Shown: in pieces, positions 1 to 64,000 of the stretch | Numbering within the stretch: position 1 is the first letter of the stretch | How the letters are laid out: each line of letters opens with the position of its first letter | DNA from: an uncultured Myxococcales bacterium | Lineage (GTDB): Bacteria; Myxococcota_A; Bradymonadia; UBA4248 | Direction of reading: 5' to 3' | Length of the DNA stretch: 64,000 bases | NCBI GenBank assembly: GCA_964454015.1 | Contig: CAYVQF010000021.1 | Span: forward strand, 13,890 to 77,889 | Notes under the pieces: generated by a model | Database searches by the model: none | What the model was told of the DNA's origin: nothing | Seen by the model: only the letters and a program-made list of their open reading frames with translations | Translations under genes and position numbers: made by a program

Positions 1-782
1 CCCATCGCGAGCTGCATGTCCCGGCCCTCCTCGAGCTGCTCGACATCCCGTACACCGGCGCCAGCCCAGCGTGCCTGGGTCTGTGCTACGACAAGAGCAT
101 CGTGCGCGCCGTCGCCATGGCGCTCGACGTGCCGGTGCCGCTGGAGACCTATGTCGCTGCCGACGATTTTGCGGGCACGGTCGCCTCGGTGATGCCAGCG
201 CTCTTGAAACCGGCCCAAGGGGACGGCTCCATGGGCATCACGGAGCAAGCCGTGGTCTTTAGCCCCGGCCAAGCCCTGGATTACCTCGCCTATCTGCGTG
301 AGATCCTGCCGGGGCGCCCCGTCTTGGTGCAGGAATTTTTGCCCGGTGCAGAGTACTCCGTGGGCATCGTCGGCAACATCGGCATTGGCTTCACCGTGCT
401 CCCCGTCCTGGAAGTGGACTACAGCGCCTTGCCGCCGGAGCTGCCGCGCCTGCTCTCCTATGCCTCGAAGTGGCAGCCCGAGTCCCCCTACTGGACCCAC
501 ATCAAGTACCGCCAAGCCCGAGTCGCAGAAGAAGCGCACCGCTTGCTGACGGACTACTCTCTGCGCCTCTTCGAGCGCCTCGACTGCCGCGACTATGCCC
601 GCTTCGATTTCCGCACCGCCGCCAACGGGGAGATCAAGCTCCTCGACGTCAACCCCAACCCCGGCTGGTGCTGGGATGGCAAGCTCAACCTCATGGCGAG
701 CTTCGATGGCCTGTCCTACACGGACTTGCTGCGGATGATCATCGAGACGGCCCAAGCGCGCCTCAGCGCCCACCGACGCTAG
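1..782 (+). CDS. ATP-grasp protein of the D-alanine--D-alanine ligase family; 5' end lies outside the window
   Basis: The frame is open from position 3 (HRELHVPALLELLDIPYTGAS...). The C-terminal ATP-grasp motifs EYSVGIVG and LLDVNPNPG match Ddl-like enzymes. Stop at 782. Confidence 0.65.
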   Translation, partial: HRELHVPALLELLDIPYTGASPACLGLCYDKSIVRAVAMALDVPVPLETYVAADDFAGTVASVMPALLKPAQGDGSMGITEQAVVFSPGQALDYLAYLREILPGRPVLVQEFLPGAEYSVGIVGNIGIGFTVLPVLEVDYSALPPELPRLLSYASKWQPESPYWTHIKYRQARVAEEAHRLLTDYSLRLFERLDCRDYARFDFRTAANGEIKLLDVNPNPGWCWDGKLNLMASFDGLSYTDLLRMIIETAQARLSAHRR

Positions 783-1077
783 CCAAGGGCGCGGCCAAGG
801 TGGGCGGTGTCTGAGCACCTTGGCCGCGGCGACTCCCAGGTAAGACGCCGCTGCCCCTTGGCCAGGTATCTCGGCACCCCACCCCTTCCATGCCGCTGGG
901 CAAGACCGCGGGCGCCACGGGAATGCCCACGGCAGCCCCGTTGCCGCCACCCTGGCCATGGCGTAGCATCCGCTGGCTTGGTGCCTCCCATGGACCCATC
1001 GCTCCCTCTCCGTTGAGTTTCTTGGCAGCCAGGAACACGCTGACCTGCCTCTCCTTGCGCGAGCCGCTTCACCGACC

Positions 1078-3318
1078 ATGACAACGACCTCTCCTCTCTT
1101 GGCCAAATTTCACGCGTCGCGCCTGTGGGTGGTGGCCCACGCCGATAGCCTGCTCGCGGGTGCTCTGGCGGTGGCGGCCTTTGTCTTCTGCGTGCGCAAC
1201 CTGGTCTTTTTTTTCCCCCGCACCGTAGACGATCTCTTCATCTACCTGCGTTACGCCGAGAACTTCATCAGCGGCGCCGGCTTGGTCTACAACCCGGGCG
1301 AGTGGGTAGAGGGCTACTCCAGCGTCACCTGGCTGCTGGTGCTAGCGGCCATCATGGGCACCGGGCTGGATGGGGTCACGGCGACGAAGATCCTAGCGCT
1401 GGCCTCCACCCTGCTCATGGTGGTGGGTTTCTATCGCATCGGCCGCGGTGTCTTTGGGATGTCGCGGGCCTGGGCGATGGCCGCCGTGCTGCTGGTGAGC
1501 GTCAACAGTTATATCCTGTCATGGGCAGTCTATGGCTTGGAGACGCCGCTCTATCTCGCCTTGTTGTTGTGGTTCGGGCATCTGGTGCAGCGGGTCGCCG
1601 ATGGCGAAGGCGGCCGGCGGGCGCGCCTCGCCTTGGCGGTGGTCGGCGTGGCCTTGGCCCTGGTGCGCCCAGAAGCGCCACTGTTCATGGTGGCCGTGGG
1701 GCTCGGCTGCGTCCGCGTGCCGCAAGGGCGCGCGCCCCTGTGGCTGACCCTGCGGCGCTTGGCTGCGCCCGCCGCGGCGGTCATCGGCGGCTACGGTGCT
1801 TGGCTCCTCGTCCGTTTCCATTGTTACGGGCTGTGGGTTCCGCACACGTATTTCGCCAAGAAAGGGGAGGGCTTCACTTGGTCGAACCTCGCTCCTCTGT
1901 TCAGCAACGGCGCCGACGCATCAGAGATCGTCTGGTGGCCAGTGGTCTTCATTTGTGGCCTCGCCCTGGCGCTGCTGACGCGTCGCTTGCTCGCCCCCAT
2001 CCTCTTCGCCGTGGGTCTATTCTTCGTCGCCCGGGTGGAGATGGACTGGATGCCGAACATGCGCCATTTTTTGCCGCTGTGGTTGCTGGCGTCGCTGTGC
2101 CTGCCCGCCATGGCCCAGCGCCTGTCCCAATGGCACAGCGCGTCGCCGCTGTGGAAGAGCGCTGCTTGGAGCGCCAGCCTGACCCTGGTGCTCGTCGGGC
2201 TGTGGACCGGAGCGTGGCTCAATCAGTTGGACTCGCGCTTCTCTCCCTACGACTTCGAGACCCATGGGCGCAAGACGCAGTGGGTGCGGCAGAAAACACC
2301 CGAGTCGTGGGCGTCGTCCCTGGCCCTGCTGCAGCGCCGCGATCCGCCGGGCTATGAGAACGCTCACCCAGACCATTTGGGCTTGATTCAAGAGCTCTTT
2401 GTCGCCGTCGAGGCTTCCAGCCAACCCGAAGCGTCGAGCTGGTACTTGGGGCGCGACATCGGGATGGTGGGCTACTACTCCCCCATCCAAATTTATGACA
2501 CGGATGGTCTCTTCACACCGCGGGCCATCCAATACACGGGCGGACGCGATCGCTTGCCCATTGCCGACGCGGCCATCTTGGAGGCCTTCGACCCGGCCCC
2601 CGTGGCCGGCATGATCTTCTTCGAATGGGCCGCCGCCTTGGGGCGCAATCAACATCTCCTGAAGGACTACGAGATCCTCATCGGTTCATTGCCGCGGCCT
2701 CACCGCTTCATGCAGAAGGCGCATCCGCGCCCAGACGCCGCGCAGTTGGCGCAGCGCTACGCGCGCATCATGGCCAAGCTGCCGCCCCATTTTCACTTCG
2801 CCGAGCTCTACGGTAACCCCGCCAGCCCAGCCATCGCCTTGCGCGCCCGGGTCGTGCAGGAGCGCCTCCAGCTCACGGAGGAGGTCTTGGTCAGCGAAGC
2901 CTCGGTGCCGCGCTTCGCTGGCGACGGCCATGTCCTGGACCGGGCCATTCGCTTGGCGGGCTGCACGATCGCACAACCTTATTTGTCGGCGGGTGAGCAG
3001 ACGCTGTTATCCTGCTATTTCTATCGCGTTGGCCCCCTTTACCGATCCTACTGGGTCTTCGTCCACGGCGACGCCCACGGTCGCCGTTTGCTCCATGCCG
3101 ATCACCCGCTGGCGCACGACACGGTAGACCTGGCCACAGTGGCGATGGGACAAGCGGTGGTCAGCCGCCAATGGTTGCGTGTGCCCAACGACGCCCCACG
3201 CGGTGAGGTGCCCGTCTTCGTTGGTCTCTTCAGCCAGGATCACCGCGCTCAGGTACACCCTGAGGCCGGCACGGACGGTGACCATCGCATTCGGGTAGGC
3301 TCGCTGTGGGTCGAGTGA
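1078..3318 (+). CDS. Large polytopic membrane protein, possibly a GT-C-type glycosyltransferase
   Basis: ATG at 1078. The N-terminal ~400 aa have 10 or more hydrophobic helices with a YLRYAENF loop motif. A large soluble C-terminal domain follows. No precise family recognised. Confidence 0.4.
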   Translation: MTTTSPLLAKFHASRLWVVAHADSLLAGALAVAAFVFCVRNLVFFFPRTVDDLFIYLRYAENFISGAGLVYNPGEWVEGYSSVTWLLVLAAIMGTGLDGVTATKILALASTLLMVVGFYRIGRGVFGMSRAWAMAAVLLVSVNSYILSWAVYGLETPLYLALLLWFGHLVQRVADGEGGRRARLALAVVGVALALVRPEAPLFMVAVGLGCVRVPQGRAPLWLTLRRLAAPAAAVIGGYGAWLLVRFHCYGLWVPHTYFAKKGEGFTWSNLAPLFSNGADASEIVWWPVVFICGLALALLTRRLLAPILFAVGLFFVARVEMDWMPNMRHFLPLWLLASLCLPAMAQRLSQWHSASPLWKSAAWSASLTLVLVGLWTGAWLNQLDSRFSPYDFETHGRKTQWVRQKTPESWASSLALLQRRDPPGYENAHPDHLGLIQELFVAVEASSQPEASSWYLGRDIGMVGYYSPIQIYDTDGLFTPRAIQYTGGRDRLPIADAAILEAFDPAPVAGMIFFEWAAALGRNQHLLKDYEILIGSLPRPHRFMQKAHPRPDAAQLAQRYARIMAKLPPHFHFAELYGNPASPAIALRARVVQERLQLTEEVLVSEASVPRFAGDGHVLDRAIRLAGCTIAQPYLSAGEQTLLSCYFYRVGPLYRSYWVFVHGDAHGRRLLHADHPLAHDTVDLATVAMGQAVVSRQWLRVPNDAPRGEVPVFVGLFSQDHRAQVHPEAGTDGDHRIRVGSLWVE

Positions 3319-3560
3319 GGGGCGCGGCTTCGCGGCACCGGCAGACACACCCTCGCCCAATGCTCACGGCGTCTTTGCCTTGGGCCGCACGCCCTTGGCC
3401 CTCCCCTGGGACAGCTAGGGGCCCCGGCTTCGCGGCAATCGGACGCTTTGGCCCTCCAGCCCCTTGCAGGAAAGGGCAAGTGCGGCGATGATGAGAGGCA
3501 AGGCGAGGGAATGCAGTGGCCCTGGCGTTTAGTCACCTCTCAGATGCAAGGATTCTGACC

Positions 3561-3836
3561 ATGAGCCTGGGATTGCGTGTCAAGCAGATTCGCGAGGAGC
3601 GGAACATCGACCAAGCCCTGCTCGCCCAGAGGGCAGGCATGAGCACGGCGACCTTGGCAGAGATCGAGGCGGGCCTGCGACACGTCAGCTCTGCCGAGAT
3701 CGAGTCCCTCTGCGTTGCGTTGGGAATTCGAGTCGACGTCCTCTTCACGGAGCGTCAGCCCCCCTCCCAAGACGAAAGCGTGCTCATCCCAGTGGACCAC
3801 CTGACGGCGCTCCTCGAGGAGATGAAGAAAGGCTAG
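3561..3836 (+). CDS. XRE-family helix-turn-helix transcriptional regulator
   Basis: LGLRVKQIREERNIDQALLAQRAGMSTATLAEIEAG is a typical HTH_3 motif. An ATG at 3561 is preferred over the GTG at 3516. Confidence 0.6.
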   Translation: MSLGLRVKQIREERNIDQALLAQRAGMSTATLAEIEAGLRHVSSAEIESLCVALGIRVDVLFTERQPPSQDESVLIPVDHLTALLEEMKKG

Positions 3837-4021
3837 ACCTTGCGTTGCTGCCCCGGCTTGGCCCCCCTGACAGCACCCCGCAACCCCAAGACCTTGCTCA
3901 GCGCGCGGAAGCGCGTTGTACTGGCAAGTGTAGCGTCGTGGATGGTGCGCCTTGCGCAGGGCAAGGGACATGGCACGCGCCCTGACCAGCCTGCCATGTG
4001 GCGCTGGTATTTTGAGCGCCT

Positions 4022-4603
4022 ATGAAAACGCTGGTCTTCGATCTAGACGAAACGCTGGTCTTCTCGAGCCTCGAAGCCACGGATGACGCCGATCACGTGC
4101 TGAGCATCGCCGGTCAGACGGTCTACGTGCAGGTGCGTCCTGGCGCCCTGGCCATCGCACGGACCATGCGGGAGCTCTTCGCTTGTCGGGTGTGGAGCAC
4201 GGGACAACCGATCTACGTCGAAGCCGTCTGCGCCGCCATGGGGCTGGAATGGATGGAGATCTGGGGTCGGGATCGCTGCCGCCGCCTCGACGCCATCCCA
4301 GAGAACCACTTCGAGCCCTATGACAAGCCGCTGCACTTGATCAGCCAAGACTTGGCCAAGATCGTCATCGTCGACAACGCCCCCGGCGCCTTCAACTGCA
4401 ACCCCGAGAACGGTATCCCCATCAACACCTGGCGCGGCGATCCGGAAGACCGCCAGCTCTTCCACCTGACTTACTACCTGCGCTGGCTCCATCACTTGCC
4501 CGACATGCGGCGCGATCACCGGGCTTGGCCGCAAGAGACGGTCATCTTGCGCAACGAGCGTCGCTGTGGCCCCCTCAAGAACACGGGAGGGGGCCTCTCT
4601 TGA
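4022..4603 (+). CDS. HAD-superfamily phosphatase of the FCP1/NIF (CTD small phosphatase-like) type
   Basis: N-terminal DLDETLV (DxDxT catalytic motif characteristic of FCP1 homology/NIF domains). Downstream IVIVDN motif. Confidence 0.6.
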   Translation: MKTLVFDLDETLVFSSLEATDDADHVLSIAGQTVYVQVRPGALAIARTMRELFACRVWSTGQPIYVEAVCAAMGLEWMEIWGRDRCRRLDAIPENHFEPYDKPLHLISQDLAKIVIVDNAPGAFNCNPENGIPINTWRGDPEDRQLFHLTYYLRWLHHLPDMRRDHRAWPQETVILRNERRCGPLKNTGGGLS

Positions 4604-5273
4604 AATGCAAGGCCAGCCTGGCGGTGCTCTGCGGCCAAGTGTAGGCCAGCGCCCCCTGAAGCACCAGATTTGGCGCCACTTCAAGCGGGGACGCGCCCAA
4701 GGCTTGCCAGTGCGCTGCGCTGCAGAGAGCCACCACGTCGCCACCGGGACGCACCAGGCGCGCCGCCAAGGGCAGCCAACGCTCGAGTGGCGCGAAAGCC
4801 TTGGACACGGCGCACCCCATGGCCAAGGAGGTGGCAGAGCCGACCTCTTCCTCGAAATCCTCGATCCGCAGCGCGTGGCGGGTGATCCCCGTCAGCGCCA
4901 GTTGGCGCAATACCAGGCCCAGAAAGGCTTGCCGCTTGGCGCGGGGCTCCACCAAGTGGACTTCCAGCTCGGGCCGCAAGATCTTGATGGGGATCCCAGG
5001 CAGACCAGCACCGCTGCCCACGTCGACCACCGGGGAGAGCGGCTGCGGGCAAACGCGCAAGACCTGGAGGCTGTCACAGATCAAGGTTTGGGCCATCTCC
5101 TCTGGGCTGAGGGGCCCCACGAGGTTGGCCCGGCGGTTGACCCGAAGGAGTAGACGCAAGTAGGACGTCAGGTGCTCCATGACCGCCGCAGAGGCCGACC
5201 CCTCTCCTTGGGCCACAAAGTCCCTGAGGTGCTGCACCGCCGGGCGCAGCTCGCGTTCGAGTTCAGCGGCCAT
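4575..5273 (-). CDS. rsmG: 16S rRNA (guanine527-N7)-methyltransferase RsmG/GidB
   Basis: VVDVGSGAGLPGIPIKI SAM-binding motif and overall RsmG-like sequence. Start chosen at MAAELE... (ATG at 5273). The longer ORF extension is low-complexity. Confidence 0.75.
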   Translation of the reverse strand: MAAELERELRPAVQHLRDFVAQGEGSASAAVMEHLTSYLRLLLRVNRRANLVGPLSPEEMAQTLICDSLQVLRVCPQPLSPVVDVGSGAGLPGIPIKILRPELEVHLVEPRAKRQAFLGLVLRQLALTGITRHALRIEDFEEEVGSATSLAMGCAVSKAFAPLERWLPLAARLVRPGGDVVALCSAAHWQALGASPLEVAPNLVLQGALAYTWPQSTARLALHFKRGPLPCS

Positions 5274-5979
5274 GGTTCTCAACGGCCAGTGGCGCCCCAC
5301 GCTTCTTGGCCCGATGGCGCTGCAATGAGCCATCCCCGCGTCGGCCTTGCAGGAGGAGCACCATGAGGTAGGCCGGCAGGCCAAGCAACGCCACGGCAAA
5401 GTAGCTGTGGAGATAGAGGGCCGCCACGGCGAGGGCCAAGAGTGCCAGGGCCGCGCCCCACATGCCGAGGCGGAACGCCTCATCGTTGCGGCGGGTCCAG
5501 AGATAAAAGGCCTCCAATCCCGCCACCAGCGCCACGGCCACCGCTGCGACGGGCCACATGGCCTGCTCCAAGGTCTCGGCCGCCCCCTGCCGCAGCAGGA
5601 TCAGGCTCGCCACCCAGGCGACCACGGCGACGCCCATGAAAATCACCATCGCGTGGCGCAGGGGGCGGAGCATCTCCCCCTGGCGCGGCGCGGCCGTCAC
5701 GAGGGTACCCAGGCGGTCTTGCTGCAGCAGCCGCACGGCCGCAGCGAGTGCCACCACGCCAAAGGGCAGGGCCAGCACGCCGCCGAGGATGCCGAGGCGC
5801 GCCCCTTGACGCGGACGCCCGCCCTGCGCGAACAGCGCCCCTGCTCCAGCCAGCAGCGCCCCCGCGGCGCCCGTCACCCCCAGAATCCACAGCCAGGGCA
5901 ACGCGACCACCGGCACGACCCACAAGGTCACGGCACCGACGAAAGCGACCACGATTCCAAGCCACAACAGCGCAGTCAT
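5263..5979 (-). CDS. Hypothetical integral membrane protein (about 6 TM helices)
   Basis: Hydrophobic helices throughout (MTALLWLGIVVAFVGAVTLWVV...). ATG at 5979. Overlaps the rsmG start by 11 nt, which suggests co-transcription. Confidence 0.45.
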   Translation of the reverse strand: MTALLWLGIVVAFVGAVTLWVVPVVALPWLWILGVTGAAGALLAGAGALFAQGGRPRQGARLGILGGVLALPFGVVALAAAVRLLQQDRLGTLVTAAPRQGEMLRPLRHAMVIFMGVAVVAWVASLILLRQGAAETLEQAMWPVAAVAVALVAGLEAFYLWTRRNDEAFRLGMWGAALALLALAVAALYLHSYFAVALLGLPAYLMVLLLQGRRGDGSLQRHRAKKRGAPLAVENHGR

Positions 5980-6224
5980 TGCTCTTCCAGGGGGGAGTAG
6001 TCGAGAAAAGACGGGGCGATCCCACGGCAGGGCGCCACTTGGCCGAAAATAGCACGCCCCACTCGGGGTGGCCACTGCTGCCAGCGCAGCAAACGGCGAG
6101 GCGGCCACCCCACGGCCAGCGCAACCTTGCCCCCCGAGGCGAAGGCCGCTAGCGTAGCCCGCGGTCGAAGGTCCGTTCACCCCTACTCGCCGCTCCGGTG
6201 AGCAGAGCCAACGAAGACGCAGCG

Positions 6225-8060
6225 ATGGCATACCTGGTATTGGCCCGCAAGTGGCGGCCGCAGAGCTTCACAGATGTCGTGGGACAGGGACACGTCACCC
6301 AGACCTTGGCCAACGCCATCCGTCAGGGGCGCGTGGCCCACGCCTTCCTCTTCACGGGCTCCCGAGGGGTGGGCAAAACCTCGACGGCCCGCATCCTGGC
6401 CAAGGCCCTCAATTGCCAAGAGGGCCCGACGCCGACCCCCTGCAACCAGTGCACGGCCTGCGTCGACATCACCGACGGCCGCGCCGTGGACATCATCGAA
6501 ATCGACGGCGCCTCGAACCGCGGCATCAACGAAATCCGCGAGGTGCGGGAGGCCGTTCGCTACGCCCCGAGCCGCGAGCGCTACAAAGTCTACATCATCG
6601 ACGAGGTCCACATGCTGACCACGGAGGCCTTCAACGCCCTGTTGAAGACCCTCGAGGAGCCCCCCAGCCACGCGGTCTTCGTCTTCGCCACCACCGAACC
6701 CAACAAAATCCCCGTCACCATCTTGAGCCGCTGTCAGCGCTACGACTTCAAGCGCGTCACCGTGCGGGATCTCTGTGAACGCCTGCGCCACATCGCCGAC
6801 GCCGAGGGGATCGACTTCACCGACGAGGCCTTGACCCTTTTGGCGCGCCACGCCCGCGGGGGCGTGCGCGACGCGCTGAGCGCGATGGACCAGGTCATCG
6901 CCTTCGCCGAACCCCCCATCAGCGCCGAGTCCGCCGCTGAGACCTTGGGCATCGCCAGCCGGGAGACCCTTCACTCCCTCGGCGAGGCGCTGGTCAACCG
7001 CGACGTGGATCGGGCCTTGCGGGTCTTGGAGAAGGTCGACAGCTATGGCCAAGACTTGGGCCATTTCTCCGTCGATCTCCTGGAGCACCTGCGTGACATG
7101 ACCGTGGTGTGCGCCGTCGCCGACCCCCAGGGGCTCACCGAGCTGGGCGAGTCCGAGCTAGAGCGGGTCAAGGCCGCCGTCAAGAACGTCAGCATCGAGC
7201 GCCTCCAGCGCATGTTTCAGATCTGGTCCGAGGCGGTGGACCTGGTCGTTCGCTCGCTCTATCCCAAGCTGTTGATGGAGATGACCGTGGTCAAGATGGC
7301 CGCCGTCGCGCCCATGCCGCCCCTGCTGCCCTTGCTCAGCCGCCTGGAGGCGCTGGAGAAATCGCTCCACGGCGACCTGCCGCGTGAGCAGGACTTGCTG
7401 GCCAAGATGCGGAGCCACCTGGCGGCGTCCCTCCGGGACTATGCGCCGCTGGGGTCCAGCGGTGACGCTCTGCCGGCGCCCTCTGAGCCACCCCCGGGGG
7501 AAAAAAAAAAGCCTGAAGCGCTAGCCTCTCGCGTCAGCGCGCCGCCGTCACCCCCGCAGCCGCCCCCTGCCACCACGGCGGCCACGCCGCACGCCCCAAC
7601 GAAAGTGGAAGCCCAAGAGACGCGGGCAGGGGCGATGGCGACGGCGGAGGTGAGCCCAGCGGAGTCTGGCGATCCTTGGCGTTCGGCCCTGCGGCGCCTC
7701 TCGCCCAAGGTAGCTGGGGTGATGGAGCAGGCCGTGGTGGTGCGTCTCGAGCCGACGGCGTTGGAGCTGGCCTTGAGCGATGGCTTGCGCGGGCTGTTGG
7801 TGGAAGCGGATTTGGCGGCCCTGCTCGACAGCCTCGCCCTGGAGTTGGGCGCACGGCCGCGCCTGCGCTTCGTCGAAGCGGCCCCAGCGGCCACCTTGTC
7901 GCTGGCCGAAGAGCGACAGCAAGCGCGTGAGCAGCATCAGGAGGCCATGCGCGAACGTATCCGCACGCATCCCTTGTTGGGCGAAGCCATGACGCGTTTT
8001 GGCGTCGACGCGAGCAGCGTCCGCATCGATTTACATCTCTATGAGGAGGATGAAGGATGA
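6225..8060 (+). CDS. dnaX: DNA polymerase III subunit tau/gamma
   Basis: MAYLVLARKWRPQSF..., Walker A GSRGVGKTS, and zinc module CNQCTAC. The C-terminal half is Pro/Ala-rich and tau-specific. It contains an in-frame A_AAA_AAG slippery heptamer at 7505-7511. Confidence 0.92.
   Translation: MAYLVLARKWRPQSFTDVVGQGHVTQTLANAIRQGRVAHAFLFTGSRGVGKTSTARILAKALNCQEGPTPTPCNQCTACVDITDGRAVDIIEIDGASNRGINEIREVREAVRYAPSRERYKVYIIDEVHMLTTEAFNALLKTLEEPPSHAVFVFATTEPNKIPVTILSRCQRYDFKRVTVRDLCERLRHIADAEGIDFTDEALTLLARHARGGVRDALSAMDQVIAFAEPPISAESAAETLGIASRETLHSLGEALVNRDVDRALRVLEKVDSYGQDLGHFSVDLLEHLRDMTVVCAVADPQGLTELGESELERVKAAVKNVSIERLQRMFQIWSEAVDLVVRSLYPKLLMEMTVVKMAAVAPMPPLLPLLSRLEALEKSLHGDLPREQDLLAKMRSHLAASLRDYAPLGSSGDALPAPSEPPPGEKKKPEALASRVSAPPSPPQPPPATTAATPHAPTKVEAQETRAGAMATAEVSPAESGDPWRSALRRLSPKVAGVMEQAVVVRLEPTALELALSDGLRGLLVEADLAALLDSLALELGARPRLRFVEAAPAATLSLAEERQQAREQHQEAMRERIRTHPLLGEAMTRFGVDASSVRIDLHLYEEDEG
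7501..7516 (+). other. dnaX: Putative programmed -1 frameshift or transcriptional-slippage site in dnaX (A10 run followed by a -1-frame TGA)
   Basis: Sequence gggggAAAAAAAAAAGCCTGAagcg. The zero frame reads E-K-K-K-P-E. After a -1 slip on A_AAA_AAG the frame reads GCC TGA (Ala, stop). This would give a gamma-like product of about 439 aa. Confidence 0.6.
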
Positions 8061-8383
8061 AGAAGTCTAAAGGAACGGGACTCAATCAGATTTTGACCCA
8101 GGCCCAGCGTCTGCAGGGCAAGCTCGGCAGGCTGGAAGACGATCTCAAGTCGAAGATCGTCGAGGCCTCGGCGGGTAACGGCAAGGTGACGGCCGTGGTC
8201 AACGGCAACCGCGAGCTGTTGGCGCTGAGCATCGACCCGTCGGTGATCTCGGCCGACAACCCGGAGTTGCTGGAAAACCTGGTGGTCTCGGCGGTGAACA
8301 CCGCCTTGAGCAATATGCGCGAGATGGTGAACACGGAGATGAACAAGGTGACGGGCGGTTTTTCGATCCCCGGGCTGATGTAG
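8057..8383 (+). CDS. ybaB: Nucleoid-associated protein YbaB/EbfC
   Basis: 108 aa with the YbaB-family pattern (LQGKLGRLEDDLK...VTAVVNGN...). Its ATG overlaps the dnaX stop (ATGA). The dnaX-ybaB-recR order is conserved. Confidence 0.85.
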   Translation: MKKSKGTGLNQILTQAQRLQGKLGRLEDDLKSKIVEASAGNGKVTAVVNGNRELLALSIDPSVISADNPELLENLVVSAVNTALSNMREMVNTEMNKVTGGFSIPGLM

Positions 8384-8391
8384 GAGCCGCC

Positions 8392-8994
8392 GTGCACAGC
8401 GAGGGTGATCCCATCCAGCGCCTCATCGAGGCCCTGGCCCGCTTGCCGGGCATTGGGCGCAAGACGGCGACGCGGCTGGCTTTTTTTCTGCTCAACGCCG
8501 ACCCGGCCTATGCCCAGGAGCTGGCGGCGGCCGTGGTCGAGGTCAAGGCGCGCATTGGCTATTGCGAGGTGTGCGCCAACCTGTGCGAGGCGGCGCGTTG
8601 CCGGATCTGCGCCAGCACCAAGCGCGACCCGCAGGTGATCTGCGTGGTCGAGAGCCCGCAAGATCTGCTGGCGGTGGAAGCGACAGGTGACTTCGACGGG
8701 CTCTACCACGTGCTGCACGGGGTGATTTCGCCTCTGGATGGGGTGGGGCCGGACGATTTGAAGATCGCGGCTTTGCTGCAGCGGGTTCGGGAGACGGACT
8801 TACAAGAGGTGATTTTGGCGACCAACCCTTCCGTGGAAGGGGAGGCCACGGCGATCTACCTGCAGCGCCTCTTGGCGCCCTTGGGGCTCAAGGTGAGCCG
8901 CATCGCCAGCGGTCTGCCCATGGGCGCGCAGCTCGAGTATGCCGACAAGGCCACCCTGGGGCGCTCGCTCAAGGAAAGGCGCACCCTGCTCTGA
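8392..8994 (+). CDS. recR: Recombination protein RecR
   Basis: HhH motif LPGIGRKTATRLAFFLL, C4 zinc finger CEVCANLCEAARCRIC and a Toprim region. GTG start with an AGGAG RBS. Confidence 0.9.
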   Translation: MHSEGDPIQRLIEALARLPGIGRKTATRLAFFLLNADPAYAQELAAAVVEVKARIGYCEVCANLCEAARCRICASTKRDPQVICVVESPQDLLAVEATGDFDGLYHVLHGVISPLDGVGPDDLKIAALLQRVRETDLQEVILATNPSVEGEATAIYLQRLLAPLGLKVSRIASGLPMGAQLEYADKATLGRSLKERRTLL

Positions 8995-8998
8995 GGCC

Positions 8999-10252
8999 TC
9001 AGGCCAGGCTCACCCAACGCACGAGCGGGGCCAGGGTGCCGATGCCGTCGTGGCGCCAGGACAGGGGAGGCCGCTGCATGTGCCCCAGGGGGCAGACGCG
9101 GTTGAGGCCGGCCAGCGTCAGGGTCGCGAGTCGTTGCGGGGTGAGGGTCGCGCCGGCCATGCCGAGGCATTGGAGATGGGGCGCGGCGGCGCTGAGGTGG
9201 GGGATGAGGTCGTCGAGGTCGGCCACGGGGTAGACCGGGAGCACCCGCGCGCCGCAGGAGGGGGTCAGGGGCTGGGCGCTGGGATAGGCCAAGATGGTGG
9301 CCCCACCAGGGGCGGTGAAGGCGTGCGCGTCGAGGAGGGCGTTCTGGATGTAGGAGCGCCGATGGGCGCGGGCGGCGGCGTCGAGAGGCCCGAGGGGGAA
9401 GCGGGCTTCGAGGGGCGGCAGGGCGTGGTGCGCCAGTTGCCGCGCCACCTCGGCGGCGTCTTTGGCGTCGCCCTGGAGGTAGAGGGCCTGCGGAGAGAGG
9501 CAGCCGTACTGGTCCCAGAGGCAGAGGTCGAGGGCGAGGTCGCTCAGGATCGCGGGCGTCGGCTCGGGGTCGGCGCCGAGGTAGGCCGCCGAGATGCGGT
9601 GTCCGTAGGGGACGAAGATCTGGTGGGGTCGCGCGAGGCGCTGCCACTGGGCGACGGCGCGGGCGCTGCCGTGGACGACGATGGCGTCGCCGGCAGCGGC
9701 CATGGCGGCGGCGCTGTCGAGATCCGATGAGGGGAAGTGGGCCAAGATGACCGCCGGCGCCAGGGCGGGGGCGCACCGCGCCAGCACCTCGAGGAAGGCG
9801 CGCATGAGCGGCTGCAAGCGCGCCGCCGCTCTGACCAGGACGGGGACGCCCGCCATGACGGGGAGCATGGTGGCCTGGATGCCGGCCGGCGGTACGGTAG
9901 CGGCGAGGACCATGGCGAGGCGCTGGGGCAAGAGGGGGCGCCAGTGGGGGTGTTCTTGGGGCAGCTCCGTGGCGAGGAAGCGGCGCATTGCGTCAGGTTG
10001 CCAGCATCGTTCCAGCTCGCCGAAGCCGAAGGCGAGGGTGGCGGCGCTACAGCCGCAGGCCTCGGCGCCAGCGGCCCAGTCGCTGGCGCCGAGGCCTGCG
10101 GCGAGCTGGGTCATGGCGGCCAGGCGCGCCTCGATGTCCATGGCTGCGAGGGCGAGGCGGGCTTGGTACATGGCCTGAACGGCCTGGGCCAAGCCCGCCT
10201 CGCCTAGGGGGGCATGCCAACCAGCGCCGCTGAAAAACCCCGTCACATCCAT
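8999..10252 (-). CDS. Acyl-CoA reductase, LuxC-like (fatty aldehyde-forming)
   Basis: LuxC-family length and motifs (AIVVHGSARAV, YGHRISAAYL). Start chosen at MDVTGFF (ATG at 10252), overlapping the stop of the upstream gene by 10 nt. Confidence 0.55.
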   Translation of the reverse strand: MDVTGFFSGAGWHAPLGEAGLAQAVQAMYQARLALAAMDIEARLAAMTQLAAGLGASDWAAGAEACGCSAATLAFGFGELERCWQPDAMRRFLATELPQEHPHWRPLLPQRLAMVLAATVPPAGIQATMLPVMAGVPVLVRAAARLQPLMRAFLEVLARCAPALAPAVILAHFPSSDLDSAAAMAAAGDAIVVHGSARAVAQWQRLARPHQIFVPYGHRISAAYLGADPEPTPAILSDLALDLCLWDQYGCLSPQALYLQGDAKDAAEVARQLAHHALPPLEARFPLGPLDAAARAHRRSYIQNALLDAHAFTAPGGATILAYPSAQPLTPSCGARVLPVYPVADLDDLIPHLSAAAPHLQCLGMAGATLTPQRLATLTLAGLNRVCPLGHMQRPPLSWRHDGIGTLAPLVRWVSLA

Positions 10253-11403
10253 AGCGACCGCTCTGCCCCGCTCAACATGGCGTCCAAAGCGATGGAGCAG
10301 CCCTTGGCCACGGCGCCAGCCCGGCCGCACAACTGCAAACAGGCGTCCACGGGCCACGGGAGATGGGCCGCCGCCTCGGGCGGCACTGGGTGACAGCGCC
10401 CCAAGTCCCCCGTGAGCACGTACGCCGCCGAATCCAAGTTGGCCAGATCCCGCAGGGCGATCTGCCCCTCTTCGCCCCAGGGCAACTCGGTCAGGCTGTC
10501 CGGGTCGAGCACGGCGAAGCGGCACCATGGCGGCCCCACGAAGCGATCCCGCAGCGCCAACGCCAGATCCCCGTGCCCAGCCAAGGCCAGCGCCATGGAC
10601 GCCTCATAGAGCTGGCTCGAGAGCTCAGACATCCCATACTCGGCCACGATCAGCGCCGCCTCCAGCCCCAGGGTCGCCACCAAAGCGGCGTGCAAGTCTG
10701 GGCGGGGAACCTGGCGGCTCAAGCCCTTGTAGCCACCGGTCTCCAATAGCCGCGACCCCGCTGGCAGACGCCAGCGCCGCCCCCCGAGGCCATCCAGAAA
10801 ATGGACGAAAGCGAAAGAGGGCCCCAACAAAAACACCGGGCGCCCTGAAGCCTCGGCCGCATCCAACGCCGCCGTGAGCCGGGGCGCGTCCAAGTTGCCC
10901 GCCGCGTCGACGAGGAAGTGCCCCCCACCGTGGTGGCGCATCAAGTGGGCGAACATATGCACCAGCGAGCTGTGCGGTGCGTCGGCGTCACTTGGGGTCA
11001 GCACCCACCATGACAGCTCGGCGCCGTCGCCCAAGACCATGGGCGCAAAGGTCGCCAGGATCGCCGTGTCCATCAACGCCAGGGTCTTGAAAACGTGACG
11101 CGAGCGCTGCTCCGCCGTCGTGCCGCTGGAAAAGAAGGTCGCCACCGCCTCGGAGGCGTCATGGGGAAAGAGGTCAGCCCGTTTGAAGGCCTCCACGGGC
11201 AGCGGCGGCAAGCCCCAGGGATCACCGCCGGGCTCGACGCCGCCGTGGCGACAATAGCGCCCATAGAGAGGGTGCGCCTGCGCCTGGTAGGTCATGATCT
11301 GCGCCGTCAACGCACGCCAAGCCTCGGGCGCGAGGCCGCGGGTCATCCCGGCCAACAAGGCCTGCTCCAGGCGCGCCCGCTCCGCTGCCCACCTGGCCGC
11401 CAT
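10243..11403 (-). CDS. Acyl-protein synthetase, LuxE-like (adenylate-forming)
   Basis: FFSSGTTAEQRSRH matches the LuxE SSGTTG nucleotide-binding motif. Length about 387 aa. ATG at 11403 shares one nt with the rex stop. Confidence 0.55.
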   Translation of the reverse strand: MAARWAAERARLEQALLAGMTRGLAPEAWRALTAQIMTYQAQAHPLYGRYCRHGGVEPGGDPWGLPPLPVEAFKRADLFPHDASEAVATFFSSGTTAEQRSRHVFKTLALMDTAILATFAPMVLGDGAELSWWVLTPSDADAPHSSLVHMFAHLMRHHGGGHFLVDAAGNLDAPRLTAALDAAEASGRPVFLLGPSFAFVHFLDGLGGRRWRLPAGSRLLETGGYKGLSRQVPRPDLHAALVATLGLEAALIVAEYGMSELSSQLYEASMALALAGHGDLALALRDRFVGPPWCRFAVLDPDSLTELPWGEEGQIALRDLANLDSAAYVLTGDLGRCHPVPPEAAAHLPWPVDACLQLCGRAGAVAKGCSIALDAMLSGAERSLWM

Positions 11404-12074
11404 CACCGCGCCTCCGGCACATCTCGCACGGCATAGGCCAGCTCCGCCAGATCCACGCTGAGCTGCTCGTCGCGCACCAGCACCCCGGGCGGCGCGACCA
11501 AGGTGGCAGGGGTGAAGTTCCAGATCGCGCGCACCCCAGCCTCTACCAAGGCCTGCATCGCTTCCTTCGGCGTCGCCGACCGACTCGGCGTGATGATCCC
11601 CAGACGCACGCCCAAGCGCCGGCACTCACGGGGGAGCGCCTTGAGGGGATACAAACTCGCCCCGGCCACCACCTCTCCCGTGGCCTCGATGTCATCGTCG
11701 AAAATGGCCACCACCGCCAGCCCACACACGGAAAAAAGCGGATAGTCCGCCAGGGCCCGAGCCATGCGCCCGCTCCCAACGATCACCGCCCCCTTGAGGG
11801 TGTCCAGGCCCAAGCGCTCGCGAATGGCCGCCAGGACCGTCGCGCCCGTGAAGCCCACGCTCGGTTTGCCCCGCAAACCGAGGGCCGCGAGATCCTTGCG
11901 CACCTGGGTCGGATCGACGCCACAGTGCTTGGCCAAGTGTTCGCTCGCGACCACATCGGACGCAACGGCCCAATCGGTCAAGACCCGGTGGTAACGCATC
12001 AGACGCTCAAAGTGGAGGCGCTTCACGGACCCGCTCCTTCGCCAAGCCTCAGCCGAGGCATTCCTTTGCTGCAC
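11403..12074 (-). CDS. rex: Redox-sensing transcriptional repressor Rex (NADH/NAD+)
   Basis: N-terminal winged helix VKRLHFERLMRYHRVL resembles the Rex KRLPLYYRFL motif. Rossmann motif IVGSGRMARALA. About 220 aa. Confidence 0.7.
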   Translation of the reverse strand: MQQRNASAEAWRRSGSVKRLHFERLMRYHRVLTDWAVASDVVASEHLAKHCGVDPTQVRKDLAALGLRGKPSVGFTGATVLAAIRERLGLDTLKGAVIVGSGRMARALADYPLFSVCGLAVVAIFDDDIEATGEVVAGASLYPLKALPRECRRLGVRLGIITPSRSATPKEAMQALVEAGVRAIWNFTPATLVAPPGVLVRDEQLSVDLAELAYAVRDVPEAR

Positions 12075-12197
12075 TTAGCACGTTGCGCCGCCAGCGTCAC
12101 TTCGTTAAAAGATCACTCGCCCCCTCATCCTGGGCGGCGAGGCGCCACGGCTGACGCCGCGCCGGCCCCCACCACACCACCCCACGCCGAGACCACC

Positions 12198-12878
12198 ATG
12201 TGCATCTCTGACGAAGTCTGGAAGAAGTGCAGCGCCTGCCGCCGCCCCATCACCTATGGTGCCGTGTATTGGGCCTGCTCGGTGTCCACCTGCAACAGCA
12301 AACGCATGGGGCTCTTTTTCTGCTCCATCGGCTGCTGGGACGCGCACCTCCCCGAGGCACGCCACCGCTCGGCGGCGGCCGTAGAGCAGCGGGCCCCCAG
12401 CGCCCCCGAGCCTGAGGCGCCCGCGCCGCAGAGCTCTGCCAAAGCAGCCGCGGCGCGGCCAGCCCTCCACGGCGATGCGCCGCGGGAGATCCTCATCGTC
12501 GCCGCCCACCTGGAATCCTACGTGGCCGATCGCGCTGGCGAGCCCCTCAAAGTGCCACCAGCGGTGCTACATCTCTTGAGTGACTACCTCCGCGAGCGTT
12601 GCGACGCGGCCATCCAGCGCGCCCAGGCCGCAGGGCGCAAGACCGTCCTCGAGCGCGATGTGGCCCCTCCCCCTGCCGCCCCGGCAGGCCCCATGCTCTG
12701 CATCGTCTCGCGGGTCAAGCACTACATCCGCGCCACGGCAGACTGCAACACCGCCGCCGCCGCCTTGGACTTGCTCTCGGCGCACGTCCGCGCCCTCGCC
12801 CACGAAGGGGTACGCAAAGTGCTGCGCGAAGAACGCGGCACCCTGCTGCCCAGCGACCTGCCGCCCAGGGCCTACTGA
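12198..12878 (+). CDS. Hypothetical protein with an N-terminal zinc ribbon and a C-terminal histone-fold-like region
   Basis: CSACRR...CSVSTC...CSIGCWDAH is a Cys-rich zinc-ribbon-like N-terminus. The C-terminus AAGRKTVLERDV resembles the archaeal/H4 histone alpha3 signature (H/A)AGRKT(I/V)xxxD(I/V). Confidence 0.4.
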   Translation: MCISDEVWKKCSACRRPITYGAVYWACSVSTCNSKRMGLFFCSIGCWDAHLPEARHRSAAAVEQRAPSAPEPEAPAPQSSAKAAAARPALHGDAPREILIVAAHLESYVADRAGEPLKVPPAVLHLLSDYLRERCDAAIQRAQAAGRKTVLERDVAPPPAAPAGPMLCIVSRVKHYIRATADCNTAAAALDLLSAHVRALAHEGVRKVLREERGTLLPSDLPPRAY

Positions 12879-13405
12879 GTCTCGATCTCGAGCACGATGC
12901 CAAAGCGGAGATGGAGCACCGCCTCGGGCTCCCACGCAGGCACCAGCGCGTGGCGCATGATCTCCCAGTCGAGGCTCACCCGCTGATCGACCACGAAATC
13001 CCTGAGGTCTTCGTGGAGGACGATGTCGAGGGAACGCTCCAGCTCCCCCGGGCGGAAGGACTTGCCCTGCACGGCGAGCACGCGCCGCGAGGTGGCAGGC
13101 TCGATGACAAAGATGTCGATGGTGGAGAACACCGAGAGATCCAGCCCCTCAGGGTTGTCGGCCTCGGTGTCGATGGCGACCCAGGCCTGGTGGAGGACGG
13201 CGTTGCGCGCTGCGGCGACATCACGCTCGAAGCGAAAGCGCTTGGCCGTGGTGAAGAGCCCCACCTCGACCCCAGGCACCTCGAGGGAGGTGGTGATGGC
13301 ATCGTGGAAGACGTTGACATCACAGCCACTGGCCAGCAACAACCCGAGCGCCAGCGCCGCAACGCCGCGGCCACACTGCAGGACACTTCCCCAGGAATCT
13401 CTCAT
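12872..13405 (-). CDS. Hypothetical lipoprotein
   Basis: Signal peptide with lipobox LLASGC after MRDSWGSVLQCGRGVAALALG. No recognisable catalytic motifs. Confidence 0.4.
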   Translation of the reverse strand: MRDSWGSVLQCGRGVAALALGLLLASGCDVNVFHDAITTSLEVPGVEVGLFTTAKRFRFERDVAAARNAVLHQAWVAIDTEADNPEGLDLSVFSTIDIFVIEPATSRRVLAVQGKSFRPGELERSLDIVLHEDLRDFVVDQRVSLDWEIMRHALVPAWEPEAVLHLRFGIVLEIETQ

Positions 13406-13556
13406 GGCGCGCCTCGAAAGTCGTGACACCAGCATCGCCGCCGTCGCCCACACTTGGGACACAGCCAAGCAAAGCTCTCCACCCAAGGGTCATCATGGTG
13501 GATGCATCGAGGCCGCGCAAGGGGCATTGAGGCCGCGCGCCCCTGCACGTGACGCC

Positions 13557-14429
13557 TCAACGCCGACAGCGGCTCGCGCTGGGGGGGCCCAGGTAGAGGT
13601 TGTCGTAATAGACGTCGGCAAAGACCTCGGCCGAGCCGGGCCCGCGCAGATCGAATCGCGCCTCATAGAGGATGCGCAGCTTGTGCCCCGGACCGGGCAC
13701 ATAACCCCAATGGGTCTGGAAATCCTGGGCGGGGTTGGTCGCAAAGGGCACCCACTGCCCCCGCACGGGCTCCCGCTGTCGCGGCGACTCGAGGAAGATG
13801 TAGTGGGCGTTGCCAATCTGGTGCGGCTGCGTCTCAGCGCCGCTGACGACGTAGCGAAGCTGGGCGTTGCCCTGGCCAACGTCGCGGCTCAAATCGATGA
13901 TGACGAGCTGAAGGTACTGCCGCTCGGCACCCCGTGACCATTTGTCCACATAGTAGTAACCCTCGATGCAGCCCGGCAACGCCTCTGTCAGCTCGACCTC
14001 CTGCACGGCGCCCCAGACGATGGTCGAGCGGGCGTCGTTCTGGGAACGCAGCGGCAAGAGCACCGAGGCGTCGCCTTCATAGGCCAGGTTGCGGCTGATC
14101 CTGAAGGGCGCCCACCCTTTGGACCACTCCAACCAGTGCCAGCCCACCTCTCCTTGCTCAAAGCCTGGATTTGCCAGGAGATTGCCCGCCTCGACGATGG
14201 GCGGCAGCGCCTCGGAGGCCACGGCGCGCTCAGCCTCAGGTGTGGCGGCAGGCGCGACCTCCTGGGTGGCTGTGGCGTGGGGCCGCAAGGCCAACCACAG
14301 CGAGAGGGCCACGACGGCCGCGGCGAGCACGAGCACGACGGTCGTCGTGGACGCCCTGCGGGCGGGGCGCCCTGCCGGTGGCGGCGATGACGTGGGAGCA
14401 CGCGGCGTTTTCTTGCTTTTCTTGGCCAT
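13557..14429 (-). CDS. Hypothetical signal-anchored or secreted protein
   Basis: N-terminal Lys/Pro-rich segment, then one hydrophobic helix (VVLVLAAAVVALSLWLAL). The rest is an aromatic-rich beta-type domain of unknown family. Confidence 0.4.
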   Translation of the reverse strand: MAKKSKKTPRAPTSSPPPAGRPARRASTTTVVLVLAAAVVALSLWLALRPHATATQEVAPAATPEAERAVASEALPPIVEAGNLLANPGFEQGEVGWHWLEWSKGWAPFRISRNLAYEGDASVLLPLRSQNDARSTIVWGAVQEVELTEALPGCIEGYYYVDKWSRGAERQYLQLVIIDLSRDVGQGNAQLRYVVSGAETQPHQIGNAHYIFLESPRQREPVRGQWVPFATNPAQDFQTHWGYVPGPGHKLRILYEARFDLRGPGSAEVFADVYYDNLYLGPPSASRCRR

Positions 14430-14674
14430 GAGCAACCTCTGAAACAGTCAACGAGCTGCCCCACTCCATAACAGGCAGCGCCCGTCATCACAAGGCCATG
14501 TGCGGCGCTTCGCGCCCAAATCGGCGCGCCCCAGGTGGCGTTGCAAACAGTAAAAGGTGCGAGATTCGTCAATATTTTACGCAGTGATAAGATCCCAGTC
14601 GCGACGCGTGGCCGTCGCCGCTTGGGCCCTGAGCTCAGCGCCTTCTTCCCATCCGTACCGGTGACGCAAGCGCC

Positions 14675-15583
14675 ATGGAAATCGTCTTCGCCCAGGCCAG
14701 TGACAAAGGCATCAGCCGCCAGGAGAATCAAGACGCCATGGGGACCTTCTCCGGTCCATGGGGTCGCCTCTTCGTCGTCTGCGACGGCCTGGGCGGTCAT
14801 GCCGGCGGTGCCATCGCCAGTCGGGTGGCGGTGCAGCGCATCGGGGCGGCCTTCGCCGAGGCCATCGCCAGCGCCTTGCCGGCAGCGGCACTGGAGGCGG
14901 CTCTCGTGAGCGGCAACCAGGCCGTGCGCGCGGCAGCCCAAAAGAGCGGCCTGGTCGAGATGGCGACGACCTGCGTCGCCCTCTTCATCCCCACGGATCT
15001 CCAGCACGCCTACGCGGCCCACGCTGGGGACAGTCGCATTTACCGCATTCGCGGGCAGGAGATCGCCCAGATCACTCGGGACCACACGGAATACCAACGC
15101 CGCCTCGACGCGGGCGAGAGCGTCCCCGAGCGGGGGCCAGGGACGGAGCTCCTCCACTTGGTCGAGCGTTCCTTGGGCCCAAGCCCAGAGCTCGACGTGA
15201 GCGTCAGCGAGCCCCTGCCCCTGCGCGAGGGCGACGTGTATTTGCTGTGCAGCGACGGCCTCACCACCATGCTCGACGACGAGGACATCCGCCGCTATGT
15301 GGGCGAGCTGCCGCCATCGTCGGCCGTCGTCGAGTTGGTGGGCCTGGCCAATGCCCGCGGCGGCTACGACAACATCACCGTGCAGGTGGTCGAGATCGCC
15401 AGCGCCCTGCATCGCGACGCTCCCTCCGAGAGTGGCTTGGTCCGCATCTCGGATCTCCTGGCCGAGCATCAGGATTTTCGGGCCCGACAACAGCGCATCC
15501 GCAAGCGCCAGCGGCTCTTCGTCACCGCCGTGGTCGTCGTCTGTGTGTGGATTCTCCTTGCATGTGTGTGGGCCGCGGTTTAG
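14675..15583 (+). CDS. PP2C-family Ser/Thr protein phosphatase with a C-terminal membrane anchor
   Basis: Motifs QENQDA, VVCDGLGGHAGG and LLCSDGL match PP2C/Stp1. C-terminal hydrophobic helix VTAVVVVCVWILLACVWAAV. Confidence 0.8.
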   Translation: MEIVFAQASDKGISRQENQDAMGTFSGPWGRLFVVCDGLGGHAGGAIASRVAVQRIGAAFAEAIASALPAAALEAALVSGNQAVRAAAQKSGLVEMATTCVALFIPTDLQHAYAAHAGDSRIYRIRGQEIAQITRDHTEYQRRLDAGESVPERGPGTELLHLVERSLGPSPELDVSVSEPLPLREGDVYLLCSDGLTTMLDDEDIRRYVGELPPSSAVVELVGLANARGGYDNITVQVVEIASALHRDAPSESGLVRISDLLAEHQDFRARQQRIRKRQRLFVTAVVVVCVWILLACVWAAV

Positions 15584-15621
15584 ATGCTCTTGACGGCGTG
15601 ACCCGCCGCCGAGGAGCGACC

Positions 15622-16839
15622 ATGGATCCGCACCCCAGCCACAATCCAGGCCCCAGCGCCGACGACGCGCGCCTCCAGGCCGACTTTGTCCGCCGCCCCG
15701 ACCTAGCGCCGGTGCCCCCTCCCCAAGCGGTCTCGACTTACGCCCAACGCCCGGCCTGCTGGGCCCACGTCTCCCAGGAGAATTGGTCCAAGTGGCGTTG
15801 GCAGATGCGGCACCGGGTACGCAGCGCCGCCGCCCTGGCGCCCATCCTCGACCTCAGCCCTGAGGACGAGGCCGCCATCACCTGGGCCGCGAGCCGCTTC
15901 CCCCTCTTGACCACACCCCACTACCTCGCCCTGGCCCAGGCCACGGCGCCGTGCGCCATCCGCGCGCAAATCCTCCCCTCTTGGTCCGAAGTCACCCATG
16001 GCCACGACGGGCTCTGGGATCCACTGGGTGAAGGGGCGCACGGCCTGCAACCAGGCTTGACCCAACGCTACCCCGACCGCGTACTCTTGGTGCTGCGCCA
16101 CAGTTGTGCCAGCCACTGCCGTCACTGCACCCGGCGCCGCAAAGTTGGCGACCCGAGCCAGGCCCCGACCCGCGCCGAGATCGAGGCGGCGCTCAACACC
16201 ATCGCCGCCACCCCCACCATCCGCGATGTCCTGGTCTCTGGCGGCGACCCCTTGTCCCTGTCGACGCGGCGCTTGGGCGCAGTGCTGTCGCGCCTGCGCG
16301 CCATCCCCCACCTCGACGTGATCCGCCTCTGTACGCGGATGCCCGTGACCCTACCCCAGCGCATCGACGCCGCGCTGTGTGAGTGTCTGCGGGCCCTGGG
16401 CCCCATCTACGTCAACACCCACTTCAACCACCCACAAGAGGCCAGCGTTGAGAGCGGCGCGGCTCTGCAGCGTCTCCGCCTGTCGGGCTGCATCCTGAAC
16501 AATCAGATGGTGCTCCTGCGCGGTGTGAACGACGACGCCGCCATCATCGAGTCCATGAACCGCTGGCTGTTGCGACACGGCTGTAGGCCCTACTACCTCT
16601 TTCAGGTGGACCGCGGCCAACATACAGGCCATTTTCGCTGCCCCCTCGCGGTCGGTCAGGGGATCCTGCGCCGTCTGCGCGGGCGCATGGGTGGCCTGGG
16701 AGTGCCACGCTTTGTGGTGGATTTGCCGGGAGGCTGGGGCAAGGCCTGTGCTGAGTTAGCCGAGGCGGCGCCCGGCGCTCGGGGCGTCCCATTGTTGTGG
16801 AGCTGGCGCGGCCTGTGGGTCCCTTACGAAGATCTTTGA
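15622..16839 (+). CDS. KamA-family radical SAM aminomutase (lysine 2,3-aminomutase-like)
   Basis: CxxxCxxC cluster CASHCRHCTRR. KamA-type N-terminal WSKWRWQMRHRV and TPHYLALA motifs. PLP/SAM region VLVSGGDPL. The 14758 ORF is an upstream frame read-through. Confidence 0.7.
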   Translation: MDPHPSHNPGPSADDARLQADFVRRPDLAPVPPPQAVSTYAQRPACWAHVSQENWSKWRWQMRHRVRSAAALAPILDLSPEDEAAITWAASRFPLLTTPHYLALAQATAPCAIRAQILPSWSEVTHGHDGLWDPLGEGAHGLQPGLTQRYPDRVLLVLRHSCASHCRHCTRRRKVGDPSQAPTRAEIEAALNTIAATPTIRDVLVSGGDPLSLSTRRLGAVLSRLRAIPHLDVIRLCTRMPVTLPQRIDAALCECLRALGPIYVNTHFNHPQEASVESGAALQRLRLSGCILNNQMVLLRGVNDDAAIIESMNRWLLRHGCRPYYLFQVDRGQHTGHFRCPLAVGQGILRRLRGRMGGLGVPRFVVDLPGGWGKACAELAEAAPGARGVPLLWSWRGLWVPYEDL

Positions 16840-16933
16840 AGGGCTCTGTCGCTGCCTCCTGGCTATCTATTAATAATAGGGTGCGCGTTAAAGGGGTTTG
16901 CGCGGTGATTTTTTCGGGTCTAGTTCTCCCTCG

Positions 16934-16963
16934 GCGATGACTTTGAGGTCATCGCTATTTTTT
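16934..16963 (+). terminator. Rho-independent terminator downstream of the kamA-like gene
   Basis: Perfect 8-bp stem GCGATGAC/GTCATCGC with a 6-nt loop, followed by TATTTTTT. Confidence 0.6.
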
Positions 16964-16964
16964 C

Positions 16965-16993
16965 TTGACACTTGTACTTGCACGGCCTATAAA
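16965..16993 (+). promoter_or_regulatory. Sigma70-like promoter P1 of the tRNA-tuf operon
   Basis: TTGACA (16965-16970), 17-nt spacer, TATAAA (16988-16993). Near-consensus in an otherwise GC-rich region. Confidence 0.55.
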
Positions 16994-17067
16994 ACGCAGC
17001 CTTACCGCAGCGCCTACGGCCTGTGGTGCCGTGGCTGGGAAACACGCTTTCCGCATGCTCATGTTCC

Positions 17068-17096
17068 TTGACAATAGAATCGAAATCGGTAATTTG
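17068..17096 (+). promoter_or_regulatory. Sigma70-like promoter P2 of the tRNA-tuf operon
   Basis: TTGACA (17068-17073), 16-17-nt spacer, TAATTT. About 15 nt upstream of the first tRNA. Confidence 0.4.
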
Positions 17097-17112
17097 GCGC
17101 CCGCGATCGGGC

Positions 17113-17185
17113 GCTGGTGTAGCTCAATTGGCAGAGCATCTGATTTGTAATCAGGAGGTTGGGGGTTCAAGTCCCTTCACCAGCA
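17113..17185 (+). tRNA. tRNA-Thr (anticodon TGT)
   Basis: Cloverleaf read manually. Acceptor GCTGGTG/CACCAGC, D-arm GCTC..GAGC, anticodon loop TTTGTAA, T-loop GGTTCAAGTCC. Confidence 0.8.
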
Positions 17186-17207
17186 TAGATCGTGGTCGTT
17201 TTTGCCT

Positions 17208-17289
17208 TGGAGGGGTGCCCGAGCGGTTAAAGGGGGCGGACTGTAAATCCGTTGGCAACGCCTACGAAGGTTCGAATCCTTCCCCCTCC
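17208..17289 (+). tRNA. tRNA-Tyr (anticodon GTA), long variable arm
   Basis: Acceptor GGAGGGG/CCCCTCC, anticodon loop CTGTAAA, long variable arm, T-loop GGTTCGAATCC. Confidence 0.8.
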
Positions 17290-17350
17290 ATTTTAAGATG
17301 ATGACGCGACGCGTGCATCGCCACGCGTCGCGGGATCATCTTTTGTTTAT

Positions 17351-17423
17351 GCGGGAGTAGCTCAGTTGGTAGAGCATCAGCCTTCCAAGCTGAGGGTCGC
17401 GGGTTCGAACCCCGTCTCCCGCT
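17351..17423 (+). tRNA. tRNA-Gly (anticodon TCC)
   Basis: Acceptor GCGGGAG/CTCCCGC, anticodon loop CTTCCAA, T-loop GGTTCGAACCC. Confidence 0.8.
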
Positions 17424-17478
17424 CTTCCACGACATCCGACGGGCGCTTGCAGAGCGCCATCGCCGTTTCGAGTGGGGT

Positions 17479-17551
<73 letters not shown>

Positions 17552-17730
17552 TGTGGGCGTCCTGGTGCATGGCATGCGTATCTTTTGCCGCAAACCGAGG
17601 GCGATCACGGCGTTTGTGCTCGACAGCAGGGGAGTGTGCTCCGGTTCCGGAGTGGTGCTTTTTTCGGTTTACTGTTAGTCTTTTTTGCGCTCCCACCCTC
17701 ATCCATTTGAATTGCGAAGGAGAAGCCGGC

Positions 17731-18921
17731 ATGGCCAAGGAGAAGTTTGAACGAAAGAAGCCCCACGTCAACGTGGGGACCATCGGCCACGTCGACCATG
17801 GGAAGACGACGTTGACCGCAGCCATCACCATGTATCTTAACAAGAAGTACTCTGGCGTTAAGATCATGAAGTTCGACGAAATCGACAAGGCGCCGGAAGA
17901 GAAAGAGCGTGGTATCACCATCGCGACGGCCCACGTCGAGTACGAAACGGCCAACCGTCACTATGCCCACGTCGACTGCCCCGGACACGCTGACTACGTG
18001 AAGAACATGATCACGGGTGCGGCGCAGATGGACGGCGCGATCCTCGTGGTGAGCGCGGCTGACGGCCCCATGCCGCAGACCCGCGAGCACATCCTCTTGG
18101 CCCGTCAGGTCGGTGTGCCTTACATCGTGGTCTACCTGAACAAAGCCGACATGGTGGATGACTCCGAGCTCTTGGAGTTGGTCGAGTTGGAAGTGCGCGA
18201 GCTGCTCTCCAGCTACGAGTTCCCTGGCGACGACATCCCTATCATCACCGGCAGCGCCCTGCAGGCGATGGAAGAGATCGACTCGCACCTGGGTACCCAG
18301 AGCATCGATCGCTTGATGGATGCCGTGGACTCCTATATCCCCACGCCTGAGCGTCAGGTCGACAAGCCCTTCTTGATGCCCGTCGAAGACGTCTTCACCA
18401 TCTCTGGTCGCGGCACCGTGGCCACGGGTCGTATCGAACGCGGTATGATCAAGGTCGGCGAGCCCGTCGAGATCGTGGGTCTGAAAGAGGCGGTGGACAA
18501 GAGCGTCGTCACGGGCGTTGAGATGTTCCGCAAGCTCCTCGACTTCGGTCAGGCTGGCGACAACGTCGGCTGCCTGCTCCGTGGTGTCAAGAAGGAAGAC
18601 ATCGAGCGCGGTCAAGTCTTGGCGAAACCGGGCAGCATCGCCCCGCACAAGACCTTCACCGCCGAGATTTACGTCCTGTCCAAGGCCGAAGGTGGGCGGC
18701 ACACGCCGTTCTTCAATGGCTACCGTCCGCAGTTCTACTTCCGTACCACCGACGTGACCGGCGTGGTGACCCTCGACAACGTCGAGATGGTGATGCCTGG
18801 TGACAACGTCTCGGTTCGGGTCGAGCTCATCACGCCCATCGCGATGGAACAAGGCTTGCGCTTCGCTATCCGCGAAGGTGGCCGTACCGTAGGCGCTGGG
18901 GTCGTTGCTGCCATTATCTAG
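17731..18921 (+). CDS. tuf: Elongation factor Tu
   Basis: [36 protein letters not shown] and NKAD GTPase motifs. Canonical RBS GAAGGAGAAG. The longer ORF upstream of the ATG overlaps the tRNA. Confidence 0.97.
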
Positions 18922-18965
18922 TTGTGTCTTGGGTCGTCGCGGCGTTCTGCGCCACGACGACCCCT

Positions 18966-19038
18966 AGGGGTGTAGCTCAGTTGGTAGAGCAACGGCCTCC
19001 AAAGCCGTGGGCCGGGGGTTCGAGTCCCTCCACCCCTG
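18966..19038 (+). tRNA. tRNA-Trp (anticodon CCA)
   Basis: Acceptor AGGGGTG/CACCCCT, anticodon loop CCTCCAAAG, T-loop GGTTCGAGTCC. Conserved position between tuf and secE. Confidence 0.8.
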
Positions 19039-19077
19039 TCTCGGCCATCTTTCTTGGCCGGAGATGAGGATTGCGCG

Positions 19078-19467
19078 ATGGATGACGTGGTTCGATGGGT
19101 CAATCTGTCGTTCGTGTTTGCTGGGATCATCTTGTGGTGGTTCTTTGCGCGCGTGAGCGAATCGGTGATGGCCTTGGTCAATGTGCCTGATAGCCAGGTT
19201 TTGGGAGAGCACCTGACGCAAGCCTCGCTCTTTGGCTTGGGTCTGGCCATTGTGGTCACCCTGGTCTTGTGGCGACACAAGCGTCTCTATGAAGGGGGGC
19301 TCAACGTCGCCCGCGAAGCCAAACGCGTCACTTGGCCCAACTACGCTGAGACGAAGTCTGCCACCAAGGTGGTGATCGTCACGACAGCGATCATCTCGCT
19401 GATTCTCTTTGCCTTCGACGCTGTTTTTCAACGTCTGACGGCCATGATTCTCGGCATCGACGGATAG
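19078..19467 (+). CDS. secE: Preprotein translocase subunit SecE (3-TM form)
   Basis: Three hydrophobic helices, with the conserved C-terminal SecE helix KVVIVTTAIISLILFAFD. Conserved position upstream of nusG. Start could instead be the TTG at 19054. Confidence 0.8.
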   Translation: MDDVVRWVNLSFVFAGIILWWFFARVSESVMALVNVPDSQVLGEHLTQASLFGLGLAIVVTLVLWRHKRLYEGGLNVAREAKRVTWPNYAETKSATKVVIVTTAIISLILFAFDAVFQRLTAMILGIDG

Positions 19468-19490
19468 CGACTGAGTGAAGGCGGCACCTC

Positions 19491-20021
19491 ATGAAGTGGT
19501 ACATCGTGAACGCCCACTCTGGGTTTGAGAACAAGGCCAAGATAGCCCTACAGGAGCGCATCGAGGCTTCCACTCTGAAGGATTTCTTCGGAGACATCCT
19601 CATCCCGGTCGAGACGGTGATCGAAAGCAAAAAAGGGGAGAAGCGCACCACGACGCGGAAGTTCTTCCCCGGTTACCTCCTCGTGCAGATGGAGCTCACC
19701 AACGAGACCTGGCACTTGGTGAAATCGACGCCGAAGATCACCGGCTTCGTTGGCGGCGGCACCACCCCACCGGCGATGCCCGATGCCGAAGTGCAGCGCA
19801 TCCTCGGCCAGATGAAGGAGTCCATCGACAAGCCGGATCTCCTGCAGAGCATCGAAGAGGGCGACAATGTCCGGGTGACGGACGGTCCCTTCTCGAACTT
19901 CACCGGCAGTATTGAACAAGTTGACCGCGACAAGGGGCGGGTTCGGGTTCTGGTCAGCATCTTCGGGCGAGTCGTGCCCGTGGAACTCGAGTTTGGCCAG
20001 GTAGAAAAAGTGAGCGCGTGA
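19491..20021 (+). CDS. nusG: Transcription termination/antitermination factor NusG
   Basis: MKWYIVNAHSGFENK (NGN domain) and a C-terminal KOW (GDNVRVTDGPFSNFTGSI). Confidence 0.95.
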   Translation: MKWYIVNAHSGFENKAKIALQERIEASTLKDFFGDILIPVETVIESKKGEKRTTTRKFFPGYLLVQMELTNETWHLVKSTPKITGFVGGGTTPPAMPDAEVQRILGQMKESIDKPDLLQSIEEGDNVRVTDGPFSNFTGSIEQVDRDKGRVRVLVSIFGRVVPVELEFGQVEKVSA

Positions 20022-20068
20022 TCGCGCTTGTGCGCACACCAGTGCCGAAACATTTGGATTGAAGTGTC

Positions 20069-20494
<426 letters not shown>

Positions 20495-20509
20495 CGGAGG
20501 GTCGGCGCG

Positions 20510-21208
20510 ATGCCATTCAGAGGAAAGAAATACAAGAACGTTTTCACAAAAGTCGATCGGCAGAAGCGTTACGACAGCGTCAGCGAAGCCATCAAACTGG
20601 TCAAAGCCACGAGCTATACCAAGTTTGACGGCTCCGTCGATGTGGCTGTGCGGCTCGGCGTTGATCCGCGGCATGCGGATCAAATGGTTCGTGGCGCGGT
20701 TGTACTGCCCAATGGTATTGGCAAGACCGTTCGCGTCATCGTTTTCGCCGCGGGCGAGAAAGAACGCGAGGCCCGCGAAGCTGGCGCTGATATCGTCGGC
20801 TCTGACGACCTCGTCGAAAAAATCCAAGGCGGCTGGCTCGACTTCGACAAAGCCATCGCCACCCCCGACATGATGGGGAAAGTGGGCAAGCTCGGCCGGG
20901 TCCTCGGTCCGCGTGGCTTGATGCCCAACCCCAAGGTCGGCACGGTGACCATGGATGTCACCAAGGCCGTTCGCGAGCTCAAGGCCGGTCGGGTCGAGTT
21001 CAAGGTCGATCGCGCTGGGATCATCCATGCCCCCATCGGCCGCGTCTCTTTTACGCCCGAGAGCCTCGAAGAGAACTACCAAGCCCTCATCGACATGTTG
21101 ATGCGACTCAAGCCGGCGGCCGCCAAAGGCCAATACGTCAGGTCCATCACCTTCAGCGCCACCATGGGTCCGGGCGTCAAGGTCGATCCGTCCGTAGCTG
21201 GCGTCTGA
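20510..21208 (+). CDS. rplA: 50S ribosomal protein L1
   Basis: L1 family sequence ([21 protein letters not shown]). Position follows rplK. Confidence 0.95.
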
Positions 21209-21500
21209 TCCTGTCACTTTGTTCCTTTCTTGGTTGACAAAGGGCCCATGAACGCGTAAACACGCCGGGCCTTTTGTCGGCGGCCCCTGCACCGTCGGAG
21301 AAGTCGGTTCCTCAACGCGAGGATTAATGCCCAACGGGCGCCGGCCGAGCCGGAAGCATGGCTGACCCGAAATGTGACTTGCCTCTTAAAGGGCATCCTC
21401 TTCGGTACAACCATCGGTTCGGAACCCACCCCACCCGGGGTTGGCCTCTCCCGCGAGAACTCGGGCGCTCTTTACCCGTTATCCGCAACCGAGGCTTGTC
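21209..21500 (+). promoter_or_regulatory. rplJ 5' leader (L10(L12) autoregulatory leader region), with a weak internal promoter-like TTGACA
   Basis: A 290-nt untranslated gap between rplA and rplJ. In bacteria this gap carries the L10 leader. TTGACA at 21234 has a weak -10 (TAAACA). Confidence 0.4.
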
Positions 21501-22019
21501 ATGAACCGAGATCAGAAACGTGCCGCCATCGACGAGATGCGGACGCTCTTCAGCGATATGGACGCCATCGTCCTGGCTGATACTTCCGGCGTCGATGTCA
21601 ACACCATCAATAAAGTCCGCAGCATCTTCCGCGCTGAGGGTGTGCACTTCCGCGTCGTGAAGAACACCTTGGCCAAGCTCGCCCTCCAAGGCACCGAGCT
21701 CGAAGGCATCGCCAGCGCTTTCGTGGGCCCAACGGCTATCGCCCTCAAAGCAGGCGACCCCATCACGCCCGCCAAGATCGCCATCGAATTCGCCAAGGAT
21801 AACCCCAAATTCGAGGTCAAAGGCGGTTACCTGCCCGGCAAAGTCCTCGATGCCCAGGGCGTCGTCGCCTTGTCGAAGATGAAAGGCCGCCAAGAAATGC
21901 GTGCTGAGCTCCTCAGCATCTTCAAGGCGCCGCAGACCCAGTTCGTGGGTGTGATGAACACCATGGTTACCCAGTTCCTGGGCGTCCTCAACGCCCGCGC
22001 CGATAAACTTGAAGGCTGA
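21501..22019 (+). CDS. rplJ: 50S ribosomal protein L10
   Basis: [40 protein letters not shown]. The ATG at 21501 is preferred over the upstream extension. Confidence 0.9.
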
Positions 22020-22090
22020 GTTTCCCTTGGCATTTTTTCCTGTACCCTGTTGCATGGCCCGTCAATACGACGGCACACTTGGAGAGCCCC

Positions 22091-22474
22091 ATGTCCATTA
22101 GTGAAGAACAAGTCATTGAGTACCTCGAAAACCTCAACATCGTCCAGCTCAACAACCTGGTGAAGACCCTCGAGAGCAAGTGGGACGTCAAGGCCGCCTC
22201 TGGTGGTGCCGTGATGATGGCTGCTGCCGCGCCTGCCGCTGAAGCCGCCGCCGAACCCACCGAGTTCAAGGTGGTCTTGGCCGGTGTTGGCGACAAGAAA
22301 ATCCAGGTGATCAAAGAGATCCGCGCCATCACCGGTCTCGGCCTCAAAGAAGCCAAAGACCTGGTCGACGGCGCACCCGGCATCATCAAGGAAGGCGTGT
22401 CCAAGGAAGAAGCTGCCGACATGAAGTCCAAGATCGAAGCCTCTGGTGCCACCGTGGAAATCAAGCCCATGTAG
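22091..22474 (+). CDS. rplL: 50S ribosomal protein L7/L12
   Basis: [33 protein letters not shown], Ala-rich hinge, C-terminal [40 protein letters not shown]. Confidence 0.95.
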
Positions 22475-22507
22475 GCCACCTGTCCGCTTGGTGTCTCGAG
22501 AGCGTCC

Positions 22508-23068
22508 GTGGGTCACCCCGGGCGCTCTTCGTCGTTGAATGCCCACGTGGACCACTGCCCCTCGAGCATAGCTTTGAGCGAAAGTATCCCTGCGCAGCAA
22601 GTCCTTCTCCGGCCCCTGGCGATCCGCGATCTCTCTGGCGTACAGGATCTCTTCCTCGCGCTGACGGCTTGCCAGAACGATGCCTTCTCCGCCCTCCAAG
22701 AGAACCCCGTGCGCGTGTCCTACGAGATGCGCCGCCTCAGGCAGAACCTGCTCGCCGAGCAGCGTTATCTCTGCTTCGTGGCTGAGCATGAGGGGCGCTT
22801 GGCGGGCTACGCTGCGGGCGTCGTCGAGGTGCAGGCACCAATTTTCAAAGTCGACACCTATTGCTCCATCAATGAGGTCTTCGTGCAGGCCTCCTATCGG
22901 CGCCGGGGGCTGGGTCGCGCCCTGGTGACGGAGGTCCTCGCCGCGGCCCAGGCGATGGGGATTGGGTGGGCCAATGTGCACCTGGTGGGTGACGCCAGAG
23001 CAGCCGAGCCTTTCTTCGCCTCCCTGGGCTTTCACGTGGGTGCTTTGGAGCTGCGCAGCGCGTTGTGA
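22508..23068 (+). CDS. GNAT-family N-acetyltransferase, inserted between rplL and rpoB
   Basis: Acetyl-CoA binding motif RRRGLGRALV (Q/RxxGxG/A) inside a GNAT-type fold region. GTG start at 22508. An in-frame ATG lies further in. Confidence 0.6.
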   Translation: MGHPGRSSSLNAHVDHCPSSIALSESIPAQQVLLRPLAIRDLSGVQDLFLALTACQNDAFSALQENPVRVSYEMRRLRQNLLAEQRYLCFVAEHEGRLAGYAAGVVEVQAPIFKVDTYCSINEVFVQASYRRRGLGRALVTEVLAAAQAMGIGWANVHLVGDARAAEPFFASLGFHVGALELRSAL

Positions 23069-23108
23069 TCCGGCCTATGCATGAAACTGGCCAATTTCAG
23101 GAATAAGA

Positions 23109-23137
23109 GTTGACATCCTTGTCGCAAGCCAGTAGAT
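23109..23137 (+). promoter_or_regulatory. Sigma70-like promoter upstream of rpoB
   Basis: TTGACA (23109-23114), 17-nt spacer, TAGATT (23132-23137). Followed by a roughly 420-nt untranslated leader before the rpoB ATG at 23558. Confidence 0.5.
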
Positions 23138-23557
23138 TCCCGCCGCCCTGGTTTTGCGCGTGCCTGGCGCTGGCTCAGGGTGGCGTGCGCATCGACGACG
23201 GTGGATGCATCCCGAGGCCCGCGGGCCCCTGGGAGCGCTTTTGCAGTGGCACAACATGAGACCCGGCGTCAGACGCGGTGACGCTTTGGGAGGAGATGGA
23301 ATGGGATGGGAAGACTGCAAAAGGACGAGCTGGCCCGTGAGCGCTTGCGTTGTGCACGAACCTCGCTTTTTTGGCATTCTACCTTCGCGATCCCGAAAAA
23401 ATATTTGCCTTCGCTGCGGCGGAGGCCTGTGAATGATGAACAGCGCACCCCATCGTCCATAGCCGCCTGAGGACGCTCGGGCTGCAGCCATGGTCTTGCT
23501 GTCCATGGCTGCCGACGATGAAACGGTTGGGAACTGACGCGATACCGAGGAGAGCAG

Positions 23558-27676
<4,119 letters not shown>

Positions 27677-27795
27677 GCCAACGTGCCCGGTGCGCCCCCG
27701 AGGGGTGGCACCGGCGGCGCAACGGTCAAGAGAGCATCGAGCGTTAACCCATTGTGTAGATCATCGCCTGCGGGCGTTGGGTCGAGAGGTCGAAA

Positions 27796-31902
<4,107 letters not shown>

Positions 31903-31925
31903 GACTCCGCCCCCAAGCCACGCCG

Positions 31926-31954
31926 AGGCCGCCTCCATGCGGCCCTTTTTTTTT
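31926..31954 (+). terminator. Rho-independent terminator after rpoC
   Basis: Stem GGCCGC / GCGGCC with loop CTCCAT, followed by a T9 run. Confidence 0.7.
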
Positions 31955-32228
31955 GCTGCCACGTCCCTACAGGCGCACCCCTCCTCTCCGGCGCGCCCTT
32001 CAGCACCTGCCACGCCGGATTCCCCCCGGGCGCGACAGTCACCCCTCCCGCCAGAACCTTCTTCGCGGTGGCCGCAGCATGGCCGCCCCGCGACCACAAG
32101 GCGCCCCCCTGCACGGACGACACGCAGCGAGTGCCCGTTGACCCCAAAGCACAGAGGAGGCATAGTGCCGCCCCCGAGAGCCTAGCCCAGGTCAACGCCC
32201 CCTTAGGGAGTTCAAGCGGAGAGAAGCC

Positions 32229-32486
32229 ATGAAAGACCTCAAAGTACAGTTGGTGAACCAGGCGATGAAAATGCTCCAGACCGACACGGCCCAGAAGGTC
32301 ATGGCGAGCCCGAGCGTCCAGAACGCCATGTCCTTCGTGTTCCAGGCCTCCTTCAAGGTCAAGAACGAAGTCCAGAGCACCAAGAGGAAGCTCGCCTCGG
32401 CCCTAGATCTGGTCACCAAAGAAGAGCTGCGCGAGCTGCGGCGCAACGTCGAACGCCTCGAGCGGCGGGTCAAGAAGGAGAACTGA
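32229..32486 (+). CDS. Small coiled-coil protein, possibly UbiK/BMFP-like
   Basis: 85 aa. The C-terminal heptad-rich stretch LVTKEELRELRRNVERLERRVKKEN is typical of UbiK/YqiC-type accessory proteins. Assignment is tentative. Confidence 0.35.
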   Translation: MKDLKVQLVNQAMKMLQTDTAQKVMASPSVQNAMSFVFQASFKVKNEVQSTKRKLASALDLVTKEELRELRRNVERLERRVKKEN

Positions 32487-33206
32487 TCAAGACACCGGAC
32501 GTGGGCAGTGGTCATAGGGGTCGCCCTCGAAGCACCACCGCCCCCGCCGCTCAGGCCCAAGGCGAGCACGCCCCAAGCGCTCGAGAAAGACGGCCCGGGG
32601 CCAGTGGGTGGCGCCGAAGCGCGCCAGGTGCTCCGTGTAGACCTGGCAGTCGATGAAGTCCATCCCCCAGGCGCCCATTTCCCTGACGAAGAGGGCAAAG
32701 GCCACCTTCGAGGCGTCTGGGCGCAGGGCAAACATCGACTCGCCACAAAACGCATTCCCCACCCCGATGCCATAGAGGCCACCGACGAGGCGCTCCTCTT
32801 CCCAAGCCTCCACACTGTGGGCATAGCCCATCTCATGGAGCTCGATATAGGCCTGCACCATCTCGGGGAGAATCCACGTGCCCCCTTGCTCTGGCCGCGG
32901 CACCCGAGCGCAGGCCTCGATGACCCGCGCAAAGGCCGTATCCATGCTCAGCCTATAGGGACGCCGGTAGATGCGCTGCCGCAGGGAGCGGGGCACGGCC
33001 AGCACCGCAGGGCTGAGGACGAAGCGCGGATCGGGGCTGTGCCACATCAGGGGGTAGTCCTCGTGGGGCCAAGGAAAAATCCCATGCCTATAGGCCAAAA
33101 GGAGGCGCTCCGGGCGCAGGTCTCCCCCGATAGCCAACAAGCCCTGGGCGTCAGCCAAGTGGGGCTGGGGAAATCGAATCTCATGGTCGAGGAGAAATAC
33201 AGGCAT
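32487..33206 (-). CDS. aat: Leucyl/phenylalanyl-tRNA--protein transferase
   Basis: Motifs GIFPWP, MWHSPDPR, LHEMGYAHSVEAW and GESMFA match Aat. The 396-aa ORF is an N-terminal over-extension. ATG at 33206. Confidence 0.85.
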   Translation of the reverse strand: MPVFLLDHEIRFPQPHLADAQGLLAIGGDLRPERLLLAYRHGIFPWPHEDYPLMWHSPDPRFVLSPAVLAVPRSLRQRIYRRPYRLSMDTAFARVIEACARVPRPEQGGTWILPEMVQAYIELHEMGYAHSVEAWEEERLVGGLYGIGVGNAFCGESMFALRPDASKVAFALFVREMGAWGMDFIDCQVYTEHLARFGATHWPRAVFLERLGRARLGPERRGRWCFEGDPYDHCPRPVS

Positions 33207-33398
33207 GACCACCTCTGGCGCAGCCGCGGCTCCAGCCTCGCGCAACCAACGATCTGAATACGCAAGCGAACATTTTCTAACTGCAAAGAATGCGCACAGT
33301 CCATAAATTCCTGCTAAACTCATCGCCGTGTGTCTTGCAGCGACCCAGCAGGTCTGGTTAACGGGAACCCACTCTCTGGGTTTACTAGGAGTTGAACC

Positions 33399-35846
33399 AT
33401 GAAGCACTGGAATCAGCGTGGCCTGGCCTCGAGCCCTTGGCTCCTCTTCTCTCTCTTCGCTCTGGCATCCTTGAGCGCCGCCTGCGGTGCCGATCGCCAA
33501 GGCCCCAGTCCCAAGATCGAACGGGTCGAGCCCAACGTCATCCACACGGCCAACCAAGACGCCACGGTGACCCTCATCGGCACGGGCTTCTCCCCTGCCA
33601 TCGAAGGGGCCCTCGACGACCCCCGCGTGATGATGCCCAAGATCGAGCTCATCGGCCAAGACGGCACGGTCTACCACATCGATCAGGCCAACGTCTCCTT
33701 CCCCGCCGACGACATCTCAGGCACACGCCTCGTGGTCACCGTGCCGGCCCAGCTCGTCCCACCGCGCGCCCTGGGCGAACCCGACGCCATCTACGACCTC
33801 AAGGTGATCAACCCCGATGGCTCGAGCCACACCCTGACCGCTGCCATCACCGTACGCGCACCCTCGTTCTTCGCCATCACCTCCATCGACCCACCTTTCG
33901 CTTGCACCTGCGCCGATCAGCTCGTCACCATCGTCTCCGACGGTGCTTTCGTGTCCACCCCCGTCGTAGGCGTGCGCCCTGCCGACCAGAGCGATCTCAA
34001 CGATCTCTCCTTCCTGCAGCGCGTGGCCTTCGTCGACGCCAACACCCTCACGGCCGTCGTGCCGGCAGGGCTCCCGTTGGGCACCTACGATCTCGTGGTC
34101 ATCAATCCAGAGAGTGACGGCCGCATCGGCCTCCTCGAGGATTCCCTCCGCATCGTCCGCTTCCCCATCCCGCGCATCGTCCACATCCTCCCTGGGCGCG
34201 GCACCACCCAGGTCAACACCGGCTTGACCATCTTCGGGCGCGACTTCCGCGGCCCGGCGCGGGTCGAGCTCCTCAACCCATCCATGACGGTGGTCGAGTC
34301 CCTGACCCCGGCCCGGGTCACGGCGGAACAGATCGATGTCCAAGTCCCCACCACCCGCATGAGCGTCGGGCCCTACCTGGTGCGCGTCGTCAATGAAGAC
34401 GAAGAGACCTACTATTCTTACGCCAGCTTCCTCGTCACCAACCCGGCTGGCAACCTCAACACCTTCGAGCAAGACAGCCCCACGGTCATCGGGCGGCGCA
34501 TGGTCGCCGGCACCTCCGTCGCCGACGATCTGGGCAACCGCTATATCGTGGCCATCGGGGGCGACACGGGCCAGAACGGTGAGGTGCTCGACACCATCGA
34601 AAGGGCCCAACTCTCCAAGTTCGGCGCCCTGAGCGCCTGGCAAGTGCAGCGCAACACCCTCACGGTGCCGCGCCGCGGCGCATCGGCCGTGGCGCTGCCC
34701 CTCTTCAACCCTGCCTACTCCCCATATATCCCCGAAAAGACTTACGTCTATGTCGTCGGCGGTCGCGACGCCAGCGGCAACGTCCTGAACACGGTCGAAC
34801 GCGCCGTCGTGCTGAGCTCGACCGAAGCGCCAACCTTGCAAGCCGAACCCGCCGCGAGCGCGGGCAGCCTCGCTGCCGGCACCTGGTACTACAAAGTCTC
34901 GGCGGTCCTCGCCGCGGACGACGCCGATAACCCGGGCGGCGAGACCCTCCCCTCAGACGAGGCGATCATCCGCACCGGCGCGAACGGCGCCGTCACCTTG
35001 TCCTGGGCGCCCGTAACGGTGCGTGGAAGCGCCGCCGTGGCCTACCGGATTTACCGCAGCCCCGAAGTCGACGGTCGCTCCCAAGACGAACGCTTCCTCG
35101 CCGAGGTGACCACGACGTCCTACACCGACGACGGCTCACAGTCCACCACCGACGCGGCGCCGCACTTTCCCGGTGCCACTGGCGTCTTCCACGAGATCAA
35201 CCGCCGCATGACCATGCCGCGCTGGGGCCACCACGCGCTCCTCGTCCAAGGCGACGACGGCAACCGCCACTTGGCCGCCGTCGCCGGCAGCGCCGGCCAA
35301 GTGGTGCTCGACACCATCGAGTTCGCCGCTTTCGACGTCGACGGCAACCTGGGTGGCTTCAACCCATCGGCAGAAGTGTTGGCCGTCGGCCGGGTCTTTC
35401 CCGCGGCCGTGGTGCAGACCAAGGCCAACGTCGCCACTTACGACCAGAACGGCTCGCGCTTGTGGCTCGCCGGTGGCTACACCTCGACCGCCGCCACGGA
35501 CACCATCGAGTGGGCCGATTTCGGCACCAGCCTCGGTGCTTGGGAAACCCTCGGCAAGAAGGTGCTGGCCCGCGGCGGCTCCATGGCGGTCATCACCAAC
35601 CAGAAAGCCTTTTTCTTGGGCGGCGCCGGTGGCACCCCTGAGGCGCCGACGGCAGTGCGCACCGATGGGCGCGACTCCCAGTTCGACGGCGTAGGGATGC
35701 TCTCGGGCGCCGTCAACTCGACCGCCAGCTCTCTCCTCAGCCCGCGCGCCTTCGGGGTGGCCATCACGGGCGCCGGCTTCATCTACTTCGTCGGCGGCAC
35801 ATCCAACGGCGTCGACGCGGCCAACGCAGTGGAGCGCACCTTCTAG
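33399..35846 (+). CDS. Secreted lipoprotein with IPT/TIG-like and Kelch-type beta-propeller repeats
   Basis: Lipobox LSAAC. Repeated ...VVGG/AIGG... blades (YVYVVGGRDASGN, RYIVAIGGDTGQNG, FIYFVGGTSNG) typical of Kelch propellers. The N-terminal Ig-like segments are Thr/Val-rich. Confidence 0.5.
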   Translation: MKHWNQRGLASSPWLLFSLFALASLSAACGADRQGPSPKIERVEPNVIHTANQDATVTLIGTGFSPAIEGALDDPRVMMPKIELIGQDGTVYHIDQANVSFPADDISGTRLVVTVPAQLVPPRALGEPDAIYDLKVINPDGSSHTLTAAITVRAPSFFAITSIDPPFACTCADQLVTIVSDGAFVSTPVVGVRPADQSDLNDLSFLQRVAFVDANTLTAVVPAGLPLGTYDLVVINPESDGRIGLLEDSLRIVRFPIPRIVHILPGRGTTQVNTGLTIFGRDFRGPARVELLNPSMTVVESLTPARVTAEQIDVQVPTTRMSVGPYLVRVVNEDEETYYSYASFLVTNPAGNLNTFEQDSPTVIGRRMVAGTSVADDLGNRYIVAIGGDTGQNGEVLDTIERAQLSKFGALSAWQVQRNTLTVPRRGASAVALPLFNPAYSPYIPEKTYVYVVGGRDASGNVLNTVERAVVLSSTEAPTLQAEPAASAGSLAAGTWYYKVSAVLAADDADNPGGETLPSDEAIIRTGANGAVTLSWAPVTVRGSAAVAYRIYRSPEVDGRSQDERFLAEVTTTSYTDDGSQSTTDAAPHFPGATGVFHEINRRMTMPRWGHHALLVQGDDGNRHLAAVAGSAGQVVLDTIEFAAFDVDGNLGGFNPSAEVLAVGRVFPAAVVQTKANVATYDQNGSRLWLAGGYTSTAATDTIEWADFGTSLGAWETLGKKVLARGGSMAVITNQKAFFLGGAGGTPEAPTAVRTDGRDSQFDGVGMLSGAVNSTASSLLSPRAFGVAITGAGFIYFVGGTSNGVDAANAVERTF

Positions 35847-35996
35847 CTCGGTCGCTGCGCAGCCGAGTAGCCGCCTGGCCGCTGGGGCGCTCGCGCCATC
35901 GTCGTTGACAGCCAAGCTGGCATTGGGCATGGTCGCCCACAGCGATGCCAGCCGACTTCACACAGACGATCGGTTGAGAGAGGGTGGCGCAACAAC

Positions 35997-38900
35997 GTGA
36001 TGGGCGACGGAATTTTCCTCAACGATCGTTACCGTATGGGTGACCTCCTGGGTGAGGGCGGCATGGGCCGTGTCTTCCGGGCTCAGGATCTCCGTCTCCA
36101 GCGCGACGTGGCGATCAAGTTCTTGCCACGCATCGACAAGGCGAGCATGGTCGAGCGCTTTCGCGCCGAAGCCATGGCCGTGGCCCGTCTGAATCACCCC
36201 AACATCGTGACGGTCTTCGACTACGATTACCTAGAGGGCAACCACGCGGCCCTGAGCGCTCTGGGTCTGTCGCAGAACCCGCCCTGCCTCCCCGGGGACG
36301 ATCTCGCTGGCGAGCTCCAGCGTGGCCAACCTTTCATCGTCATGGAGTATCTGCCGGGGAAGAGCATCCGCGAGGCCGAGCTCAGCGACGCCGTGGCCAT
36401 CCTCGACGTGGGGCTCGCCCTGTGCGACGCCCTCGACTACGCTCACCGCGAAGGGATCGTGCACCGCGACGTCAAGCCCGACAACATCCGCATCACCGAC
36501 GATGGGCGGGTGAAGCTCCTCGATTTTGGCATCGCCTCCTTCTGCCACCGGCGGCGGATCACCCTGGACGGCGAGGTCCTGGGCTCTCTGGTCTATATGT
36601 CACCCGAGCAGGCCCTGAGTGAGCCCATCGACGCCCGCTCGGACATCTACGCCCTGGGTCTGGTCCTGTACGAGTTGCTGGCAGGGCGGCTGCCCTTCGA
36701 TGTCTCCAGCCCCATGCGCTCCTTGGAGCAACGCACCTCGGGGACCTTGCCCGGCCTGCGCAAGTTTTGCCCCAAGCTGCCCCTGGCGTTGGAGCAGGTC
36801 TTGGCGCGGGCCTTGGCGCGCCAGCCCGAGGGGCGCTACGCGACAGCGAGCGACTTTGGCCAAGCCCTCCGCGAAGTGCGCGACGCCATGGCCCAGAGCA
36901 TGGCCAACGCCACGACCTTCGGCCGCTATGAGCTGATCAAGCTCTTGGCCGTTGGCGGCATGGGGGAGATCTACCTGGCCCGCGTCAAGGGCCCCGCCAA
37001 CTTTGAGAAGCGCTGCGTCATCAAGAAAATCCTGCCGCATCTGGCCACCGAAGAGGAGTTCGTCACCAAGTTCATCGACGAAGCCAACACGGTGGTTCAG
37101 CTCACCCACGGCAACATCGTGCCGGTCTTCGACATGGGTGAGCACCAGGGGGAATACTTCATCGCCATGGACTACATCCCTGGCGTCAACCTGCGCACCC
37201 TGCTCAAGGCCCGGGCGCAGCGCCAGAGTCCTCTGCCGGTGGCCATGTGCATCCACCTCCTCTGTGAGGTGTGTAAGGGTCTGAGCTACGCCCACCGCAA
37301 ATGCGGCACCGACGGTCAAGCCCTGGGGATCATCCACCGCGACATCAGCCCCTCGAACATCTTGGTCTCTCTCGAAGGAGAAGTGCGGCTCGTCGACTTT
37401 GGCATCGCCAAAGCGACCTCGCGGATCACCCGCAGCGTGACGGGTCGCCTGCAGGGCAAGTTCGGCTACATGAGCCCTGAGCAAGCCAGTGGCGCCCCCC
37501 TCGATCTGCGCTCGGACATCTTCTCGGCTGGCGTCGTTCTCTACGAATGCCTGACCGGCGCCCGTCCTTTCGAAGGGGAGTCAGACCTGGCCTCCCTCGA
37601 GGCCGTCAAGAGTCACGAGGCGGCGGCACCCAGCACGTTGCGCCCAGGGATCGCCAAGGAGCTCGACCAGATCGTCGCCAAAGCGCTGGCCAAGAAGCCA
37701 GCGGATCGTTTCGCCAATGCCGACGACTTCCTCGACGCGTTGCTGAAGTTTTTGGTGACCACGGGCCAACATGTGACGCCGCAGGACCTGGCCAAAGAGG
37801 TCGCCGCCGACATGGACGGCGGCGACGACGCCATGGGCGGCGCTGCCTGCCTCGACGCCTTGCTCGGGCAGGAGGTTGACAGGCTCATCGCCGCAGAGCG
37901 GCGCCAGAGCGCGCAGACGCTGACGGCAACGGCCGACTCGAACCGCACGAACGACGGCGCCGCGCTCCTCGCCCCGCTCAGCGAAGAGGACACGGCGACC
38001 CTCTCGTCACCGGGGCAGACCCCTACGGCGCCACCACGCGATGAGCCTAGCCCTGCCCCCAAGCGCCAGGGCTCGCGTCGGTGGCGGTGGTTGGCGGCCC
38101 TGCTGCTCGTGGGGCTGGTGCTCTTCCTCGGGCAACAGTGGCTGGCCCAACGCAGCGGTCAAGCGCCTCAGCAGATCACGCCTGCGGCGGCGGCCGCCGC
38201 TGCGGCGCCGGAGGTGGATCCAGAAGAAGCCGACGTGGAGCCACCCCAGGTCCCGGCCCAGACTGAACCCGTCGCGCGCTGGCACAGCTTCGACTTCGTC
38301 ACCAGCCCGGAAGAAGCGCTGATGGTCGTCCAATCGGGGCTCGCCGATGTGGACCACAGCGCCGATCTGGTGCGCCTCAACACGAGTCGCCAGGCGTCGC
38401 TGACCTTCTCCGCCGAGGGATATGCGGCCTGCACGCTGGACTTGCAACTCGCGCCCCTGATGGGCGAGCCCGTGCAGGTGCCCGTCCTGCACGCCAAAGG
38501 CTGTCTCAGCGCCTATATCGCCGGGGGATCCCCCCTGCCCGATGGCACACTGAGCATCGCCGTGCAGCTCGCCAAGCTGGACGTGGTGGTCGAGGTTGCG
38601 CCGCCCGACAGCGGCGAGGGCAGCGTTGCCAATGGTTCTTCCCGCAGGGATGGCAACGGCAAGCGGCCCAAGGAGGGGGAGCGCAGCCCGCGGGCGCTGG
38701 CCGTGACGGTGCGCTCCAACGTCGAGGCGACGGTCAGCCTCGGTGATCGCAGTGGTGCGGCGCCCTTCACGGCGCAGGTCAACCGCGGCCAGGACGCCGT
38801 GCAGATCAAAGTGACGCCGCGCGGGCTGGGGCTGCCTTGGCAGCGCAGCTTCGATCCGGCGAGCGTAGAGCGCGGCTTGGAGCAGACGGAGATGGAGGCG

Positions 38901-39161
38901 CGTTTCTGCCCGGTGGTGGTACACGTGGTGGAGCCGCGCATCCCCGACGATCCAGCGCCTTATGGCGTGGCAGACGTCTACGTGGGTGAGGCGTTGATCG
39001 CGCGCGGGGTTTCGCGGGCTTCCTTCGTGGTGCCCTGTGGGCGGCACAAGGTCAGCTTGCGCTATCGCGGCGACGACGTGGAGTTGCAGGGCGAAGCGTT
39101 GGTGGACGCCAGCAGCGACAAAGCAGCCAGCGCCTCGATCGCCATGCAGCGGGTCCGATAA
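35997..39161 (+). CDS. Membrane Ser/Thr protein kinase with two tandem kinase domains and C-terminal PEGA-like extracytoplasmic region
   Basis: Domain 1 has GEGGMGRVF, VAIKFL, HRDVKPDN and DFG. Domain 2 has GGMGEIYLA, VIKKIL, HRDISPSN and DFG. A TM helix WRWLAALLLVGLVLFLG follows, and the C-terminus carries a PEGA-like VYVGEALIARGVSRASFVVPCGRHKVSLRY. Confidence 0.8.
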   Translation: MMGDGIFLNDRYRMGDLLGEGGMGRVFRAQDLRLQRDVAIKFLPRIDKASMVERFRAEAMAVARLNHPNIVTVFDYDYLEGNHAALSALGLSQNPPCLPGDDLAGELQRGQPFIVMEYLPGKSIREAELSDAVAILDVGLALCDALDYAHREGIVHRDVKPDNIRITDDGRVKLLDFGIASFCHRRRITLDGEVLGSLVYMSPEQALSEPIDARSDIYALGLVLYELLAGRLPFDVSSPMRSLEQRTSGTLPGLRKFCPKLPLALEQVLARALARQPEGRYATASDFGQALREVRDAMAQSMANATTFGRYELIKLLAVGGMGEIYLARVKGPANFEKRCVIKKILPHLATEEEFVTKFIDEANTVVQLTHGNIVPVFDMGEHQGEYFIAMDYIPGVNLRTLLKARAQRQSPLPVAMCIHLLCEVCKGLSYAHRKCGTDGQALGIIHRDISPSNILVSLEGEVRLVDFGIAKATSRITRSVTGRLQGKFGYMSPEQASGAPLDLRSDIFSAGVVLYECLTGARPFEGESDLASLEAVKSHEAAAPSTLRPGIAKELDQIVAKALAKKPADRFANADDFLDALLKFLVTTGQHVTPQDLAKEVAADMDGGDDAMGGAACLDALLGQEVDRLIAAERRQSAQTLTATADSNRTNDGAALLAPLSEEDTATLSSPGQTPTAPPRDEPSPAPKRQGSRRWRWLAALLLVGLVLFLGQQWLAQRSGQAPQQITPAAAAAAAAPEVDPEEADVEPPQVPAQTEPVARWHSFDFVTSPEEALMVVQSGLADVDHSADLVRLNTSRQASLTFSAEGYAACTLDLQLAPLMGEPVQVPVLHAKGCLSAYIAGGSPLPDGTLSIAVQLAKLDVVVEVAPPDSGEGSVANGSSRRDGNGKRPKEGERSPRALAVTVRSNVEATVSLGDRSGAAPFTAQVNRGQDAVQIKVTPRGLGLPWQRSFDPASVERGLEQTEMEARFCPVVVHVVEPRIPDDPAPYGVADVYVGEALIARGVSRASFVVPCGRHKVSLRYRGDDVELQGEALVDASSDKAASASIAMQRVR

Positions 39162-39498
39162 AAACGGACCGAGGGGTGGAATAAGAAAATTGCCGCTGGA
39201 CTTATGTCGTAACGTGCGCAAATTGCCTGCCGGTTCAGCCGACGGGTCAGGCGATGGGTGGCTGCCAGACGTCGATGTAGGTGTTAATCGCCTATTCAAC
39301 ACGTCACCATCTTGCCAAGGCCAGAGAGATGGTTAAGATGTCGGGCGAAGTGGCTGACCACTTTGTGAGTGTATTGCGATCGTCCTTTGAGGCGCTGTTG
39401 ACGTGGTATGTGCGACGGCGTTTTTTGTTCCGAGACCAACGGCTCGCGGTCTAAACAGCGAAATGGGCGGGCCTTTTCTTATGCCAAGGAGAAACGTG

Positions 39499-40104
39499 AT
39501 GAAGAAAGTTGCATTGGTAGTGGCGCTTGTTCTCGGTTTTGCGGTGGTGGGCGCGGGTACGGCATCTGCGAAAGACATGAGCGGTCGTTTGGGCGTCGGC
39601 GCCGATTCTACGCTGGGCTGGGGCTACGTGGCCCAGGATTCCGCGATGGGTCCGATGAATCAGGGCCTGTCCATCGTCTACCAGGTTTCGAAAATGTTCG
39701 GCCTCCAGCTCATCGCCTCGGTGGGTTTCGGCATGGCCTCTGACGACGACGTCGACTACTCGGCCAATTACTGGGGCGTCTCGGTGCGCGGCCTGGTGCC
39801 CATCGCTTTCACCAACGACGTGAACCTCAACGCGGTGGTGGGTTTCAGTGTGGCCGGCTCGGGTTGGGCCATGGAATCTGAGGCCGGTGATGTGGACGGC
39901 TCTAAGACCCACATTTGGTTCGACCTCGGTCTCCGCCCCGAGTGGTTCATCACGGATCACTTCAGCATCCACACCCAGGTCGGCGTGGCCATCTCGCTGT
40001 TGAATGAAGACAACATCGGCCTCGAGGATGGCTCTGGCGTGTCCTTCAACATCTTTGGCAACCCGCACCTCCTTGGCAACGCCGGCTTCACCTTCTACTT
40101 CTGA
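39499..40104 (+). CDS. Outer-membrane beta-barrel protein (OmpW/OmpA-like small barrel)
   Basis: Signal peptide MKKVALVVALVLGFAVVGAGTASA. Alternating amphipathic beta-strands. C-terminal aromatic FTFYF. Good RBS AAGGAGAAACGTG. Confidence 0.6.
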   Translation: MKKVALVVALVLGFAVVGAGTASAKDMSGRLGVGADSTLGWGYVAQDSAMGPMNQGLSIVYQVSKMFGLQLIASVGFGMASDDDVDYSANYWGVSVRGLVPIAFTNDVNLNAVVGFSVAGSGWAMESEAGDVDGSKTHIWFDLGLRPEWFITDHFSIHTQVGVAISLLNEDNIGLEDGSGVSFNIFGNPHLLGNAGFTFYF

Positions 40105-40370
40105 GCCGCACGCGCTACGTGAGTCGCCGTCAGTGACGGCGTGAGCAAAGGCCGATGACTGCGTCATCGGCCTTTGCTCTTTGCTGTGACGAGTGGTCGC
40201 GAGATGCTGACGTAGTCTGCGTGGAATTGTCGGCCCGACTTGTGCTAAGGATGAATAGTGGCGTGCCGTACCGACGTCTCTGACCGCAACCGGTGGTGGC
40301 TTCGGCCGACACGCCCCCATTTTCCCGCACCCTAGGTCTCGAGGGACCCACGCCGCCGCGGAGTACCATC

Positions 40371-42344
40371 ATGCGCGCACTGTCCACGCCCCCCCCAGTC
40401 CCCCCTAGACCACGCTTCAACCTGCTGTGGCTACTCATCATCCTTGGGGTTTACGCGTTGTTTTCCGCTTCCGGATGCCGCATGCTGGATCGGCTGATGG
40501 GCAACACCGGCGCCCCGTGCAGCACGGACGACAACTGCGCCACGGGCTTGGTGTGTCTGACCGAGTTCCCAGGGGGCTACTGCTCCATGCAGACCTGCTC
40601 CCAGGGTGGCTGCCCTGGCATGTATGCCACCTGTGCCATGTTGGATGCTTCCCGCAATGTCACGGCGTGCGTGGAGGGGTGCAACTCCAACATCGACTGC
40701 AGGCAGGGCGAAGGCTACGTCTGCGCCGATCTCGACGGGTCGCGCGGCTGTATGCCGGCGCAGCAATCCACGGGTAGTGCCGGCGAGATCGGCTCGAGCT
40801 GCACCCGTGACAGCGATTGTTCAGGCGACCTGACCTGCCTCACGAACTTCGTCTTTGGCTATTGCTCCCGCGCCTGCTCCAGCCACAACGACTGCGGTAG
40901 CGACGGCCGCTGCATCAACCAGGGTGGCGATGTGATGCGCTGTATGCGGGCGTGCCAGAACAACAGCCAGTGCCGCTTCTCCTATGCCTGCCAGCAGGTG
41001 GACGGGCAGAATGTGTGTGATGCCGATGATTCGTCTACAGCGGTACGCAACCCCAACGGCACCCCGGACGGCCAGGGCTGTACGGTGGACGTGGCCTGTG
41101 TGGGCGGTACCTGCATCACCGGGACGGACTTCCCCGGCGGTTATTGTACGACCCGCAGTTGCGACGTCGTGGGCTGCTCCGACGCCAACTCGGTCTGCGT
41201 CGGTTTGGAACGCGAGGCGCTGTGCTTCGTTCGCTGTGAAGATAGCGCACAGTGTCGTGAGGGCTACCGCTGCACCTCACTGGATACGGGCGAGAAGGTG
41301 TGCTACGCCCTGTCCCCGATCCGGGCACCGGAGATCGAGGGCGGGGCTATCGAGATCCGCTGTGATGCCACCTCGTCCGGGCGGGTGCGCACGGCGACCT
41401 TCGAGTTGCCGGCAGGGAGCGTGGGCTTTGCCATCGTGCCCTTCAGCCCCGCCAACAGCGAGGTGACCCCGCTGCGCCTGCGCGCGCCCGACGGTTCGGT
41501 GCTCAACTTTGCTCAAGACTATAGTTTCCAGACGATCAACTCGCTGCTCTTGGGGACCATCGTCCCGATGTCATTCCCGGGCGCACCGGCCTTCGAACGC
41601 TTCATCCAGGCGGGTACCTATCGCTTCGAATACGAGACGGATGACGCCAGCTCTTGCTACTTCGTGGTGCCCCAGGCTTCCGTGGGTCGGCAGCTCGATC
41701 TGAACTTCTACTTCGTCGGCGTTCCTGGCCTCAACGCGGGCAACGCGGCGAGCCACACCCAGTTCCAAGCGACCATGCAGGAGGTGCGGACCATTTTCAA
41801 CAACGCGTCCATCACGATCGGCACGGTGCGGACCTTCGACATCAGCGGCGACAACGCCACCCGCTACAGCATGATCCGGGATTTCAGCGACATTTACCGT
41901 CTCCTCGCCCTGAGCAGCGCCCCGGGCCCGAGCCGCGATGAAGCGCTGAGTCTCAATGTCTTTCTCATCAACGATTTCAACATCGCCGGCCTGCCTGGTC
42001 TCTTGGGTTTGTCAGCAGGGATCCCTGGGGTACCGGGCGTCCATGGCAATGGCGGCGCCGGACTGGTTTTCAGCAGCGTCAACTTGCGCGATGCCCCCAC
42101 CGCCCTGGGACAGACCTTGGCACACGAGGCGGGTCACTTCTTGGGCCTGCGGCACACGAGCGAGCGCGGCGGCACGGAGTTCGATCCTTTGGATGACACG
42201 CCGCGCTGCAACAACCCGGAGAACCCCTACTCCTGCCCCGACGTGAACAACTTGATGTTCCCCTTCAGCGTCGACGTCGAGCAGCGTCAGATCACGACCA
42301 ACCAACGTTTCGTCATTCAGCGCAACCCACTGGTCAAGCCTTAG
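40371..42344 (+). CDS. Lipoprotein metzincin metalloprotease with about seven N-terminal myxococcus-type cysteine-rich repeats
   Basis: Lipobox LFSASGC. Repeats follow the pattern C-x-DxDC-x-G-x-C...(F)PGGYC...C. The C-terminus has HEAGHFLGLRH (HExxHxxGxxH zinc site). Confidence 0.75.
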   Translation: MRALSTPPPVPPRPRFNLLWLLIILGVYALFSASGCRMLDRLMGNTGAPCSTDDNCATGLVCLTEFPGGYCSMQTCSQGGCPGMYATCAMLDASRNVTACVEGCNSNIDCRQGEGYVCADLDGSRGCMPAQQSTGSAGEIGSSCTRDSDCSGDLTCLTNFVFGYCSRACSSHNDCGSDGRCINQGGDVMRCMRACQNNSQCRFSYACQQVDGQNVCDADDSSTAVRNPNGTPDGQGCTVDVACVGGTCITGTDFPGGYCTTRSCDVVGCSDANSVCVGLEREALCFVRCEDSAQCREGYRCTSLDTGEKVCYALSPIRAPEIEGGAIEIRCDATSSGRVRTATFELPAGSVGFAIVPFSPANSEVTPLRLRAPDGSVLNFAQDYSFQTINSLLLGTIVPMSFPGAPAFERFIQAGTYRFEYETDDASSCYFVVPQASVGRQLDLNFYFVGVPGLNAGNAASHTQFQATMQEVRTIFNNASITIGTVRTFDISGDNATRYSMIRDFSDIYRLLALSSAPGPSRDEALSLNVFLINDFNIAGLPGLLGLSAGIPGVPGVHGNGGAGLVFSSVNLRDAPTALGQTLAHEAGHFLGLRHTSERGGTEFDPLDDTPRCNNPENPYSCPDVNNLMFPFSVDVEQRQITTNQRFVIQRNPLVKP

Positions 42345-42529
42345 CCCCTTCACGAGGCTAACAGAGCGACATCCTTGCCGCGGCGACGCGTTCTGGGGCT
42401 CCGGCGCTGGCGCGGACCGATGCTGCCTGGACATTGGAGCCGTCACTCGTTAGAAAGGCGACGTTCATGGCCGCCGCGCTCGAGGCGGCGTGGCCCGACA
42501 TGACTCCCTTTTGGTGTGGGTGATAGACG

Positions 42530-45500
42530 ATGACGGACTCGAAGAATCGCGGCTATGAGAAGGTCGAAACGTGGATCGACTTGGTGGCCAATGAGCACGA
42601 GGTGCTGGCCTATTGGCAGCAGGAAGGCATCTTCGACAAGTTGCGCGCGCGCAATGCCGACGGCGAGGTCTTCTCTTTCCTCGACGGTCCCATCACCGCC
42701 AACAACCCGATGGGTGTCCATCACGCCTGGGGGCGCACGCTGAAGGACGCCTTTCAGCGCTTCCACGCGATGCACGGGCGCGCCTTGCGTTATCAAAATG
42801 GCTTCGACTGCCAAGGCCTGTGGGTCGAGGTGGAGGTCGAGAAGGAGCACGGGTTCCGCTCGAAGAAGGAGATCACCGACTTCGGGATCGACCGCTTCGT
42901 CGAGGCCTGCAAGGCGCGCGTGCGCAAGTACTCCGCCGTGCAGACGGAACAATCCATTCGCTTGGGGATGTGGATGGATTGGGACGACTCCTACTACACC
43001 ATGTCCGATGAAAACAATTATTGCATCTGGACTTTCCTGAAGAAGTGCTTCACCCGGGGCAAGATCTATCGCGGCTCCGACGTGATGCCTTGGTCGGGTC
43101 GCTCGGGTTCGGCTTACTCACAGATGGAGGTCATCGAGGGGCGCAAGCTGGTGGCCCACACCTCTCTCTTCGTCAAGTTCCCCCTCCGCGAACGCCCAGG
43201 CGAAAACCTTTTGGTGTGGACCACGACGCCGTGGACGCTCACATCCAACGTGGCCGCGGCGGTCAACGTCGATCTGGATTACATCAAGTTGCGTTCGCGT
43301 CGCGACGGCGAGCTTTTCTATTTCGCGGCAGAGAACCTCAACTTCAAGCGCCTCGACAAGCAGTACAAAGAGAAGCGCTGGGTCGACGGGGTCCCGCGCC
43401 TCAAAACCATCGCCCAGATCTTCAATGAGCGCGGTGGCTTCGATCTGGAAGGCACGGTCAAGGGCGCCGATCTCGTGGGCCTGAGCTACGTCGGCCCCTT
43501 CGACGAATTGGAAGGGGCACAGCTCCCTGGCGGCTTTCCCTTCACCAACGCCGCCGTTGCCGACAGCGCCGTGACCGCGCACCGAGTCATCGACGGTGGT
43601 CGGGACTCGCACGGTGGCGCCGTGGTCGTGGCGGGCGAAGGTACGGGCATCGTGCACATCGCCCCGGGTTGCGGCGACGTCGACCACGAGCTGGGGGTGA
43701 AGCTTGGCCTCCCCATGGTCGCTCCCCTCGACGAAGCGGCGGCTTTCTTGCCACCCTTTGGCTTCCTCGCGGGTAAAAACGCCACTGCCCCTGAGACGGT
43801 GGAGCTCATCGTCAACTATCTGAAAGAGCGGGGCACCCTGGTCGCGACGGAGCTCTACCCTCACGTCTATCCCCACTGCTGGCGTTCTGGCGAAGAGCTG
43901 GTCTTCAGGATGGTCGACGAGTGGTACATCAAGATGGATTGGCGCGACGAGATCATCAAAGTGGTGGACGACATCCGCTGGATCCCGGACTACGGCCGGG
44001 ACCGTGAGATCGAGTGGCTGACCAACATGCGCGACTGGATGATTTCCAAGAAGCGCTTCTGGGGTTTGGCCCTACCCATTTGGGTCTGTGAGAAGTGCGA
44101 GCACTTCGAGGTGATCGGCTCACGGGAAGAGCTGCAAGAACGCGCCGTAGCGGGCTGGGACGTCTTCGACGGCCACTCTCCCCACCGACCGTGGATCGAC
44201 GCCGTGAAAATCGCCTGCAGCCAATGCGGGGCCCAAGCCAGCCGCGTCGAAGACGTGGGCAATCCCTGGCTCGACGCCGGGATCGTGCCCTATTCGACGG
44301 TTCACTATCGCTCGGACCGCGACACTTGGCGGAAGTGGATCCCTGCAGACCTGGTCCTGGAATGCTTCCCGGGTCAGTTTCGCAACTGGTTCTATTCCCT
44401 CCTCGCCCTGAGCACCATGATGGAGGGGATCGCCCCCTTCAAGAACCTCTTGGGGCATGCCTTGGTCCGTGACGGCGAAGGCAAAGAGATGCACAAGTCC
44501 ACGGGGAACGCCATCTGGTTCAACGACGCCGTCGAAGAGGTGGGCGCCGACGTGATGCGCTGGCTCTACGTGTGGCAGAACCCGGTGGTGAACTTGAACT
44601 TCAGCATCGGCGATGGCGACAGCAACGCGAGCGGGGCCTGCCGCTCGCTGCGCGAGGTGCGCGGCGGCTTCATCAATACCCTCTGGAACACTTACGCCTT
44701 TTTCACCAACTACGCTCGCCTGGCGAGTTGGCGTCCGGGCGAGGGCGAAGCGCTGCCCTTTGCGGCGCGCCCCGAGTTCGACCGCTGGATTCTGACGGAG
44801 CTGCAGCAAAGCATCGGCGAGTGCCGCGCGGGCTTCAACGACTACGACACGCGGCGCGCCGCCATCGCCATCGAGGCTTTCGTCGATGACCTGTCGAACT
44901 GGTACGTGCGCCACAACCGACGGCGTTTCTGGAAGACCGAAGGCGACACGACCCAGTCCAACGCCGCCTTCGCTACCCTGTGGACCTGCCTCTATGACCT
45001 GACCCGGCTCATCGCGCCGATGATGCCCTTCTTGGCCGAGACCATGCACGCCAACCTGGTGCGCAGTGTCCTGCCCGATGCACCGTCTTCGGTGCACCTC
45101 GAGAGCTACCCCCAGGAAGACCCGGCGCTGGTCGATGAGAGCCTGCGCGACGAGATGCGCGCCATCATGCGGATCACCAGCCTGGCCCTCTCGGCCCGGG
45201 ACTGCCAGAAGCTCAAGGTGCGGCAGCCGCTCGCCAAACTGACCATTGGCCCCAACGACGCCGTGGAGCACCAAGCGGCCCTGCGCTTCACGTCCATGTT
45301 GTTGGAAGATCTCAACGTCAAGACGCTGCACGTCGAAGCGCCCGGGACCCCGAGCCCGCTGAGCTACGAAATCAAGCTCAACTTCAAGACCCTGGGTCCG
45401 CGCTATGGCAAGCAGATGAAGGCCATCAGCGCCGCCCTGGAGTCGGTGCGTGAGCCGTTGCTGGCCGCGGTCAAGGCCGAGTCCCCCTACACCTTCTTCG

Positions 45501-45883
45501 TTGAAGGCGGCCAGGTCACCCTCGACAAAGAAGACGTGCTCTTGGTCGCCCAAGCGTCACCGGACCTCGCCGTCGCTGAAGAGAAGGGGACCTGGGTCGC
45601 CCTGGACACCCACCTCGACGACGCGCTGCGGACAGAAGGGATGATGCGCGACCTCCTGCGCCGGCTGCAAATGCTGCGCAAGGAGATCGGCTTGGAGGTC
45701 GAAGACCGCATCGCCGTGCATTGGCACAGCACCTCCCCGGCCCTCCAAGCGGTCTTCGCGACCTGGGATGCCTACATCGCGGACGAGCTCTTGGCGCAAC
45801 TCGAAGCACAACCCGAGGGCGACGGCGGACACCACCTCGACATCGAAGGTGAGCGTCTGTGGCTTCGCATCACGAAAATCTGA
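42530..45883 (+). CDS. ileS: Isoleucine--tRNA ligase, type 2 (eukaryote-like)
   Basis: 1117 aa. HIGH-region PMGVHHAWG. KMSKS variant EMHKSTGN. An editing domain is present. Length and C-terminus fit type-2 IleRS. Confidence 0.8.
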   Translation: MTDSKNRGYEKVETWIDLVANEHEVLAYWQQEGIFDKLRARNADGEVFSFLDGPITANNPMGVHHAWGRTLKDAFQRFHAMHGRALRYQNGFDCQGLWVEVEVEKEHGFRSKKEITDFGIDRFVEACKARVRKYSAVQTEQSIRLGMWMDWDDSYYTMSDENNYCIWTFLKKCFTRGKIYRGSDVMPWSGRSGSAYSQMEVIEGRKLVAHTSLFVKFPLRERPGENLLVWTTTPWTLTSNVAAAVNVDLDYIKLRSRRDGELFYFAAENLNFKRLDKQYKEKRWVDGVPRLKTIAQIFNERGGFDLEGTVKGADLVGLSYVGPFDELEGAQLPGGFPFTNAAVADSAVTAHRVIDGGRDSHGGAVVVAGEGTGIVHIAPGCGDVDHELGVKLGLPMVAPLDEAAAFLPPFGFLAGKNATAPETVELIVNYLKERGTLVATELYPHVYPHCWRSGEELVFRMVDEWYIKMDWRDEIIKVVDDIRWIPDYGRDREIEWLTNMRDWMISKKRFWGLALPIWVCEKCEHFEVIGSREELQERAVAGWDVFDGHSPHRPWIDAVKIACSQCGAQASRVEDVGNPWLDAGIVPYSTVHYRSDRDTWRKWIPADLVLECFPGQFRNWFYSLLALSTMMEGIAPFKNLLGHALVRDGEGKEMHKSTGNAIWFNDAVEEVGADVMRWLYVWQNPVVNLNFSIGDGDSNASGACRSLREVRGGFINTLWNTYAFFTNYARLASWRPGEGEALPFAARPEFDRWILTELQQSIGECRAGFNDYDTRRAAIAIEAFVDDLSNWYVRHNRRRFWKTEGDTTQSNAAFATLWTCLYDLTRLIAPMMPFLAETMHANLVRSVLPDAPSSVHLESYPQEDPALVDESLRDEMRAIMRITSLALSARDCQKLKVRQPLAKLTIGPNDAVEHQAALRFTSMLLEDLNVKTLHVEAPGTPSPLSYEIKLNFKTLGPRYGKQMKAISAALESVREPLLAAVKAESPYTFFVEGGQVTLDKEDVLLVAQASPDLAVAEEKGTWVALDTHLDDALRTEGMMRDLLRRLQMLRKEIGLEVEDRIAVHWHSTSPALQAVFATWDAYIADELLAQLEAQPEGDGGHHLDIEGERLWLRITKI

Positions 45884-45888
45884 GGCCG

Positions 45889-46779
45889 ATGGTCGCCAGC
45901 TCCAGCACTTCCCCCGGTACGACGCCGCTGCGCATGGGCGCGGTGCCGTGGATCGACGCCGGCCATGCCGTCACCAGCTATACGGCCATCCTCCTCGATG
46001 CCTACGGGGTTCTGGTCGACGCCTCTGGCGTGATCGCTGGGGCTACGGCCTTCATCGACCACCTCAACGCCCAGGGCAAGCCCTACTACATCCTGACCAA
46101 CGACGCCGCGCGCCTGCCGCAGAGCTGCGCCGAATTCTACCAGTGCCATGGTTTGGCCATCGCGCCCGAGCGCATCATCACCGCGGGCTCGCTCCTGGCG
46201 CCCTACTTCGCCCAACACGGCCTACACGGAGCTCGCTGCGTGGTCCTCGGCCCCCGTGACGCCAGCACCTACGTCCGTGAGGCCGGCGGCGTGGTCGTTG
46301 CGCCCGACGAAAGAGAGAGCGTCGATGTCGTCGTGGTCTGCGCCACGGAACGCGAGATGGTGCCCCAAATCGACGCGGCGCTCTCCATGTGTGGCCGCAA
46401 GCTGGAAGCCGGCGGCCCGCCACCCCAGATCCTCTTGCCCAACCCGGACATCATCTACCCCAAGGGCGACGGCGCCTTTGGCATCACGGCAGGTGCCGTA
46501 GCGGCCATGCTGGAGATCGCCTTGCGCGCCCGCTTCCCTCACGCCGAGGTGCGCGCCCATCCCATGGGCAAACCCTATGCGCCCATCTTCGAAGCGGCCA
46601 TCGCCGCCGCCGGGACGCGCCGAGTCCTCCACATTGGGGACCAAATCGACACCGACGTCGAAGGCGCCTGGGGCGTGGGCATCGACTGCGCCCTCGTCGC
46701 CACAGGCGTCGCGCGCCTCGACGACGACGTTCGCATCACCCGCGCCCCGACCTACCGCCTCAGAGATCTGCGCCTCTAA
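45889..46779 (+). CDS. HAD-superfamily hydrolase, subfamily IIA (NagD/UmpH-like)
   Basis: ILLDAYGVL N-terminal motif, ILTND motif II, and the HIGDQIDTD motif IV region. Confidence 0.6.
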   Translation: MVASSSTSPGTTPLRMGAVPWIDAGHAVTSYTAILLDAYGVLVDASGVIAGATAFIDHLNAQGKPYYILTNDAARLPQSCAEFYQCHGLAIAPERIITAGSLLAPYFAQHGLHGARCVVLGPRDASTYVREAGGVVVAPDERESVDVVVVCATEREMVPQIDAALSMCGRKLEAGGPPPQILLPNPDIIYPKGDGAFGITAGAVAAMLEIALRARFPHAEVRAHPMGKPYAPIFEAAIAAAGTRRVLHIGDQIDTDVEGAWGVGIDCALVATGVARLDDDVRITRAPTYRLRDLRL

Positions 46780-46842
46780 AGCCGAGCGCGCGCGCTTTGG
46801 GCCCGATGCGCGCTGCAGTCAGCACGGCGTGCGCAGGGCGGC

Positions 46843-48132
46843 TCAGTCTTGGTCTTGTCCCACGGGTCCATCCAGGCGCGGCGAGCGTCCGCGCAGGACC
46901 TCATAGGCGACCCGGTTGCCGTACTGAGCCGCGCGGGAGAGCGAAGAATAGCTCAAAAACTCGAGCTCCGCCGCGTGCTTGAGACTGTTGGGGACGGAGG
47001 CGCGGTGGTAGCGATTGGCAGCCACGTCGTGCAGGAGCGCCGCGAGGGCAGCATCACCGGCGCCGCTGGTGTTGCACAGGCGCTCTGGTCCACCCAGATA
47101 AGGGTGGATGTGGCTGAAGATCTGGAGGGGGCGATGACAGTCGCGCCGCCGCACCAGCCGGGAATACTCCCAGCGGTTGTAGTCGGGGATGGACTTGGAG
47201 ACGATGGCCTCGCGGGTGAGGCGTTTGACCGAGTCGTCGGTGTAACCCGCCAAGGTCAGGCCGCGCGATCCCTCGGTGACCACGGCCACATCGACCCAAT
47301 CGAGGAGCTTGCGGCAGGCCAAGAGTGGATCCGATTCGTCCGTGAGGGCCTCGGCTTCACGCGCGTTCATGGCGGCGATGGTGACGTAGCCGTCGAGGAG
47401 GTCGATGAGCTCTTTGCGCATCCGCCGCACCAGGGTCGCCGTCCCCAGGCCAAAAGCGATGGGGACATCCGCGGCATGGGCGACCTCCATCAGACGCATG
47501 GCAGCTTGGGCGATGGGTCGATCCGGGTTGGCCAGGCAGTAAAGGGAGGTCAAAGCGACCGAAGCGCCTTGAACCACCTCTAGGGGGATCGCCTCGGCCG
47601 GGTAATCTCCTGAAGCCCCAGGTGAGACGGCAAAGGAACGCTCGCCGTCGGGGGTGAAGCAGGTCACGGCGGTCCCCACTTGGCCGCTGACGGGGATGAG
47701 GTGGTCGAGGGAGAGGGCTTTGGGCGACTGGGCAACGTAGGCAAAAGCCGCGCTGTGGGGCGCGATGCTCTCGGGGATGGTCCCCAACAAGATAGCCGGC
47801 TCACCGCTGAGGTGGGTGAAGTTGCTCAAGGTGTTGGCCACGGTGCCGCCGGCGGCGTAGCGCCAGCGCAACCCCGCCGCGCGAATTTTGCTCAAGAGCA
47901 CCTCGAGCATCTCCGGCGCAAAATGCACCGACTCCCCGGGGATGAGCCCGAGGTCGTGGAGCAGATCCAGCGGGCAGGCTTGGATCTCGAGGTCGACGAG
48001 GACCTCGTCGAGGCCTACGGCATACCAACTGGGTTCGGTCTGCACGTCGACCCCGGCCACCACGGTGCGCTTCTCAGTGACGGGAAAGTAGTACTTGGCT
48101 TCGCGTGGTCCTGGGAATTGCACAGCGCACAC
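46843..48132 (-). CDS. gsk: Inosine-guanosine kinase (PfkB family)
   Basis: Collinear with E. coli Gsk across the length: KYYFPV, GGTVANT, MNAREAEALTDESDPLLA...LDWVDV, NTSGAGDAALAALLHDVAANRYHRASVPNS, SPRL tail. Confidence 0.85.
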   Translation of the reverse strand: MCAVQFPGPREAKYYFPVTEKRTVVAGVDVQTEPSWYAVGLDEVLVDLEIQACPLDLLHDLGLIPGESVHFAPEMLEVLLSKIRAAGLRWRYAAGGTVANTLSNFTHLSGEPAILLGTIPESIAPHSAAFAYVAQSPKALSLDHLIPVSGQVGTAVTCFTPDGERSFAVSPGASGDYPAEAIPLEVVQGASVALTSLYCLANPDRPIAQAAMRLMEVAHAADVPIAFGLGTATLVRRMRKELIDLLDGYVTIAAMNAREAEALTDESDPLLACRKLLDWVDVAVVTEGSRGLTLAGYTDDSVKRLTREAIVSKSIPDYNRWEYSRLVRRRDCHRPLQIFSHIHPYLGGPERLCNTSGAGDAALAALLHDVAANRYHRASVPNSLKHAAELEFLSYSSLSRAAQYGNRVAYEVLRGRSPRLDGPVGQDQD

Positions 48133-48301
48133 CTCTCTTGGGGGTCACCCTAGGGCGAACCGCGATAGGCCAGGCAGGGTAAGGTCCTTTGTCTCCCGAT
48201 GCAACCAAGATCGGACGCGTGGCTCCCCCCAGCGGCGCTCGCCCATGCACCGCAACGCCGCACGCTTTCTCTACCTCGGCGCGCTTGGCGCGCGCCCCAT
48301 A

Positions 48302-48349
48302 CCCCACCAAAAAAGTCAGCTACCGCTCTGGTAGAGCTTCAAGCGGTAG
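48302..48349 (-). terminator. Rho-independent terminator of the DnaI-like gene (minus strand)
   Basis: On the minus strand, stem AGCTCTACC/GGTAGCT overlaps the last codons, then GACTTTTTTGG follows. Confidence 0.45.
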
Positions 48350-49134
48350 TCGCTCCCGATGAGCGACATGGGCTCGCACATCTGGTAAATCCGGCTCTCG
48401 GCGCGCTCGCCGATGCGGTCGTCGAGGGCGTCGGCCTTGGCCCCGCTGGGCTGCATGGCCTTGGGAAAGTAGTTGGAGGCAAAGAGCGTGGTCAGCGAGG
48501 TGTCGTTGTAGCGCCGGGTGATGAGCTCGTCGACGATGCGCAGCTCAAAGTCATTGCAGCGACCTTTCCCGAGCTCGTCGATGGCCAAGACGGGCACCTT
48601 GACCAGGGGCTCGAGGATCTCGGCCTCGGAGCGGTTCTCCGCATAGAGCTTGCGCAGCTCCCCGAGGAGGTGGCTGAACTCGATGTAACGACAGGCGACC
48701 CCCATCTCCAGGCTCATATAGCGCAGCATGGCGACCAAGAGGTGGGTCTTGCCGGTGCCGACCCCGCCGACCAACAAATAGCCTCGGGCTCCGGGTCTGA
48801 AACGCGCCAAGTAGGCACCAATCGCTTCGAGCAATGGCCCGTGATTGGCCTGGTGGGGGATGAAGGTTTCGAGGCTGGCCTCGGCATAACGCGCCGGAAC
48901 GCGCGCCTGATTGAAGCGCTCGATGCGGCGGTCCAGCGACGCCCCCGGGCACGGCCTCAAGGTGCGGTAGCCCCGGGCATCGTAGCTGGCGAGGTGCGCT
49001 GTCCCTTGGCAGAGCGGGCAGTGGTCGATGTTGATGGCCGGGCGCTCTGCCACGGCCCACGCCCCTTGGGCGCGAACCAAGGGCTGGCCAACCTTGGCGA
49101 GCAAACACTGGGTGAGATCATGGGGAGCGCTCAT
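48316..49134 (-). CDS. DnaC/DnaI/IstB-family AAA+ ATPase with an N-terminal zinc ribbon (putative helicase loader)
   Basis: N-terminal CPLCQG...C zinc-ribbon-like motif. Walker A GGVGTGKTHL, Walker B LAIDELG, and an Arg-finger region RRYND. No adjacent IstA transposase. Confidence 0.65.
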   Translation of the reverse strand: MSAPHDLTQCLLAKVGQPLVRAQGAWAVAERPAINIDHCPLCQGTAHLASYDARGYRTLRPCPGASLDRRIERFNQARVPARYAEASLETFIPHQANHGPLLEAIGAYLARFRPGARGYLLVGGVGTGKTHLLVAMLRYMSLEMGVACRYIEFSHLLGELRKLYAENRSEAEILEPLVKVPVLAIDELGKGRCNDFELRIVDELITRRYNDTSLTTLFASNYFPKAMQPSGAKADALDDRIGERAESRIYQMCEPMSLIGSDYRLKLYQSGS

Positions 49135-49149
49135 CGGACCTCGTCGCAG

Positions 49150-49797
49150 TTAGGGACCCACATCCAACAAAGCATGCACGGCGAAGTGACGCAAGAGGGC
49201 TGCCTCGAAGTGCGCCTGCACATAGGCGGCCGCGCCTTCTGGGCTCATCTGGGCCGCGCGCGCTTGGCATTGGCGCTGGCTCTCATGTCGCAGGTGCCCA
49301 CACTCACCCTTTGGCAAGGCAGCCTCCAGCTCCACCATGATCTGCCGGCGCACCCGCAGCCATAATGCCGTGGGATCCACCCCCTCTTCAATCTGCGCGC
49401 GGTGCAGGCTGACCCAGGCGCGGCGCAAGACCCGCTTGGCCGCGGCCGGCGTGTCGCCCTGCGTCCCCAAACGCTCGATGAGGGCGCAGTAACGCGCCAC
49501 GGCCGGCGCGGCAGCGGGCGCATCAGCGCCCCGAGCGGGGTGGGCCTGGTGGTAGGCCTTGATGGCCGCCTCCACCTCGCGGCTGAAAGCGGCGAGGGTG
49601 CGCGGGGTGGTCGTCGCGCGCGCCAGCGCACGATCCAAGGCGCGGATCACCGCGTCGGCCGGCACGCCGCTCTCTTCCCACTGCAGCACCACCGCCTGAT
49701 CCCGCGGCGAGAGGTTGAGACCCGCGCCAAGGTTGTGCCCTTTCCAAGCCTCGAGGGCGGCGAGGAAGGCCGCCGATGGACGCGACTCATGCATGCT
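49150..49797 (-). CDS. Hypothetical protein upstream of the DnaI-like ATPase (possible DnaD/DnaB-like partner)
   Basis: Alpha-helical Ala/Arg-rich protein. Same strand, 15-nt gap to the downstream AAA+ gene. Overlaps the fabH 5' region by 11 nt. Confidence 0.3.
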   Translation of the reverse strand, partial: SMHESRPSAAFLAALEAWKGHNLGAGLNLSPRDQAVVLQWEESGVPADAVIRALDRALARATTTPRTLAAFSREVEAAIKAYHQAHPARGADAPAAAPAVARYCALIERLGTQGDTPAAAKRVLRRAWVSLHRAQIEEGVDPTALWLRVRRQIMVELEAALPKGECGHLRHESQRQCQARAAQMSPEGAAAYVQAHFEAALLRHFAVHALLDVGP

Positions 49798-50806
49798 GCG
49801 CCGACCACCGCAACAGGGCGCCGCCCCAAGTGAAGCCAGAGCCAAACGCCACCAACGCGAGCAAGGCCCCCGGAAAGATCCGCCCGGCGGCCACGGCCTG
49901 ATCGAGGGCGATGGGGATCGACGCCGCCGTGGTGTTGCCCACCAGAGCGATATTGGTGAGCACCTTCTCGGGGGCGATCTCTAGCATGCGCCCCAGCAAC
50001 TCGGTGATGCGCTGATTGGCCTGATGTGGCACCAAAAAATCGATGGCGGCCACCTCGAGACCCGCCGCGTCGAGGAGGCCTTGGGTGCACTCGCGCATCC
50101 GGGTGACGGCGTGGCGAAAGACCGTGCGCCCGTTCATGCGAGGCAGGTGGATGCCTTCGGCCAACAAGTCCGGGCTGACGCGCTGCGGGAAGCGAGACGA
50201 CGCCGGACCCTCGCACCACAGTTCGCGGGCGTGGGCGCCTTCGGCCCAGACCTGCGTGGCCACGACCCCACGCACGTCTTCGGCGCAGGCCTCGAGGACG
50301 ACTGCCCCGGCGCCATCACCGAAGAGCACCGCCAGGTCCCGCCCTGCTGGCGAAAAATCGAGGCCCGTGGACTGCAACTCAGCCCCGATGAGGAGGACGC
50401 AGCGGTGGACGCCAGCGCGGATGAGGGCGTCGGCGACTTGCAGGCCGTACACGAAGCCCGCGCATTGGTTGCGCAGATCGTAGGCCGCTATCGGCGGACC
50501 GCCCAGGGCGGACTGCACCAAGCACGCGCAACCGGGAAAGGTGTAGTCAGGCGAAAGGGTGGCGAAGAGGATGGCGTCAACATCGCTCACCTGGCGTCGG
50601 GCGGCGCCCAGGGCGCGCTCGGCGGCAATGGTCCCCATGACCGAAGCGGTCTCACCAGGCGCCGCATAGTGGCGCGCCTCGATGCCCGTGCGCGTGCGGA
50701 TCCACTCGGGATCCGCGCCGCAGATGGCCGCGAGCTCAGCGTTGCTCACCACCCGCTTGGGTAGATAATGGCCAGTACCGGTGATCCGTGCGGCCAGGGC
50801 GGGCAT
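49787..50806 (-). CDS. fabH: 3-oxoacyl-[acyl-carrier-protein] synthase III
   Basis: MPALAARITGTGHYLPKRVVSNAEL, active-site region NQCAGFVYGL (Cys), His and Asn regions (VPHQANQRI, GNTTAAS). GGAGGAG RBS. Confidence 0.92.
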   Translation of the reverse strand: MPALAARITGTGHYLPKRVVSNAELAAICGADPEWIRTRTGIEARHYAAPGETASVMGTIAAERALGAARRQVSDVDAILFATLSPDYTFPGCACLVQSALGGPPIAAYDLRNQCAGFVYGLQVADALIRAGVHRCVLLIGAELQSTGLDFSPAGRDLAVLFGDGAGAVVLEACAEDVRGVVATQVWAEGAHARELWCEGPASSRFPQRVSPDLLAEGIHLPRMNGRTVFRHAVTRMRECTQGLLDAAGLEVAAIDFLVPHQANQRITELLGRMLEIAPEKVLTNIALVGNTTAASIPIALDQAVAAGRIFPGALLALVAFGSGFTWGGALLRWSAQHA

Positions 50807-50850
50807 AGGGGCTCCTCCGATAGGGCATGACAGCCGTTGCGCTGGGCGCG

Positions 50851-53706
50851 CTACCCGATCTTCTCCAAGCGCTGCAAGCCCGCCAAGAGCTTGACCCGAT
50901 CCGCCGCGAGGGCGTTCATCTTGTCGCGCTCGGCGGCGACCACGTTCTCGGGCGCGCGATCGACGAAGGCCGGGTTCTCGATCTTTTTGGTGACCTGGGC
51001 GAGCTCCTTGTCGAGCTTGGCCAGGGCCTTGCTCAGGCGCGCCTTCTCTTCGGCGAAGTCGATGAGGTCTGCCAGGGGCACCACCAGCTCCATGCCGTCG
51101 GCCACGGTGGTGGCGCTGGGCGTGGGGCGCGCCGCCTGCGCCGGGTGCACGGCGATGGCGCTGACCTTGGCCAGGGCTTGGATGAAGGGCCCCATGAGAT
51201 CACAGCAGGCGCGATGCTCTTCTTGGTCGGTGAAAACATGCAGCAGGGCGATGCGCTTGCCCGGCGGGATATTGGCCTCACCGCGCACATTGCGCAGGGC
51301 CTGGATCATGGCGATGGCCTGCTGGGCTGGCTTGGCACGCCCGTCGGCTTTGAAGGCTTCCTGGACCTTGGGCCAGGGCGCCAACATGATCGAGCGTGGA
51401 TGCCCAGGCGCCTTGGGCAAGCTCTGCCAGATCTCTTCGCTGACGTAGGGCGCAAAAGGGTGGAGGAGGCGCAAGACCGTCTCGAGGACATGGACCAGAA
51501 CCTGGCGCGTCACCGTCTTGGCCGCGTCCTTGGCCGCGTCCTGGTCGTAGAGGATGGGCTTGGCCAGCTCGATGTACCAGTCGCAGAAGGTGCTCCACAA
51601 AAAGTCATAGATGCCTTGCGCGGCGTCGTTGAAGCGGAAGTCCTCCAGGCTCTGGGTGACGCGGGCCACGCATCCTTGCAGGGCGTCGAGGATCCAGGCG
51701 TCCACGGGTGAGAGCTGCGCCGGCGTGAAAGGCAGGGTACCCTCGGCGCTACTGCCGGCGGCGCTCACCGTGGTGCCCTCCAAGTTCATGGCGACGAAAC
51801 GCGCCGCTTGCCAGAGCTTATTGATAAAGGCGCGATAGCCCTCGACCCGCCGCACGTCGAGGCGAATGTCGCGCCCCTGGGCCGCGTACATCGCCAAGGT
51901 GAAGCGCAAGGCGTCCGCACCCTGCGGCTCGATGCCCTCGGGGTAATCATCGAAGAGCTGGCGGCAGGCCTCGCGCTCATCTTCGGGGACGCTCGCCGGC
52001 GTCACGCCGTAGACCACGTGCAGGGGATCGATGACGTTGCCGTAGGTCTTGGACATCTTGCGCCCTTCCTTGTCGCGGATGAGGGCGTGAAAATAGACCG
52101 TCGCAAAGGGGGCCTCGTCCATGAAGTACTCGCCCATCATCATCATCCTGGCCACCCAGAAGAAGATGATGTCCGCTGCGGTTTCCATGACCGTCGTGGG
52201 ATAGAACTTGCGCAGCGTCGCCGTCGACTCGGGCCAACCCATGGTGCTGAAAGGCCACAGGGCCGACGAAAACCAAGTGTCGAGCACGTCCGGGTCTTGG
52301 ATGAAGGTCGTGCCACCACACTCGGGACAGGTCGCGGGGCACGCGCGGTCGACCAACGGGACGGCGCCCGTCCCGATGCGCAGCTCGGCATCGGCGTGGC
52401 CCGGATGATGGATGCGGTGCAGGTCCTTGCCCGAACACTGGGTGCAATACCAGGCCGGGATCTGGTGCCCCCACCAGAGCTGACGCGAGATGCACCAGTC
52501 GCGAATGTTGTGCATCCAGTTGAAGAAGGTCTTCTCCCACATGGCGGGGATCATGCGGGTGCGGCCGCGCTCGACGGCCTCGATGGCGGGCTTGGCCAAG
52601 ACCTCGGCGTTCACCCACCACTGCGGCAGAAGCAGCGGCTCGACCAGGGCCCCCGAGCGCTGAGAGCGCGCCGGCATGAAGGTGTGGGCCTCGACGCGCA
52701 CCAAATAACCCTGGGCCTCGAGATCGCGCACCACCGCCTCGCGACACGCCTCGCGGCTCAGGCCGCGGTAGGCTTCGGGCGCGGTGTCGGTCATGCGGGC
52801 GTCCAGGCCAATGACCTGAATGCGCGGCAGGCGATTGCGCACGCCACAGGCGAAATCGTTGAAGTCGTGGGCCGGGGTGATCTTGACAGCCCCCGTGCCA
52901 AAGGCGGGATCGGCTACAACCCCATCGGCAATGATGGGAATGGTGCGCCCCGTGAGGGGCAGCAGGCATTGCTTGCCGATGACGTCTTGGTAACGCGGGT
53001 CATCAGGGTGCACCGCAACGGCCGCGTCGCCGAGCATGGTCTCGGGGCGCGTGGTCGCCACGACGATGCGGCGGTCCGTCCCCTCGATGGGATAGGCGAT
53101 GTGCCACAGGTGCCCAGCCTCGGGCTCCTGATCGACCTCGAGATCACTCAGGACGGTCTGGGCCACGGGGTCCCAATTGACCAAGCGCTCGTCGCGGTAA
53201 ATCAGCCCCTCCCGGTGCAAGCGCACGAAGGCTTCCCGCACGGCGACGCTCAAGCCCTCGTCCATGGTGAAGCGCTCACGCTCCCAGTCACAAGCCGCGC
53301 CCAAGACCTTGAGCTGGCTGATGATGTTCCCCCCTTTCTCCTCCTTCCACTGCCAGACGCGGCGCAAAAAGGCCTCGCGCCCCAGGGCGTGCCGACTCAG
53401 CCCCTCCTTGGCGAGCTGCCGCTCGACCATGACCTGGGTGGCGATCCCCGCGTGGTCCGTCCCGGGCAGCCACAAGGCCTCAAAGCCCTGCATCTTCTTA
53501 TAGCGCGTCAGGATGTCCTGAATGGTCACGAAGATCGCGTGCCCCATGTGCAACTTGCCCGTGACGTTCGGCGGCGGAATCACGATACAGAAGGGCTCTT
53601 TGTTCGAGTGCTCGTCGGCGTGGAAGAGCCGCTCTTGCAGCCAAAAGGCGTACCATCGCGCCTCGACATCATGGGGGCTATAAGCTTTGGCAAGTGACTG
53701 AGACAT
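50851..53706 (-). CDS. valS: Valine--tRNA ligase
   Basis: 951 aa. HIGH PPNVTGKLHMGHA. KMSKS KMSKTYGN. C-terminal coiled coil. Confidence 0.95.
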   Translation of the reverse strand: MSQSLAKAYSPHDVEARWYAFWLQERLFHADEHSNKEPFCIVIPPPNVTGKLHMGHAIFVTIQDILTRYKKMQGFEALWLPGTDHAGIATQVMVERQLAKEGLSRHALGREAFLRRVWQWKEEKGGNIISQLKVLGAACDWERERFTMDEGLSVAVREAFVRLHREGLIYRDERLVNWDPVAQTVLSDLEVDQEPEAGHLWHIAYPIEGTDRRIVVATTRPETMLGDAAVAVHPDDPRYQDVIGKQCLLPLTGRTIPIIADGVVADPAFGTGAVKITPAHDFNDFACGVRNRLPRIQVIGLDARMTDTAPEAYRGLSREACREAVVRDLEAQGYLVRVEAHTFMPARSQRSGALVEPLLLPQWWVNAEVLAKPAIEAVERGRTRMIPAMWEKTFFNWMHNIRDWCISRQLWWGHQIPAWYCTQCSGKDLHRIHHPGHADAELRIGTGAVPLVDRACPATCPECGGTTFIQDPDVLDTWFSSALWPFSTMGWPESTATLRKFYPTTVMETAADIIFFWVARMMMMGEYFMDEAPFATVYFHALIRDKEGRKMSKTYGNVIDPLHVVYGVTPASVPEDEREACRQLFDDYPEGIEPQGADALRFTLAMYAAQGRDIRLDVRRVEGYRAFINKLWQAARFVAMNLEGTTVSAAGSSAEGTLPFTPAQLSPVDAWILDALQGCVARVTQSLEDFRFNDAAQGIYDFLWSTFCDWYIELAKPILYDQDAAKDAAKTVTRQVLVHVLETVLRLLHPFAPYVSEEIWQSLPKAPGHPRSIMLAPWPKVQEAFKADGRAKPAQQAIAMIQALRNVRGEANIPPGKRIALLHVFTDQEEHRACCDLMGPFIQALAKVSAIAVHPAQAARPTPSATTVADGMELVVPLADLIDFAEEKARLSKALAKLDKELAQVTKKIENPAFVDRAPENVVAAERDKMNALAADRVKLLAGLQRLEKIG

Positions 53707-53981
53707 CGCGAAACTCCTGCATCATCTAGCGAACCGCGGCGCCAAGCGCGCGGAAAGGCGTATCATAGCGATCGAAAACGGCGGCACAAGGTTCCTCGTG
53801 GCCTCGCTCTTTGGGAGCCACGCGCCACGGGGCGTGCGCCCATTCATCTGCGTTGCCGCCCGCTTGGCTTTGCTCTTCCCGCCCGAATCGAAGATTGACC
53901 CACAGGCCGCACTTTCTTATTCTGCCCTAGGCGGCGCGGCGCAGCCGGCACGCGCCCACCCACACTGCAAGCAACGCGGGA

Positions 53982-56168
53982 GTGCGCATGGGAACGCTGC
54001 GGATGCACTGGCGAGCACCAACACTGGGGTGCGCGCTCTTCACCTTGGCTCTGCTGCCACTCGACAACCTCGCCTGGGGCCAAGACCCACCCGACCCGGC
54101 GGCGCTGCTCGATCAAGCAGACGCCCGCTATGAGCTCGGGGACGATGTCCAGGCGAGCCGCCTTTACGCCGAAGCCTTGGCCCATGGGCAAGCCGCGGCG
54201 GACCTGCTCATCCAGGGACGCGCCCTCAGCGGACAGGCCTCCCTCGCCCGCGAGGCGGGCGATCTCGACGCGGCCGCCCTGACCTTCGACGCCGCCCTCC
54301 AAGTCTTCACCCAAGCAGGTGACGCCGGCTGGCAAGCCGTCACCACCTACCAACTCGCCATGACCGCCCTCCAGCGCGAGGACACAGCCCAAGCTGAGCA
54401 GCATCTGCGCAGCGCCCTCGAGCTCTTCAGCCGGCGGGCGGGCCGTAGCGAAGCGACGCGCCGCTGGGAGGCCACCGTACGCATGGCCCTCGGAGAGTTG
54501 CTGAGCACCAGCGCCCCGGCCGAGGCCGAAGGACTCTTCCAAGAGAGCGTCAAGATTTTTGAAGGCCTCCGCGACCGCCTCGGCGAAGGGCACGCCCACT
54601 ACGCCAAGGCCTCCATCGAGTGGCAGCAAGCCAACCATGCCCGCGCTGGACGCACTTTCGAGCTCGCCCTGCGGCGCTACCGCGAAGCCGACGCCCCGCG
54701 CGAGGCGGGCCTCACCCAGCTCGCCATCGCCAGAGTGCGCCAAGACGAAGGCCGCTGTGACGAAGCGCTGAGCCGCTACGAGCTGGCCAAACAAGAGATG
54801 GCCCTGCTGGAAGACACGGACACCTACATCCTCTATGCCTGGTTTGGCATCGCCGAATGCCAACGCATCGCCGGGCGCTACACCGAAGCGCTGGCCGCAT
54901 TCAACGAGGTCATGGCCTCACCCCTGTTGGTGGAATCGGACTTCCTACAAGCTCAAGTCGGGCAGGCCATGGCCCGCGTGGCCCTCGACGGCAGCGACGA
55001 GCGCCTGGCCGAGCTCCGCCTGGCCATGCAGGCCCTCGAGGCGGCCACCCCCGATGCCAGCATCTTGGCCGAAGGGCGCTCCGCCCTTGGCCTGGCCCTC
55101 CTCCAGCGCGGTCAGCACAAGGAGGCCATGGCCTACCTGGCCGCGGACCCCGCCGCGCGCGAGCAGCTCGCCGTCGAGGATGTCCTCAACTACGCCCTCG
55201 CCCTCGAGCAGGGCCACCAAGACGGCGAGGCCCGGGAGTGGCTCCTGAGTTCCCTCGACCGCCTCGGGCGCAAACAGAACAGCGAACGGGCCACGGTGCT
55301 CGCAGCGTTGGCGCGCATCGACCTCCGCGGGGGCGCCTGGAACGACGCCCTCGGCCGTGTCAAAGATGCAGACAAGCTCTATCGCTCTCTGCGCAAGACC
55401 ACAGGCCGCGCTGAACTCGCCCTGCTCGCCGGCCAGGCGCACCTCGGCCTCGAGGACCCCAAGAAAGCCATCTCGGCCTTTGAAGATGCCCTCGAGGCCT
55501 TTGACAAGGGCAACGAAGCGGCCCGCGCCAACCACGCCCGTCTCCTCCTCATCGACGCCATGATCCAGCGCGGCGAAGGGCGCAAGGCCCTGACTCATCT
55601 CGAAGACGCGAGCGCTTACTTGGGCGACCAAGGCGAGCCTCGCGACCGGATCAAGGTCAACCTCCTCTTGGCCCAAGCCCACATGGGGCAGCGCCGCGCC
55701 GCCCAAGCCGCGCCCGCTCTCGCCGCGGCCAAAGAGGCGCTGGCCCAAATAAGCCCCGAGGAGCGCGCCAAAATCGCGGACGTGGAAGCAGAGCTGCTGC
55801 TCTATGTGGTTGAAACCACGCCTGAAGATGAGGCCGCTGCGGCTCAGGCAGACGTGGCTCAGGCCGCGGCGCTCATCGAAACGCACGCCCTCGGCCACTT
55901 GCGGCTGCGTGCCCTCAGGGCCCAAGCCAAGGTGGCCAGCGCCGCCGGGGAGCGCGCCAAAGCGCTCCAACATTTACAGGCCGCAGCGGAGCTGGTTCAA
56001 GGAGATGAGGCTGCGGCTGACCTCGCCATGGCCATGGGTGAGCTCCTCGCCGAGGAAGACCCGGCCAAGGCCATCGCCTACTTCGAGCAGGCCAAGGACC
56101 AGTACCGCAGCGCCCGGGCCATGGCCAAGTCGCGAACGGCCTCACGGGCCGCGCGCGCCTTGCGTTGA
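53982..56168 (+). CDS. Secreted tetratricopeptide-repeat protein
   Basis: Signal peptide LGCALFTLALLPL. More than 15 Ala/Leu-rich TPR-like helical hairpins (…YAEALAHGQ…, …FEDALEAF…). Confidence 0.6.
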   Translation: MRMGTLRMHWRAPTLGCALFTLALLPLDNLAWGQDPPDPAALLDQADARYELGDDVQASRLYAEALAHGQAAADLLIQGRALSGQASLAREAGDLDAAALTFDAALQVFTQAGDAGWQAVTTYQLAMTALQREDTAQAEQHLRSALELFSRRAGRSEATRRWEATVRMALGELLSTSAPAEAEGLFQESVKIFEGLRDRLGEGHAHYAKASIEWQQANHARAGRTFELALRRYREADAPREAGLTQLAIARVRQDEGRCDEALSRYELAKQEMALLEDTDTYILYAWFGIAECQRIAGRYTEALAAFNEVMASPLLVESDFLQAQVGQAMARVALDGSDERLAELRLAMQALEAATPDASILAEGRSALGLALLQRGQHKEAMAYLAADPAAREQLAVEDVLNYALALEQGHQDGEAREWLLSSLDRLGRKQNSERATVLAALARIDLRGGAWNDALGRVKDADKLYRSLRKTTGRAELALLAGQAHLGLEDPKKAISAFEDALEAFDKGNEAARANHARLLLIDAMIQRGEGRKALTHLEDASAYLGDQGEPRDRIKVNLLLAQAHMGQRRAAQAAPALAAAKEALAQISPEERAKIADVEAELLLYVVETTPEDEAAAAQADVAQAAALIETHALGHLRLRALRAQAKVASAAGERAKALQHLQAAAELVQGDEAAADLAMAMGELLAEEDPAKAIAYFEQAKDQYRSARAMAKSRTASRAARALR

Positions 56169-56237
56169 GGGCCCCATCCTTCATCGCCAGCGCTCCGCAA
56201 CGCCAGCCTCGTGGCTAGGCTTCAACGAGATTTCACC

Positions 56238-57305
56238 ATGCCCTCGCCCCAAGCCCACCCCTTCGCGCTCACCTCGCCTCAGGCAGAAGGCGTCGTTGGC
56301 GTCGTGTTGTGCGCCGGCTTCGGCACGCGCTTGCGCCCCCTGACGGAGCACTTCGCCAAGCCAGCTCTCCCCTTTCTCGGCCGGCCGCTGGCTCACTACG
56401 CCTTCGCCAACCTCGCCCGGGCAGGCATCAGCACCGTCGGCGCCAACTATCACCACCTACCCCACACCATGGACGCCGCGCTGCAGCCGCTGGCCCCGGC
56501 CCTCACCCTGACCAGCCACACCGAAGAGGGAGAGATCCTCGGCACCGGCGGTGGGCTGCGCGAACTTTGGCGCCGACTCGGCCCGGACAAGACGGTGGTC
56601 CTCTGTCATGGCGATGTGCTCCTGGGGGCCGAGCTCAGGCCCATCGTGGCCGCCCACCTGGCCTCGGGCGTCGACGTCACCTTGGTACTGAAAGTCCGCG
56701 AGCCCGGCATGGACCTGCGCGGGGTCTTCACTGACCAATCGGGGGCGGTGGTGCAGATCCTCAAGCACCAAGGTCCTCGTCTGGCGCCGCCCCTCATGGA
56801 GCACGCCTTTTCGGGCGTACACATCCTGTCGCCGCGGGTGCTCGAGCACATCGCCACCGCCGGACCAGACTGCCTGGTGACCCGGGTCTATCCGGCCCTG
56901 CTAGCCCAGGGGGCAGCCATTGGCGCCTACCTCACGACGGCCTTCTTCGCCGATCTCGGGACCCCAGCGCGTTACCTCAGCGCACAAGCCACAGTACTCG
57001 CCATGCCCTGGTGTCTCCCGGGCGTCGACAGCGCCACGGGCGTCGCTGGAGCCGCCCTGGGCGCAGGTGAGATCACGGGGATGGCGGGCGCGCACATGGA
57101 TGGCCCCGTTCATGTCGCCGGGCACCTGCACCTGGATGAAGACGTCGTCATCGGCCCCAACGTCGCCCTGAGTGGCCACATCCACCTGCAGCGCGGCTGC
57201 CACCTGGACCACTGCGCCGTGTGGGGGCAAGGCACGCTGCGGGGCACCCACCAGAACGCCCTGATCTACCTCAGCGGCGAGCAGGCCATCATCGCGCCTG
57301 CCTGA
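56238..57305 (+). CDS. Sugar-phosphate nucleotidyltransferase with a C-terminal left-handed beta-helix
   Basis: VVLCAGFGTRLRPLT matches G-x-G-T-R-L. Downstream hexapeptide repeats (HLHLDEDVVIGPNVALSGHIHLQRG). Start could be 56211. Confidence 0.65.
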   Translation: MPSPQAHPFALTSPQAEGVVGVVLCAGFGTRLRPLTEHFAKPALPFLGRPLAHYAFANLARAGISTVGANYHHLPHTMDAALQPLAPALTLTSHTEEGEILGTGGGLRELWRRLGPDKTVVLCHGDVLLGAELRPIVAAHLASGVDVTLVLKVREPGMDLRGVFTDQSGAVVQILKHQGPRLAPPLMEHAFSGVHILSPRVLEHIATAGPDCLVTRVYPALLAQGAAIGAYLTTAFFADLGTPARYLSAQATVLAMPWCLPGVDSATGVAGAALGAGEITGMAGAHMDGPVHVAGHLHLDEDVVIGPNVALSGHIHLQRGCHLDHCAVWGQGTLRGTHQNALIYLSGEQAIIAPA

Positions 57306-57469
57306 GCGGCCACGCCTGCTGCGCGACGATCACATCGATGGCAGCTCACAAGGCCAACCAATTTGCCGCTGCTCTTGTAGGCGGCCAGACAATCCGCTAT
57401 GAAGCCCTGCGTTGGGTTGGCTGCGCGTGTCACCACTGCGCAGCATCACTTGTAGCTGAAGGAGAACAC

Positions 57470-58324
57470 ATGAACTTTTCTCGAAAAAACAACGAAAGCC
57501 TCCGCCTGGCGCTCATGCTGGCCCTGGCGCTCTCGATCTTCGCCGTTGCCGCCTGTGACGACGAGACATCGGACCCCAAGCCCGCCGACACCCAGGACAC
57601 CTCGAACTCCGACTTGGTCGTTCCTGACGTCACGGAGCTCGACGGCAGCGAACCCGACGTCACCGAGCCTGACGTCACCGAGCCCGACGTCACCGAGCCC
57701 GACCTCACCGAGCCCGACCTCACGGACATCGCCGAGCCCGACGTCACGGACATCGCCGAGCCCGACGTCACGGACGTCGCCGAGCCCGACGTCATCGAGG
57801 TGCCCACCGAGGAGTGGATCGGCGCGAGCTGCGCGTGCGAAGGCAACGGCTGCGTGACCTTGGGCGTGCCCGTACCCAACGGCGGCACGATCGTCGGCTG
57901 CGACAACGTGCCCACGGACTTGACTGGCGCCGAGCTGGTGTGCTTGCGCACCTACGTCGGCGAGGGCGGCACCAAGACCTATTTCGCCAACGGTTACTGC
58001 TCGCTGATGTCGGTGGCCTGCACGGGCAGCGATGTGATCTGCACTCCGGCGACCATGGGGGATCACACGGCGATGACGCGCTGCCCCGCGGGTTCGGCGA
58101 TGGTGGAGTCGACCATCGACGTCAACGTGATCATTTTCGATGCGACCGTTTCGAACAAGACCTGCGCCCTGCGCTGCGAAAGTGACGCCGACTGTCGCTT
58201 GGGCGAGACGGATCCGGTGTTGAATGACGCGCCGTCCCAGTACGCTTGCGTCGACGGCGGCACAGCCAAGTTCTGCTATGATCCCAGGAACTTGCCTGCA
58301 GAGTACACAGTCACGCCGTTCTGA
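57470..58324 (+). CDS. Lipoprotein with an acidic (E/D)PDVT tandem-repeat linker and a C-terminal Cys-rich domain
   Basis: Lipobox FAVAAC. About 10 copies of EPDVT/EPDLT/DIAEPDVT. A C-terminal domain with about 12 Cys. Confidence 0.6.
   Translation: MNFSRKNNESLRLALMLALALSIFAVAACDDETSDPKPADTQDTSNSDLVVPDVTELDGSEPDVTEPDVTEPDVTEPDLTEPDLTDIAEPDVTDIAEPDVTDVAEPDVIEVPTEEWIGASCACEGNGCVTLGVPVPNGGTIVGCDNVPTDLTGAELVCLRTYVGEGGTKTYFANGYCSLMSVACTGSDVICTPATMGDHTAMTRCPAGSAMVESTIDVNVIIFDATVSNKTCALRCESDADCRLGETDPVLNDAPSQYACVDGGTAKFCYDPRNLPAEYTVTPF
57651..57800 (+). repeat. Tandem 15-nt/24-nt coding repeats (GAGCCCGACGTCACC family)
   Basis: Five consecutive 15-nt units, then three 24-nt units GAGCCCGACGTCACGGACATCGCC, with point variants. 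Confidence 0.85.
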
Positions 58325-58622
58325 GCTAGGTAGCGCCGGGTCACTTGCTTAGATCAAGAGGTGCTGGCGACATCCACCTTGCGTTGCGGCACAAGCTTGG
58401 GCACCGGGCTCCAACGCAGCCCACCGTTGCCGCAACGGCAAAGAGCAGCAGGGAGTGCCTGCGCAGCGTTGGGCCCCTGGCGCGCGCCGCTGAGAGCTCC
58501 ACGCTCCCCCGAGCCAGCGAGCGGCAGCGCCATGTACCTTGGAAGTAGCACCCAAGGCAGGCCTGTGGTAGTGCAAGGAGTTGCCACGCAGGCGCAGCGG
58601 CGCCAGCGTGCCTTTGGGTATC

Positions 58623-61451
58623 ATGGAGAAAGCGATGGGCGCACGCAGAATGAGCTTCGTCGATGAGAAGCGTTGGATCCTGGACCTGAGCGATCTGGTC
58701 GAGCGTGACGTCAAGCCCGCCCGCTTGCGTCAGTTGCGCATGCGCGTCGGCGGCAAGGCGCTCAACTTGGCACGGATGGCATCCCTGGGACTGGCCGTGC
58801 CCGACGCCTTCGTCATCACCACCGAGGCCTTTCGCTTTGGCTTGGATCGCATGCTGCGCCATGTACCCGACCTGCGGCACGCCGCGCAGACCCTGCGCAC
58901 GGCCCCGCTCCCACCCGCTCTTGCTCAGGCGTTGGCCGAAGCTTACGCCCAGCTAGGGCCCGACGCCACGGTGGCCGTTCGCTCCAGCGCCACCGATGAG
59001 GACGGCGAAGAGCGCTCCTTTGCGGGTCAACAGGCGACCTTTCTCAACGTGCGCGGGGCTGCCGCCGTCGATCAAGCCGTGCGCGACGTGTGGGCGAGTC
59101 TCTTTGGCGTCGAGTCGCTGCTGTACCGGGGCCGCTTGCGCCTGGATGAGCGGCCACCCGAGATGGCCGTGGTGGTGCAGCGTTTCGTGCGGGCTGAGGT
59201 CGCAGGCGTGCTGTTCACCACCAATCCCCTAGACAGTGAGGCCGACGAGGCCATGATCTGTTCGGCCTACGGTATCGGCGAGAGCGTGGTCGCTGGCCAC
59301 GCCGCCGACACCTTCTACATTCACCGCAAGCGGCGCACCATTCGGCGGGCCGTACGCCCCAAGACCTCGAAGTTCGAGGCTGCCGACCGCGTGGGTCTGA
59401 AGCTGGTGAGCCTCCCGGAAGACTTGGCCGAGGCGCCCAGCTTGAGCGAGGCGCGGGTGCAACACCTCCTCGACTTGGGACTCTCTTTGGAGCGCTATTT
59501 TGGTGAGGCCCAGGACATCGAGTTCGCCTTCGCCCCCGAGAGCGGGGCGCTCTCGGCGGGCCAGGCAGAAGATGGTCTCTACGTCTTGCAGGCCCGCACC
59601 ATTACCGGCCGCCGCGAGGCCTCACTGGTGCCGGGTCCAACGAGCACCCTCTATTCCAACGCCAACGTCGGCGAGGCGTTGCCTGGGGTCGGGACACCCA
59701 TCACCTGGTCGATCATCCGCGGCTACACGCGCCGCGGCTTCGACAGCGCCTTTGGCGCCCTCGGTTTGCGCGTGCCGCGGGAATACGCCATGGTCGCCTC
59801 CTTTCGCGGCCGTGTCTATTTGAACATCTCCGAGTTCGTCTCGGTGGCGTCACAGATTCCCCTGCTCACCGGCGAGACCTTGGCGCGCCTTGGCGGCGTC
59901 CTGAATGCCACCGGTCTTGAAGGCACCTACACCCGGATGCGCCCGGGCGCCTTTTTGCGCCGCCTCCCCATGACCTTGCCCCGGCTGGCCATGAGTCAGT
60001 TCGTGACGCCCCTCCGCGCCGCCTGGTGGTCGCGCCGTTTCGTCCACCGCCGGGATCACATCCTGCAGCGGGATTTGGGCAAGCTCGAGAAGCACGCCCT
60101 CCTGGACCTCGCCCATGAGATCGACGCCATTTTTCATCAGACAGGCGAGCTGATGCTGTCTTGTGCGGCGAACTTCCTCATGAGTTACGCCGTTGTCAGC
60201 CGCGCCCTCGAGGTCGTGGGTGGCGCTGAGGCCGCCCGAGAGGAGACGGAGCTCTTCAGCGGCCTGACCCGGGTACGCAGCGCCGCACCAGGTCTGGAGC
60301 TTCTGGCCCTGGCGGCCTACATCCGTGCGCGGCCTCTGTTGCGCGCGCGCTTTGGCCAGGGATGTTGCCAGGATCTGCAGGACAAAGACTGCGGTGAGGC
60401 CCTCCTGGCCACCTTGCGCGAGAGCGCCGAAGGGCGAGAGTTCCTCAAACGCCTCGACGCCTTCCTCGCCCGTTGGGGCCTGCGTGCCTTGCGCGAAGCA
60501 GACATCGCCACGCCGCGCTGGCGCGAAGATCCGAGCTTTCTCCTCGGCGTCTTACAGCGCCACGTCAGCGCCGAGCACCTCCCGCACCCCGAGAGCATCG
60601 AAGCCGAGCAGGCACGCCAGCGCGCCCAGGCGACCCACTTCATTCGCCGCCACTTCTTTCCCGGCCTCGGCGTGGTCTTTCGCTCGCTCTTGGCCTGGTC
60701 ACAGGCCTATGCCCGTCTGCGCGAGGAGTGGCGCGCCAATGTGGTCGACAGCATCGCCCTCTACCGGCATTTCTTCCTGGAGATTGGCCGGCGCCTGGTT
60801 GACCACAACCTCCTCTGTGAGCAAGAGGACGTCTTCTTCCTCACTTACCCTGAAATCGTCGCCTGGCTCGAAGGCGGCGGCGAGCTGGTCCACGCGGCCC
60901 GCCGCTGGGTCGCCTTCAGGCGCGCGCAGTATGACGCCTTCGTCGAGAGCCCGGATCCACCGGACACCTTCCTTTTGACCCACGCCCAGGAAGTCCAAGA
61001 CGTCGCGCCACCTGCCATCGAGGGAGACAACCTCTATGGTCTCCCGGGCTCGCCCGGCGTGGTCAGCGGCAGAGCGCGGGTCATCGAGTCCCTCCAGGGC
61101 GCCCACATCCCGATCCAGACCGGGGAGATTCTCGTCACCACCTTCACCGACGTCGGCTGGACCCCTCTGTTCTTGCTCGCCGCAGCGGTCGTCACCGAGC
61201 GTGGCGGTCCCTTGTCACACTCCTGTGTCGTCGCCCGCGAGTACGGCATCCCCGCGGTAGCCGGCGTCACGGGGGTCATGCAGCGGGTGGCCAACGGGGA
61301 TCTCATCACCGTCGATGGGAAGGCGGGCCGCGTGGTCATTCACCGCGACGCGAGTGGCACGGCGGCCCACCCCGACGCGCCAGGCCACTCACCCGAGCCC
61401 GTTATCGGCGAGAATGGCACGCACATCCACAAAGGGCACGTCGTCGTCTGA
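58623..61451 (+). CDS. PEP-utilising-domain phosphotransferase of the rifampicin-phosphotransferase (RPH)/PEP synthase-like family
   Basis: N-terminal PPDK-N ATP-grasp region (RVGGKALNLARM..., VAVRSSATDEDGEERSFAGQQATFLNV). C-terminal swivel phospho-His domain GGPLSHSCVVAREYGIPAVAGV. No C-terminal TIM-barrel PEP/pyruvate domain. Start is uncertain (TTG 58581, ATG 58623 or 58635). Confidence 0.65.
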   Translation: MEKAMGARRMSFVDEKRWILDLSDLVERDVKPARLRQLRMRVGGKALNLARMASLGLAVPDAFVITTEAFRFGLDRMLRHVPDLRHAAQTLRTAPLPPALAQALAEAYAQLGPDATVAVRSSATDEDGEERSFAGQQATFLNVRGAAAVDQAVRDVWASLFGVESLLYRGRLRLDERPPEMAVVVQRFVRAEVAGVLFTTNPLDSEADEAMICSAYGIGESVVAGHAADTFYIHRKRRTIRRAVRPKTSKFEAADRVGLKLVSLPEDLAEAPSLSEARVQHLLDLGLSLERYFGEAQDIEFAFAPESGALSAGQAEDGLYVLQARTITGRREASLVPGPTSTLYSNANVGEALPGVGTPITWSIIRGYTRRGFDSAFGALGLRVPREYAMVASFRGRVYLNISEFVSVASQIPLLTGETLARLGGVLNATGLEGTYTRMRPGAFLRRLPMTLPRLAMSQFVTPLRAAWWSRRFVHRRDHILQRDLGKLEKHALLDLAHEIDAIFHQTGELMLSCAANFLMSYAVVSRALEVVGGAEAAREETELFSGLTRVRSAAPGLELLALAAYIRARPLLRARFGQGCCQDLQDKDCGEALLATLRESAEGREFLKRLDAFLARWGLRALREADIATPRWREDPSFLLGVLQRHVSAEHLPHPESIEAEQARQRAQATHFIRRHFFPGLGVVFRSLLAWSQAYARLREEWRANVVDSIALYRHFFLEIGRRLVDHNLLCEQEDVFFLTYPEIVAWLEGGGELVHAARRWVAFRRAQYDAFVESPDPPDTFLLTHAQEVQDVAPPAIEGDNLYGLPGSPGVVSGRARVIESLQGAHIPIQTGEILVTTFTDVGWTPLFLLAAAVVTERGGPLSHSCVVAREYGIPAVAGVTGVMQRVANGDLITVDGKAGRVVIHRDASGTAAHPDAPGHSPEPVIGENGTHIHKGHVVV

Positions 61452-62087
61452 GAAGGGCAACCCTTGGGCGGCAACCCGGCGCATGGCCCGGTCGAAGTGT
61501 GCATCGACCCGATCCGCGCTGGGACACATCCGGTAGTAGGCCCATCCGGTAAAGAGCCGCCTGATCCCACCCCAGGTCGGCATCTCCTTGCGCAGCCAAT
61601 AGGAGATGCACAGGTCCATGGTGTAGCCCCGGACCTCGGTCCAAGTACGCCAGGGCGCAGGCCACGGCGCCAAGGCCAGCAGGAAGAGCAAGAAGAGCCA
61701 GCCCCACGGGGTCCACCACGCGCTCACGGCGCCGAGCGCTCCCAGGACGGCGAGTTGGGGCATCAGGTACCCGAGGGAGAAGCGCCAGCGCGACTGTTTG
61801 GCGTCCCACAAGTGCACATACTCGTGGGCGAGAGTCTGCCAGGCCATGCGCGGGTATTTCTGCACATCCGCCCGAGTCGGGAAGTAGACCCGCGGGTAAA
61901 TGGCCGTGGTATAGTCCCGCATATAGCCCGCGACAAAAGGTCGCAGCAGCCAGCCCAAGAGGCGCTGCTGCCGCGACTCATCCTTGTAGTGAATGGCAAA
62001 GCCAGGAATCCGCTCGGCCATCCTCTCACAAAGCGCTGCCAATATCTGTTCGTCGACGCTCTCGACGCCTTGCACCACACGTTGCAT
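61389..62087 (-). CDS. Hypothetical membrane-associated protein with an HExxH motif (possible zinc metallopeptidase-like)
   Basis: HEYVHLWD, then a hydrophobic helix LAVLGALGAVSAWWTPWGWLFLLFLLALA. Its 3' end overlaps the convergent RPH-like gene by about 63 nt. Confidence 0.35.
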   Translation of the reverse strand: MQRVVQGVESVDEQILAALCERMAERIPGFAIHYKDESRQQRLLGWLLRPFVAGYMRDYTTAIYPRVYFPTRADVQKYPRMAWQTLAHEYVHLWDAKQSRWRFSLGYLMPQLAVLGALGAVSAWWTPWGWLFLLFLLALAPWPAPWRTWTEVRGYTMDLCISYWLRKEMPTWGGIRRLFTGWAYYRMCPSADRVDAHFDRAMRRVAAQGLPFSDDDVPFVDVRAILADNGLG

Positions 62088-62099
62088 GATCGCGACTCA

Positions 62100-63509
62100 T
62101 CAGCGCGTTCGCGCCGCGAACTCTCCCGTAATGGAGTAACGCGGCTTGCCGCTCTCGGAACCCTGCTGCGGTACTGCACCCTGGATCTGTTGGCGCAATA
62201 GCTGCCGCCGACAATCGGCGACGCGCGCCTCCAGCGCTTCCGACAGCGACACCACGTCGACAGGCAAGACCATATGCTTGTCGACGCCACAAAAATTGAC
62301 GGCCGCTTCGAGCATCTGGCCGTTGAGCTTGGCAGAGATCAGCAGCCGCTGGCTCGCTGGCATGTCGCGCAGCGCGTGCAGGACCCGGCTCTGCACGATG
62401 ACGTGCAGATCGCCAAAGAGCACCAACCACGGCGGCTGCACCTCGCCCGCGAGCAGGGCTTTGGCCTCGCGCGCCGCATCGTCGCGCGAGATCTCGATGA
62501 TGTCATAGTGGGAGGCCACCGTCCGCACGCGCTCGATGAAGACCTGATCCACCGCGGGATCACCCGAGAGGATCCAGATGCTCGGGTTCTCGCTGACGCC
62601 GCCGCCGTGACTCTCAGGGGCCGCAACCGCTCCCATACGGCCGCTGCTGTGGCGACGTTGAATGCCAGCGAAGGTGTCCGTGATGTCCACCGCCGCTACC
62701 GCCGTGTCGAAGGCATCCAGAAACTCCAAGGCGGTGTGATATCGCCGCTCCGGCTCTGGCGCCCAGGCCACAGCGACCGTCTCTACCAGACGCTCCCACA
62801 GATCCCGCGCGCTATCACTCAGCTCTTCTGCCCGGTAGCTGCACTCCCTCACCTGGCCAAAGAGGCACACACGCAAGACCATGCCAAGGGCATAGAGGTC
62901 AGAACGCACGGTCGGCGGCTCAGCAGCGAGCAGCTCGGGCGCCAAAAAGGGCAGGCGCTCCGCCTCCGCTGACAGCGCGCGGAGCCAGTGTGCCGGGTGC
63001 AGCGCCTGCTCGAGGCCATAATCGATGAGCGTCGCGTGTTCCGTGACGGCGTCATGCTCGGCCAACAAGATCGTGTGGGGCGAGATCTGCCGGTGCATCA
63101 GCCCGTTGCGGTGCCCCTCTGCCAAGGCGCCGAGGAGCTGTCGCGCCAGGTTGAGCACCCGCGCTGGCGCCAAGCGCCCCTCGCGCCGCAGGTGCTCGTG
63201 CAGCGTGTCCCCCAGGATGTACTCCATGACCACATAGGGGCCATGCACCCCGCCGATGTCGGCGGCGCCAGCGTCGATGACCGTACAGTTGTGCGGATGT
63301 TGCAAGCTCGACAGCGCGACAATCTCATTCTGAAAGCGTTGGGTCGCTTCGGTGATCTGGGTGGCCAGGAGGCGGATGACCACATAACGTCCCAGGTTGA
63401 CCTGACGGGCCAAGTAGGACGTGAAGAGCGTATTGCCGCCAAGGCGCTCCAGAATTTCGTACTCTTTGAGGTTGAGGTCGTCGAACTTCATCTTGGCCCT
63501 GATCACCAC
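62100..63509 (-). CDS. Degenerate protein-kinase-like (pseudokinase) domain fused to a receiver-like C-terminal domain
   Basis: Kinase-like fold with degraded catalytic motifs. The Gly loop is LGGNTLFTSY, HRQISPHT replaces HRDLKPxN, and DYG replaces DFG. The C-terminal 130 aa resemble a CheY-like domain (IWILSGDP...LVLFGDLHV). Confidence 0.5.
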   Translation of the reverse strand: MVIRAKMKFDDLNLKEYEILERLGGNTLFTSYLARQVNLGRYVVIRLLATQITEATQRFQNEIVALSSLQHPHNCTVIDAGAADIGGVHGPYVVMEYILGDTLHEHLRREGRLAPARVLNLARQLLGALAEGHRNGLMHRQISPHTILLAEHDAVTEHATLIDYGLEQALHPAHWLRALSAEAERLPFLAPELLAAEPPTVRSDLYALGMVLRVCLFGQVRECSYRAEELSDSARDLWERLVETVAVAWAPEPERRYHTALEFLDAFDTAVAAVDITDTFAGIQRRHSSGRMGAVAAPESHGGGVSENPSIWILSGDPAVDQVFIERVRTVASHYDIIEISRDDAAREAKALLAGEVQPPWLVLFGDLHVIVQSRVLHALRDMPASQRLLISAKLNGQMLEAAVNFCGVDKHMVLPVDVVSLSEALEARVADCRRQLLRQQIQGAVPQQGSESGKPRYSITGEFAARTR

Positions 63510-63624
63510 GCCGGAGTATCAGCCTCGAGGCCATCGGCCCCGGCAAAACCGGTGCATTGTCTGTTTTGCCACGGGAAACGCAATGTCTATTTTCCCCTCT
63601 GTTGCGAAAAATCAGCCTCGCCGC

Positions 63625-64000
63625 CTACTCCGACGCATCGAAGTAGAGGTTCAAGTGCCGCCCGTCGGAGACCATCGCCCGCTTGGGTTCACTGAACTTC
63701 TTCAAGTCGACGAAATAGACCCGGACCGTGTGGTTGCCGTTGTCGACCTTGAAACGGGTCAAGGGGGTCTTGGAGGCCACCAGCTTCCCATCGATATAGA
63801 CCTGGCCGCTGGGGTTGGAGTTGACCGTGAGGAAACCCGCACCATCGACCACCTCGGCCACCGGGTCTTCTTTGCTCTCCAACGGTGGCGGGGCGGCGCT
63901 GGCCATCTGCACGGGAGCAGCGCTCGTCGGCGCGGCGCTCGCCTTGTTGGTGGCCCCCGAGAGATCGACCACCAAAATCCGCGCCTCTCCCTTCTGCAGC
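63625..64000 (-). CDS. PEGA-domain protein; 5' end lies outside the window
   Basis: C-terminal PEGA signature GQVYIDGKLVASKTPLTRFKVDNGNHTVRVY. The ORF runs to the window edge. Confidence 0.5.
   Translation of the reverse strand, partial: LQKGEARILVVDLSGATNKASAAPTSAAPVQMASAAPPPLESKEDPVAEVVDGAGFLTVNSNPSGQVYIDGKLVASKTPLTRFKVDNGNHTVRVYFVDLKKFSEPKRAMVSDGRHLNLYFDASE

Follow-up and report, generated by a model that had tools for sequence, protein, structure and literature searches.

The dnaX gene in the analyzed stretch of DNA (64,000 nucleotides, ~65% GC, hereafter the window) contains a run of ten A residues past the part that encodes the clamp-loader core. This raises the question of whether the run is a programmed recoding site, which would allow both full-length tau and a shorter, gamma-like DnaX to be made from one gene, and of how the change of frame would come about. 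An earlier note on this DNA had read the site as a tau/gamma recoding signature, with ribosomal frameshifting as in Escherichia coli and, as a second option, transcriptional slippage as in Thermus. The gene, its parts and its neighbors (the last two lines are given for context only) are as follows:

6225..8060, + strand: dnaX, DNA polymerase III tau, 611 aa (ORF call and Pfam domains; 620 aa if translation began at the upstream GTG 6198)
6225..7340, + strand: part of dnaX for domains I to III (ATPase, lid and collar; Pfam, residues 21-372), retained in the predicted gamma-like product
7512..8057, + strand: tau-only part, a Pro/Ala-rich linker and the C-terminal domain (homology, weak DUF3646), absent from the predicted short product
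8057..8383, + strand: ybaB/ebfC, the start of which overlaps the dnaX stop (ATGA)
8392..8994, + strand: recR; dnaX-ybaB-recR is the usual arrangement

Pfam analysis of DnaX revealed matches to DNA_pol3_delta2 (residues 21-178), DNAX_ATPase_lid (184-228) and DNA_pol3_gamma3 (232-372), and a weak match to DUF3646 (499-592). Furthermore, the C-terminal part has homologous counterparts in relatives, among them the second ORFs of those in which dnaX is split in two (blastp E values of 1e-13 to 4e-5). Translation likely starts at ATG 6225 and not at GTG 6198, since the N terminus MAYLVLARKWRPQ aligns with homologues from residue 1. NCBI, JGI and ENA list exactly the 611-aa protein and have no entry for the 620-aa form. 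The product sizes proposed earlier (620 and 439 aa) were off by nine residues because of the chosen start codon, and we corrected them to 611 aa for tau and 430 aa for the product of a -1 shift. The similarity to the proportion in E. coli was retained, as 430/611 is almost the same as 431/643.

The sequence around the run is ...CCCCCGGGGG AAAAAAAAAA GCCTGAAGCGCTAG..., with position 7500 as codon position 1. In the zero frame it is read as GAA AAA AAA AAG CCT GAA (E-K-K-K-P-E). The run corresponds to DnaX residues 426-429 and is located 50 codons past domain III, the Pfam match of which ends at residue 372. The zero frame does not stop after the run but is uninterrupted for another 183 codons, so that tau is encoded by a single ORF and the gene is of the one-ORF type. 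Both non-zero frames close shortly after the run:

7501..7510, + strand: A10 homopolymer, the proposed RNA polymerase slippage site and the only A-run of at least 7 in the window
7505..7511, + strand: A_AAA_AAG, the heptamer at which E. coli dnaX shifts, in X_XXY_YYZ phase as counted from the ORF start; a possible secondary ribosomal -1 site
7514..7516, + strand: -1-frame TGA, separated from the run by one codon (GCC); the predicted product ends with ...GEKKKA (430 aa)
7522..7524, + strand: TAG in the +1 frame, four codons past the run (AGC CTG AAG CGC TAG); the predicted product ends with ...GEKK(K)SLKR

Sequence and ORF phase bore out the A10 run and its E-K-K-K-P-E reading as described in the earlier note, and reading of the frames bore out the heptamer with GCC TGA behind it. 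The +1-frame TAG had been overlooked there.

We propose that A10 is a programmed recoding site that yields tau (611 aa) and a gamma-like product of approximately 430 to 433 aa, mainly by transcriptional slippage of the Thermus type. Judging from the sequence, we give this reading a probability of roughly 0.6. During transcription of the run, the RNA:DNA hybrid would consist purely of rA:dT pairs, and RNA polymerase could realign and add or drop A residues, giving mRNAs with A9, A10, A11, A12 and so on. Translation of A10 or A13 mRNA would yield tau, without or with one extra Lys residue. The A11 mRNA would give a product ending with ...GEKKKA-stop, and A9 or A12 mRNA a product ending with ...GEKK(K)SLKR-stop. 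Some ribosomal -1 frameshifting possibly occurs alongside slippage, as a shift on the in-phase A_AAA_AAG may contribute to the ...GEKKKA product. The gamma-like form, if made and used as we suppose, would keep the clamp-loader domains I to III and lose the linker and the C-terminal domain. That slippage occurs at A10, and that it is efficient, we infer; slippage is efficient at approximately nine A residues, and selection disfavors runs of that length in the coding regions of bacteria (PMC1088944).

For comparison, the dnaX gene of Thermus carries an A9 run with stops close behind it in both non-zero frames, which is described as the hallmark of a slippage site (PMC5009743, PMC1088944). Going by the summaries in these two papers, the Thermus thermophilus gene and the window gene share a single-ORF tau, a long sense-strand A-run past the clamp-loader core, stops in both other frames and the lack of evident RNA stimulators. 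They differ in that the run is A9 there and A10 here, in that it ends here in an in-phase A_AAA_AAG, and in that slippage here is deduced from sequence; moreover, the host of the window, an uncultured lineage of ~65% GC near Myxococcota/Bradymonadales MAGs, is unlike Thermus. In the window, we found an A-run longer than the approximate minimum of nine, an uninterrupted tau frame, stops in both off-frames and a site located after domains I to III. The Thermus-like option of the earlier note fits better than ribosomal frameshifting because the run is A10 and not A6, because both non-zero frames close, and because the relatives include two-ORF forms. In T. thermophilus itself, programmed transcriptional slippage in dnaX was reportedly described by Larsen et al. 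(2000; PNAS 97:1683).

Relatives were obtained by protein search and by exact-sequence contig look-ups; scans of genomes and metagenomes were dominated by the conserved ATPase motif, and the majority of their matches had an identity of at most ~50%. In a sister clade with 62-66% identical DnaX, all eight sampled lineages carry A10 (seven lineages) or A12 (one lineage) at the same point, although the linker around the run cannot be aligned. Four architectures were found among the relatives: some have one ORF, some have two ORFs and encode tau in the -1 frame, A12 is combined with a +1-frame tau, and in others the run has been lost. All one-ORF relatives have a -1-frame stop after one codon and a +1-frame stop after three codons, and the G following the run is retained in four of the five one-ORF lineages. 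If the window is included, two of the three frames close in eight of nine lineages (null P ≤ 0.017). The run is kept at 10 across genomes spanning 45-68% GC.

Two-ORF dnaX, with the C-terminal domain of tau in another frame, was found in four of the sister lineages (L168, L169-171, L172-173 and L164). Their second ORFs match the C terminus of the window protein (blastp E values of 1e-9 to 4e-5). Since tau is taken to be essential and these relatives require a frame change to make it, an efficient and stimulator-independent event is implied. The architecture of these lineages is shared with the two-ORF dnaX genes with A10 that require recoding for tau, which Antonov et al. (2013; PMC3711429) attributed to slippage. 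In the window gene, A10 is found at the corresponding place, but there is one ORF: its zero frame leads to tau, and the shifted frames would lead to the short product.

The main alternative is that programmed -1 ribosomal frameshifting of the E. coli type is the principal mechanism: tRNA-Lys would slip on A_AAA_AAG (7505-7511), the ribosome would read GCC and stop at TGA, and only the ...GEKKKA product would be made. The likeness to E. coli dnaX (RF00382) extends to the heptamer and its phase, to the -1 stop one codon on and to an expected gamma devoid of the tau-only C-terminal domains. The retained G and the invariable -1 stop after one codon in the one-ORF relatives are in line with this alternative. 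It also gains from the 14-16% frameshifting at the bare dnaX heptamer in E. coli cell-free systems (bioRxiv 10.1101/2025.10.02.679949). We nevertheless regard it as rather unlikely. The E. coli stimulators have no counterpart among the elements that flank the run:

7496..7500, + strand: G5, Shine-Dalgarno (SD)-like, abutting the run and only 4 nt before the heptamer
7518..7540, + strand: weak 5-bp hairpin (7518-7522 with 7536-7540), beginning 6 nt past the heptamer; -8.6 kcal/mol, unsupported as a stimulator

An Rfam scan of positions 6000-8400 at E ≤ 10 gave no RF00382 match and only chance-level matches to unrelated families, while the E. coli dnaX control scored 96.8 bits (E value of 1.4e-21). 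At the gathering threshold, five tRNAs were the only Rfam matches in the whole window, and none of them is a tRNA-Lys gene. In a 35-nt folding test, the window hairpin (z = +0.67) was weaker than the shuffle mean, with 146 of 200 shuffles folding at least as well, in contrast to the E. coli control hairpin (-19.1 kcal/mol, z = -2.06). The GCGC...GCGC stem proposed in the earlier note corresponds to this 5-bp element and does not exceed chance expectation. None of the folds computed 3' of the run (35, 60 and 69 nt) rose above shuffle level; because the E. coli control also fails the 60-nt z-score test (z = +0.53), that test is without power, and the evidence consists of the 35-nt test and Rfam. 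Nothing comparable or shared was found 3' of the run in the relatives. The SD-like AGGGAG of E. coli ends 10 nt ahead of the heptamer, and thus G5, at 4 nt, is not placed like the E. coli 5' stimulator; no SD-like element was detected in the upstream 15 nt in the relatives. A nascent-RNA hairpin adjoining the run on its 5' side, as at some IS-element slippage sites, was not found either, as positions 7451-7500 fold worse than shuffles (z = +1.9).

Further properties of the site are left without a role by ribosomal frameshifting. Seven bases would suffice, and E. coli has A6 before the G, yet the run stays at 10 in genomes of 45-68% GC, and the conserved close +1-frame stop would serve no purpose. 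Moreover, AAG is the majority Lys codon in the window (71%). Genomes of this type usually have tRNA-Lys(CUU), which lowers shiftiness on AAG. The recoding proposed in the earlier note is well supported by the position, the codon choice, the off-frame stops and the comparative evidence, whereas the elements resembling those of E. coli are not supported. Since the heptamer is in the exact -1 phase, the G is kept in most one-ORF lineages and the bare heptamer is shifty, sequence alone cannot apportion the two mechanisms.

If there were no recoding, the run would do no more than encode a stretch rich in Lys (EKKK) within a disordered linker, and slippage, if it occurred, would be tolerated noise. 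Indeed, the linker varies and has a low-complexity sequence, and the closest relatives, L082 and L083 (72% identical in domains I to III), have neither an A-run of at least 5 nor a credible heptamer. A search of the corresponding zone in both for an alternative signal revealed no homopolymer of at least 6 and only heptamers of the CCC_TTT_C/CCC_AAA_G type, which were unconvincing, with -1 stops 8-9 codons off. That lineage can therefore do without the site, and the conservation among orthologs, which the earlier note had named as a check, extends to the run of A10 to A12 in the whole sister clade and to the -1 stop in all one-ORF relatives but not to these two.

Still, we consider an accidental Lys patch improbable. 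Shuffled sequences gave 0.12 A8 matches per window on both strands, while six were observed, at three sites, a number reached by 0 of 100 shuffles. T9 at 31946 and T8 at 1207, the remaining long homopolymers in the window, were also assessed as possible slippage sites and found to be unremarkable. A mere Lys patch should be written with AAG, and not as GAA-AAA-AAA followed by a rare CCT; all three are minority codons in the window (GAA 27%, AAA 29%, CCT 11%), and it is CCT that creates the -1-frame TGA. A -1 stop within one codon together with a +1 stop within four codons has a probability of 0.0016, as determined at 12,651 codon boundaries in 23 high-GC3 ORFs of the window; within dnaX itself, the corresponding null is 0.011. 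The nucleotide motif GAAAAAAAAAAGCCTGA occurs again in L084 and L174, despite 63% protein identity and 48% GC. The need for a frame change in the two-ORF relatives also speaks against mere noise, as does the distribution of such runs across phyla: in a set of 150 non-redundant dnaX loci of diverse origin, the 85-codon stretch that follows domain III is ~100-fold enriched in runs of at least A9. The maintenance of A10 despite the strong GC bias (~65-68%) is clear evidence of nucleotide-level selection.

Long homopolymers are prone to replication slippage, and the relatives vary in run length and frame (A10 with one ORF, A10 with two ORFs, A12), as would be expected of a DNA-level hypermutable tract resembling those in phase variation, or of homopolymer errors in sequencing or assembly. 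However, the run recurs unchanged (0 mismatches) in four further contigs, which come from three samples (L081, L177 and L178) and include short-read k141 assemblies, and thus is not an assembly artifact; a sequencing error is rejected on the same grounds. The exact DnaX protein is carried by six contigs, and two-ORF A10 forms were recovered in three and in two independent assemblies. An on/off switch would make no sense, since loss of an essential tau would be lethal. We conclude that the anatomy of the site is reproducible, non-random and conserved, and consider a hypermutable tract or an error very improbable. Least probable of all is that a gamma-like form arises by partial proteolysis of tau with the A-run irrelevant, as in Caulobacter crescentus, where ClpXP processing of DnaX also gives tau and a shorter gamma from one gene and constitutes a documented third route to gamma, which the run-less L082 and L083 would need if they make gamma, but this route is posttranslational and independent of a nucleotide signal, nothing in the window sequence points to it, and it leaves the nucleotide-level signals unexplained.

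Thermus and other bacteria are already known to make tau and gamma from one dnaX by slippage, and the window most likely adds another lineage. More tentatively, the signal may act at two levels, with RNA polymerase slippage and a ribosomal -1 shift feeding gamma from the same ten bases, since the one-ORF members keep the phase of A10, the following G and the -1 stop exactly one codon on. Equally tentative is that this lineage switched repeatedly, around a fixed run, between recoding to obtain gamma and recoding to obtain tau, and that one-ORF dnaX with an A-run, present here in 21 of 142 unselected loci drawn from many phyla, is far more common than the documented handful of cases. Annotation pipelines list tau alone in the window, and a truncated "gamma" with an orphan ORF in the two-ORF relatives; both would be incomplete. 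The relatives may serve as a natural series on how slippage efficiency constrains gene architecture. [quoted passage not shown]

The A10 run (ten A's) in dnaX, the gene for the DNA polymerase III clamp-loader subunit tau, has good comparative and statistical support as a tau/gamma recoding site, as the earlier note had proposed, and two proteins (full-length tau and a shorter gamma) are predicted from this gene. The relevant features are as follows.

6198-8060, + strand, 620-codon open reading frame (ORF) containing the run
7501-7510, + strand, A10 run inside the dnaX ORF
7505-7511, + strand, heptamer A_AAA_AAG in X_XXY_YYZ phase
7514-7516, + strand, TGA, -1-frame stop (frame GCC TGA)
7522-7524, + strand, TAG, +1-frame stop (frame AGC CTG AAG CGC TAG)
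8057-8060, + strand, ATGA stop/start overlap with ybaB, 3' of dnaX and followed by recR
DnaX residues 21-178, DNA_pol3_delta2 (Pfam)
DnaX residues 184-228, DnaX ATPase lid (Pfam)
DnaX residues 232-372, gamma/tau domain III (Pfam)
DnaX residues 499-592, DUF3646, gamma/tau C-terminal family (weak Pfam match)

Positions 7495-7524 read CCCGGGGG-A10-GCCTGAAGCGCTAG. The zero-frame codon begins at 7500, giving GAA AAA AAA AAG CCT GAA (E-K-K-K-P-E). The sequence thus bears out the run, this reading, the in-phase heptamer and the -1 GCC TGA described earlier; the +1-frame stop at 7522-7524 was absent from that account.

The dnaX start is probably ATG 6225, because alignments to all homologues begin at the first residue of the N-terminus MAYLVLARKWRPQ, and tau would therefore have 611 aa. 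The exact 611-aa DnaX is present in NCBI, JGI and ENA records, in which the 620-aa form was not found. Counted from this ATG, the lengths previously given for tau (620 aa) and the short product (about 439 aa) become 611 and 430 aa, and the claimed closeness to E. coli in their proportion holds (430/611 versus 431/643). A10 covers residues 426-429, in the linker ahead of the tau-only C-terminal domain and 50 codons past the point where the conserved N-terminal region stops aligning.

On the same count, an A10 mRNA would yield tau (611 aa), and an A13 or A7 mRNA tau with one Lys more or fewer. An A11 mRNA, or a ribosomal -1 shift, would yield a product ending ...PPGEKKKA (430 aa), an A9 mRNA one ending ...PPGEKKSLKR (432 aa), and an A12 mRNA one ending ...PPGEKKKSLKR (433 aa). 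These short forms would retain domains I-III but not the linker or the C-terminal domain. In E. coli, tau contacts DnaB helicase and the alpha subunit of Pol III through these tau-only parts, and by analogy the same may hold here.

The run departs clearly from chance. No other A-run of at least 7 occurs in the window (~65% GC); shuffles gave an expectation of 0.12 A8 matches per window (both strands), and 0/100 reached the observed count. Across 23 of the window's ORFs with high GC3, Lys codons are AAG (71%) or AAA (29%), Glu codons are GAG (73%) or GAA (27%), and CCT makes up 11% of Pro codons; GAA-AAA-AAA-AAG-CCT therefore consists largely of minority codons. A -1 stop within 1 codon plus a +1 stop within 4 codons occurs at 0.16% of the 12,651 codon boundaries of these ORFs, where the distance to the next stop has medians of 44 and 35 codons. 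An artefactual A10 was ruled out by contigs from three other samples (ENA ERZ27252302, ENA ERZ27252305 and JGI 3300033177, two of them k141 short-read assemblies), which match the window identically, A10 included, over 3.1-4.8 kb; the exact DnaX protein is encoded by six contigs in total.

Among other homopolymers, the longest G/C run is C8 (40389-40396). A T9 run preceded by the GC-rich inverted repeat GGCCGC...GCGGCC (31920-31954) lies ~20-50 nt past the stop TAG (31900-31902) of a 1,368-aa ORF (27796-31902, + strand) and looks like an ordinary intrinsic terminator, not a slippage site. T8 at 1207-1214, early in a 746-aa ORF (1078-3318) and in frame as TTT TTT TTC (Phe-Phe-Phe), is one base below the usual slippage-prone length.

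A search of species-representative genomes returned no close DnaX relative (best ~50% identical). A large protein database contained relatives 62-72% identical over domains I-III, the named ones annotated as Myxococcota, Bradymonadales or "Proteobacteria" MAGs. Their DNA was fetched via the protein matches, and one locus, L084, came from a metagenome scan. A neighbour-joining tree of domains I-III placed the window in a trio with loci L082 and L083; the trio's sister clade comprises eight sampled lineages. Seven of these carry A10 and one A12, all at residues 404-427, in two architectures.

L084, L174/175, L176, L165-167: one ORF, zero frame encoding tau, closure after 1 codon in -1 and after 3 in +1
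L168 (2399-2408), L169 (3298-3307; also L170, L171), L172 (3711-3720; also L173): A10, two ORFs, closure after 1-8 codons in the zero frame and after 1-5 in +1, -1 open for 258-313 codons
L164 (1410-1421): A12, two ORFs, +1 open for 234 codons

L169/170/171 are three independent assemblies and L172/173 two sequencing runs; L174/175 carry GAAAAAAAAAAGCCTGATTTAA, a 17-nt motif identical to the window's. At the split loci, gene callers report a ~410-aa "gamma" plus an orphan ORF without Pfam match. The alternative frames that stay open show homology to the window tau C-terminus (blastp E 1e-9 to 4e-5) and share its terminal motif F-x-V-[DN]-P-x-x-[IV]-R-F. Closure of two of three frames so quickly has a within-gene null of ≤0.017 in 8/9 lineages (the sister clade and the window). 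The surrounding linker otherwise cannot be aligned and varies in length.

The closest relatives, L082 (803-2851) and L083 (3001-5064; both 72% identical over domains I-III), have no A-run of at least 5 and no convincing slippery heptamer. We infer that they make no gamma, or make it otherwise, e.g., by proteolysis. Most simply, A10 would be ancestral, with retention in the window and loss on the L082/L083 branch; convergent gain is a possible alternative.

Thermus-like transcriptional slippage, earlier offered as an alternative, is the more likely mechanism, favoured over E. coli-like frameshifting by the run length, the stops in both other frames and the two-ORF relatives. A -1 frameshift needs 7 bases only, and stops in both non-zero frames play no role in it. 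Run length 10 is maintained in genomes whose GC content spans 45-68%. In many bacteria, slippage becomes efficient, and is selected against, at about nine A's or T's (PMC1088944), and the Thermus mechanism uses stops in both non-zero frames (PMC5009743; PMC1088944). Two-ORF A10 dnaX genes, whose tau depends on a frame change, were attributed to slippage by Antonov et al. (PMC3711429); in the four two-ORF lineages, too, tau depends on a frame change, with no visible stimulator. Such tau/gamma role reversal is expected when slippage efficiency is near 50% (PMC5009743).

Ribosomal -1 frameshifting may nevertheless contribute, since the heptamer is correctly phased, 4/5 one-ORF lineages keep the G that follows the run, and in E. 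coli cell-free systems a dnaX heptamer on its own yields 14-16% frameshifting (bioRxiv 10.1101/2025.10.02.679949). An E. coli-type element is, however, not apparent. RF00382, the Rfam model of that element, had no match at window dnaX at E≤10, while the real E. coli site, scanned likewise, scored 96.8 bits. The GCGC stem proposed as stimulator did not hold up: it has 5 bp (7518-7522 with 7536-7540; -8.6 kcal/mol, 16% of the ensemble) and falls short of the mean stability of shuffled sequences (z = +0.67), compared with -19.1 kcal/mol, z = -2.06 and 91% for the E. coli hairpin. The relatives fold at -0.8 to -9.6 kcal/mol and have no stem in common, even between the close pair L084/L174. The only SD-like element, G5 at 7496-7500, lies 4 nt ahead of the heptamer, whereas E. 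coli has AGGGAG at 10 nt. The window's tRNA genes are a Thr(TGT)-Tyr(GTA)-Gly(TCC)-Thr(GGT) cluster (17113-17551) and Trp(CCA) (18965-19040), with no tRNA-Lys gene in the 64 kb.

More widely, an A9-or-longer run occurs within 85 codons after domain III in 29/150 non-redundant dnaX loci (21/142 without eight hand-picked loci), at 0.76 per kb in that zone versus 0.0078 per kb per strand in the rest of these loci (~100-fold). By database annotation, the hosts include Bacteroidota, Ignavibacteriota, Planctomycetota, Leptospira, Fibrobacteria, Bdellovibrionales and Desulfobacteraceae. In A10/A11 cases both other frames are usually closed, while some A9 cases have a nearby stop in -1 only. In the distant dnaX genes L054, L072, L121 and L140, with A9 just after domain III, -1 closes in 2-5 codons and +1 stays open for 13-110, which may reflect single-A insertion or ribosomal -1 frameshifting, not a both-frames design. 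Other A10 runs lie deep in dnaX, 138-198 codons past domain III, and -1 closes 1-3 codons on:

L005, 1820-1829 (Trichlorobacter MAG), for example GAAAAAAAAAAGCATGA
L017, 4698-4707 (Nitrospirales MAG)
L014, 4542-4551

The near-identical metagenome loci L156/L158 (A9, 3746-3754) and L157 (A10, 3745-3754) differ by a T-to-A substitution that leaves the dnaX frame unaltered; judged from these sequences, run length is drifting here via substitution, not indel.

A strong GAGGAGG lies 7 nt upstream of the dnaX/ybaB overlap (8044-8060). The arrangement suggests that ybaB translation is coupled to that of full-length tau; ribosomes ending early at the gamma stops would not get to the ybaB start. Recoding of dnaX has reportedly been known since 1990 in E. 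coli and since 2000 in Thermus. Two-ORF A10 variants were described in 2013 (PMC3711429). The window dnaX adds a poorly sampled GC-rich lineage to a known recoding type and would not surprise a specialist. Its added value is modest, comprising a clean selection signal against GC bias and a one-ORF/two-ORF series in the sister clade, with a hint that dnaX A-run sites are commoner than the literature lists.

Follow-up and report, generated by a model that had tools for sequence, protein, structure and literature searches.

The window, by which we mean the whole 64-kb stretch of DNA that was analysed, comes from an uncultured Bradymonadales-related (Myxococcota-type) bacterium and carries a chromosomal set of three overlapping genes, encoding a Rex repressor, a LuxE-like protein and a LuxC-like protein (Table 1). 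The set is flanked by dnaX-ybaB-recR on one side and by a divergent histone-fold gene on the other.

Table 1. Positions of the features at the rex-luxE-luxC locus, numbered from the first nucleotide of the window
Feature	Position	Strand	Description
rex	11403..12026	minus	207 aa, GTG start; redox-sensing transcriptional repressor
luxE-like	10243..11403	minus	386 aa; acyl-protein synthetase, ANL superfamily
luxC-like	8999..10252	minus	417 aa; acyl-thioester reductase, ALDH superfamily
TGATG junction	11401..11405	minus	rex stop and luxE-like start with one common nucleotide; seen in the sequence and in other contigs
luxE-like end/luxC-like start overlap	10243..10252	minus	10 nt; seen in the sequence and in other contigs
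Shine-Dalgarno-like AAGGAG	12034..12039	minus	7 nt 5' of the rex GTG at 12026; read from the sequence
Divergent intergenic region	12027..12197		171 nt; must hold the operon promoter

The three open reading frames and the stop/start overlaps described in an earlier note on this DNA were borne out by an ORF check and by reading the sequence. Each gene has a Shine-Dalgarno-like element of its own. The rex stop codon TGA (11405-11403) contributes its A to the ATG of the luxE-like gene (11403-11401), 7 nt upstream of which a Shine-Dalgarno-like GGAGG is placed within rex, and the ATG of the luxC-like gene (10252-10250) lies inside the luxE-like gene, which stops at 10245-10243. The same population yielded three more contigs in other samples, and gene calls on them repeat the 207-aa Rex, the 386-aa LuxE-like protein and the 10-nt overlap; independent contigs with the same boundaries rule out an assembly artefact at the junctions. 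The span up to 12074 given in the earlier note holds for the three reading frames but not for the start of rex, as 12074 simply marks where the longest ORF opens. The true start is most likely 12026, because relatives align to this ORF only from residue 17-22 onward, because the GTG at 12026 has a strong AAGGAG in front of it and because public gene calls give a Rex of 207 aa; public data hold an identical product of this length.

Short overlaps between genes are a usual mark of operonic genes, and rex, the luxE-like gene and the luxC-like gene form a real three-gene operon. Since the genes overlap and are co-oriented, a single promoter in 12027-12197 almost certainly serves all three, with coupled translation. 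No match to the sigma-70 consensus was found in 8700-12400, including the intergenic region, a scan that is uninformative for this lineage. One could argue that there is no functional co-expression, with luxE and luxC read from an internal promoter in rex, or with read-through cut by a terminator-like hairpin and T-run inside rex (11751-11737). However, the stem of this hairpin has only six pairs, three such hairpins occur in the region against 2.0 +/- 1.6 by chance, and the hairpin sequence encodes the conserved ALADYP motif of Rex, which points to coding constraint. A scan of rex itself gave no promoter-like site, the 1-nt overlap and the Shine-Dalgarno sequence within rex favor coupling, and we regard a lack of co-expression as highly improbable.

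The rex product is predicted to be a genuine, normal Rex redox sensor, in agreement with the earlier assignment, and its scores exceed the cut-offs of three NCBIfam models (NF003994, 156.9 bits, cut-off 130; NF003996, 156.5 bits, cut-off 138; NF003995, 148.4 bits, cut-off 126). The expected domain plan of an N-terminal winged-helix and a C-terminal Rossmann NAD(H) domain is present, Pfam reports Put_DNA-bind_N (PF06971) and CoA_binding (PF02629), and the protein aligns full-length to Thermus aquaticus Rex (1xcb/3ikt) at E=1e-22. It keeps the family-invariant residues R10, Y14, Q44-V-R-K-D48, G56, G61, G87, G89, A94, Y98, D112 and N170-F-x-P173, and the T-Rex residues for recognition of DNA and NAD(H) (R10, R46, K47, G87-x-G89, Y98 and D112) are all identical, with a recognition helix that reads as the invariant QVRKD. 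It departs from T-Rex at S30A, at position 59 (an unusual Ser, G59 in T-Rex), at G92A and at D188Q; few of 120 homologues have these residues at 30, 59 and 92, and position 188 varies.

For the luxE-like protein, 683 homologues were found, most of them with Pfam PF04443 (LuxE) and the best at 48% identity. Its own sequence gave no PF04443 match even at E<=1 and, searched singly, matched Photobacterium phosphoreum LuxE (7xc6_E) over residues 41-375 at E=3.4e-7. The profile of its 34-member family matched 7xc6_E over the full length at E=3.2e-35 versus E=0.015 for PaaK, which sustains the LuxE assignment of the earlier note; the same family-profile search rules out a phenylacetate-CoA ligase or a coenzyme F390 synthetase. 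Cys369 (codon 10299-10297) is the presumed acyl acceptor; its G-C-S context, S93-G-T95 (SSGT) and G223-G-x-K226-G are invariant in the 34 relatives, and in the C-terminal part KGCS lines up with QKGCS of 7xc6_E. The protein would thus be a divergent LuxE-type acyl-protein synthetase.

The LuxC assignment also held, the luxC-like protein matching Pfam LuxC (PF05893) at E=3.3e-37 (128.8 bits, cut-off 21), with an alignment that covers positions 69-401 of the 401-position profile. Its DQYGCLSPQ aligns with DQQACFSTQ of 7xc6_A, which places Cys251 (codon 9502-9500) on the catalytic Cys, a residue that 71 of 74 family members share. Both proteins keep the catalytic equipment of LuxE and LuxC. Because all three family assignments hold, we reject the combination of a phenylacetate-CoA ligase and a generic aldehyde dehydrogenase, which the earlier note had named as the outcome that would count against it. 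A codon third-position bias was considered as a sign of foreign origin of the luxC-like gene; the bias, though real, does not go beyond what other genes in the window show, rpoC among them, and we drew no conclusion from it.

The locus follows the P. phosphoreum LuxC-LuxE system (PDB 7XC6; PMC9157457) in its two-protein logic and in its fold families: the synthetase is ANL-type with an acyl-accepting Cys at the C-terminal end, the reductase is ALDH-like with a catalytic Cys, and the two genes are adjacent. The relationship is very distant, however, with scores of 21.7 bits against the NCBIfam LuxE equivalog (cut-off 550) and 27.5 bits against the LuxC equivalog (cut-off 750), so that the bioluminescence equivalogs NF052244 and NF052251 are not reached, and there is no luxCDABE context. 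Here the E gene precedes the C gene and their codons overlap, in place of the luxCDABE order, and the LuxC-like protein has 417 aa compared with 477 aa in P. phosphoreum. The absence of luxAB remarked on in the earlier note was confirmed among the window proteins scanned, which include no luxA, luxB or LuxD-like product.

LuxC and LuxE without luxAB are not novel in themselves, as LuxE-LuxC pairs of this kind occur in at least 598 GTDB species and luxE/luxC homologues are known from nonluminous bacteria, for example from the polar-flagellin glycosylation islands of Aeromonas (PMC7874193). The window locus shares with these islands, and with a very large uncharacterised family of PF04443/PF05893 pairs, a stand-alone luxE-luxC without luciferase; it differs in having no glycosylation, ACP or fatty-acid-synthesis neighbours, in having rex in front, at this locus only, and in an identity to any relative in the databases of at most 48%. 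We inspected the neighbourhoods of the best 80 of the at least 598 species loci, with counts given over 84 loci. LuxC lies directly downstream of LuxE on the same strand in 69 of the 84, often with a 4-nt overlap, and an overlap from LuxE to LuxC is a trait throughout the family. Such pairs form a self-contained module of wide distribution, and only two partners recur beside them: a class-III aminotransferase (Pfam Aminotran_3, E=3e-90) and an ABC ATPase. The aminotransferase gene is a neighbour of the pair in 24 of 84 loci and as a rule directly precedes it on the same strand; the ATPase gene follows the pair in 20.

The aminotransferase hints at aldehyde-to-amine chemistry in those other loci, and the "fatty" aldehyde, ether lipid and wax proposed in the earlier note are conjecture. 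The window pair might likewise be the first half of a carboxylate-to-amine or other small-molecule route, its aldehyde being used by a class-III aminotransferase encoded elsewhere in the same genome and the link to Rex being irrelevant to lipids. The frequency of both partners is consistent with such a route, as is the closest LuxE relative (L001), in which the aminotransferase lies downstream, past a three-gene insertion. However, no homologue of the aminotransferase or of the ABC protein is present anywhere in the 64-kb window, the aminotransferase is not nearby in 60 of the 84 loci, and the sequence tells neither chain length nor substrate class, so that we consider this route rather unlikely.

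The linkage of rex to the pair was sought from both sides, in 85 LuxE loci and around the four nearest Rex relatives, and was conserved in neither direction. In a search by tblastn and with a Rex HMM built from 120 homologues, none of the other 83 LuxE-LuxC loci, 73 of which had at least 1 kb of upstream sequence, showed Rex in its flanks; the earlier note had rightly called the arrangement no textbook one. The nearest LuxE relatives (45-48% identity), one of them from the closest named organism, are accompanied by LuxC but not by Rex, and the nearest Rex relatives (43-47% identity) have as neighbours, in place of LuxEC, genes for APS reductase/Qmo or hydrogenase or aromatic amino-acid genes. 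On this genomic comparison, rex in front of luxE-luxC is a lineage-specific juxtaposition, a one-off arrangement of ordinary parts found in one population only. Two observations count against reading it as mere juxtaposition: a 1-nt overlap of stop and start ties two genes closely, and selection would not obviously keep such a tie between unrelated genes, and typical Rex targets are NAD(P)H-consuming reductive enzymes, which suits LuxC. Close relatives of the host lineage are absent from the databases, which makes phylogenetic footprinting of the intergenic region impossible.

A Rex operator, which the earlier note had proposed to look for upstream of rex, was not found there. We searched with N6 and N4 spacers at up to 3 mismatches and with GTGA-N4-12-TCAC, and scored every 18-mer in full. 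The best match to TTGTGAA-N4-TTCACAA (TTGTGAANNNNTTCACAA) had 7 of 14 positions within 12027-12197, 8 of 14 at its edge (12198) and only 10 of 14 across the whole window. No GTGA-N4-12-TCAC lies upstream of rex; two GTGA half-sites flank an AT-rich stretch there, in direct, not inverted, orientation. The Rex box of Staphylococcus aureus is TTGTGAAW4TTCACAA (PMC2883068), and ROP sites mapped by footprinting in Streptomyces, whose genomes are high-GC, score 12-13 of 14 (PMC5355995). In about 855 kb around LuxEC pairs, only one site with at least 12 of 14 was found, 2.3 kb from luxE. A canonical box would be expected for the window Rex, because it retains the invariant QVRKD recognition helix.

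The negative operator result is weaker than it appears, and a divergent Rex might read a variant site, since boxes are scarce or degenerate among its nearest relatives and since it differs at S30, 59, G92 and D188. In a search for a motif specific to the clade, L087 alone of the four nearest relatives proved to have an 11/14 box, ahead of its own rex, and one relative uses a degenerate variant that scores 8-9 of 14; L088 has a repeated AATCGTGAC..AAATCGC..TAA element. No counterpart of the L087 box or of the L088 element is present in the window. The luxE-luxC pair is almost certainly co-expressed with Rex, and the sequence gives no sign that Rex represses the operon. With no operator, no conserved linkage and no Rex boxes at LuxEC pairs elsewhere, the "cognate" Rex repressor and the NADH-responsive route of the earlier note are not supported, and NADH-responsive control by the canonical mechanism is unlikely.

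Rex could instead autorepress rex-luxE-luxC through a non-canonical or half-site operator, such that a rising NADH/NAD+ ratio would release Rex, the acid-reducing pair would be made, and aldehyde, alcohol or lipid synthesis would serve as a redox outlet. The coupling of the operon is real and has a precedent in the autoregulated rex-hemACD(B) operon of Streptomyces, which also places rex first, together with biosynthetic enzymes, in a high-GC genome; in that case, however, the operon is conserved genus-wide and its promoter carries a footprinted ROP (TTGTGCACGCGTTCACAA) that matches 13 of 14 positions (PMC5355995), whereas the window operon reaches 7-8 of 14 at best and is known from one population. 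Half-site binding has been reported (PMC5355995), degenerate boxes are apparently used by relatives of the window Rex, and the two GTGA half-sites lie around the AT-rich stretch, but they form no Rex-type inverted repeat, and the conserved recognition helix points to a canonical site. Clostridial Rex regulons control adhE, thl and crt-bcd-etfBA-hbd, and enzymes of NADH-dependent acyl or aldehyde reduction are typical of Rex regulons (PMC5367854), a logic like that proposed in the earlier note, in which acyl groups would be reduced to aldehyde or alcohol at the expense of NAD(P)H, with Rex as the gate. Clostridial targets, however, have recognisable boxes and use NADH without an ATP cost, and neither feature is evident at the window operon. 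In the P. phosphoreum reference complex, which turns long-chain fatty acids into aldehyde, LuxC uses NADPH and ATP is spent (PMC9157457), which makes the reaction a poor NADH sink. The linkage being unique to this lineage and LuxEC pairs elsewhere lacking Rex boxes also speak against autorepression, which we judge to be unlikely.

It seems quite unlikely, too, that a horizontally acquired Rex has been wired to the acid-reductase module through a non-canonical site in 12027-12197, such as the GTGA half-sites, with aldehyde, alcohol, alkyl-lipid or amine synthesis switched on at high NADH. If this were true, Rex would gain in LuxCE-type modules a new target class that belongs neither to fermentation nor to respiration. 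Gating of the module by Rex, if real, would extend Rex regulons to ATP-dependent acid reduction and would offer a first physiological handle on the very large uncharacterised family of LuxE/LuxC pairs from nonluminous bacteria.

On balance, we think it probable that the locus is a real rex-luxE-luxC operon, encoding an acid-to-aldehyde pair, as homology suggests, and a Rex that acts in trans. By analogy with P. phosphoreum LuxC-LuxE, the LuxE-like enzyme would adenylate a carboxylic acid with ATP and keep the acyl group in thioester linkage to its C-terminal Cys369, from which the group would pass to Cys251 of the LuxC-like reductase, and this enzyme would free the aldehyde using NAD(P)H. The targets of Rex would most likely lie elsewhere in the genome. 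From an under-sampled lineage, the locus adds divergent representatives of three known families, and it shows LuxE-LuxC to be a mobile two-gene module, for whose function the recurrent aminotransferase partner is a better lead than the link to Rex.

Three ORFs lie in the same orientation on the minus strand of 8999-12074 and encode a Rex protein (gene 1), a LuxE-like synthetase (gene 2) and a LuxC-like reductase (gene 3). For this span, which an earlier note had read as an operon, the three-gene layout and the codon overlaps stand, the A of the rex TGA being shared with the luxE-like ATG and the luxC-like ATG lying inside luxE-like by 10 nt (both read from the sequence); position 12074 does not stand as the rex start, as it is merely that of the longest ORF. 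Rex family alignments begin 17 to 22 residues inside that ORF, and in public gene calls the product is a 207-aa Rex starting at 12026. The 1-nt and 10-nt overlaps recur, together with identical proteins, on three further contigs of this population taken from other samples, so the junctions are real. To judge from the sequence, the three genes have one promoter region, a coupled arrangement and intact catalytic residues.

Features of the rex-luxE-luxC region and other window features (window coordinates)
Feature	Position	Strand	Remarks
rex (gene 1)	12026-11403	minus	TGA 11405-11403
Shine-Dalgarno-like AAGGAG	7 nt before rex GTG at 12026	minus	sequence read
luxE-like (gene 2)	11403-10243	minus	ATG 11403-11401; stop 10245-10243
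Shine-Dalgarno-like GGAGG	7 nt before luxE-like ATG	minus	sequence read
luxC-like (gene 3)	10252-8999	minus	ATG 10252-10250; stop 8999-9001
Intergenic region	12027-12197		171 nt, between rex and divergent 226-aa gene
Gene divergent from rex	12198-12878	+	226 aa
Invariant residues in window Rex	R10, Y14, recognition helix Q44-V-R-K-D48, G56, G61, G87, G89, A94, Y98, D112, N170-F-x-P173
dnaX-ybaB-recR	6198-8994		recR stop 8992-8994
Palindrome	8990-9003		perfect; holds recR and luxC-like stops
Large ORF	1078-3318		746 aa; no Pfam match
Large ORF	33399-35846		815 aa; no Pfam match
Tandem kinase gene	35997-39161	+	1054 aa; two tandem Ser/Thr protein kinase domains

On domain and residue evidence, gene 1 encodes a genuine Rex. 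The protein combines the Pfam domains Put_DNA-bind_N and CoA_binding (Rossmann), exceeds the curated cut-offs of three NCBIfam Rex models, can be aligned from end to end with Thermus Rex structures (E=1e-22) and has all positions that are invariant in an alignment with 120 homologues. It departs from the usual residues at only four positions (S30A, Ser at 59, G92A, and Gln at 188, itself a variable position), and the closest database Rex outside the same population is 47% identical.

The weak point of the annotation is gene 2, whose own sequence gives no match to Pfam LuxE and whose NCBIfam LuxE match is C-terminal only (E=9e-5). Nearly all of its 683 detected homologues carry PF04443, its residues 41-375 align with the LuxE chain of the P. 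phosphoreum complex (7xc6_E; E=3.4e-7), C-terminal K-G-C-S included, and a profile of gene 2 with 33 relatives matches LuxE at E=3.2e-35 versus E=0.015 for phenylacetate-CoA ligase; Cys369 and the ANL motifs do not vary within the family. This LuxE evidence, the profile included, excludes the refuting case that the earlier note had named, a phenylacetate-CoA ligase paired with a generic aldehyde dehydrogenase. The luxC-like product covers nearly the whole Pfam LuxC model (E=3.3e-37), and its DQYGC(251)LSPQ lines up with the motif that holds the catalytic cysteine in P. phosphoreum LuxC, Cys251 being kept in 71 of 74 relatives. With these scores, the Rex, LuxE-like and LuxC-like assignments proposed earlier hold. 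Against the NCBIfam equivalogs of the bioluminescence proteins, the LuxE-like protein scores 21.7 (cut-off 550) and the LuxC-like protein 27.5 (cut-off 750), so neither is an orthologue of those proteins. Third-position codon bias within 8999-12026 flips sharply at the luxE/luxC boundary, from favoured G3 in rex (skew +0.16) and luxE-like (+0.14) to strongly favoured C3 in luxC-like (-0.39), where GC reaches the window maximum of 74%; neither measure is outside what other window genes show.

The validated Rex box is TTGTGAA-N4-TTCACAA (PMC2883068; PMC5355995), and footprinted Rex sites in high-GC Streptomyces, that of the rex-hemACD promoter included, match it at 12-13 of 14 positions (PMC5355995), whereas the operator expected in front of the window rex did not emerge, the best match there being 7/14, or 8/14 at the edge (12198). 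The best 18-mer anywhere in the window reached 10/14, and neither mismatch-tolerant patterns nor GTGA-N4-12-TCAC matched upstream of rex, where two GTGA motifs are direct repeats. In ~855 kb of sequence surrounding the LuxEC pairs of other taxa, a single site reached at least 12/14, 2.3 kb from luxE. A variant Rex site upstream of the window rex is conceivable, since its nearest relatives are also partly without canonical boxes. Among their loci, L087 shows an 11/14 box in tandem duplicate, 57 nt ahead of its rex, and L088 (likewise L089) has the 22-mer AATCGTGACGAAAATCGCATAA (5947-5968) upstream of a rex whose product is 46% identical to the window Rex and the near-identical AATCGTGACAGAAATCGCGTAA (6760-6781) upstream of aprB. 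These 22-mers, with 8-9/14 to the consensus, look like a degenerate, clade-specific candidate Rex operator. The L087 and L088 variants and a relaxed GTGA-N6-TCNC are absent upstream of the window rex.

When every GTDB species was represented by one genome and scanned with a degenerate pattern, at least 598 species had a LuxE relative; we examined the best 80 of these loci and also five loci from metagenomes that encode the closest proteins. LuxC directly follows LuxE on the same strand in 69/84 loci, very frequently with a 4-nt overlap, so the pairing of the two enzymes and their translational coupling characterise the family. Neither tblastn nor an HMM from 120 Rex homologues detected Rex in any of the 83 other loci, 73 of which have at least 1 kb and 59 at least 3 kb of upstream sequence. 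In the nearest named relative (CG2_30_63_29 and a sister MAG), the LuxEC pair stands without Rex in a different neighbourhood, and the nearest Rex relatives adjoin APS reductase/Qmo genes, a hydrogenase operon or aromatic amino-acid genes; the linkage is thus unconserved from either side. A rex-first biosynthetic operon is known (rex-hemACD; PMC5355995), and clostridial Rex is known to regulate acyl and aldehyde reduction (PMC5367854). The earlier proposal of a cognate repressor, in which rex-luxE-luxC would be autoregulated and NADH-responsive, lacks both a Rex box and a conserved link, and we consider it improbable. We rather favour, with some reserve, that the LuxE-like and LuxC-like genes are co-expressed with Rex and not demonstrably under its control; Rex from the same mRNA would most likely act on operators elsewhere in the genome.

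By analogy with the P. phosphoreum LuxC-LuxE complex (PMC9157457), the LuxE-like enzyme would adenylate a carboxylate and acylate its own Cys369, the acyl group would pass to Cys251 of the reductase, and NAD(P)H-dependent reduction there would release an aldehyde. Only two neighbours recur around the pair: a class-III aminotransferase (24/84 loci, L001-L085 and the window; Pfam E=3e-90), in most cases directly upstream of the pair and in the same orientation, and an ABC-transporter ATPase after the pair (20/84). These counts suggest that in many genomes the aldehyde may be transaminated, in a carboxylate-aldehyde-amine route, or the product may be exported; both genes are absent from the window. 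At the locus of the closest LuxE relative (L001, 5049-8286), an inserted three-gene block resembling a defence island (GmrSD_N, AAA_21/DUF3696 and one further gene) separates LuxC from the class-III aminotransferase. Elsewhere (L005, 4821-7260), the LuxE-like relative P0009 (46% identity) begins 17 nt after a ThiF-rhodanese (MoeZ-like) gene and has no LuxC nearby; therefore not every member of its subclade works with LuxC.

LuxE/LuxC pairs without luciferase are extremely common and already documented, Aeromonas flagellin glycosylation islands being one example (PMC7874193). New are only the rex-luxE-luxC juxtaposition, in one population, and the divergence of the three proteins, at most 48% identical to anything in databases outside that population.

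The window proteins scanned include no luciferase, LuxD-like thioesterase or aminotransferase, which bears out the reported lack of luxAB. The remaining window is core chromosome (tRNAs, a tuf/ribosomal-protein cluster, rpoB, rpoC, two class-I tRNA synthetases, FabH, kinases), and its RpoB is 77% identical to that of 'Deltaproteobacteria bacterium CG2_30_63_29' and 74% to that of a Bradymonadales MAG; on this basis the host is an uncultured relative of the Bradymonadales. The luxC-like gene is convergent with dnaX-ybaB-recR on its downstream side, with 4 nt between both stop codons and no terminator between recR and luxC-like; the palindrome spanning these stops is CTGAGGCCTCAG. In the 226-aa protein encoded divergently from rex, a Cys-rich N-terminus resembles a zinc ribbon and two halves resemble histone folds: residues 166-221 match the Bdellovibrio bacterial histone (8cmp/8fvx; E=0.002), residues 103-153 the 59-aa PDB protein 9f2c (E=0.25), and Pfam CBFD_NFYB_HMF is sub-threshold (E=0.058). 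This protein is probably a bacterial histone doublet fused to a zinc finger.

Follow-up and report, generated by a model that had tools for sequence, protein, structure and literature searches.

We describe a 226-aa protein, encoded in a 64,000-nucleotide stretch of DNA (hereafter the window), in which, as a predicted structure shows, an N-terminal zinc domain is followed by a flexible linker of ~27 residues and two histone folds in tandem. Fusion of a zinc finger to a histone fold is already known in bacteria; the tandem, one-sided version found here, with the DNA-contact residues of a bacterial histone kept at one composite site and lost at the other, is an undescribed form. A sequence-only reading of the same DNA had drawn attention to this gene as a zinc-ribbon protein with a histone-fold-like signature; its observation is confirmed and its interpretation is partly supported.

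Gene and domain architecture

The 226-aa ORF (Table 1) is real. Independent gene callers returned the same product on 10 metagenome contigs (ENA, Logan, JGI), and a GC content of 0.70 with a GC3 of 0.84 is consistent with coding in this frame. The gene and its upstream DNA were 100 % identical among the other contigs compared. A longer ORF of 317 aa, starting at GTG 11925, was rejected because it overlaps rex and because in homologues the first Cys comes only 5-10 residues after the start. The whole protein has a pI of 8.8 and is no more basic than HBb, the histone of Bdellovibrio bacteriovorus. An AlphaFold2 model built on 50 homologues (mean pLDDT 87.5) contained four elements, namely the zinc domain, the linker and two histone modules joined by a connector.

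Table 1. Positions in the window of the ZZ-histone doublet gene, its domains and the adjoining features on the side of rex
Feature	Coordinates	Strand	Details
LuxC-type acyl-CoA reductase gene	~9002..10261	-	PF05893, E 3e-37; beyond the 386-aa gene
386-aa gene downstream of rex	10243..11403	-	No Pfam match; contains FFSSGTTAEQRSRH stretch
rex	11403..12026	-	Pfam Put_DNA-bind_N and CoA_binding
Divergent intergenic region shared with rex	12027..12197	.	171 bp; presumed promoter location
ZZ-histone doublet gene	12198..12878	+	ATG 12198, stop 12876-12878; complete, 226 aa
Putative two-zinc ZZ-like finger, aa 7-67	12216..12398	+	Eight conserved ligands; terminal strand HR..A.E.RAP conserved
Pro/Ala-rich linker, aa 68-94	12399..12479	+	Low model confidence; variable among homologues
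Histone fold 1 (HF1), aa 95-156	12480..12665	+	HMM domain E 3.8e-21; a1 102-113, a2 121-144, one-turn a3 152-154
Connector between folds, aa 157-165	12666..12692	+	9 residues, Pro/Ala; pLDDT dip to ~74
Histone fold 2 (HF2), aa 166-222	12693..12863	+	HMM domain E 1.3e-15; a1 170-181, a2 187-210, a3 218-220

The cysteine clusters CSACRR, CSVSTC and CSIGC picked out by the sequence-only reading are all present in the ORF, and the N-terminal zinc-binding domain that it proposed is borne out by eight ligands (C11, C14, C27, C32, C42, C46, H50 and H56) that are invariant among 50 aligned homologues. A zinc ribbon comprises one zinc, two CxxC knuckles and a three-stranded sheet. That assignment has to be replaced, as the eight invariant ligands include two His and the best structural matches to the zinc-domain model were two-zinc ZZ fingers, with weak scores; classical ribbon and treble-clef proteins ranked lower. 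The ligand pairs run C,C / C,C / C,C / H,H along the domain, for which we propose a C4 site (C11, C14, C42, C46) and a C2H2 site (C27, C32, H50, H56), and the span from C-x2-C to H-x5-H is present in 118 of the 120 best homologues. In the AlphaFold2 model the domain is compact (aa 7-65), with three short strands, a helix (44-54), a strand (61-65) and a helix-borne C-x3-C...H pair; modelled in isolation it reached a pLDDT of 89.9.

Sequence methods linked neither the protein nor the 50 homologues to ZZ domains. Pfam returned no ZZ, MYND or HIT match for the whole protein at E<=10, and a search of all PDB sequences with the zinc-domain family profile gave nothing significant (best E 0.14, for an unrelated ZP2 chain; a MYM/TRASH finger at E 1.5). 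The 'ZZ' label is therefore taken from the fold comparison only, which weakly suggests a ZZ-like two-zinc finger. The linker that follows differs in length and sequence among homologues and is probably disordered, judging from its low confidence in the model (pLDDT minimum 48-71; below 50 at aa 82-90). The pTM of the model was only 0.61 despite the high pLDDT, and this suggests that the ZZ domain is not confidently docked.

Both histone folds were found with an HMM built from the fold part of single-fold homologues; in a six-frame scan of the window it matched HF1 (E 5e-20) and HF2 (E 2e-14) and nothing else. HF2 is the more divergent copy of the module and ends in ERGTLLPSDL. Fold-to-fold connectors in other doublets are of ~2-20 residues. 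When compared by hhalign, the profile of the single-fold family matched HBb with a probability of 99.4 % (E 2e-21), HBb being 47 % identical to the family consensus, and HMfB with a probability of 89.8 %. Matches of the 226-aa protein to general histone models were weak, at E 0.058 for Pfam CBFD_NFYB_HMF, which is below threshold, and at E 0.005 for NCBIfam archaea_histone, and PF00808 was matched by 6 of the 50 homologues (best E 1.7e-6). A phmmer search of the PDB led from HF2 (aa 166-221) to the HBb chains 8cmp and 8fvx (E 0.002) and from HF1 to the archaeal histone HTkC (E 0.25). The RxTxxxxD motif that marks the histone-fold superfamily starts at R147 and again at R213, and the RD clamp (R51-D58 in HBb) is kept in both halves (R213/D220 in HF2). 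By these sequence comparisons the fold is of the alpha3-truncated 'bacterial dimer' type represented by HBb and not of the DUF1931 type.

In the AlphaFold2 model the two halves, each with the three-helix layout a1-L1-a2-L2-a3, pack by handshake pairing within one chain as a histone pseudodimer, and the structural matches returned by Foldseek for this model, all of them histone folds, agree with such packing; a second subunit would then not be needed to complete the fold. The resemblance to histones seen in the sequence-only reading is far beyond chance, given the profile E-values of the two folds (Table 1) and the hhalign match to HBb, and the structure prediction and profile comparison that it had named as checks returned histone folds. 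Its AGRKTVLERDV segment is present, and lies in the middle of the protein (aa 95-155 of 226) rather than at the C-terminus; the second copy of the fold at aa 166-221 had been overlooked. Two further suggestions did not hold. A DUF1931-type fold found no support in Pfam, which gave no DUF1931 match at E<=10 for the protein or at E<=0.01 for the 50 homologues, and in place of homodimeric packing the model pairs two folds of the same chain intramolecularly.

Relatives and published histone systems

Homologues numbered 284 at E<=1e-3 in a word-indexed search, and an exhaustive search at the same threshold returned 461 representative clusters. Most relatives are proteins of 150-200 aa in which a variable linker joins the zinc domain to a single histone fold, and such single-fold homologues are 43-55 % identical to the window protein across the zinc domain and one histone fold. 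A search of a species-genome collection with the window protein yielded one locus (L005), in a MAG labelled 'uncultured delta proteobacterium', with 43 % identity. Folds were counted on 274 family sequences, 220 of which match the fold profile; two folds occur in 22 of these 220, and 19 of the 22 are distinct. The doublet is thus a minority form of the family. In neighbour-joining trees built separately on the halves of doublets, the HF1s and HF2s of most doublets cluster apart, which indicates an old duplication. The 274-aa family member P0126 departs from this pattern, as its two folds are each other's nearest relatives and neither has lost any DNA-contact residue; the fold would therefore have been duplicated in tandem more than once among ZZ histones.

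'ZZ histones' were introduced as a category, on computation only, by Schwab et al. 2024 (Nat Commun 15:7950; PMC11390915), with D0LYE7 of Haliangium ochraceum as the example. The combination of zinc finger and histone fold, which the sequence-only reading had regarded as an unusual architecture, had thus already been published, and the window protein shows homology, down to E 1e-40, to 150-200-aa proteins of exactly that architecture. Shared features are the C4 and C2H2 finger at the same spacing, a disordered linker, an alpha3-truncated HBb-like fold C-terminal to the finger, and a solitary gene in deltaproteobacteria-like lineages. The ligand spacing here, C-x2-C-x12-C-x4-C-x9-C-x3-C-x3-H-x5-H, coincides with the published positions of D0LYE7 at 7 of the 8 ligands with an offset of +9. 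At the eighth, the legend to Fig. 4 of PMC11390915 gives the C4 site of D0LYE7 as C20, C23, C51 and C53, whereas the C-x3-C spacing of the family predicts C51 and C55; either the protein truly differs or the legend contains a slip. The published ZZ histones have one fold per chain and are modelled as a homodimer with two ZZ domains, whereas the window protein has two folds, one ZZ domain and L1L2 sites that are unequal. On account of its two folds per chain we file it as a variant of the ZZ histones and not as a typical member.

No mention of doublet ZZ histones was found in the main text or supplement of Schwab et al. 2024, which places double histones in the categories DUF1931, Halo, Poseidoniia and Beta (PMC11390915). 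None was found either in a 2025 paper on a tetrameric bacterial histone or in a 2026 review of double histone folds, which for bacteria lists DUF1931 proteins only. A full-text literature search for 'ZZ histone' returned only Schwab et al. 2024 and the 2025 and 2026 works.

Comparison with better-characterized systems helps to place the doublet. With HBb (Bd0055; PDB 8CMP, 8FVX, 9EZZ) it shares a short a2, a one-turn a3, the RD clamp and the loop motifs KT (L2) and NTS (L1). HBb is a protein of ~60 aa without any extra domain, forms a symmetric homodimer and is abundant and essential; it bends DNA using both L1L2 sites and an a1-a1 site (PMC11390915, PMC11317129, 2025 tetrameric bacterial histone paper). 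The window protein differs from it in being a fused doublet with only one intact site and an added zinc domain of 67 aa, and so does not consist of the histone fold only. DUF1931 proteins (PF09123; Aquifex Aq_328, PDB 1R4V; Thermus TTHA1479, PDB 1WWI) are also double folds, with no detectable sequence relationship to the window protein; the only DUF1931-labelled PDB chain that matched, 9qt0 (E 1.2), belongs to HLp, an FtF histone with a single fold. Both halves of DUF1931 proteins are without DNA-binding residues (2025 tetrameric bacterial histone paper, 2026 review) and these proteins carry no zinc domain, whereas in the window doublet one DNA-contact site is fully conserved. The architectural resemblance to DUF1931 is convergent.

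Archaeal and viral doublets, such as HMk of M. kandleri (PDB 1F1E) and the H4-H3 and H2B-H2A fusions of Marseilleviridae (PDB 7N8N), have a full-length a3 and form tetramers or nucleosome-like particles. The window protein instead has a truncated alpha3, and histones of this type are predicted to assemble no further than dimers (PMC11390915). With the eukaryotic ZZ domains of HERC2, p300/CBP, ZZZ3, p62, BIG and KCMF1 the zinc domain shares, in the model, a similar small two-zinc fold; there is no similarity at the sequence level, and the third ligand pair is C-x3-C here. The pocket that binds the H3 tail is not conserved in bacterial ZZ domains (PMC11390915).

DNA-contact sites and possible roles of the doublet

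Each fold of a histone dimer pairs its L1 with the L2 of its partner, so that there are two L1L2 DNA-contact sites. Crystals of HBb with DNA show L1L2 phosphate contacts by K12, T23, S24 and A25 of one subunit together with K52, T53 and R57 of the other, and central phosphate contacts by T8, S9 and K10 at the start of a1 (PMC11317129). Each half of every doublet was aligned to HBb and scored with this published contact list. All 19 distinct doublets keep R-(K/R)-T, R57 and D58 (HBb numbering) in HF1-L2/a3 and T23 in HF2-L1. Losses are found in HF1-L1, where T23 is missing from 9 of the 19, and in HF2-L2, where the R-K/R-T motif is missing from 9 of the 19; the window protein has lost both. Because L1 pairs with the opposite L2, the changes in HF1-L1 and HF2-L2 affect a single composite site.

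In the window protein, HF1 is intact in L2/a3 (G146 R147 K148 T149, R153 and D154), and has A102 A103 H104 in place of TSK, E106 in place of K12 and K118 V119 P120 P121 in place of NTSA, with a 2-residue insertion in L1. HF2 keeps S171 R172, K174 and N184 T185 at the start of a1 and in L1, and is degraded in L2/a3, where R213 G214 T215 stand for RKT and S219 for R57. The alignment shows HBb-type contact residues retained at the predicted site made up of HF2-L1 (N184 T185, K174) and HF1-L2/a3 (R147 K148 T149, R153), and contact residues lost at the opposite HF1-L1 and HF2-L2 site and on the HF1 side of the central a1-a1 contact.

The asymmetric doublets belong either to one clade, comprising the window protein and P0133, P0125, P0231, P0188 and P0128, or to its sister group (P0127, P0129 and P0131). 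Identity between representatives is below 50 %, and this distribution points to one or two events maintained over deep divergence and not to many independent ones. Across the clade no two HF2-L2 sequences are alike (ERGT, EREQ, GRGT, GKDR, GRAF, or absent), which looks like relaxed constraint at this loop, the other site being held. In HF1-L1 the drift is towards an L-(K/R)-V motif that recurs.

We consider it fairly likely that the protein is a tandem-duplicated ZZ histone that forms an intramolecular pseudodimer and binds the DNA backbone at a single site as a monomer, with a tethered ZZ module. The doublet would act as a monomer and would contact the backbone through its one conserved L1L2 site (HF2-L1 with HF1-L2), a DNA-binding activity that we infer from HBb. 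Unlike what has been proposed for the HBb dimer, DNA would not be bent over three successive contacts, as a single L1L2 site on a monomer should not permit this. The flexibly tethered ZZ module may engage a further partner, be it protein, peptide or nucleic acid, and the whole could serve as a low-copy DNA-bound adaptor or regulator and not as a bulk packager of the nucleoid. The poor expression of ZZ histones in Bdellovibrio (PMC11390915) would fit such a specialised, non-bulk role. The charge of the protein counts against this reading, given an HF1 without net positive charge and an overall basicity no higher than that of HBb.

Alternatively, the protein may be a generic HBb-like nucleoid histone that bends or coats DNA non-specifically using all three sites, the two L1L2 and the central a1-a1, in which case the substitutions would be neutral. 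We regard this as unlikely for three reasons. At 7 of the 10 HBb contact positions that map to HF1-a1/L1 and HF2-L2/a3 the original side chain has not been preserved (A102, A103, E106, V119 and P120 in HF1; G214 and S219 in HF2). Eight further representatives of the clade show the same degraded site alongside invariance of the other one. Expression of the related single-fold ZZ histone in Bdellovibrio is poor (PMC11390915).

It is similarly improbable that DNA binding has been lost altogether, leaving the pseudodimer as a protein-protein scaffold like the DUF1931 doublets or TAF/SPT3, with the ZZ domain as a second protein-binding module. Such a role would be in keeping with the presence of non-chromatin proteins (DUF1931, SOS and SPT3 doublets) among the structural neighbours, with an HF1 that is electrically neutral, and with the warning of Schwab et al. 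that not every prokaryotic 'histone' organises DNA (PMC11390915). Against it stand the lack of any sequence relationship to DUF1931 and one full L1L2 site with HBb contact residues in 19 of 19 doublets whose overall identity is below 50 %; a pure scaffold is not expected to preserve contact residues.

Eukaryotic ZZ domains recognise the N-terminus of histone H3 or N-degrons. A more elaborate version of the monomeric DNA-bound adaptor that we favour would be a bacterial 'reader-adaptor', anchored to DNA through L1L2, in which the ZZ domain reads the free N-terminus of a partner and the decayed face has taken on a new protein contact. Such a reading is quite improbable; if true, the doublet would represent a prokaryotic, single-polypeptide precursor of the eukaryotic logic of histone and histone reader.

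Genomic neighbourhood and implications

The divergent orientation of the gene relative to rex, also noted in the sequence-only reading, is borne out (Table 1). A functional link was rejected, and a locus-specific transcription factor tied to the rex/LuxC-like operon, such as a redox-linked co-regulator that acts from the shared intergenic region, is very improbable: the arrangement across 171 bp and the redox sensitivity of which Cys-rich zinc domains are capable speak for it, but no Rex operator (TTGTGAAnnnnTTCACAA, <=3 mismatches) occurs anywhere in the window, the intergenic region holds neither a sigma-70-like promoter nor a palindromic element, and seven other family contexts, including that of another doublet, show no conserved synteny and no rex beside the homologue. 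The rex neighbourhood is specific to the window genome, and ZZ-histone genes appear solitary.

Several features of the surroundings were recorded in their own right. The start-stop spacing of rex and the 386-aa gene looks operon-like, and a Rex-linked fatty-acyl reductase module is unusual. On the other side, the ZZ-histone gene is followed by two convergent genes without a Pfam match: a 177-aa gene at 12872-13405 (-), which overlaps its 3' end by 7 nt, and a 290-aa gene at 13557-14435 (-), whose product, with a hydrophobic stretch behind its basic N-terminus, is probably membrane-anchored or secreted. Two genes away from the ZZ-histone gene lies a PP2C_2-family phosphatase gene (14675-15583, +), and at locus L007 a PP2C_2 phosphatase gene (5608-6411) lies 119 bp downstream of P0029, a single-fold ZZ histone, and in the same orientation; with such a phosphatase nearby in only 2 of 8 contexts, this may be chance. 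Next comes a radical-SAM gene resembling KamA/EpmB (15622..16839, +), which carries a CxxxCxxC motif. Beyond it lie four tRNA genes (17113-17551), tuf, a further tRNA gene (18966-19038), secE, nusG, rplK and rplA, and two large ORFs at ~23558..27676 and ~27796..31902 (+) that are presumed to be rpoB and rpoC. The ZZ-histone gene thus lies just upstream of a conserved cluster of translation and transcription genes. The window contains no rRNA.

Bacterial histones have been recognised only recently. The doublet described here adds a third, independent kind of bacterial or archaeal double histone fold in which DNA-contact residues are retained, a kind absent from the current classification with its 17 categories and from the 2026 review of double histone folds. 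Since the two halves of a fused protein are free to evolve independently, the doublet is a natural experiment. The invariance of one composite L1L2 site alongside decay of the other provides comparative evidence that ZZ histones are under selection for histone-type DNA contact, and suggests that a single site is sufficient for whatever function the doublet has. This one-sidedness argues against a DNA-bending or packaging role in the lineage of the doublet. The pattern of conservation also names the residues to mutate (K148, T149, R153, N184 and T185), and a protein predicted to be monomeric and easily expressed could be used to probe what a bacterial ZZ domain binds. While no new principle is established by these findings, the asymmetry of the doublet provides a sharp, testable handle on this family of bacterial histones.

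Follow-up and report, generated by a model that had tools for sequence, protein, structure and literature searches.

A bradymonadial transmembrane receptor with two Hanks-type kinase domains of different ancestry in tandem

The window analysed here, a stretch of 64,000 nucleotides from an uncultured Myxococcales bacterium, carries at 35997..39161 (+ strand) a gene for a tandem-kinase receptor of 1054 residues, in which two complete Hanks-type Ser/Thr kinase domains (D1 and D2) are followed by a juxtamembrane linker, one transmembrane (TM) helix and an ectodomain of predicted β-sandwich modules. The architecture and its origin by fusion of two kinase lineages can be put forward with high confidence, and D2 is most likely the receptor or primary kinase with D1 as its tethered accessory partner. 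To our knowledge, bacterial Hanks-type kinases have almost always been described with one kinase domain per protein. In the accessible main text of the 2025 atlas of ~300,000 bacterial STKs, a tandem or two-kinase architecture is not mentioned (bioRxiv 10.1101/2025.01.12.632604).

In the ORF list the frame opens with GTG at 35997; the alternative start ATG 36000 gives 1053 residues, as in database entry P0001, and a Shine-Dalgarno-like purine run read from the sequence (GAGAGAGGGTGG; 35977..35988, + strand) lies 9-12 nt upstream of GTG 35997/ATG 36000. That both kinases belong to a single polypeptide, as the preliminary description had claimed, was borne out by Pfam Pkinase matches in each half and by full-domain alignments to PknB of M. 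tuberculosis. The same description had raised the possibility of a frameshift or assembly error joining two ordinary neighbouring kinase genes, for which nothing was found beyond the side fact that adjacent kinase genes are known in other phyla, and its probability is negligible: neither a stop codon nor a frame change occurs at the kinase-kinase junction in the ORF list, and the independently assembled ENA contig L001 carries the same uninterrupted ORF at 99.979% DNA identity, with one mismatch in 4792 nt. In addition, P0001 is a 100% identical protein present on 4 contigs, and both kinases lie in one continuous ORF in the two diverged orthologues P0002 and P0003. The ORF is not an artefact, since L001 carries it as well and a 45%-identical orthologue shares its architecture. 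Loci of Actinomycetota and Acidobacteriota gave long multi-gene matches, not single ORFs.

D1 (residues 12-298; 36030..36890, + strand) was delimited by Pfam Pkinase, the PknB alignment and a motif table. The Pkinase profile (PF00069) matched residues 12-280 with an E-value of 6.3e-38 and 131.1 bits against a cut-off of 31.7, and the motifs GEGGMG, VAIK (K41), the αC glutamate E58, HRDVKPDN, DFG and SPE are all canonical, so that profile score and complete motif set together are those of a Hanks-type Ser/Thr kinase, and by its motifs D1 classifies as a canonical Lys-loop RD kinase. Its activation-loop residue T189 aligns with T171 of PknB; the activation-loop Thr is kept in D1 of the query protein and P0002 according to the motif table, and also in the sequences of P0162 and P0251, two soluble kinase+AAA_16 (STAND-type) proteins. 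The insertion of ~30 residues noted earlier between β4 and β5 of D1 (residues ~78-110; 36228..36326, + strand) was recovered both as a gap in the alignment, where residues 7-77 and 111-291 correspond to PknB 11-83 and 92-278, and in the AF2 model, where β4 spans 73-80 and β5 110-117. The residues between these strands were modelled with pLDDT 54-60, falling below 50 at 99-105, and the insertion is predicted to be partly disordered. Comparable β4-β5 insertions are present in P0002, P0162 and P0251, and the feature marks the D1 lineage.

D2 (residues 311-590; 36927..37766, + strand), delimited by Pfam, the PknB alignment and orthologue identities, matched Pkinase over residues ~311-573 (E 8e-37, 127.5 bits) and has an intact catalytic triad K343/D449/D467, with N454 also present; by profile score and triad it too belongs to the Hanks-type kinases. 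Its motif set departs from the canonical one, with AVGGMG (Ala for the first Gly), CVIK (K343), E362, HRDISPSN, DFG and SPE, Ser taking the place of the catalytic-loop Lys in HRDISPSN. The earlier statement that both domains keep the key motifs holds for the K/D/D triad in each, but the Lys-to-Ser replacement in D2 had been overlooked. This replacement is a family-wide trait, shared by 119 of the 140 kinase domains among the homologues, and D2 can be classed by its motifs as a Ser-loop RD kinase of a Myxococcota receptor-kinase lineage with HRD[IV]SPSN. The missing catalytic-loop Lys could leave D2 a weak enzyme, and the fusion allows the effect of this widespread change to be tested. D2 further carries an 8-residue insert, KCGTDGQA, and a near-invariant activation loop, SRITRSVTGRLQGKFGYMSPE. 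Pseudokinases are defined, in the accessible text of the bacterial STK atlas, by loss of the VAIK Lys, HRD Asp or DFG Asp (bioRxiv 10.1101/2025.01.12.632604), and none of these is missing from either domain of the query.

A very short inter-kinase linker in continuous frame (residues ~299-310; 36891..36926, + strand) joins the domains; in the AF2 model a helix at 284-303 ends D1 and a strand at 311-319 forms β1 of D2, a spacing of ~10 residues. D2 is followed by a cytoplasmic juxtamembrane linker rich in Thr, Ser, Pro and acidic residues (591-695, ~105 residues; 37767..38081, + strand), which is poorly conserved (21-31% identity to the orthologues) and may serve as a phospho-acceptor region, as the analogy with PrkC/StkP suggests, as far as the available text of those reports goes (PMC12636448, PMC12077195). 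The one TM helix expected after the second kinase was located at residues 696-717 (38082..38147, + strand), the only segment with a 19-residue Kyte-Doolittle mean above 1.6 (2.02). It is directly preceded by KRQGSRRWRW, which by the positive-inside rule places the kinases in the cytoplasm. The conserved Cys pairs of the ectodomain speak for the same topology, that of a bitopic receptor-type kinase.

Beyond an extracytoplasmic stalk rich in Ala, Pro and Glu (718-758; 38148..38270, + strand), which the alignment showed not to be conserved, the region earlier called PEGA-like resolved into three modules by AF2 and hhalign. Module A, a PEGA-like β-sandwich (759-865; 38271..38591, + strand), was modelled with strands at model residues 4-100 and pLDDT mostly 82-90, scored 95% against the PEGA profile in hhalign and has the Cys pair C812/C836 in invariant columns. 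A disordered, charged linker of varying length among homologues (866-898; 38592..38690, + strand; pLDDT below 50 at model residues 105-137) leads to module B, a small β-sandwich (899-962; 38691..38882, + strand) with strands at model residues 142-194 and pLDDT 85-91, for which hhalign against PEGA gave only 47%. Module C, again a PEGA-like β-sandwich (963-1054; 38883..39158, + strand), has strands at model residues 205-291 (pLDDT 78-95), an hhalign value of 92% against PEGA, the conserved Cys pair C971/C1014, the motif PYxVADxYV...PCGxHK and invariant F/C/D/P/A/P/C columns. Residues 609-1054 gave no Pfam match even at E<=1, including to PEGA itself (PF08308); the prealbumin-like fold and profile-level similarity are those of the PEGA/transthyretin-like β-sandwich superfamily. 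The ectodomain is thus modelled as three transthyretin/PEGA-like β-sandwiches, putatively disulfide-containing and periplasmic.

The question posed by the preliminary description, whether the two kinases are recent duplicates or distinct lineages, was answered in favour of the latter. D1 and D2 share 35% identity, and a D1+D2 clade received 0 support in the tree. D1 forms a clade with D1 of P0002 and the kinase+AAA_16 proteins P0162/P0251 (bootstrap 1.0), to whose kinase domain it is 53-56% identical; their kinases, which are N-terminal, are the closest free-standing relatives that D1 has. D2 falls within the clade of Ser-loop receptor kinases and is as much as 72% identical to receptors with one kinase, an exclusive clade of the three D2 domains having a support of 0.01. 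Because D1 and D2 are phylogenetically distinct, the protein is a fusion of two lineages and not an internal duplication. P0162 and P0251 have the D1 insertion, activation-loop Thr and clade in common with the query, but carry AAA_16/NTPase C-terminal to the kinase, where the query has a whole receptor kinase; AAA_16 had no Pfam match in the query, and only the kinase domain is shared with such PknK-like proteins. The architecture of P0162/P0251 resembles that of M. tuberculosis PknK.

The relatives of D2 are Ser-loop single-kinase receptors of Bradymonadia/Myxococcota (P0006, P0013, P0027, P0088), whose kinases are 63-72% identical to D2 and which share the HRD[IV]SPSN loop and the kinase-linker-TM-β-sandwich layout. 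They have PEGA or CarboxypepD_reg ectodomains and one kinase only, whereas the query has two. In most of them PEGA is visible to Pfam, while the ectodomain of the query is a divergent three-module variant, common to P0002 and the single-kinase proteins P0008/10/14/17/18/34/77. This receptor family is probably the 'Myxo2' of the bacterial STK atlas, going by its accessible text (bioRxiv 10.1101/2025.01.12.632604), an assignment based on taxon, architecture and the PF13620/PF08308 matches of close relatives. P0088 is entered as 'PEGA domain-containing protein [Lujinxingia sediminis]'.

Downstream of the kinase gene lie a gene for a small OMP-like β-barrel protein (39403..40104, + strand; signal peptide, C-terminal Phe and a weak LamB match) and one for a Cys-rich secreted M43/reprolysin-like metalloprotease (40293..42344, + strand; Pfam Peptidase_M43, E 6.6e-6). 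Homologues of the OMP-like gene (39-57% identity) adjoin the kinase genes P0013, P0027 and P0006, two of which (P0013 and P0006) also adjoin M43-protease homologues; protease homologues of 57-68% identity were found in loci L165 and L167. Since they stand beside homologues of the same OMP-like/M43 genes, these three single-kinase genes look like counterparts without domain 1, and no D1-like gene was found beside them. The gene is a clean natural fusion, its single-kinase counterparts being identifiable via shared gene neighbourhood, and a functional link of the receptor kinase with the OMP-like and M43-protease genes may be inferred. A scan of the neighbours and larger ORFs turned up neither FHA nor PP2C genes, nor one for an evident substrate.

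The preliminary view that tandem-kinase architectures are rare in bacteria proved too strong, as two kinase domains occur in 18 of the 120 best homologues. In a scan of 148 clusters from the top of a 50%-identity representative search, the ranking of which favours multi-domain proteins, 123 have 2-4 kinase units. These multi-kinase clusters carry bacterial-type partner domains (TPR, PEGA, PD40, TCAD2), with named examples from Myxococcota/Myxococcales and Thermoanaerobaculia MAGs. What is rare is the particular combination in the query, for which only three clusters at 90% identity (P0001, P0002 and P0003) were recovered, and not tandem kinases as such; the layout is unusual but has precedent. 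A separate Myxococcota family of 13 clusters has a Ser-loop and a Lys-loop kinase in the opposite order. Dual-kinase+TPR proteins of Myxococcota (P0082, P0095, P0019) combine one Ser-loop and one Lys-loop kinase like the query, but with the Ser-loop kinase first, an inter-kinase spacer of ~100 residues, C-terminal TPRs, no PEGA-like ectodomain and a second kinase in a clade separate from D1. P0082 is entered as 'protein kinase [Myxococcales bacterium]'.

The best explanation of the whole, favoured here tentatively, is that the receptor kinase D2 and its tethered partner D1 form a two-tier cascade, the D2-to-D1 coupling being itself a little more doubtful. The ectodomain would respond to an envelope or extracellular cue, with D2 as the primary, ligand-controlled kinase; the receptor would dimerise, and D2 would autophosphorylate both at T478/S480/T482 of its activation loop and within the juxtamembrane linker, which is rich in Thr. 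D2 would turn the permanently tethered D1 on or off, via phosphorylation or proximity, and D1 would then phosphorylate its own substrates. In such a hard-wired cascade, the receptor kinase would occupy the place of the STAND regulatory module in the relatives of D1. A point for a cascade from D2 to D1 is the precedent within Myxococcota of Myxococcus xanthus, in which the membrane Hanks kinase Pkn8 phosphorylates the soluble Hanks kinase Pkn14 (PMC6213207); these are separate proteins, and their likeness to D2/D1 is functional, with no orthology claimed. The fusion offers an experimental system for asking whether bacteria have direct kinase-to-kinase relays or regulatory pairs, as in eukaryotes.

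JAK JH2-JH1 is a eukaryotic tandem kinase pair, and D1 might in a comparable way be mainly a non-catalytic regulator that keeps D2 inhibited or activated by direct contact, with phosphotransfer dispensable, a reading that is possible but rather unlikely. It would suit the much faster evolution of D1, which is 52/35% identical to the orthologues compared with 69/63% for D2; D2 appears to be under the stronger constraint, a rate argument that is thin with only three family members known. In P0003, the Gly-rich loop of D1 is degenerate (GSEANS) and the HRD Arg (HLD) and activation-loop Thr are gone, with D2 near-invariant; not every family member thus needs catalysis by D1, a point in favour of a scaffolding or allosteric role, yet even this D1 keeps its K/D/D triad, and all catalytic and regulatory residues of D1, the RD motif among them, are intact in the query and P0002, as would not be expected if catalysis were irrelevant. 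The ~10-residue linker forces the domains close together, but AF2 predicts no defined interface between them (pTM 0.53 despite pLDDT 83.5). Regulatory pseudokinase partners are well known from eukaryotes and have also been catalogued for bacteria, according to the accessible parts of the literature (PMC6170490, PMC8761531).

The lack of confident interdomain packing would also agree with two independent kinases, the fusion giving D1 a membrane location or co-expression and no relay. Each lineage functions alone elsewhere, and no conserved split gene pair was found to indicate prior coupling. Such independence is improbable, as the fusion with its minimal linker has been kept between proteins only 45% identical overall, and the 13-cluster Myxococcota family independently pairs Ser-loop and Lys-loop kinases, a recurrence which suggests that the pairing itself is selected. 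A wider conjecture, speculative and improbable, is that Myxococcota Ser-loop kinases (HRDxSPxN) are intrinsically weak or non-canonical and serve mainly as receptors or activators for a canonical Lys-loop kinase; the repeated, independent fusions in both orders, in the family of the query and in the dual-kinase+TPR family, would then represent an obligate heterotypic pair. If true, such a pair would be a bacterial analogue, evolved independently, of eukaryotic pseudokinase-kinase modules such as JAK or plant tandem kinases.

Plant tandem kinase proteins have two kinase folds per chain, one of them degenerate in some members, and act as bait, as far as the available text of the sources describes them (PMC6170490, PMC8761531). 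A decoy or immune sensor of this kind, or like anti-phage kinases, with one domain as bait for an invader's effector, is very improbable here. The strong PADLOC matches to the PD-T4-6, mad6 and PglW kinase models reflect generic kinase similarity, for the unrelated pseudokinase of the window also matched at E 3e-42, and the NCBIfam scores for MAD6 of MADS (292 vs 460) and PglW of BREX (132 vs 990) are far below the cut-offs. The three immediate neighbours scanned gave no defence-family match, and the region is otherwise housekeeping. Plant tandem kinases and JAK are of independent origin from the query, in which both domains keep the catalytic triad. Unlike cytoplasmic decoys, the query is a membrane-spanning receptor whose sensor lies in the periplasm; its kinases lie N-terminal to the membrane anchor, and it bears no sign of effector sensing.

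Among solved structures, M. tuberculosis PknB matched both domains best (E 5e-51 for D1 and 6e-46 for D2), and PASTA receptor kinases are likewise built from a kinase, a juxtamembrane linker, a single TM helix and sensor modules repeated outside the cell. In PknB only one kinase domain is combined with PASTA, whereas the query has two kinases and no PASTA match in Pfam. The NCBIfam model for PknB/Stk1 PASTA kinases (NF033483) was nevertheless matched with 554 bits against a cut-off of 450, over profile positions 3-275 of 563 only, and the cut-off is passed only because both kinase stretches contribute to the total. In practical terms the gain is a modest one, a better annotation rule that the summed scores of two domains can exceed an 'equivalog' threshold such as PknB_PASTA.

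The rest of the region consists of housekeeping genes (rpoB/C, tuf, IleRS, ValRS). The further PEGA-domain and pseudokinase genes reported at 62100-64000 are both present: the pseudokinase (62100-63509, - strand), with VVIR, HRQ, Asn to Thr and DYG, falls under the atlas definition, and a partial ORF (63628-63999, - strand) gave a PEGA profile match with an E-value of 3e-5.

The tandem-kinase receptor gene (35997..39161, + strand; hereafter the query) is an uninterrupted ORF encoding 1054 aa counted from GTG 35997, with a Shine-Dalgarno-like purine-rich run 9-12 nt 5' of this start. The identical database protein P0001, found on four contigs of NCBI, JGI and ENA origin, begins at a neighbouring ATG and is 1053 aa long. 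An independent MEGAHIT contig, 99.979% identical to the window across 4792 nt, contained the same ORF, and two orthologues, P0002 and P0003, likewise carry two kinases. P0002 (1089 aa, from a Myxococcota MAG) shares 45% identity with the query across 99% of the length, and its domains follow in the same order throughout; P0003 (902 aa) has both kinases and the TM helix, followed by only the first of the ectodomain modules. A frameshift or assembly artefact joining two genes was therefore rejected, and the single polypeptide proposed in the preliminary description was confirmed: the fusion of two distinct Hanks kinases within this PEGA-like receptor is genuine and conserved. That description proved accurate save for three points, namely a Lys-to-Ser change, a single PEGA domain and the rarity of the architecture.

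A promoter and terminator scan returned three promoter-like sites in the 3.9-kb region versus 0.3 expected from shuffles, and terminator-like sites at a frequency no higher than in shuffles. Two sigma-70-like matches, at 37003-37030 and 37129-37158 (+), fall within the coding sequence of the second kinase N-lobe; these sites have no evident function, and a transcript from them would be devoid of the Gly-loop of that domain.

Each half of the kinase region, searched alone, matched Pfam Pkinase (E 6.3e-38 for the first and 8e-37 for the second), and both aligned with M. tuberculosis PknB over the entire catalytic domain (E 5e-51 and 6e-46). Domain 1 (D1, aa 12-298) is fully canonical, with GEGGMG, K41, E58, HRDVKPDN, DFG and SPE, and its activation-loop T189 corresponds to PknB T171. 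The insertion of about 30 aa reported between beta4 and beta5 of D1 was placed there by both the PknB alignment and the AF2 model. Domain 2 (D2, aa 311-590) retains K343, E362, D449, N454, D467 and SPE, and departs from the canon twice, in its Gly-loop (AVGGMG) and in its catalytic loop, HRDISPSN, where Lys is replaced by Ser. The earlier claim that both kinases keep the key motifs thus stands for canonical D1 and for the K/D/D residues of D2, with the loop change in D2 overlooked. This change is not decay, because Ser occupies the same position in 119/140 kinase domains of the homologue set. The NCBIfam equivalog model PknB_PASTA_kin scored 554 bits on 35997-39158 against a cut-off of 450, although the query has no PASTA domains; the cut-off is passed only because the scores of the two kinase domains sum, showing how automated annotation could misname tandem kinases of this kind.

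The sole strongly hydrophobic segment of the query, aa 696-717, is directly preceded by KRQGSRRWRW, which predicts that both kinases are cytoplasmic and that aa 718-1054 lie outside the cytoplasm. In the AF2 model of aa 1-610 the individual domains were confident (pLDDT 83.5) and no D1-D2 interface was predicted; with a pTM of 0.53, no arrangement of D1 against D2 can be claimed. Given the ~10-residue linker, a back-to-back N-lobe dimer of the PknB style inside one chain would seem unlikely on geometric grounds.

The last 446 aa of the query gave zero Pfam matches, even at E<=1. Alignment of eight homologous ectodomains taken from the full-length search resolved three beta-sandwich modules, A (aa 759-865), B (aa 899-962) and C (aa 963-1054), with a variable charged linker between; modules B and C are absent from P0003. 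In hhalign comparisons with a profile built from 261 PEGA domains of single-kinase relatives, the match was 95% for module A, 92% for C and 47% for B. The ectodomain is therefore correctly called PEGA-type at the level of fold and superfamily, as first described, while lying below the Pfam family threshold and comprising three modules rather than one terminal domain. Two Cys pairs, C812/C836 and C971/C1014, each predicted to form a disulfide, are invariant in the eight aligned ectodomains and fit an oxidising compartment. Also listed for the ectodomain are the SusC N-terminal extension and CnaB-type pilin domains.

D1 and D2 share only 35% identity. In an exhaustive search with D1 alone, its best single-domain relatives were P0162 and P0251 (53-54% identity), soluble STAND-type proteins of Pkinase + AAA_16 architecture, both of which have the activation-loop Thr of D1 and, between beta4 and beta5, an insertion comparable to its own. 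In a neighbour-joining tree with PknB as the root, D1 of the query, D1 of P0002 and the AAA_16 kinases grouped with a bootstrap of 1.0, and D2 fell within the single-kinase receptor kinases with the Ser-loop (HRD[IV]SPSN), to which its identity reaches 72%. A clade of D1 with D2 received zero support, and the D2 sequences of the query, P0002 and P0003 formed no exclusive clade. Judged from these sequences, the query is a fusion of two lineages, which answers the question of recent duplicates or distinct lineages in favour of the latter. With three members, the history of D1 may involve either one gain with later loss or movement between lineages.

Constraint on the two kinases is asymmetric. 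D2 is 69% identical to that of P0002 and 63% to that of P0003, with a near-invariant activation loop, as against 52% and 35% for D1 and 31% and 21% for the juxtamembrane linker. D1 of P0003 retains the K/D/D triad, but its Gly-rich loop is gone (GSEANS in its place), HRD reads HLD and so lacks the Arg, and no activation-loop Thr remains, so that in at least one lineage D1 is probably not a normal enzyme. This pattern of conservation marks D2 as the putatively indispensable element and D1 as an accessory one.

Beyond the established topology, domain composition, fusion origin and asymmetric constraint, a phospho-relay between D1 and D2 can be hypothesised. D2 would be a ligand-controlled receptor kinase, because its position and sequence match those of single-kinase receptors. 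D1 is N-terminal in the query as in its AAA_16 relatives, in which, from the architecture, the C-terminal STAND module presumably controls the D1-like kinase; in the query, control would come not from a STAND module but from the receptor kinase tethered ~10 residues away. In M. xanthus, the membrane kinase Pkn8 relays to the soluble kinase Pkn14, and the query is proposed to follow the same logic, but hard-wired in one protein (PMC6213207). Mutual phosphorylation is plausible, since both domains are RD kinases with an activation-loop Thr/Ser. The main rival to such a relay is a JAK-like arrangement in which D1 acts allosterically, as the degenerate D1 of P0003 would favour; the evidence itself says only that D2 is primary and D1 accessory.

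The preliminary description overstated the rarity of tandem kinases in bacteria. Two kinase domains occur in 18/120 best full-length homologues, in the order Ser-loop then Lys-loop (canonical HRDxKxxN) in 13, Lys-loop then Ser-loop in 3 (the query family), Ser-Ser in 1 and other in 1. At the top of a 50%-identity cluster search with D1, 116/148 clusters had two kinase units and 7/148 three or four, giving 123/148 with at least two; because the ranking uses summed scores, it enriches for multi-kinase proteins, and the counts show abundance rather than frequency. These multi-kinase clusters are mostly Lys-Lys, with a median catalytic-loop spacing of 306 aa, so the kinase domains abut, as in the query (291 aa). 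Their partner domains include TPR, PEGA, PD40 and TCAD2, and the named sources of two-kinase proteins are Myxococcota/Myxococcales and Thermoanaerobaculia MAGs. Among representative matches, P0121, P0123, P0158 and P0204 are very large proteins of 1,600-7,200 aa, each containing three or four kinase domains. P0126 is a two-kinase protein bearing TCAD2, a ternary-complex-associated domain linked to conflict systems, and is possibly a defence-type tandem kinase unrelated to the query family.

No tandem orthologue was found in 185,579 species-representative genomes, where 80 kept loci gave one doubtful two-loop ORF; the long matches at loci of Actinomycetota and Acidobacteriota do not correspond to one ORF with two kinases and presumably represent adjacent kinase genes. 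JGI metagenomes scanned with D1 yielded generic kinases only (<=42% identity) and no further member of the query family. Searched by term, the 2025 bacterial STK atlas gave no match for tandem or two-kinase architectures, and it describes Myxo1 (with TPR) and Myxo2 (with a carboxypeptidase-regulatory-like domain) as single-kinase families; two surveys of myxobacterial signalling mention no two-kinase proteins. The two-kinase architecture is therefore widespread in uncultured bacteria yet essentially undescribed, and the particular domain combination of the query is rare.

The single-kinase receptor kinases P0013, P0027 and P0006 each adjoin a homologue of the OMP-like gene of the window (39-57% identity); two of them, P0013 and P0006, likewise adjoin homologues of its Cys-rich M43 protease (57-68% identity). 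These genes look like positional counterparts of the query gene minus D1, with orientation varying between loci. A "split" version, with a D1-like gene beside the closest single-kinase relatives, was absent from four loci, and the P0002 and P0003 loci have no neighbours in common with the window. The OMP-like beta-barrel and Cys-rich M43/reprolysin-like metalloprotease genes (39403-42344, +) recur beside related receptor kinases on other Bradymonadia-like contigs (loci L165, L166 and L167) in variable orientation, and the set may constitute a conserved neighbourhood related to the envelope. The gene immediately preceding the kinase gene, in the same orientation (33399-35846, +), codes for a secreted protein of 815 aa that matches IPT/TIG and Kelch weakly; it shows no synteny with the gene upstream of P0002 (best E 0.028).

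A decoy or defence role for the query has no specific support: its PADLOC matches are of a kind that any kinase gives, no defence-family match came from the three immediate neighbours scanned, and the rest of the region is of housekeeping character (dnaX, tuf, rpoB, rpoC, IleRS and ValRS). The defence-system reading was dropped for the non-specific PADLOC matches. No FHA or PP2C gene was present among the ORFs scanned in the window. The tuf/rpoB/rpoC segment (16001-30000) has a GC content of 0.59-0.62 versus 0.64-0.69 in the remainder of the window.

Of the pseudokinase and PEGA genes described at 62100-64000, the former is borne out. The 469-aa kinase-fold protein at 62100-63509 (-) is a true pseudokinase, with VVIR for VAIK, HRQISPHT for the HRD...N loop and DYG for DFG; its catalytic loop resembles the Ser-loop lineage, and a C-terminal region of ~170 aa follows. 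The PEGA gene is plausible only: immediately upstream of the pseudokinase gene, a partial ORF (63628-63999, -) reaching past the window end matches the lineage PEGA profile at E 3e-5 (17 bits).

Follow-up and report, generated by a model that had tools for sequence, protein, structure and literature searches.

The locus described here raises the question of whether a DnaC/DnaI-class AAA+ protein and the helical protein encoded directly upstream of it form a helicase-loading module in a lineage for which such a module is not expected. In the current picture, a genome relies either on DciA or on a phage-derived DnaC/DnaI loader, never on both, and the delta-proteobacterial lineages are DciA users. 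The two genes lie in a 64 000-nucleotide stretch of DNA from an uncultured Myxococcales bacterium (the window), and a literature search found no paper on a Myxococcota helicase loader. We favor the reading, to which we assign a probability of roughly 0.6 as a whole, that the pair was domesticated long ago and now serves on the chromosome as a helicase-loading module of the phage/Firmicute type, organized as a translationally coupled two-gene operon.

Organization of the locus

The features of the locus are as follows.

49150..49794, minus strand: gene X, encoding a 214-residue all-helical protein of a large unannotated family, the conserved partner 5' of the AAA+ gene
49543..49773, minus strand: four-helix N-terminal domain of X (residues 8–84), candidate DnaD/DnaB DDBH2-like domain
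48316..49134, minus strand: AAA+ gene, encoding a 272-residue DnaC/DnaI-class ATPase
48907..49134, minus strand: predicted zinc-ribbon N-terminal domain of the AAA+ protein (residues 1–76, with Cys10, Cys39, Cys42 and Cys62; from the structural model), running into a linker helix
48742..48768, minus strand: Walker A motif GGVGTGKTH, residues 123–131 (read from the sequence)
48574..48591, minus strand: Walker B motif VLAIDE, residues 182–187 (read from the sequence)
49135..49149, minus strand: 15-nt spacer between X and the AAA+ gene, containing a Shine–Dalgarno-like GAGG (read from the sequence)
49787..49794, minus strand: 8 nt over which the end of fabH, with its stop codon, and the X start codon overlap, ATGCATGA (read from the sequence)
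48308..48334, minus strand: weak terminator-like hairpin and T-run over the AAA+ stop codon (suggestive only)

Two minus-strand reading frames were confirmed, X and, 15 nt downstream of it, the AAA+ gene, in the strand and spacing given by the original prediction. The upstream protein had been taken as 216 residues starting at 49797; the reading frame is genuine, but its start is the ATG at 49794, giving 214 residues, as also called on four further contigs from this organism (L001–L004). X had also been described as overlapping the start of fabH (identified by NCBIfam PRK09352, 350 bits), whereas it is the 3' end of fabH, with its stop codon at 49789–49787, that shares 8 nt with the start of X. 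Third-position GC content is of the coding type in both genes (0.81 for X and 0.86 for the AAA+ gene); an antisense frame of 388 residues (48199–49365; 0.65) was rejected as spurious. The next gene begins 183 nt beyond the terminator-like hairpin, which is only suggestive because such sites are not more frequent in this region than expected from shuffled sequence.

In the window, the pair is flanked by fabH on the side of X and by a PfkB kinase gene on the side of the AAA+ gene. The setting is that of a core chromosome, with valS, fabH, ileS, dnaX, rpoBC and tuf as neighbors, and the GC content of the pair is in line with that of its surroundings. Linkage to fabH was considered as a functional clue and dismissed, as fabH lies upstream only in the window and in one relative and the other flanks differ.

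The AAA+ ATPase

The AAA+ protein is a member of the DnaC/DnaI/IstB clade and a homolog of the DnaC/DnaI-class helicase loaders. IstB_IS21 (PF01695), which also covers DnaC and DnaI, is the only Pfam model whose gathering threshold it passes (43.5 bits against 24.1; residues 119–221), and the PHROG profile 'DnaC-like helicase loader' (phrog_50) matches residues 39–267 with an E value of 1.7e-34, the match starting at Cys39. The closest solved relative is DnaC of Aquifex aeolicus (PDB 3ECC/3EC2), for which phmmer gives an E value of 1.3e-23 and 31% identity over residues 82–264 of the AAA+ protein (against 3ECC), followed by a DnaI-like primosome protein (1.4e-9), E. coli DnaC (2.3e-7) and IstB (2.7e-5). 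Foldseek returned the same ranking, with an E value of 1.9e-13 and a TM score of 0.85, normalized to the target, for Aquifex DnaC. The Aquifex protein is a chromosomal loader found beyond the enterobacteria and Firmicutes, and we know of no X-like partner for it. Its crystal construct comprises the ATPase domain only, so that the zinc ribbon has no counterpart in the comparison.

In the model of the AAA+ protein (pLDDT 92.7), two predicted β-hairpins (residues 19–30 and 47–61) bear the conserved cysteines and are followed by a helix (residues 63–76) and then by the AAA+ domain. Cys10, Cys39, Cys42 and Cys62 are kept in 118–120 of 120 homologs. An additional four cysteines (positions 13, 32, 35 and 64) are present in most members of the family and have been lost in the clade of the window; we read the eight-cysteine N-terminal domain of most sampled Myxococcota homologs as binding two zinc ions. 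An alignment of 36 diverse homologs shows Gly123, Gly126, Gly128, Lys129, Thr130 and His131 of Walker A to be invariant, together with Asp186 and Glu187 of Walker B. The same holds for Asn221, Arg240, Arg248 and Arg264, which we read from the alignment as candidates for sensor I, the arginine finger and sensor II. The zinc-ribbon N-terminus and Walker motifs originally proposed are thus borne out, the motifs directly and the ribbon by the cysteine-bearing hairpins of the model.

A DnaI-like protein, rather than an IS21 IstB, had been expected. The preference for the loader class over IstB holds on the PDB and PHROG comparisons, but membership in the DnaI family proper does not: the Firmicute DnaI equivalog NF006505 is not passed (49.8 bits against a cut-off of 228) and DnaI_N (PF07319) has no match at E ≤ 0.1. 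In both respects the protein differs from the DnaI of the B. subtilis DnaI/DnaD/DnaB system, while the order of domains found in Firmicute DnaI, in which a linker joins a zinc-binding-type N-terminal domain to the AAA+ domain, is present in the predicted structure. The enterobacterial DnaC equivalog NF005931 is not passed either (39.9 bits against 357).

As PF01695 is shared by the whole clade, a transposition helper of the IS21 IstB type, either domesticated or left as a remnant, would also account for the sole Pfam match, and the NCBIfam IstB model gives 54 bits. The cut-off of that equivalog (NF038214) is 200 bits, however, the match to IstB is weaker, with IstB structures ranked behind those of DnaC and DnaI, and the N-terminal domain, a zinc ribbon in the model, is a different one. 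No IstA was found near the pair in the window, as had been stated, and none turned up in the homologous loci that were inspected; the inverted repeats are short, at chance level and not IS-like. An IS21 remnant was therefore rejected and the IstB helper is exceedingly improbable. The pair was also considered as an anti-phage defense system and this candidate was dropped: PADLOC returned only P-loop-level noise, and X had no match.

Protein X and conservation of the pair

AlphaFold models X as an all-helical protein of nine helices. A profile search gathered 1021 cluster representatives at E ≤ 1e-3, none of them annotated, and the family diverges fast, at about 17–27% identity to X of the window; the positional counterpart of X in one related locus (L005) aligns with it over the full length at 29% identity (E = 1e-14). 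Residues 8–84 are the best conserved part (Gly23, Leu28, Ser29, Asp32 and Trp39) and the C-terminal half is helical and family-specific.

It had been suggested that the upstream protein might be DnaD-like. Direct sequence tests gave nothing significant for X of the window: it has no match to Pfam DnaB_2 (PF07261; gathering threshold 22 bits), and neither Pfam, a profile search against PDB sequences nor hhalign comparison with single phage DnaD or O-like proteins yielded a significant hit. Likewise, X-family HMMs did not detect bona fide DnaD-domain proteins, found no X among the open reading frames of viral loci, and Foldseek gave nothing significant against viral structures. As a calibration, true DnaD-domain proteins match one another at E values of only 0.002–0.24. 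The N-terminal domain has structural matches of the DnaD/DnaB type and sub-threshold sequence matches: DnaB_2 is hit in 15 of 41 family members (best E = 0.0046), and the seven hits with coordinates score 12–17 bits, all below the cut-off and all from one subclade of X. We therefore treat this domain as a candidate DDBH2-like domain. Neither X nor any of the 41 family members matches the DDBH1 winged-helix domain (DnaD_N), and X differs from Firmicute DnaD and DnaB in having a single candidate DDBH2-like domain that is itself N-terminal.

The pair occurs in about 25 distinct Myxococcota/Bradymonadia loci, always with X 5' and on the same strand, and in 29 loci the family HMM detects X directly 5' of the AAA+ gene; the upstream gene is thus, as anticipated, a real, conserved and co-oriented partner. 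In eight of 24 distinct loci the end of X and the start of the AAA+ gene overlap by 4 nt (spacing −4 nt), and most of the remaining loci have no more than 21 nt between the two. Five Myxococcota homologs lack X upstream (L008, L013, L014, L020 and L099). X is absent altogether from the Acidobacteriota loci, where the upstream gene in the examples checked is accB (BCCP), which was judged unrelated to X. In three genomes the pair follows gyrB near the origin, in the order (recF-dnaN-)dnaA and rpmH-rnpA-(yidD)-yidC-jag-gyrB-X-AAA+. This linkage is not general, because the flanking genes beyond the pair differ widely among loci.

The gene order and the overlapping junction resemble those of phage replication modules, such as those of Listeria phage PSU-VKH-LP041 and Lactobacillus phage LL-Ku, in which a gene for a DnaD-domain or O-like protein overlaps that of a DnaC-like loader. 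The phage loaders align with the AAA+ protein from the Cys39 region onward, albeit at just 23–32% identity. Their partners contain HTH_36, DnaB_2 or DnaD_N above threshold and X contains none of these; moreover, the pair lies in the core chromosome.

This two-gene architecture, typical of phage replication modules, and the fast divergence of X would also be expected of a decaying relic of replication genes from a prophage or plasmid, without a function in the host. Such decay is very unlikely: about 25 lineages retain both genes intact, with 36–59% identity among the chromosomal AAA+ proteins, the catalytic residues are invariant, and both genes retain coding-type third positions. No phage genes lie nearby, and a search of 2.9 million viral contigs gave no close relative, the best having 32% identity to the AAA+ protein. 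A prophage island was rejected on the same viral comparison together with the matching GC content and the housekeeping neighbors.

In a neighbor-joining tree of the AAA+ proteins, the Myxococcota and the Acidobacteriota form separate clades, with the phage and Firmicute sequences as outgroup. Inheritance looks vertical from this tree and from the identity of the best viral relative, which at 32% is lower than the 36–59% among chromosomal homologs. The AAA+ gene shares with the domesticated dna[CI] genes of Brezellec et al. (2016) the character of a resident chromosomal gene with a distribution congruent with taxonomy. Among cultured genera it occurs in Corallococcus, Archangium and Anaeromyxobacter, with COCOR_02557 of Corallococcus coralloides DSM 2259 and AKJ02402.1 of Archangium gephyra as examples.

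Function of the pair beside DciA

DciA (DUF721, PF05258), a helicase operator, is the presumed functional analog of the pair. Its fold is unrelated and it has no ATPase. In other phyla dciA is often found within the dnaA-dnaN-recF-gyrB neighborhood, to which the position of the pair after gyrB in three genomes is comparable.

The original prediction implied a loader standing in for DciA. In the Myxococcales rows of Supplementary Data 1 noted from Brezellec et al. (2016), Stigmatella, Myxococcus, Anaeromyxobacter, Haliangium and Sorangium each have one dciA beside PF01695 proteins; no UniProt accession in that table could be tied to this AAA+ family, and Corallococcus is outside that data set. 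Because dciA is present in all of these rows, the pair is probably not a replacement for DciA, which could already cover helicase loading in the Myxococcales. In that study, Aquificae are counted as having lost dciA to a domesticated dna[CI], which sets Aquifex apart from the Myxococcales, and dciA and a domesticated dna[CI] are reported together in no genome (Brezellec et al., 2016). The Myxococcales rows suggest that the absence of dciA associated with a domesticated dna[CI] does not extend to this group.

The pair might instead be a DnaC-clade system with a client other than the replicative helicase, for example as a regulator of DnaA or of some other DNA transaction, which would leave DciA as the sole helicase loader of these bacteria. 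Such a role would accord with the single dciA in each Myxococcales row noted and the reported mutual exclusion, with the scores below both loader equivalogs, with the weak matches to the Hda and ZapE models and with the lack of a significant match of X to characterized families. We nevertheless regard it as unlikely, since the similarity of the AAA+ protein to helicase loaders far exceeds that to Hda, DnaA or ZapE, the gene order copies that of phage loader modules, and the pair lies beside gyrB and dnaA in three genomes.

Helicase loading is the most likely function of the pair. The zinc-ribbon domain of the AAA+ protein would be the expected helicase-binding module, with DnaB as the putative target, and the ATPase domain would oligomerize on the DnaB hexamer and single-stranded DNA, so that the ring is opened or assembled. 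X may act as a fast-evolving adaptor linking the loader to DNA, DnaA or PriA. The event served could be initiation at oriC, replication restart or a round of replication during development, with the work possibly shared with DciA.

More tentatively, Myxococcota may keep both DciA, as the ancestral system, and a vertically inherited, ATP-dependent DnaC/DnaI-class loader, the latter with X as co-loader and mostly with an eight-cysteine N-terminal domain, and Acidobacteriota may keep both with a partner-less loader. If this is true, dciA and dna[CI] are not mutually exclusive as reported, and a division of labor is implied, for instance between oriC initiation and PriA-type restart or between vegetative and developmental replication. 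A phylum-wide DnaC-class loader with its own partner, partly in the dnaA-gyrB neighborhood, would be an exception to the current picture, and the X family, with about 1000 unannotated cluster representatives, would gain its first functional lead. The pair would offer a natural system in which to ask why the two strategies usually exclude each other, and cultured carriers exist: the AAA+ gene is present in Corallococcus, Archangium and Anaeromyxobacter, and we infer that Myxococcus xanthus has an ortholog.

Gene organization around the pair

X encodes a helical protein and lies directly upstream of the gene for a DnaC/DnaI-class AAA+ ATPase of 272 residues.

Genes from valS to the PfkB gene (window coordinates)
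50851–53706, minus strand: valS
49787–50806, minus strand: fabH
49150–49794, minus strand: X (ATG at 49794)
48316–49134, minus strand: AAA+ gene
46843–48132, minus strand: inosine/guanosine-kinase-like PfkB gene

The paired genes of the original prediction are confirmed with two small corrections: X has 214 residues rather than 216, and it overlaps the stop codon of fabH rather than the fabH start. The fabH stop codon and the X start overlap by 8 nt (ATGCATGA), and the 15-nt spacer between the end of X and the AAA+ ATG contains a GAGG. Third-position GC is of coding type in both genes (0.81 for X and 0.86 for the AAA+ gene); a 388-residue ORF antisense to them (48199–49365, plus strand) has a value of 0.65, compared with 0.81–0.86, and was rejected as a high-GC artefact. 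The five-gene layout recurs on other contigs from the same uncultured organism. The GC content of the locus equals that of its surroundings, and the remaining window is core chromosome, including dnaX, five tRNAs, tuf, rpoB, rpoC and ileS.

The dnaX gene (6198–8060, plus; DNA polymerase III γ/τ clamp-loader subunit) is ∼40 kb from the pair and non-adjacent to it. A housekeeping cluster at 17113–31902 comprises tRNA-Thr, Tyr, Gly, Thr, tuf and tRNA-Trp and, further along, rpoB (23558–27676) and rpoC (27796–31902); the GC content over 17–30 kb is 0.57–0.63, below the 0.65–0.74 of the remaining window. Other genes encode a LuxC-type acyl-CoA reductase (8999–10528, minus) and a 693-residue protein with a weak radical-SAM match (14758–16839, plus). 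For several large ORFs (1078–3318, 33399–35846 and 19673–21334), no Pfam hit reached E ≤ 1e-5. The longest-ORF start of an HAD-family hydrolase gene (45859–46779, plus) falls 25 nt within the 3′ end of ileS (42530–45883, plus; shared segment 45859–45883).

The AAA+ ATPase and its cysteine-containing N-terminal domain

The only model passed by the AAA+ protein is Pfam IstB_IS21, which also spans DnaC and DnaI (43.5 bits, cut-off 24.1). All NCBIfam equivalogs are failed: PRK08116 (77 bits, cut-off 189), IstB (54, 200), DnaI (49.8, 228) and DnaC (39.9, 357). Among solved structures, the top match by sequence is Aquifex aeolicus DnaC (E = 1.3e-23, residues 82–264), followed by a streptococcal DnaI-like protein (1.4e-9), E. 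coli DnaC (2.3e-7), Geobacillus DnaI (1.7e-6) and then IstB (2.7e-5); Foldseek with the AlphaFold model (pLDDT 92.7) gives the same ranking (3ECC, E = 1.9e-13, 31% identity). From Cys39 to the C-terminus the protein also matches phrog_50, 'DnaC-like helicase loader' (E = 1.7e-34), and some homologues already carry the automated name 'DNA replication protein DnaC'. The ATPase itself is unremarkable within an already known clade. That it is an IstB remnant is very unlikely; inverted repeats around the pair are short ones of chance quality only, and neither istA nor phage structural genes were present in any inspected locus. Walker A (G123xxGxGKTH131), Walker B (D186-E187), N221, R240, R248 and R264 are invariant in 36 diverse homologues, so ATPase activity would be expected.

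In the AlphaFold model, residues 1–62 contain two predicted β-hairpins (19–30 and 47–61) and are followed by a linker helix (63–76); the predicted fold of this domain is of the zinc-ribbon type. Cys10, Cys39, Cys42 and Cys62 are kept in 118–120 of 120 homologues. Most family members have four additional cysteines (13, 32, 35 and 64 in query numbering; homologues P0017–P0120), eight in total, and in the clade of the window these four are jointly lost, leaving 10, 39, 42 and 62 (residues 10–62, window 48949–49107). Their joint loss suggests an ancestral eight-cysteine module that may have bound two zinc ions at interleaved sites and would have kept a single site in this clade. The AAA+ protein has no DnaI_N match; it is like DnaI in architecture, but homology in the N-terminal domain is not demonstrable.

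The partner family X

A word-indexed search with X returned nothing beyond X itself. The positional partner at locus L005, where the AAA+ protein is 50% identical, aligns with X over its full length (29% identity, E = 1e-14), and an HMM was built iteratively from such partners. Among the loci retrieved, this HMM places X immediately before the AAA+ gene in 29 (∼25 distinct), including those of cultured Corallococcus, Archangium and Anaeromyxobacter; in eight of 24 loci the end of X and the AAA+ start share 4 nt, and in most others the gap is at most 21 nt. Searched with a profile, 1.84 billion cluster representatives yielded 1021 relatives at E ≤ 1e-3, mostly of ∼190–290 residues among the 150 matches listed; the 41 with annotation shown have no Pfam domain and are named no more than 'hypothetical protein'. 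X is therefore a genuine protein family of considerable size, unannotated and linked to the AAA+ ATPase. At five Myxococcota-type loci (L008, L013, L014, L020 and L099) no X lies upstream of the AAA+ gene, and the neighbour is YbeY, a HEAT-repeat protein or a large divergent gene.

The AlphaFold model of X is all-helical (pLDDT 74.5), with a confident four-helix N-domain (residues 8–84) bearing the family-invariant G23, L28, S29, D32 and W39. When 41 members were scanned singly, the only recurrent Pfam family was DnaB_2 (15 members, best E = 0.0046) and the only recurrent PHROG was 'DnaD-like helicase loader' (19 members). The seven DnaB_2 matches with coordinates cover the conserved motif (residues 24–62) at 12–17 bits, under the 22-bit cut-off, and all derive from one subclade; X of the window has no such match. 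DnaD homology was not supported by the family profile against PDB sequences, and hhalign against single phage DnaD/O-like proteins, the X HMM against bona fide DnaD-domain proteins and Foldseek against viral structures were negative. As a calibration, true DnaD-domain proteins detect one another at E = 0.002–0.24 only. The N-domain is probably DnaD/DnaB DDBH2-like. The initial interpretation was largely right on the identity of the ATPase and the existence of a partner; that this partner is DnaD-like is only weakly supported.

Phylogenetic distribution and relation to DciA

Three MAGs, two from Myxococcales and one from Bradymonadia, have the gene order (recF-dnaN-)dnaA, rpmH-rnpA-(yidD)-yidC-jag-gyrB-X-AAA+, which places the pair within the classical origin gene cluster; elsewhere the flanks vary (TPR proteins, HNH protein, FHIPEP, kinases, tmk). 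GenBank phages share the two-gene arrangement, in that the gene for a DnaD-domain or O-like protein overlaps that for a DnaC-like loader, but their identity is only 23–32%. Across 2.9 million viral contigs the best hit has 32% identity, and X was found in no viral locus. An inert prophage remnant, which the shared layout might recall, is very unlikely. The best-supported reading (probability about 0.6) is that the pair forms a chromosomal helicase-loading module of DnaD-like/DnaC-like type that was domesticated long ago.

Seven domestications of dna[CI], the phage-type loader gene, have been reported, with none in delta-proteobacteria, and dciA and dna[CI] were never kept together in one genome (Brezellec et al., 2016; PMC5109545). 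In Supplementary Data 1 of that study, Stigmatella, Myxococcus, Anaeromyxobacter, Haliangium and Sorangium are each entered with a single dciA alongside one or more PF01695 proteins (exactly one in Stigmatella). Since the AAA+ family of the window is present in sister genera and in Anaeromyxobacter, one PF01695 protein in these entries is very probably its orthologue, and the family therefore probably coexists with DciA. The replacement of DciA implied by the original prediction is probably wrong. We consider it unlikely, beside a helicase-loading module, that the two proteins serve another client and leave loading to DciA alone. Full-text literature searches yielded no publication about Myxococcota helicase loaders. 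The family of conserved partners, the N-domain variants rich in Cys and the probable coexistence with DciA are apparently undescribed.

A neighbour-joining tree separates the AAA+ homologues into four groups: a Myxococcota clade with X mostly present, a small pair of the Oligoflexales type, an X-less Acidobacteriota clade and a phage/Firmicute outgroup. The Acidobacteriota homologues (28–33% identity) have a shorter N-terminus beginning near Cys39; X-less loci of this kind are L045, L047, L049, L050, L058, L063–L065, L067, L074 and L090 (Bryobacterales and others). They are preceded by a conserved gene family of ∼130–180 residues, of which two scanned members are biotin carboxyl carrier protein (BCCP/accB) and the remainder cluster with these two. 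The upstream position in the window and in L005 is taken by fabH, which likewise belongs to fatty-acid synthesis; this may be coincidental.
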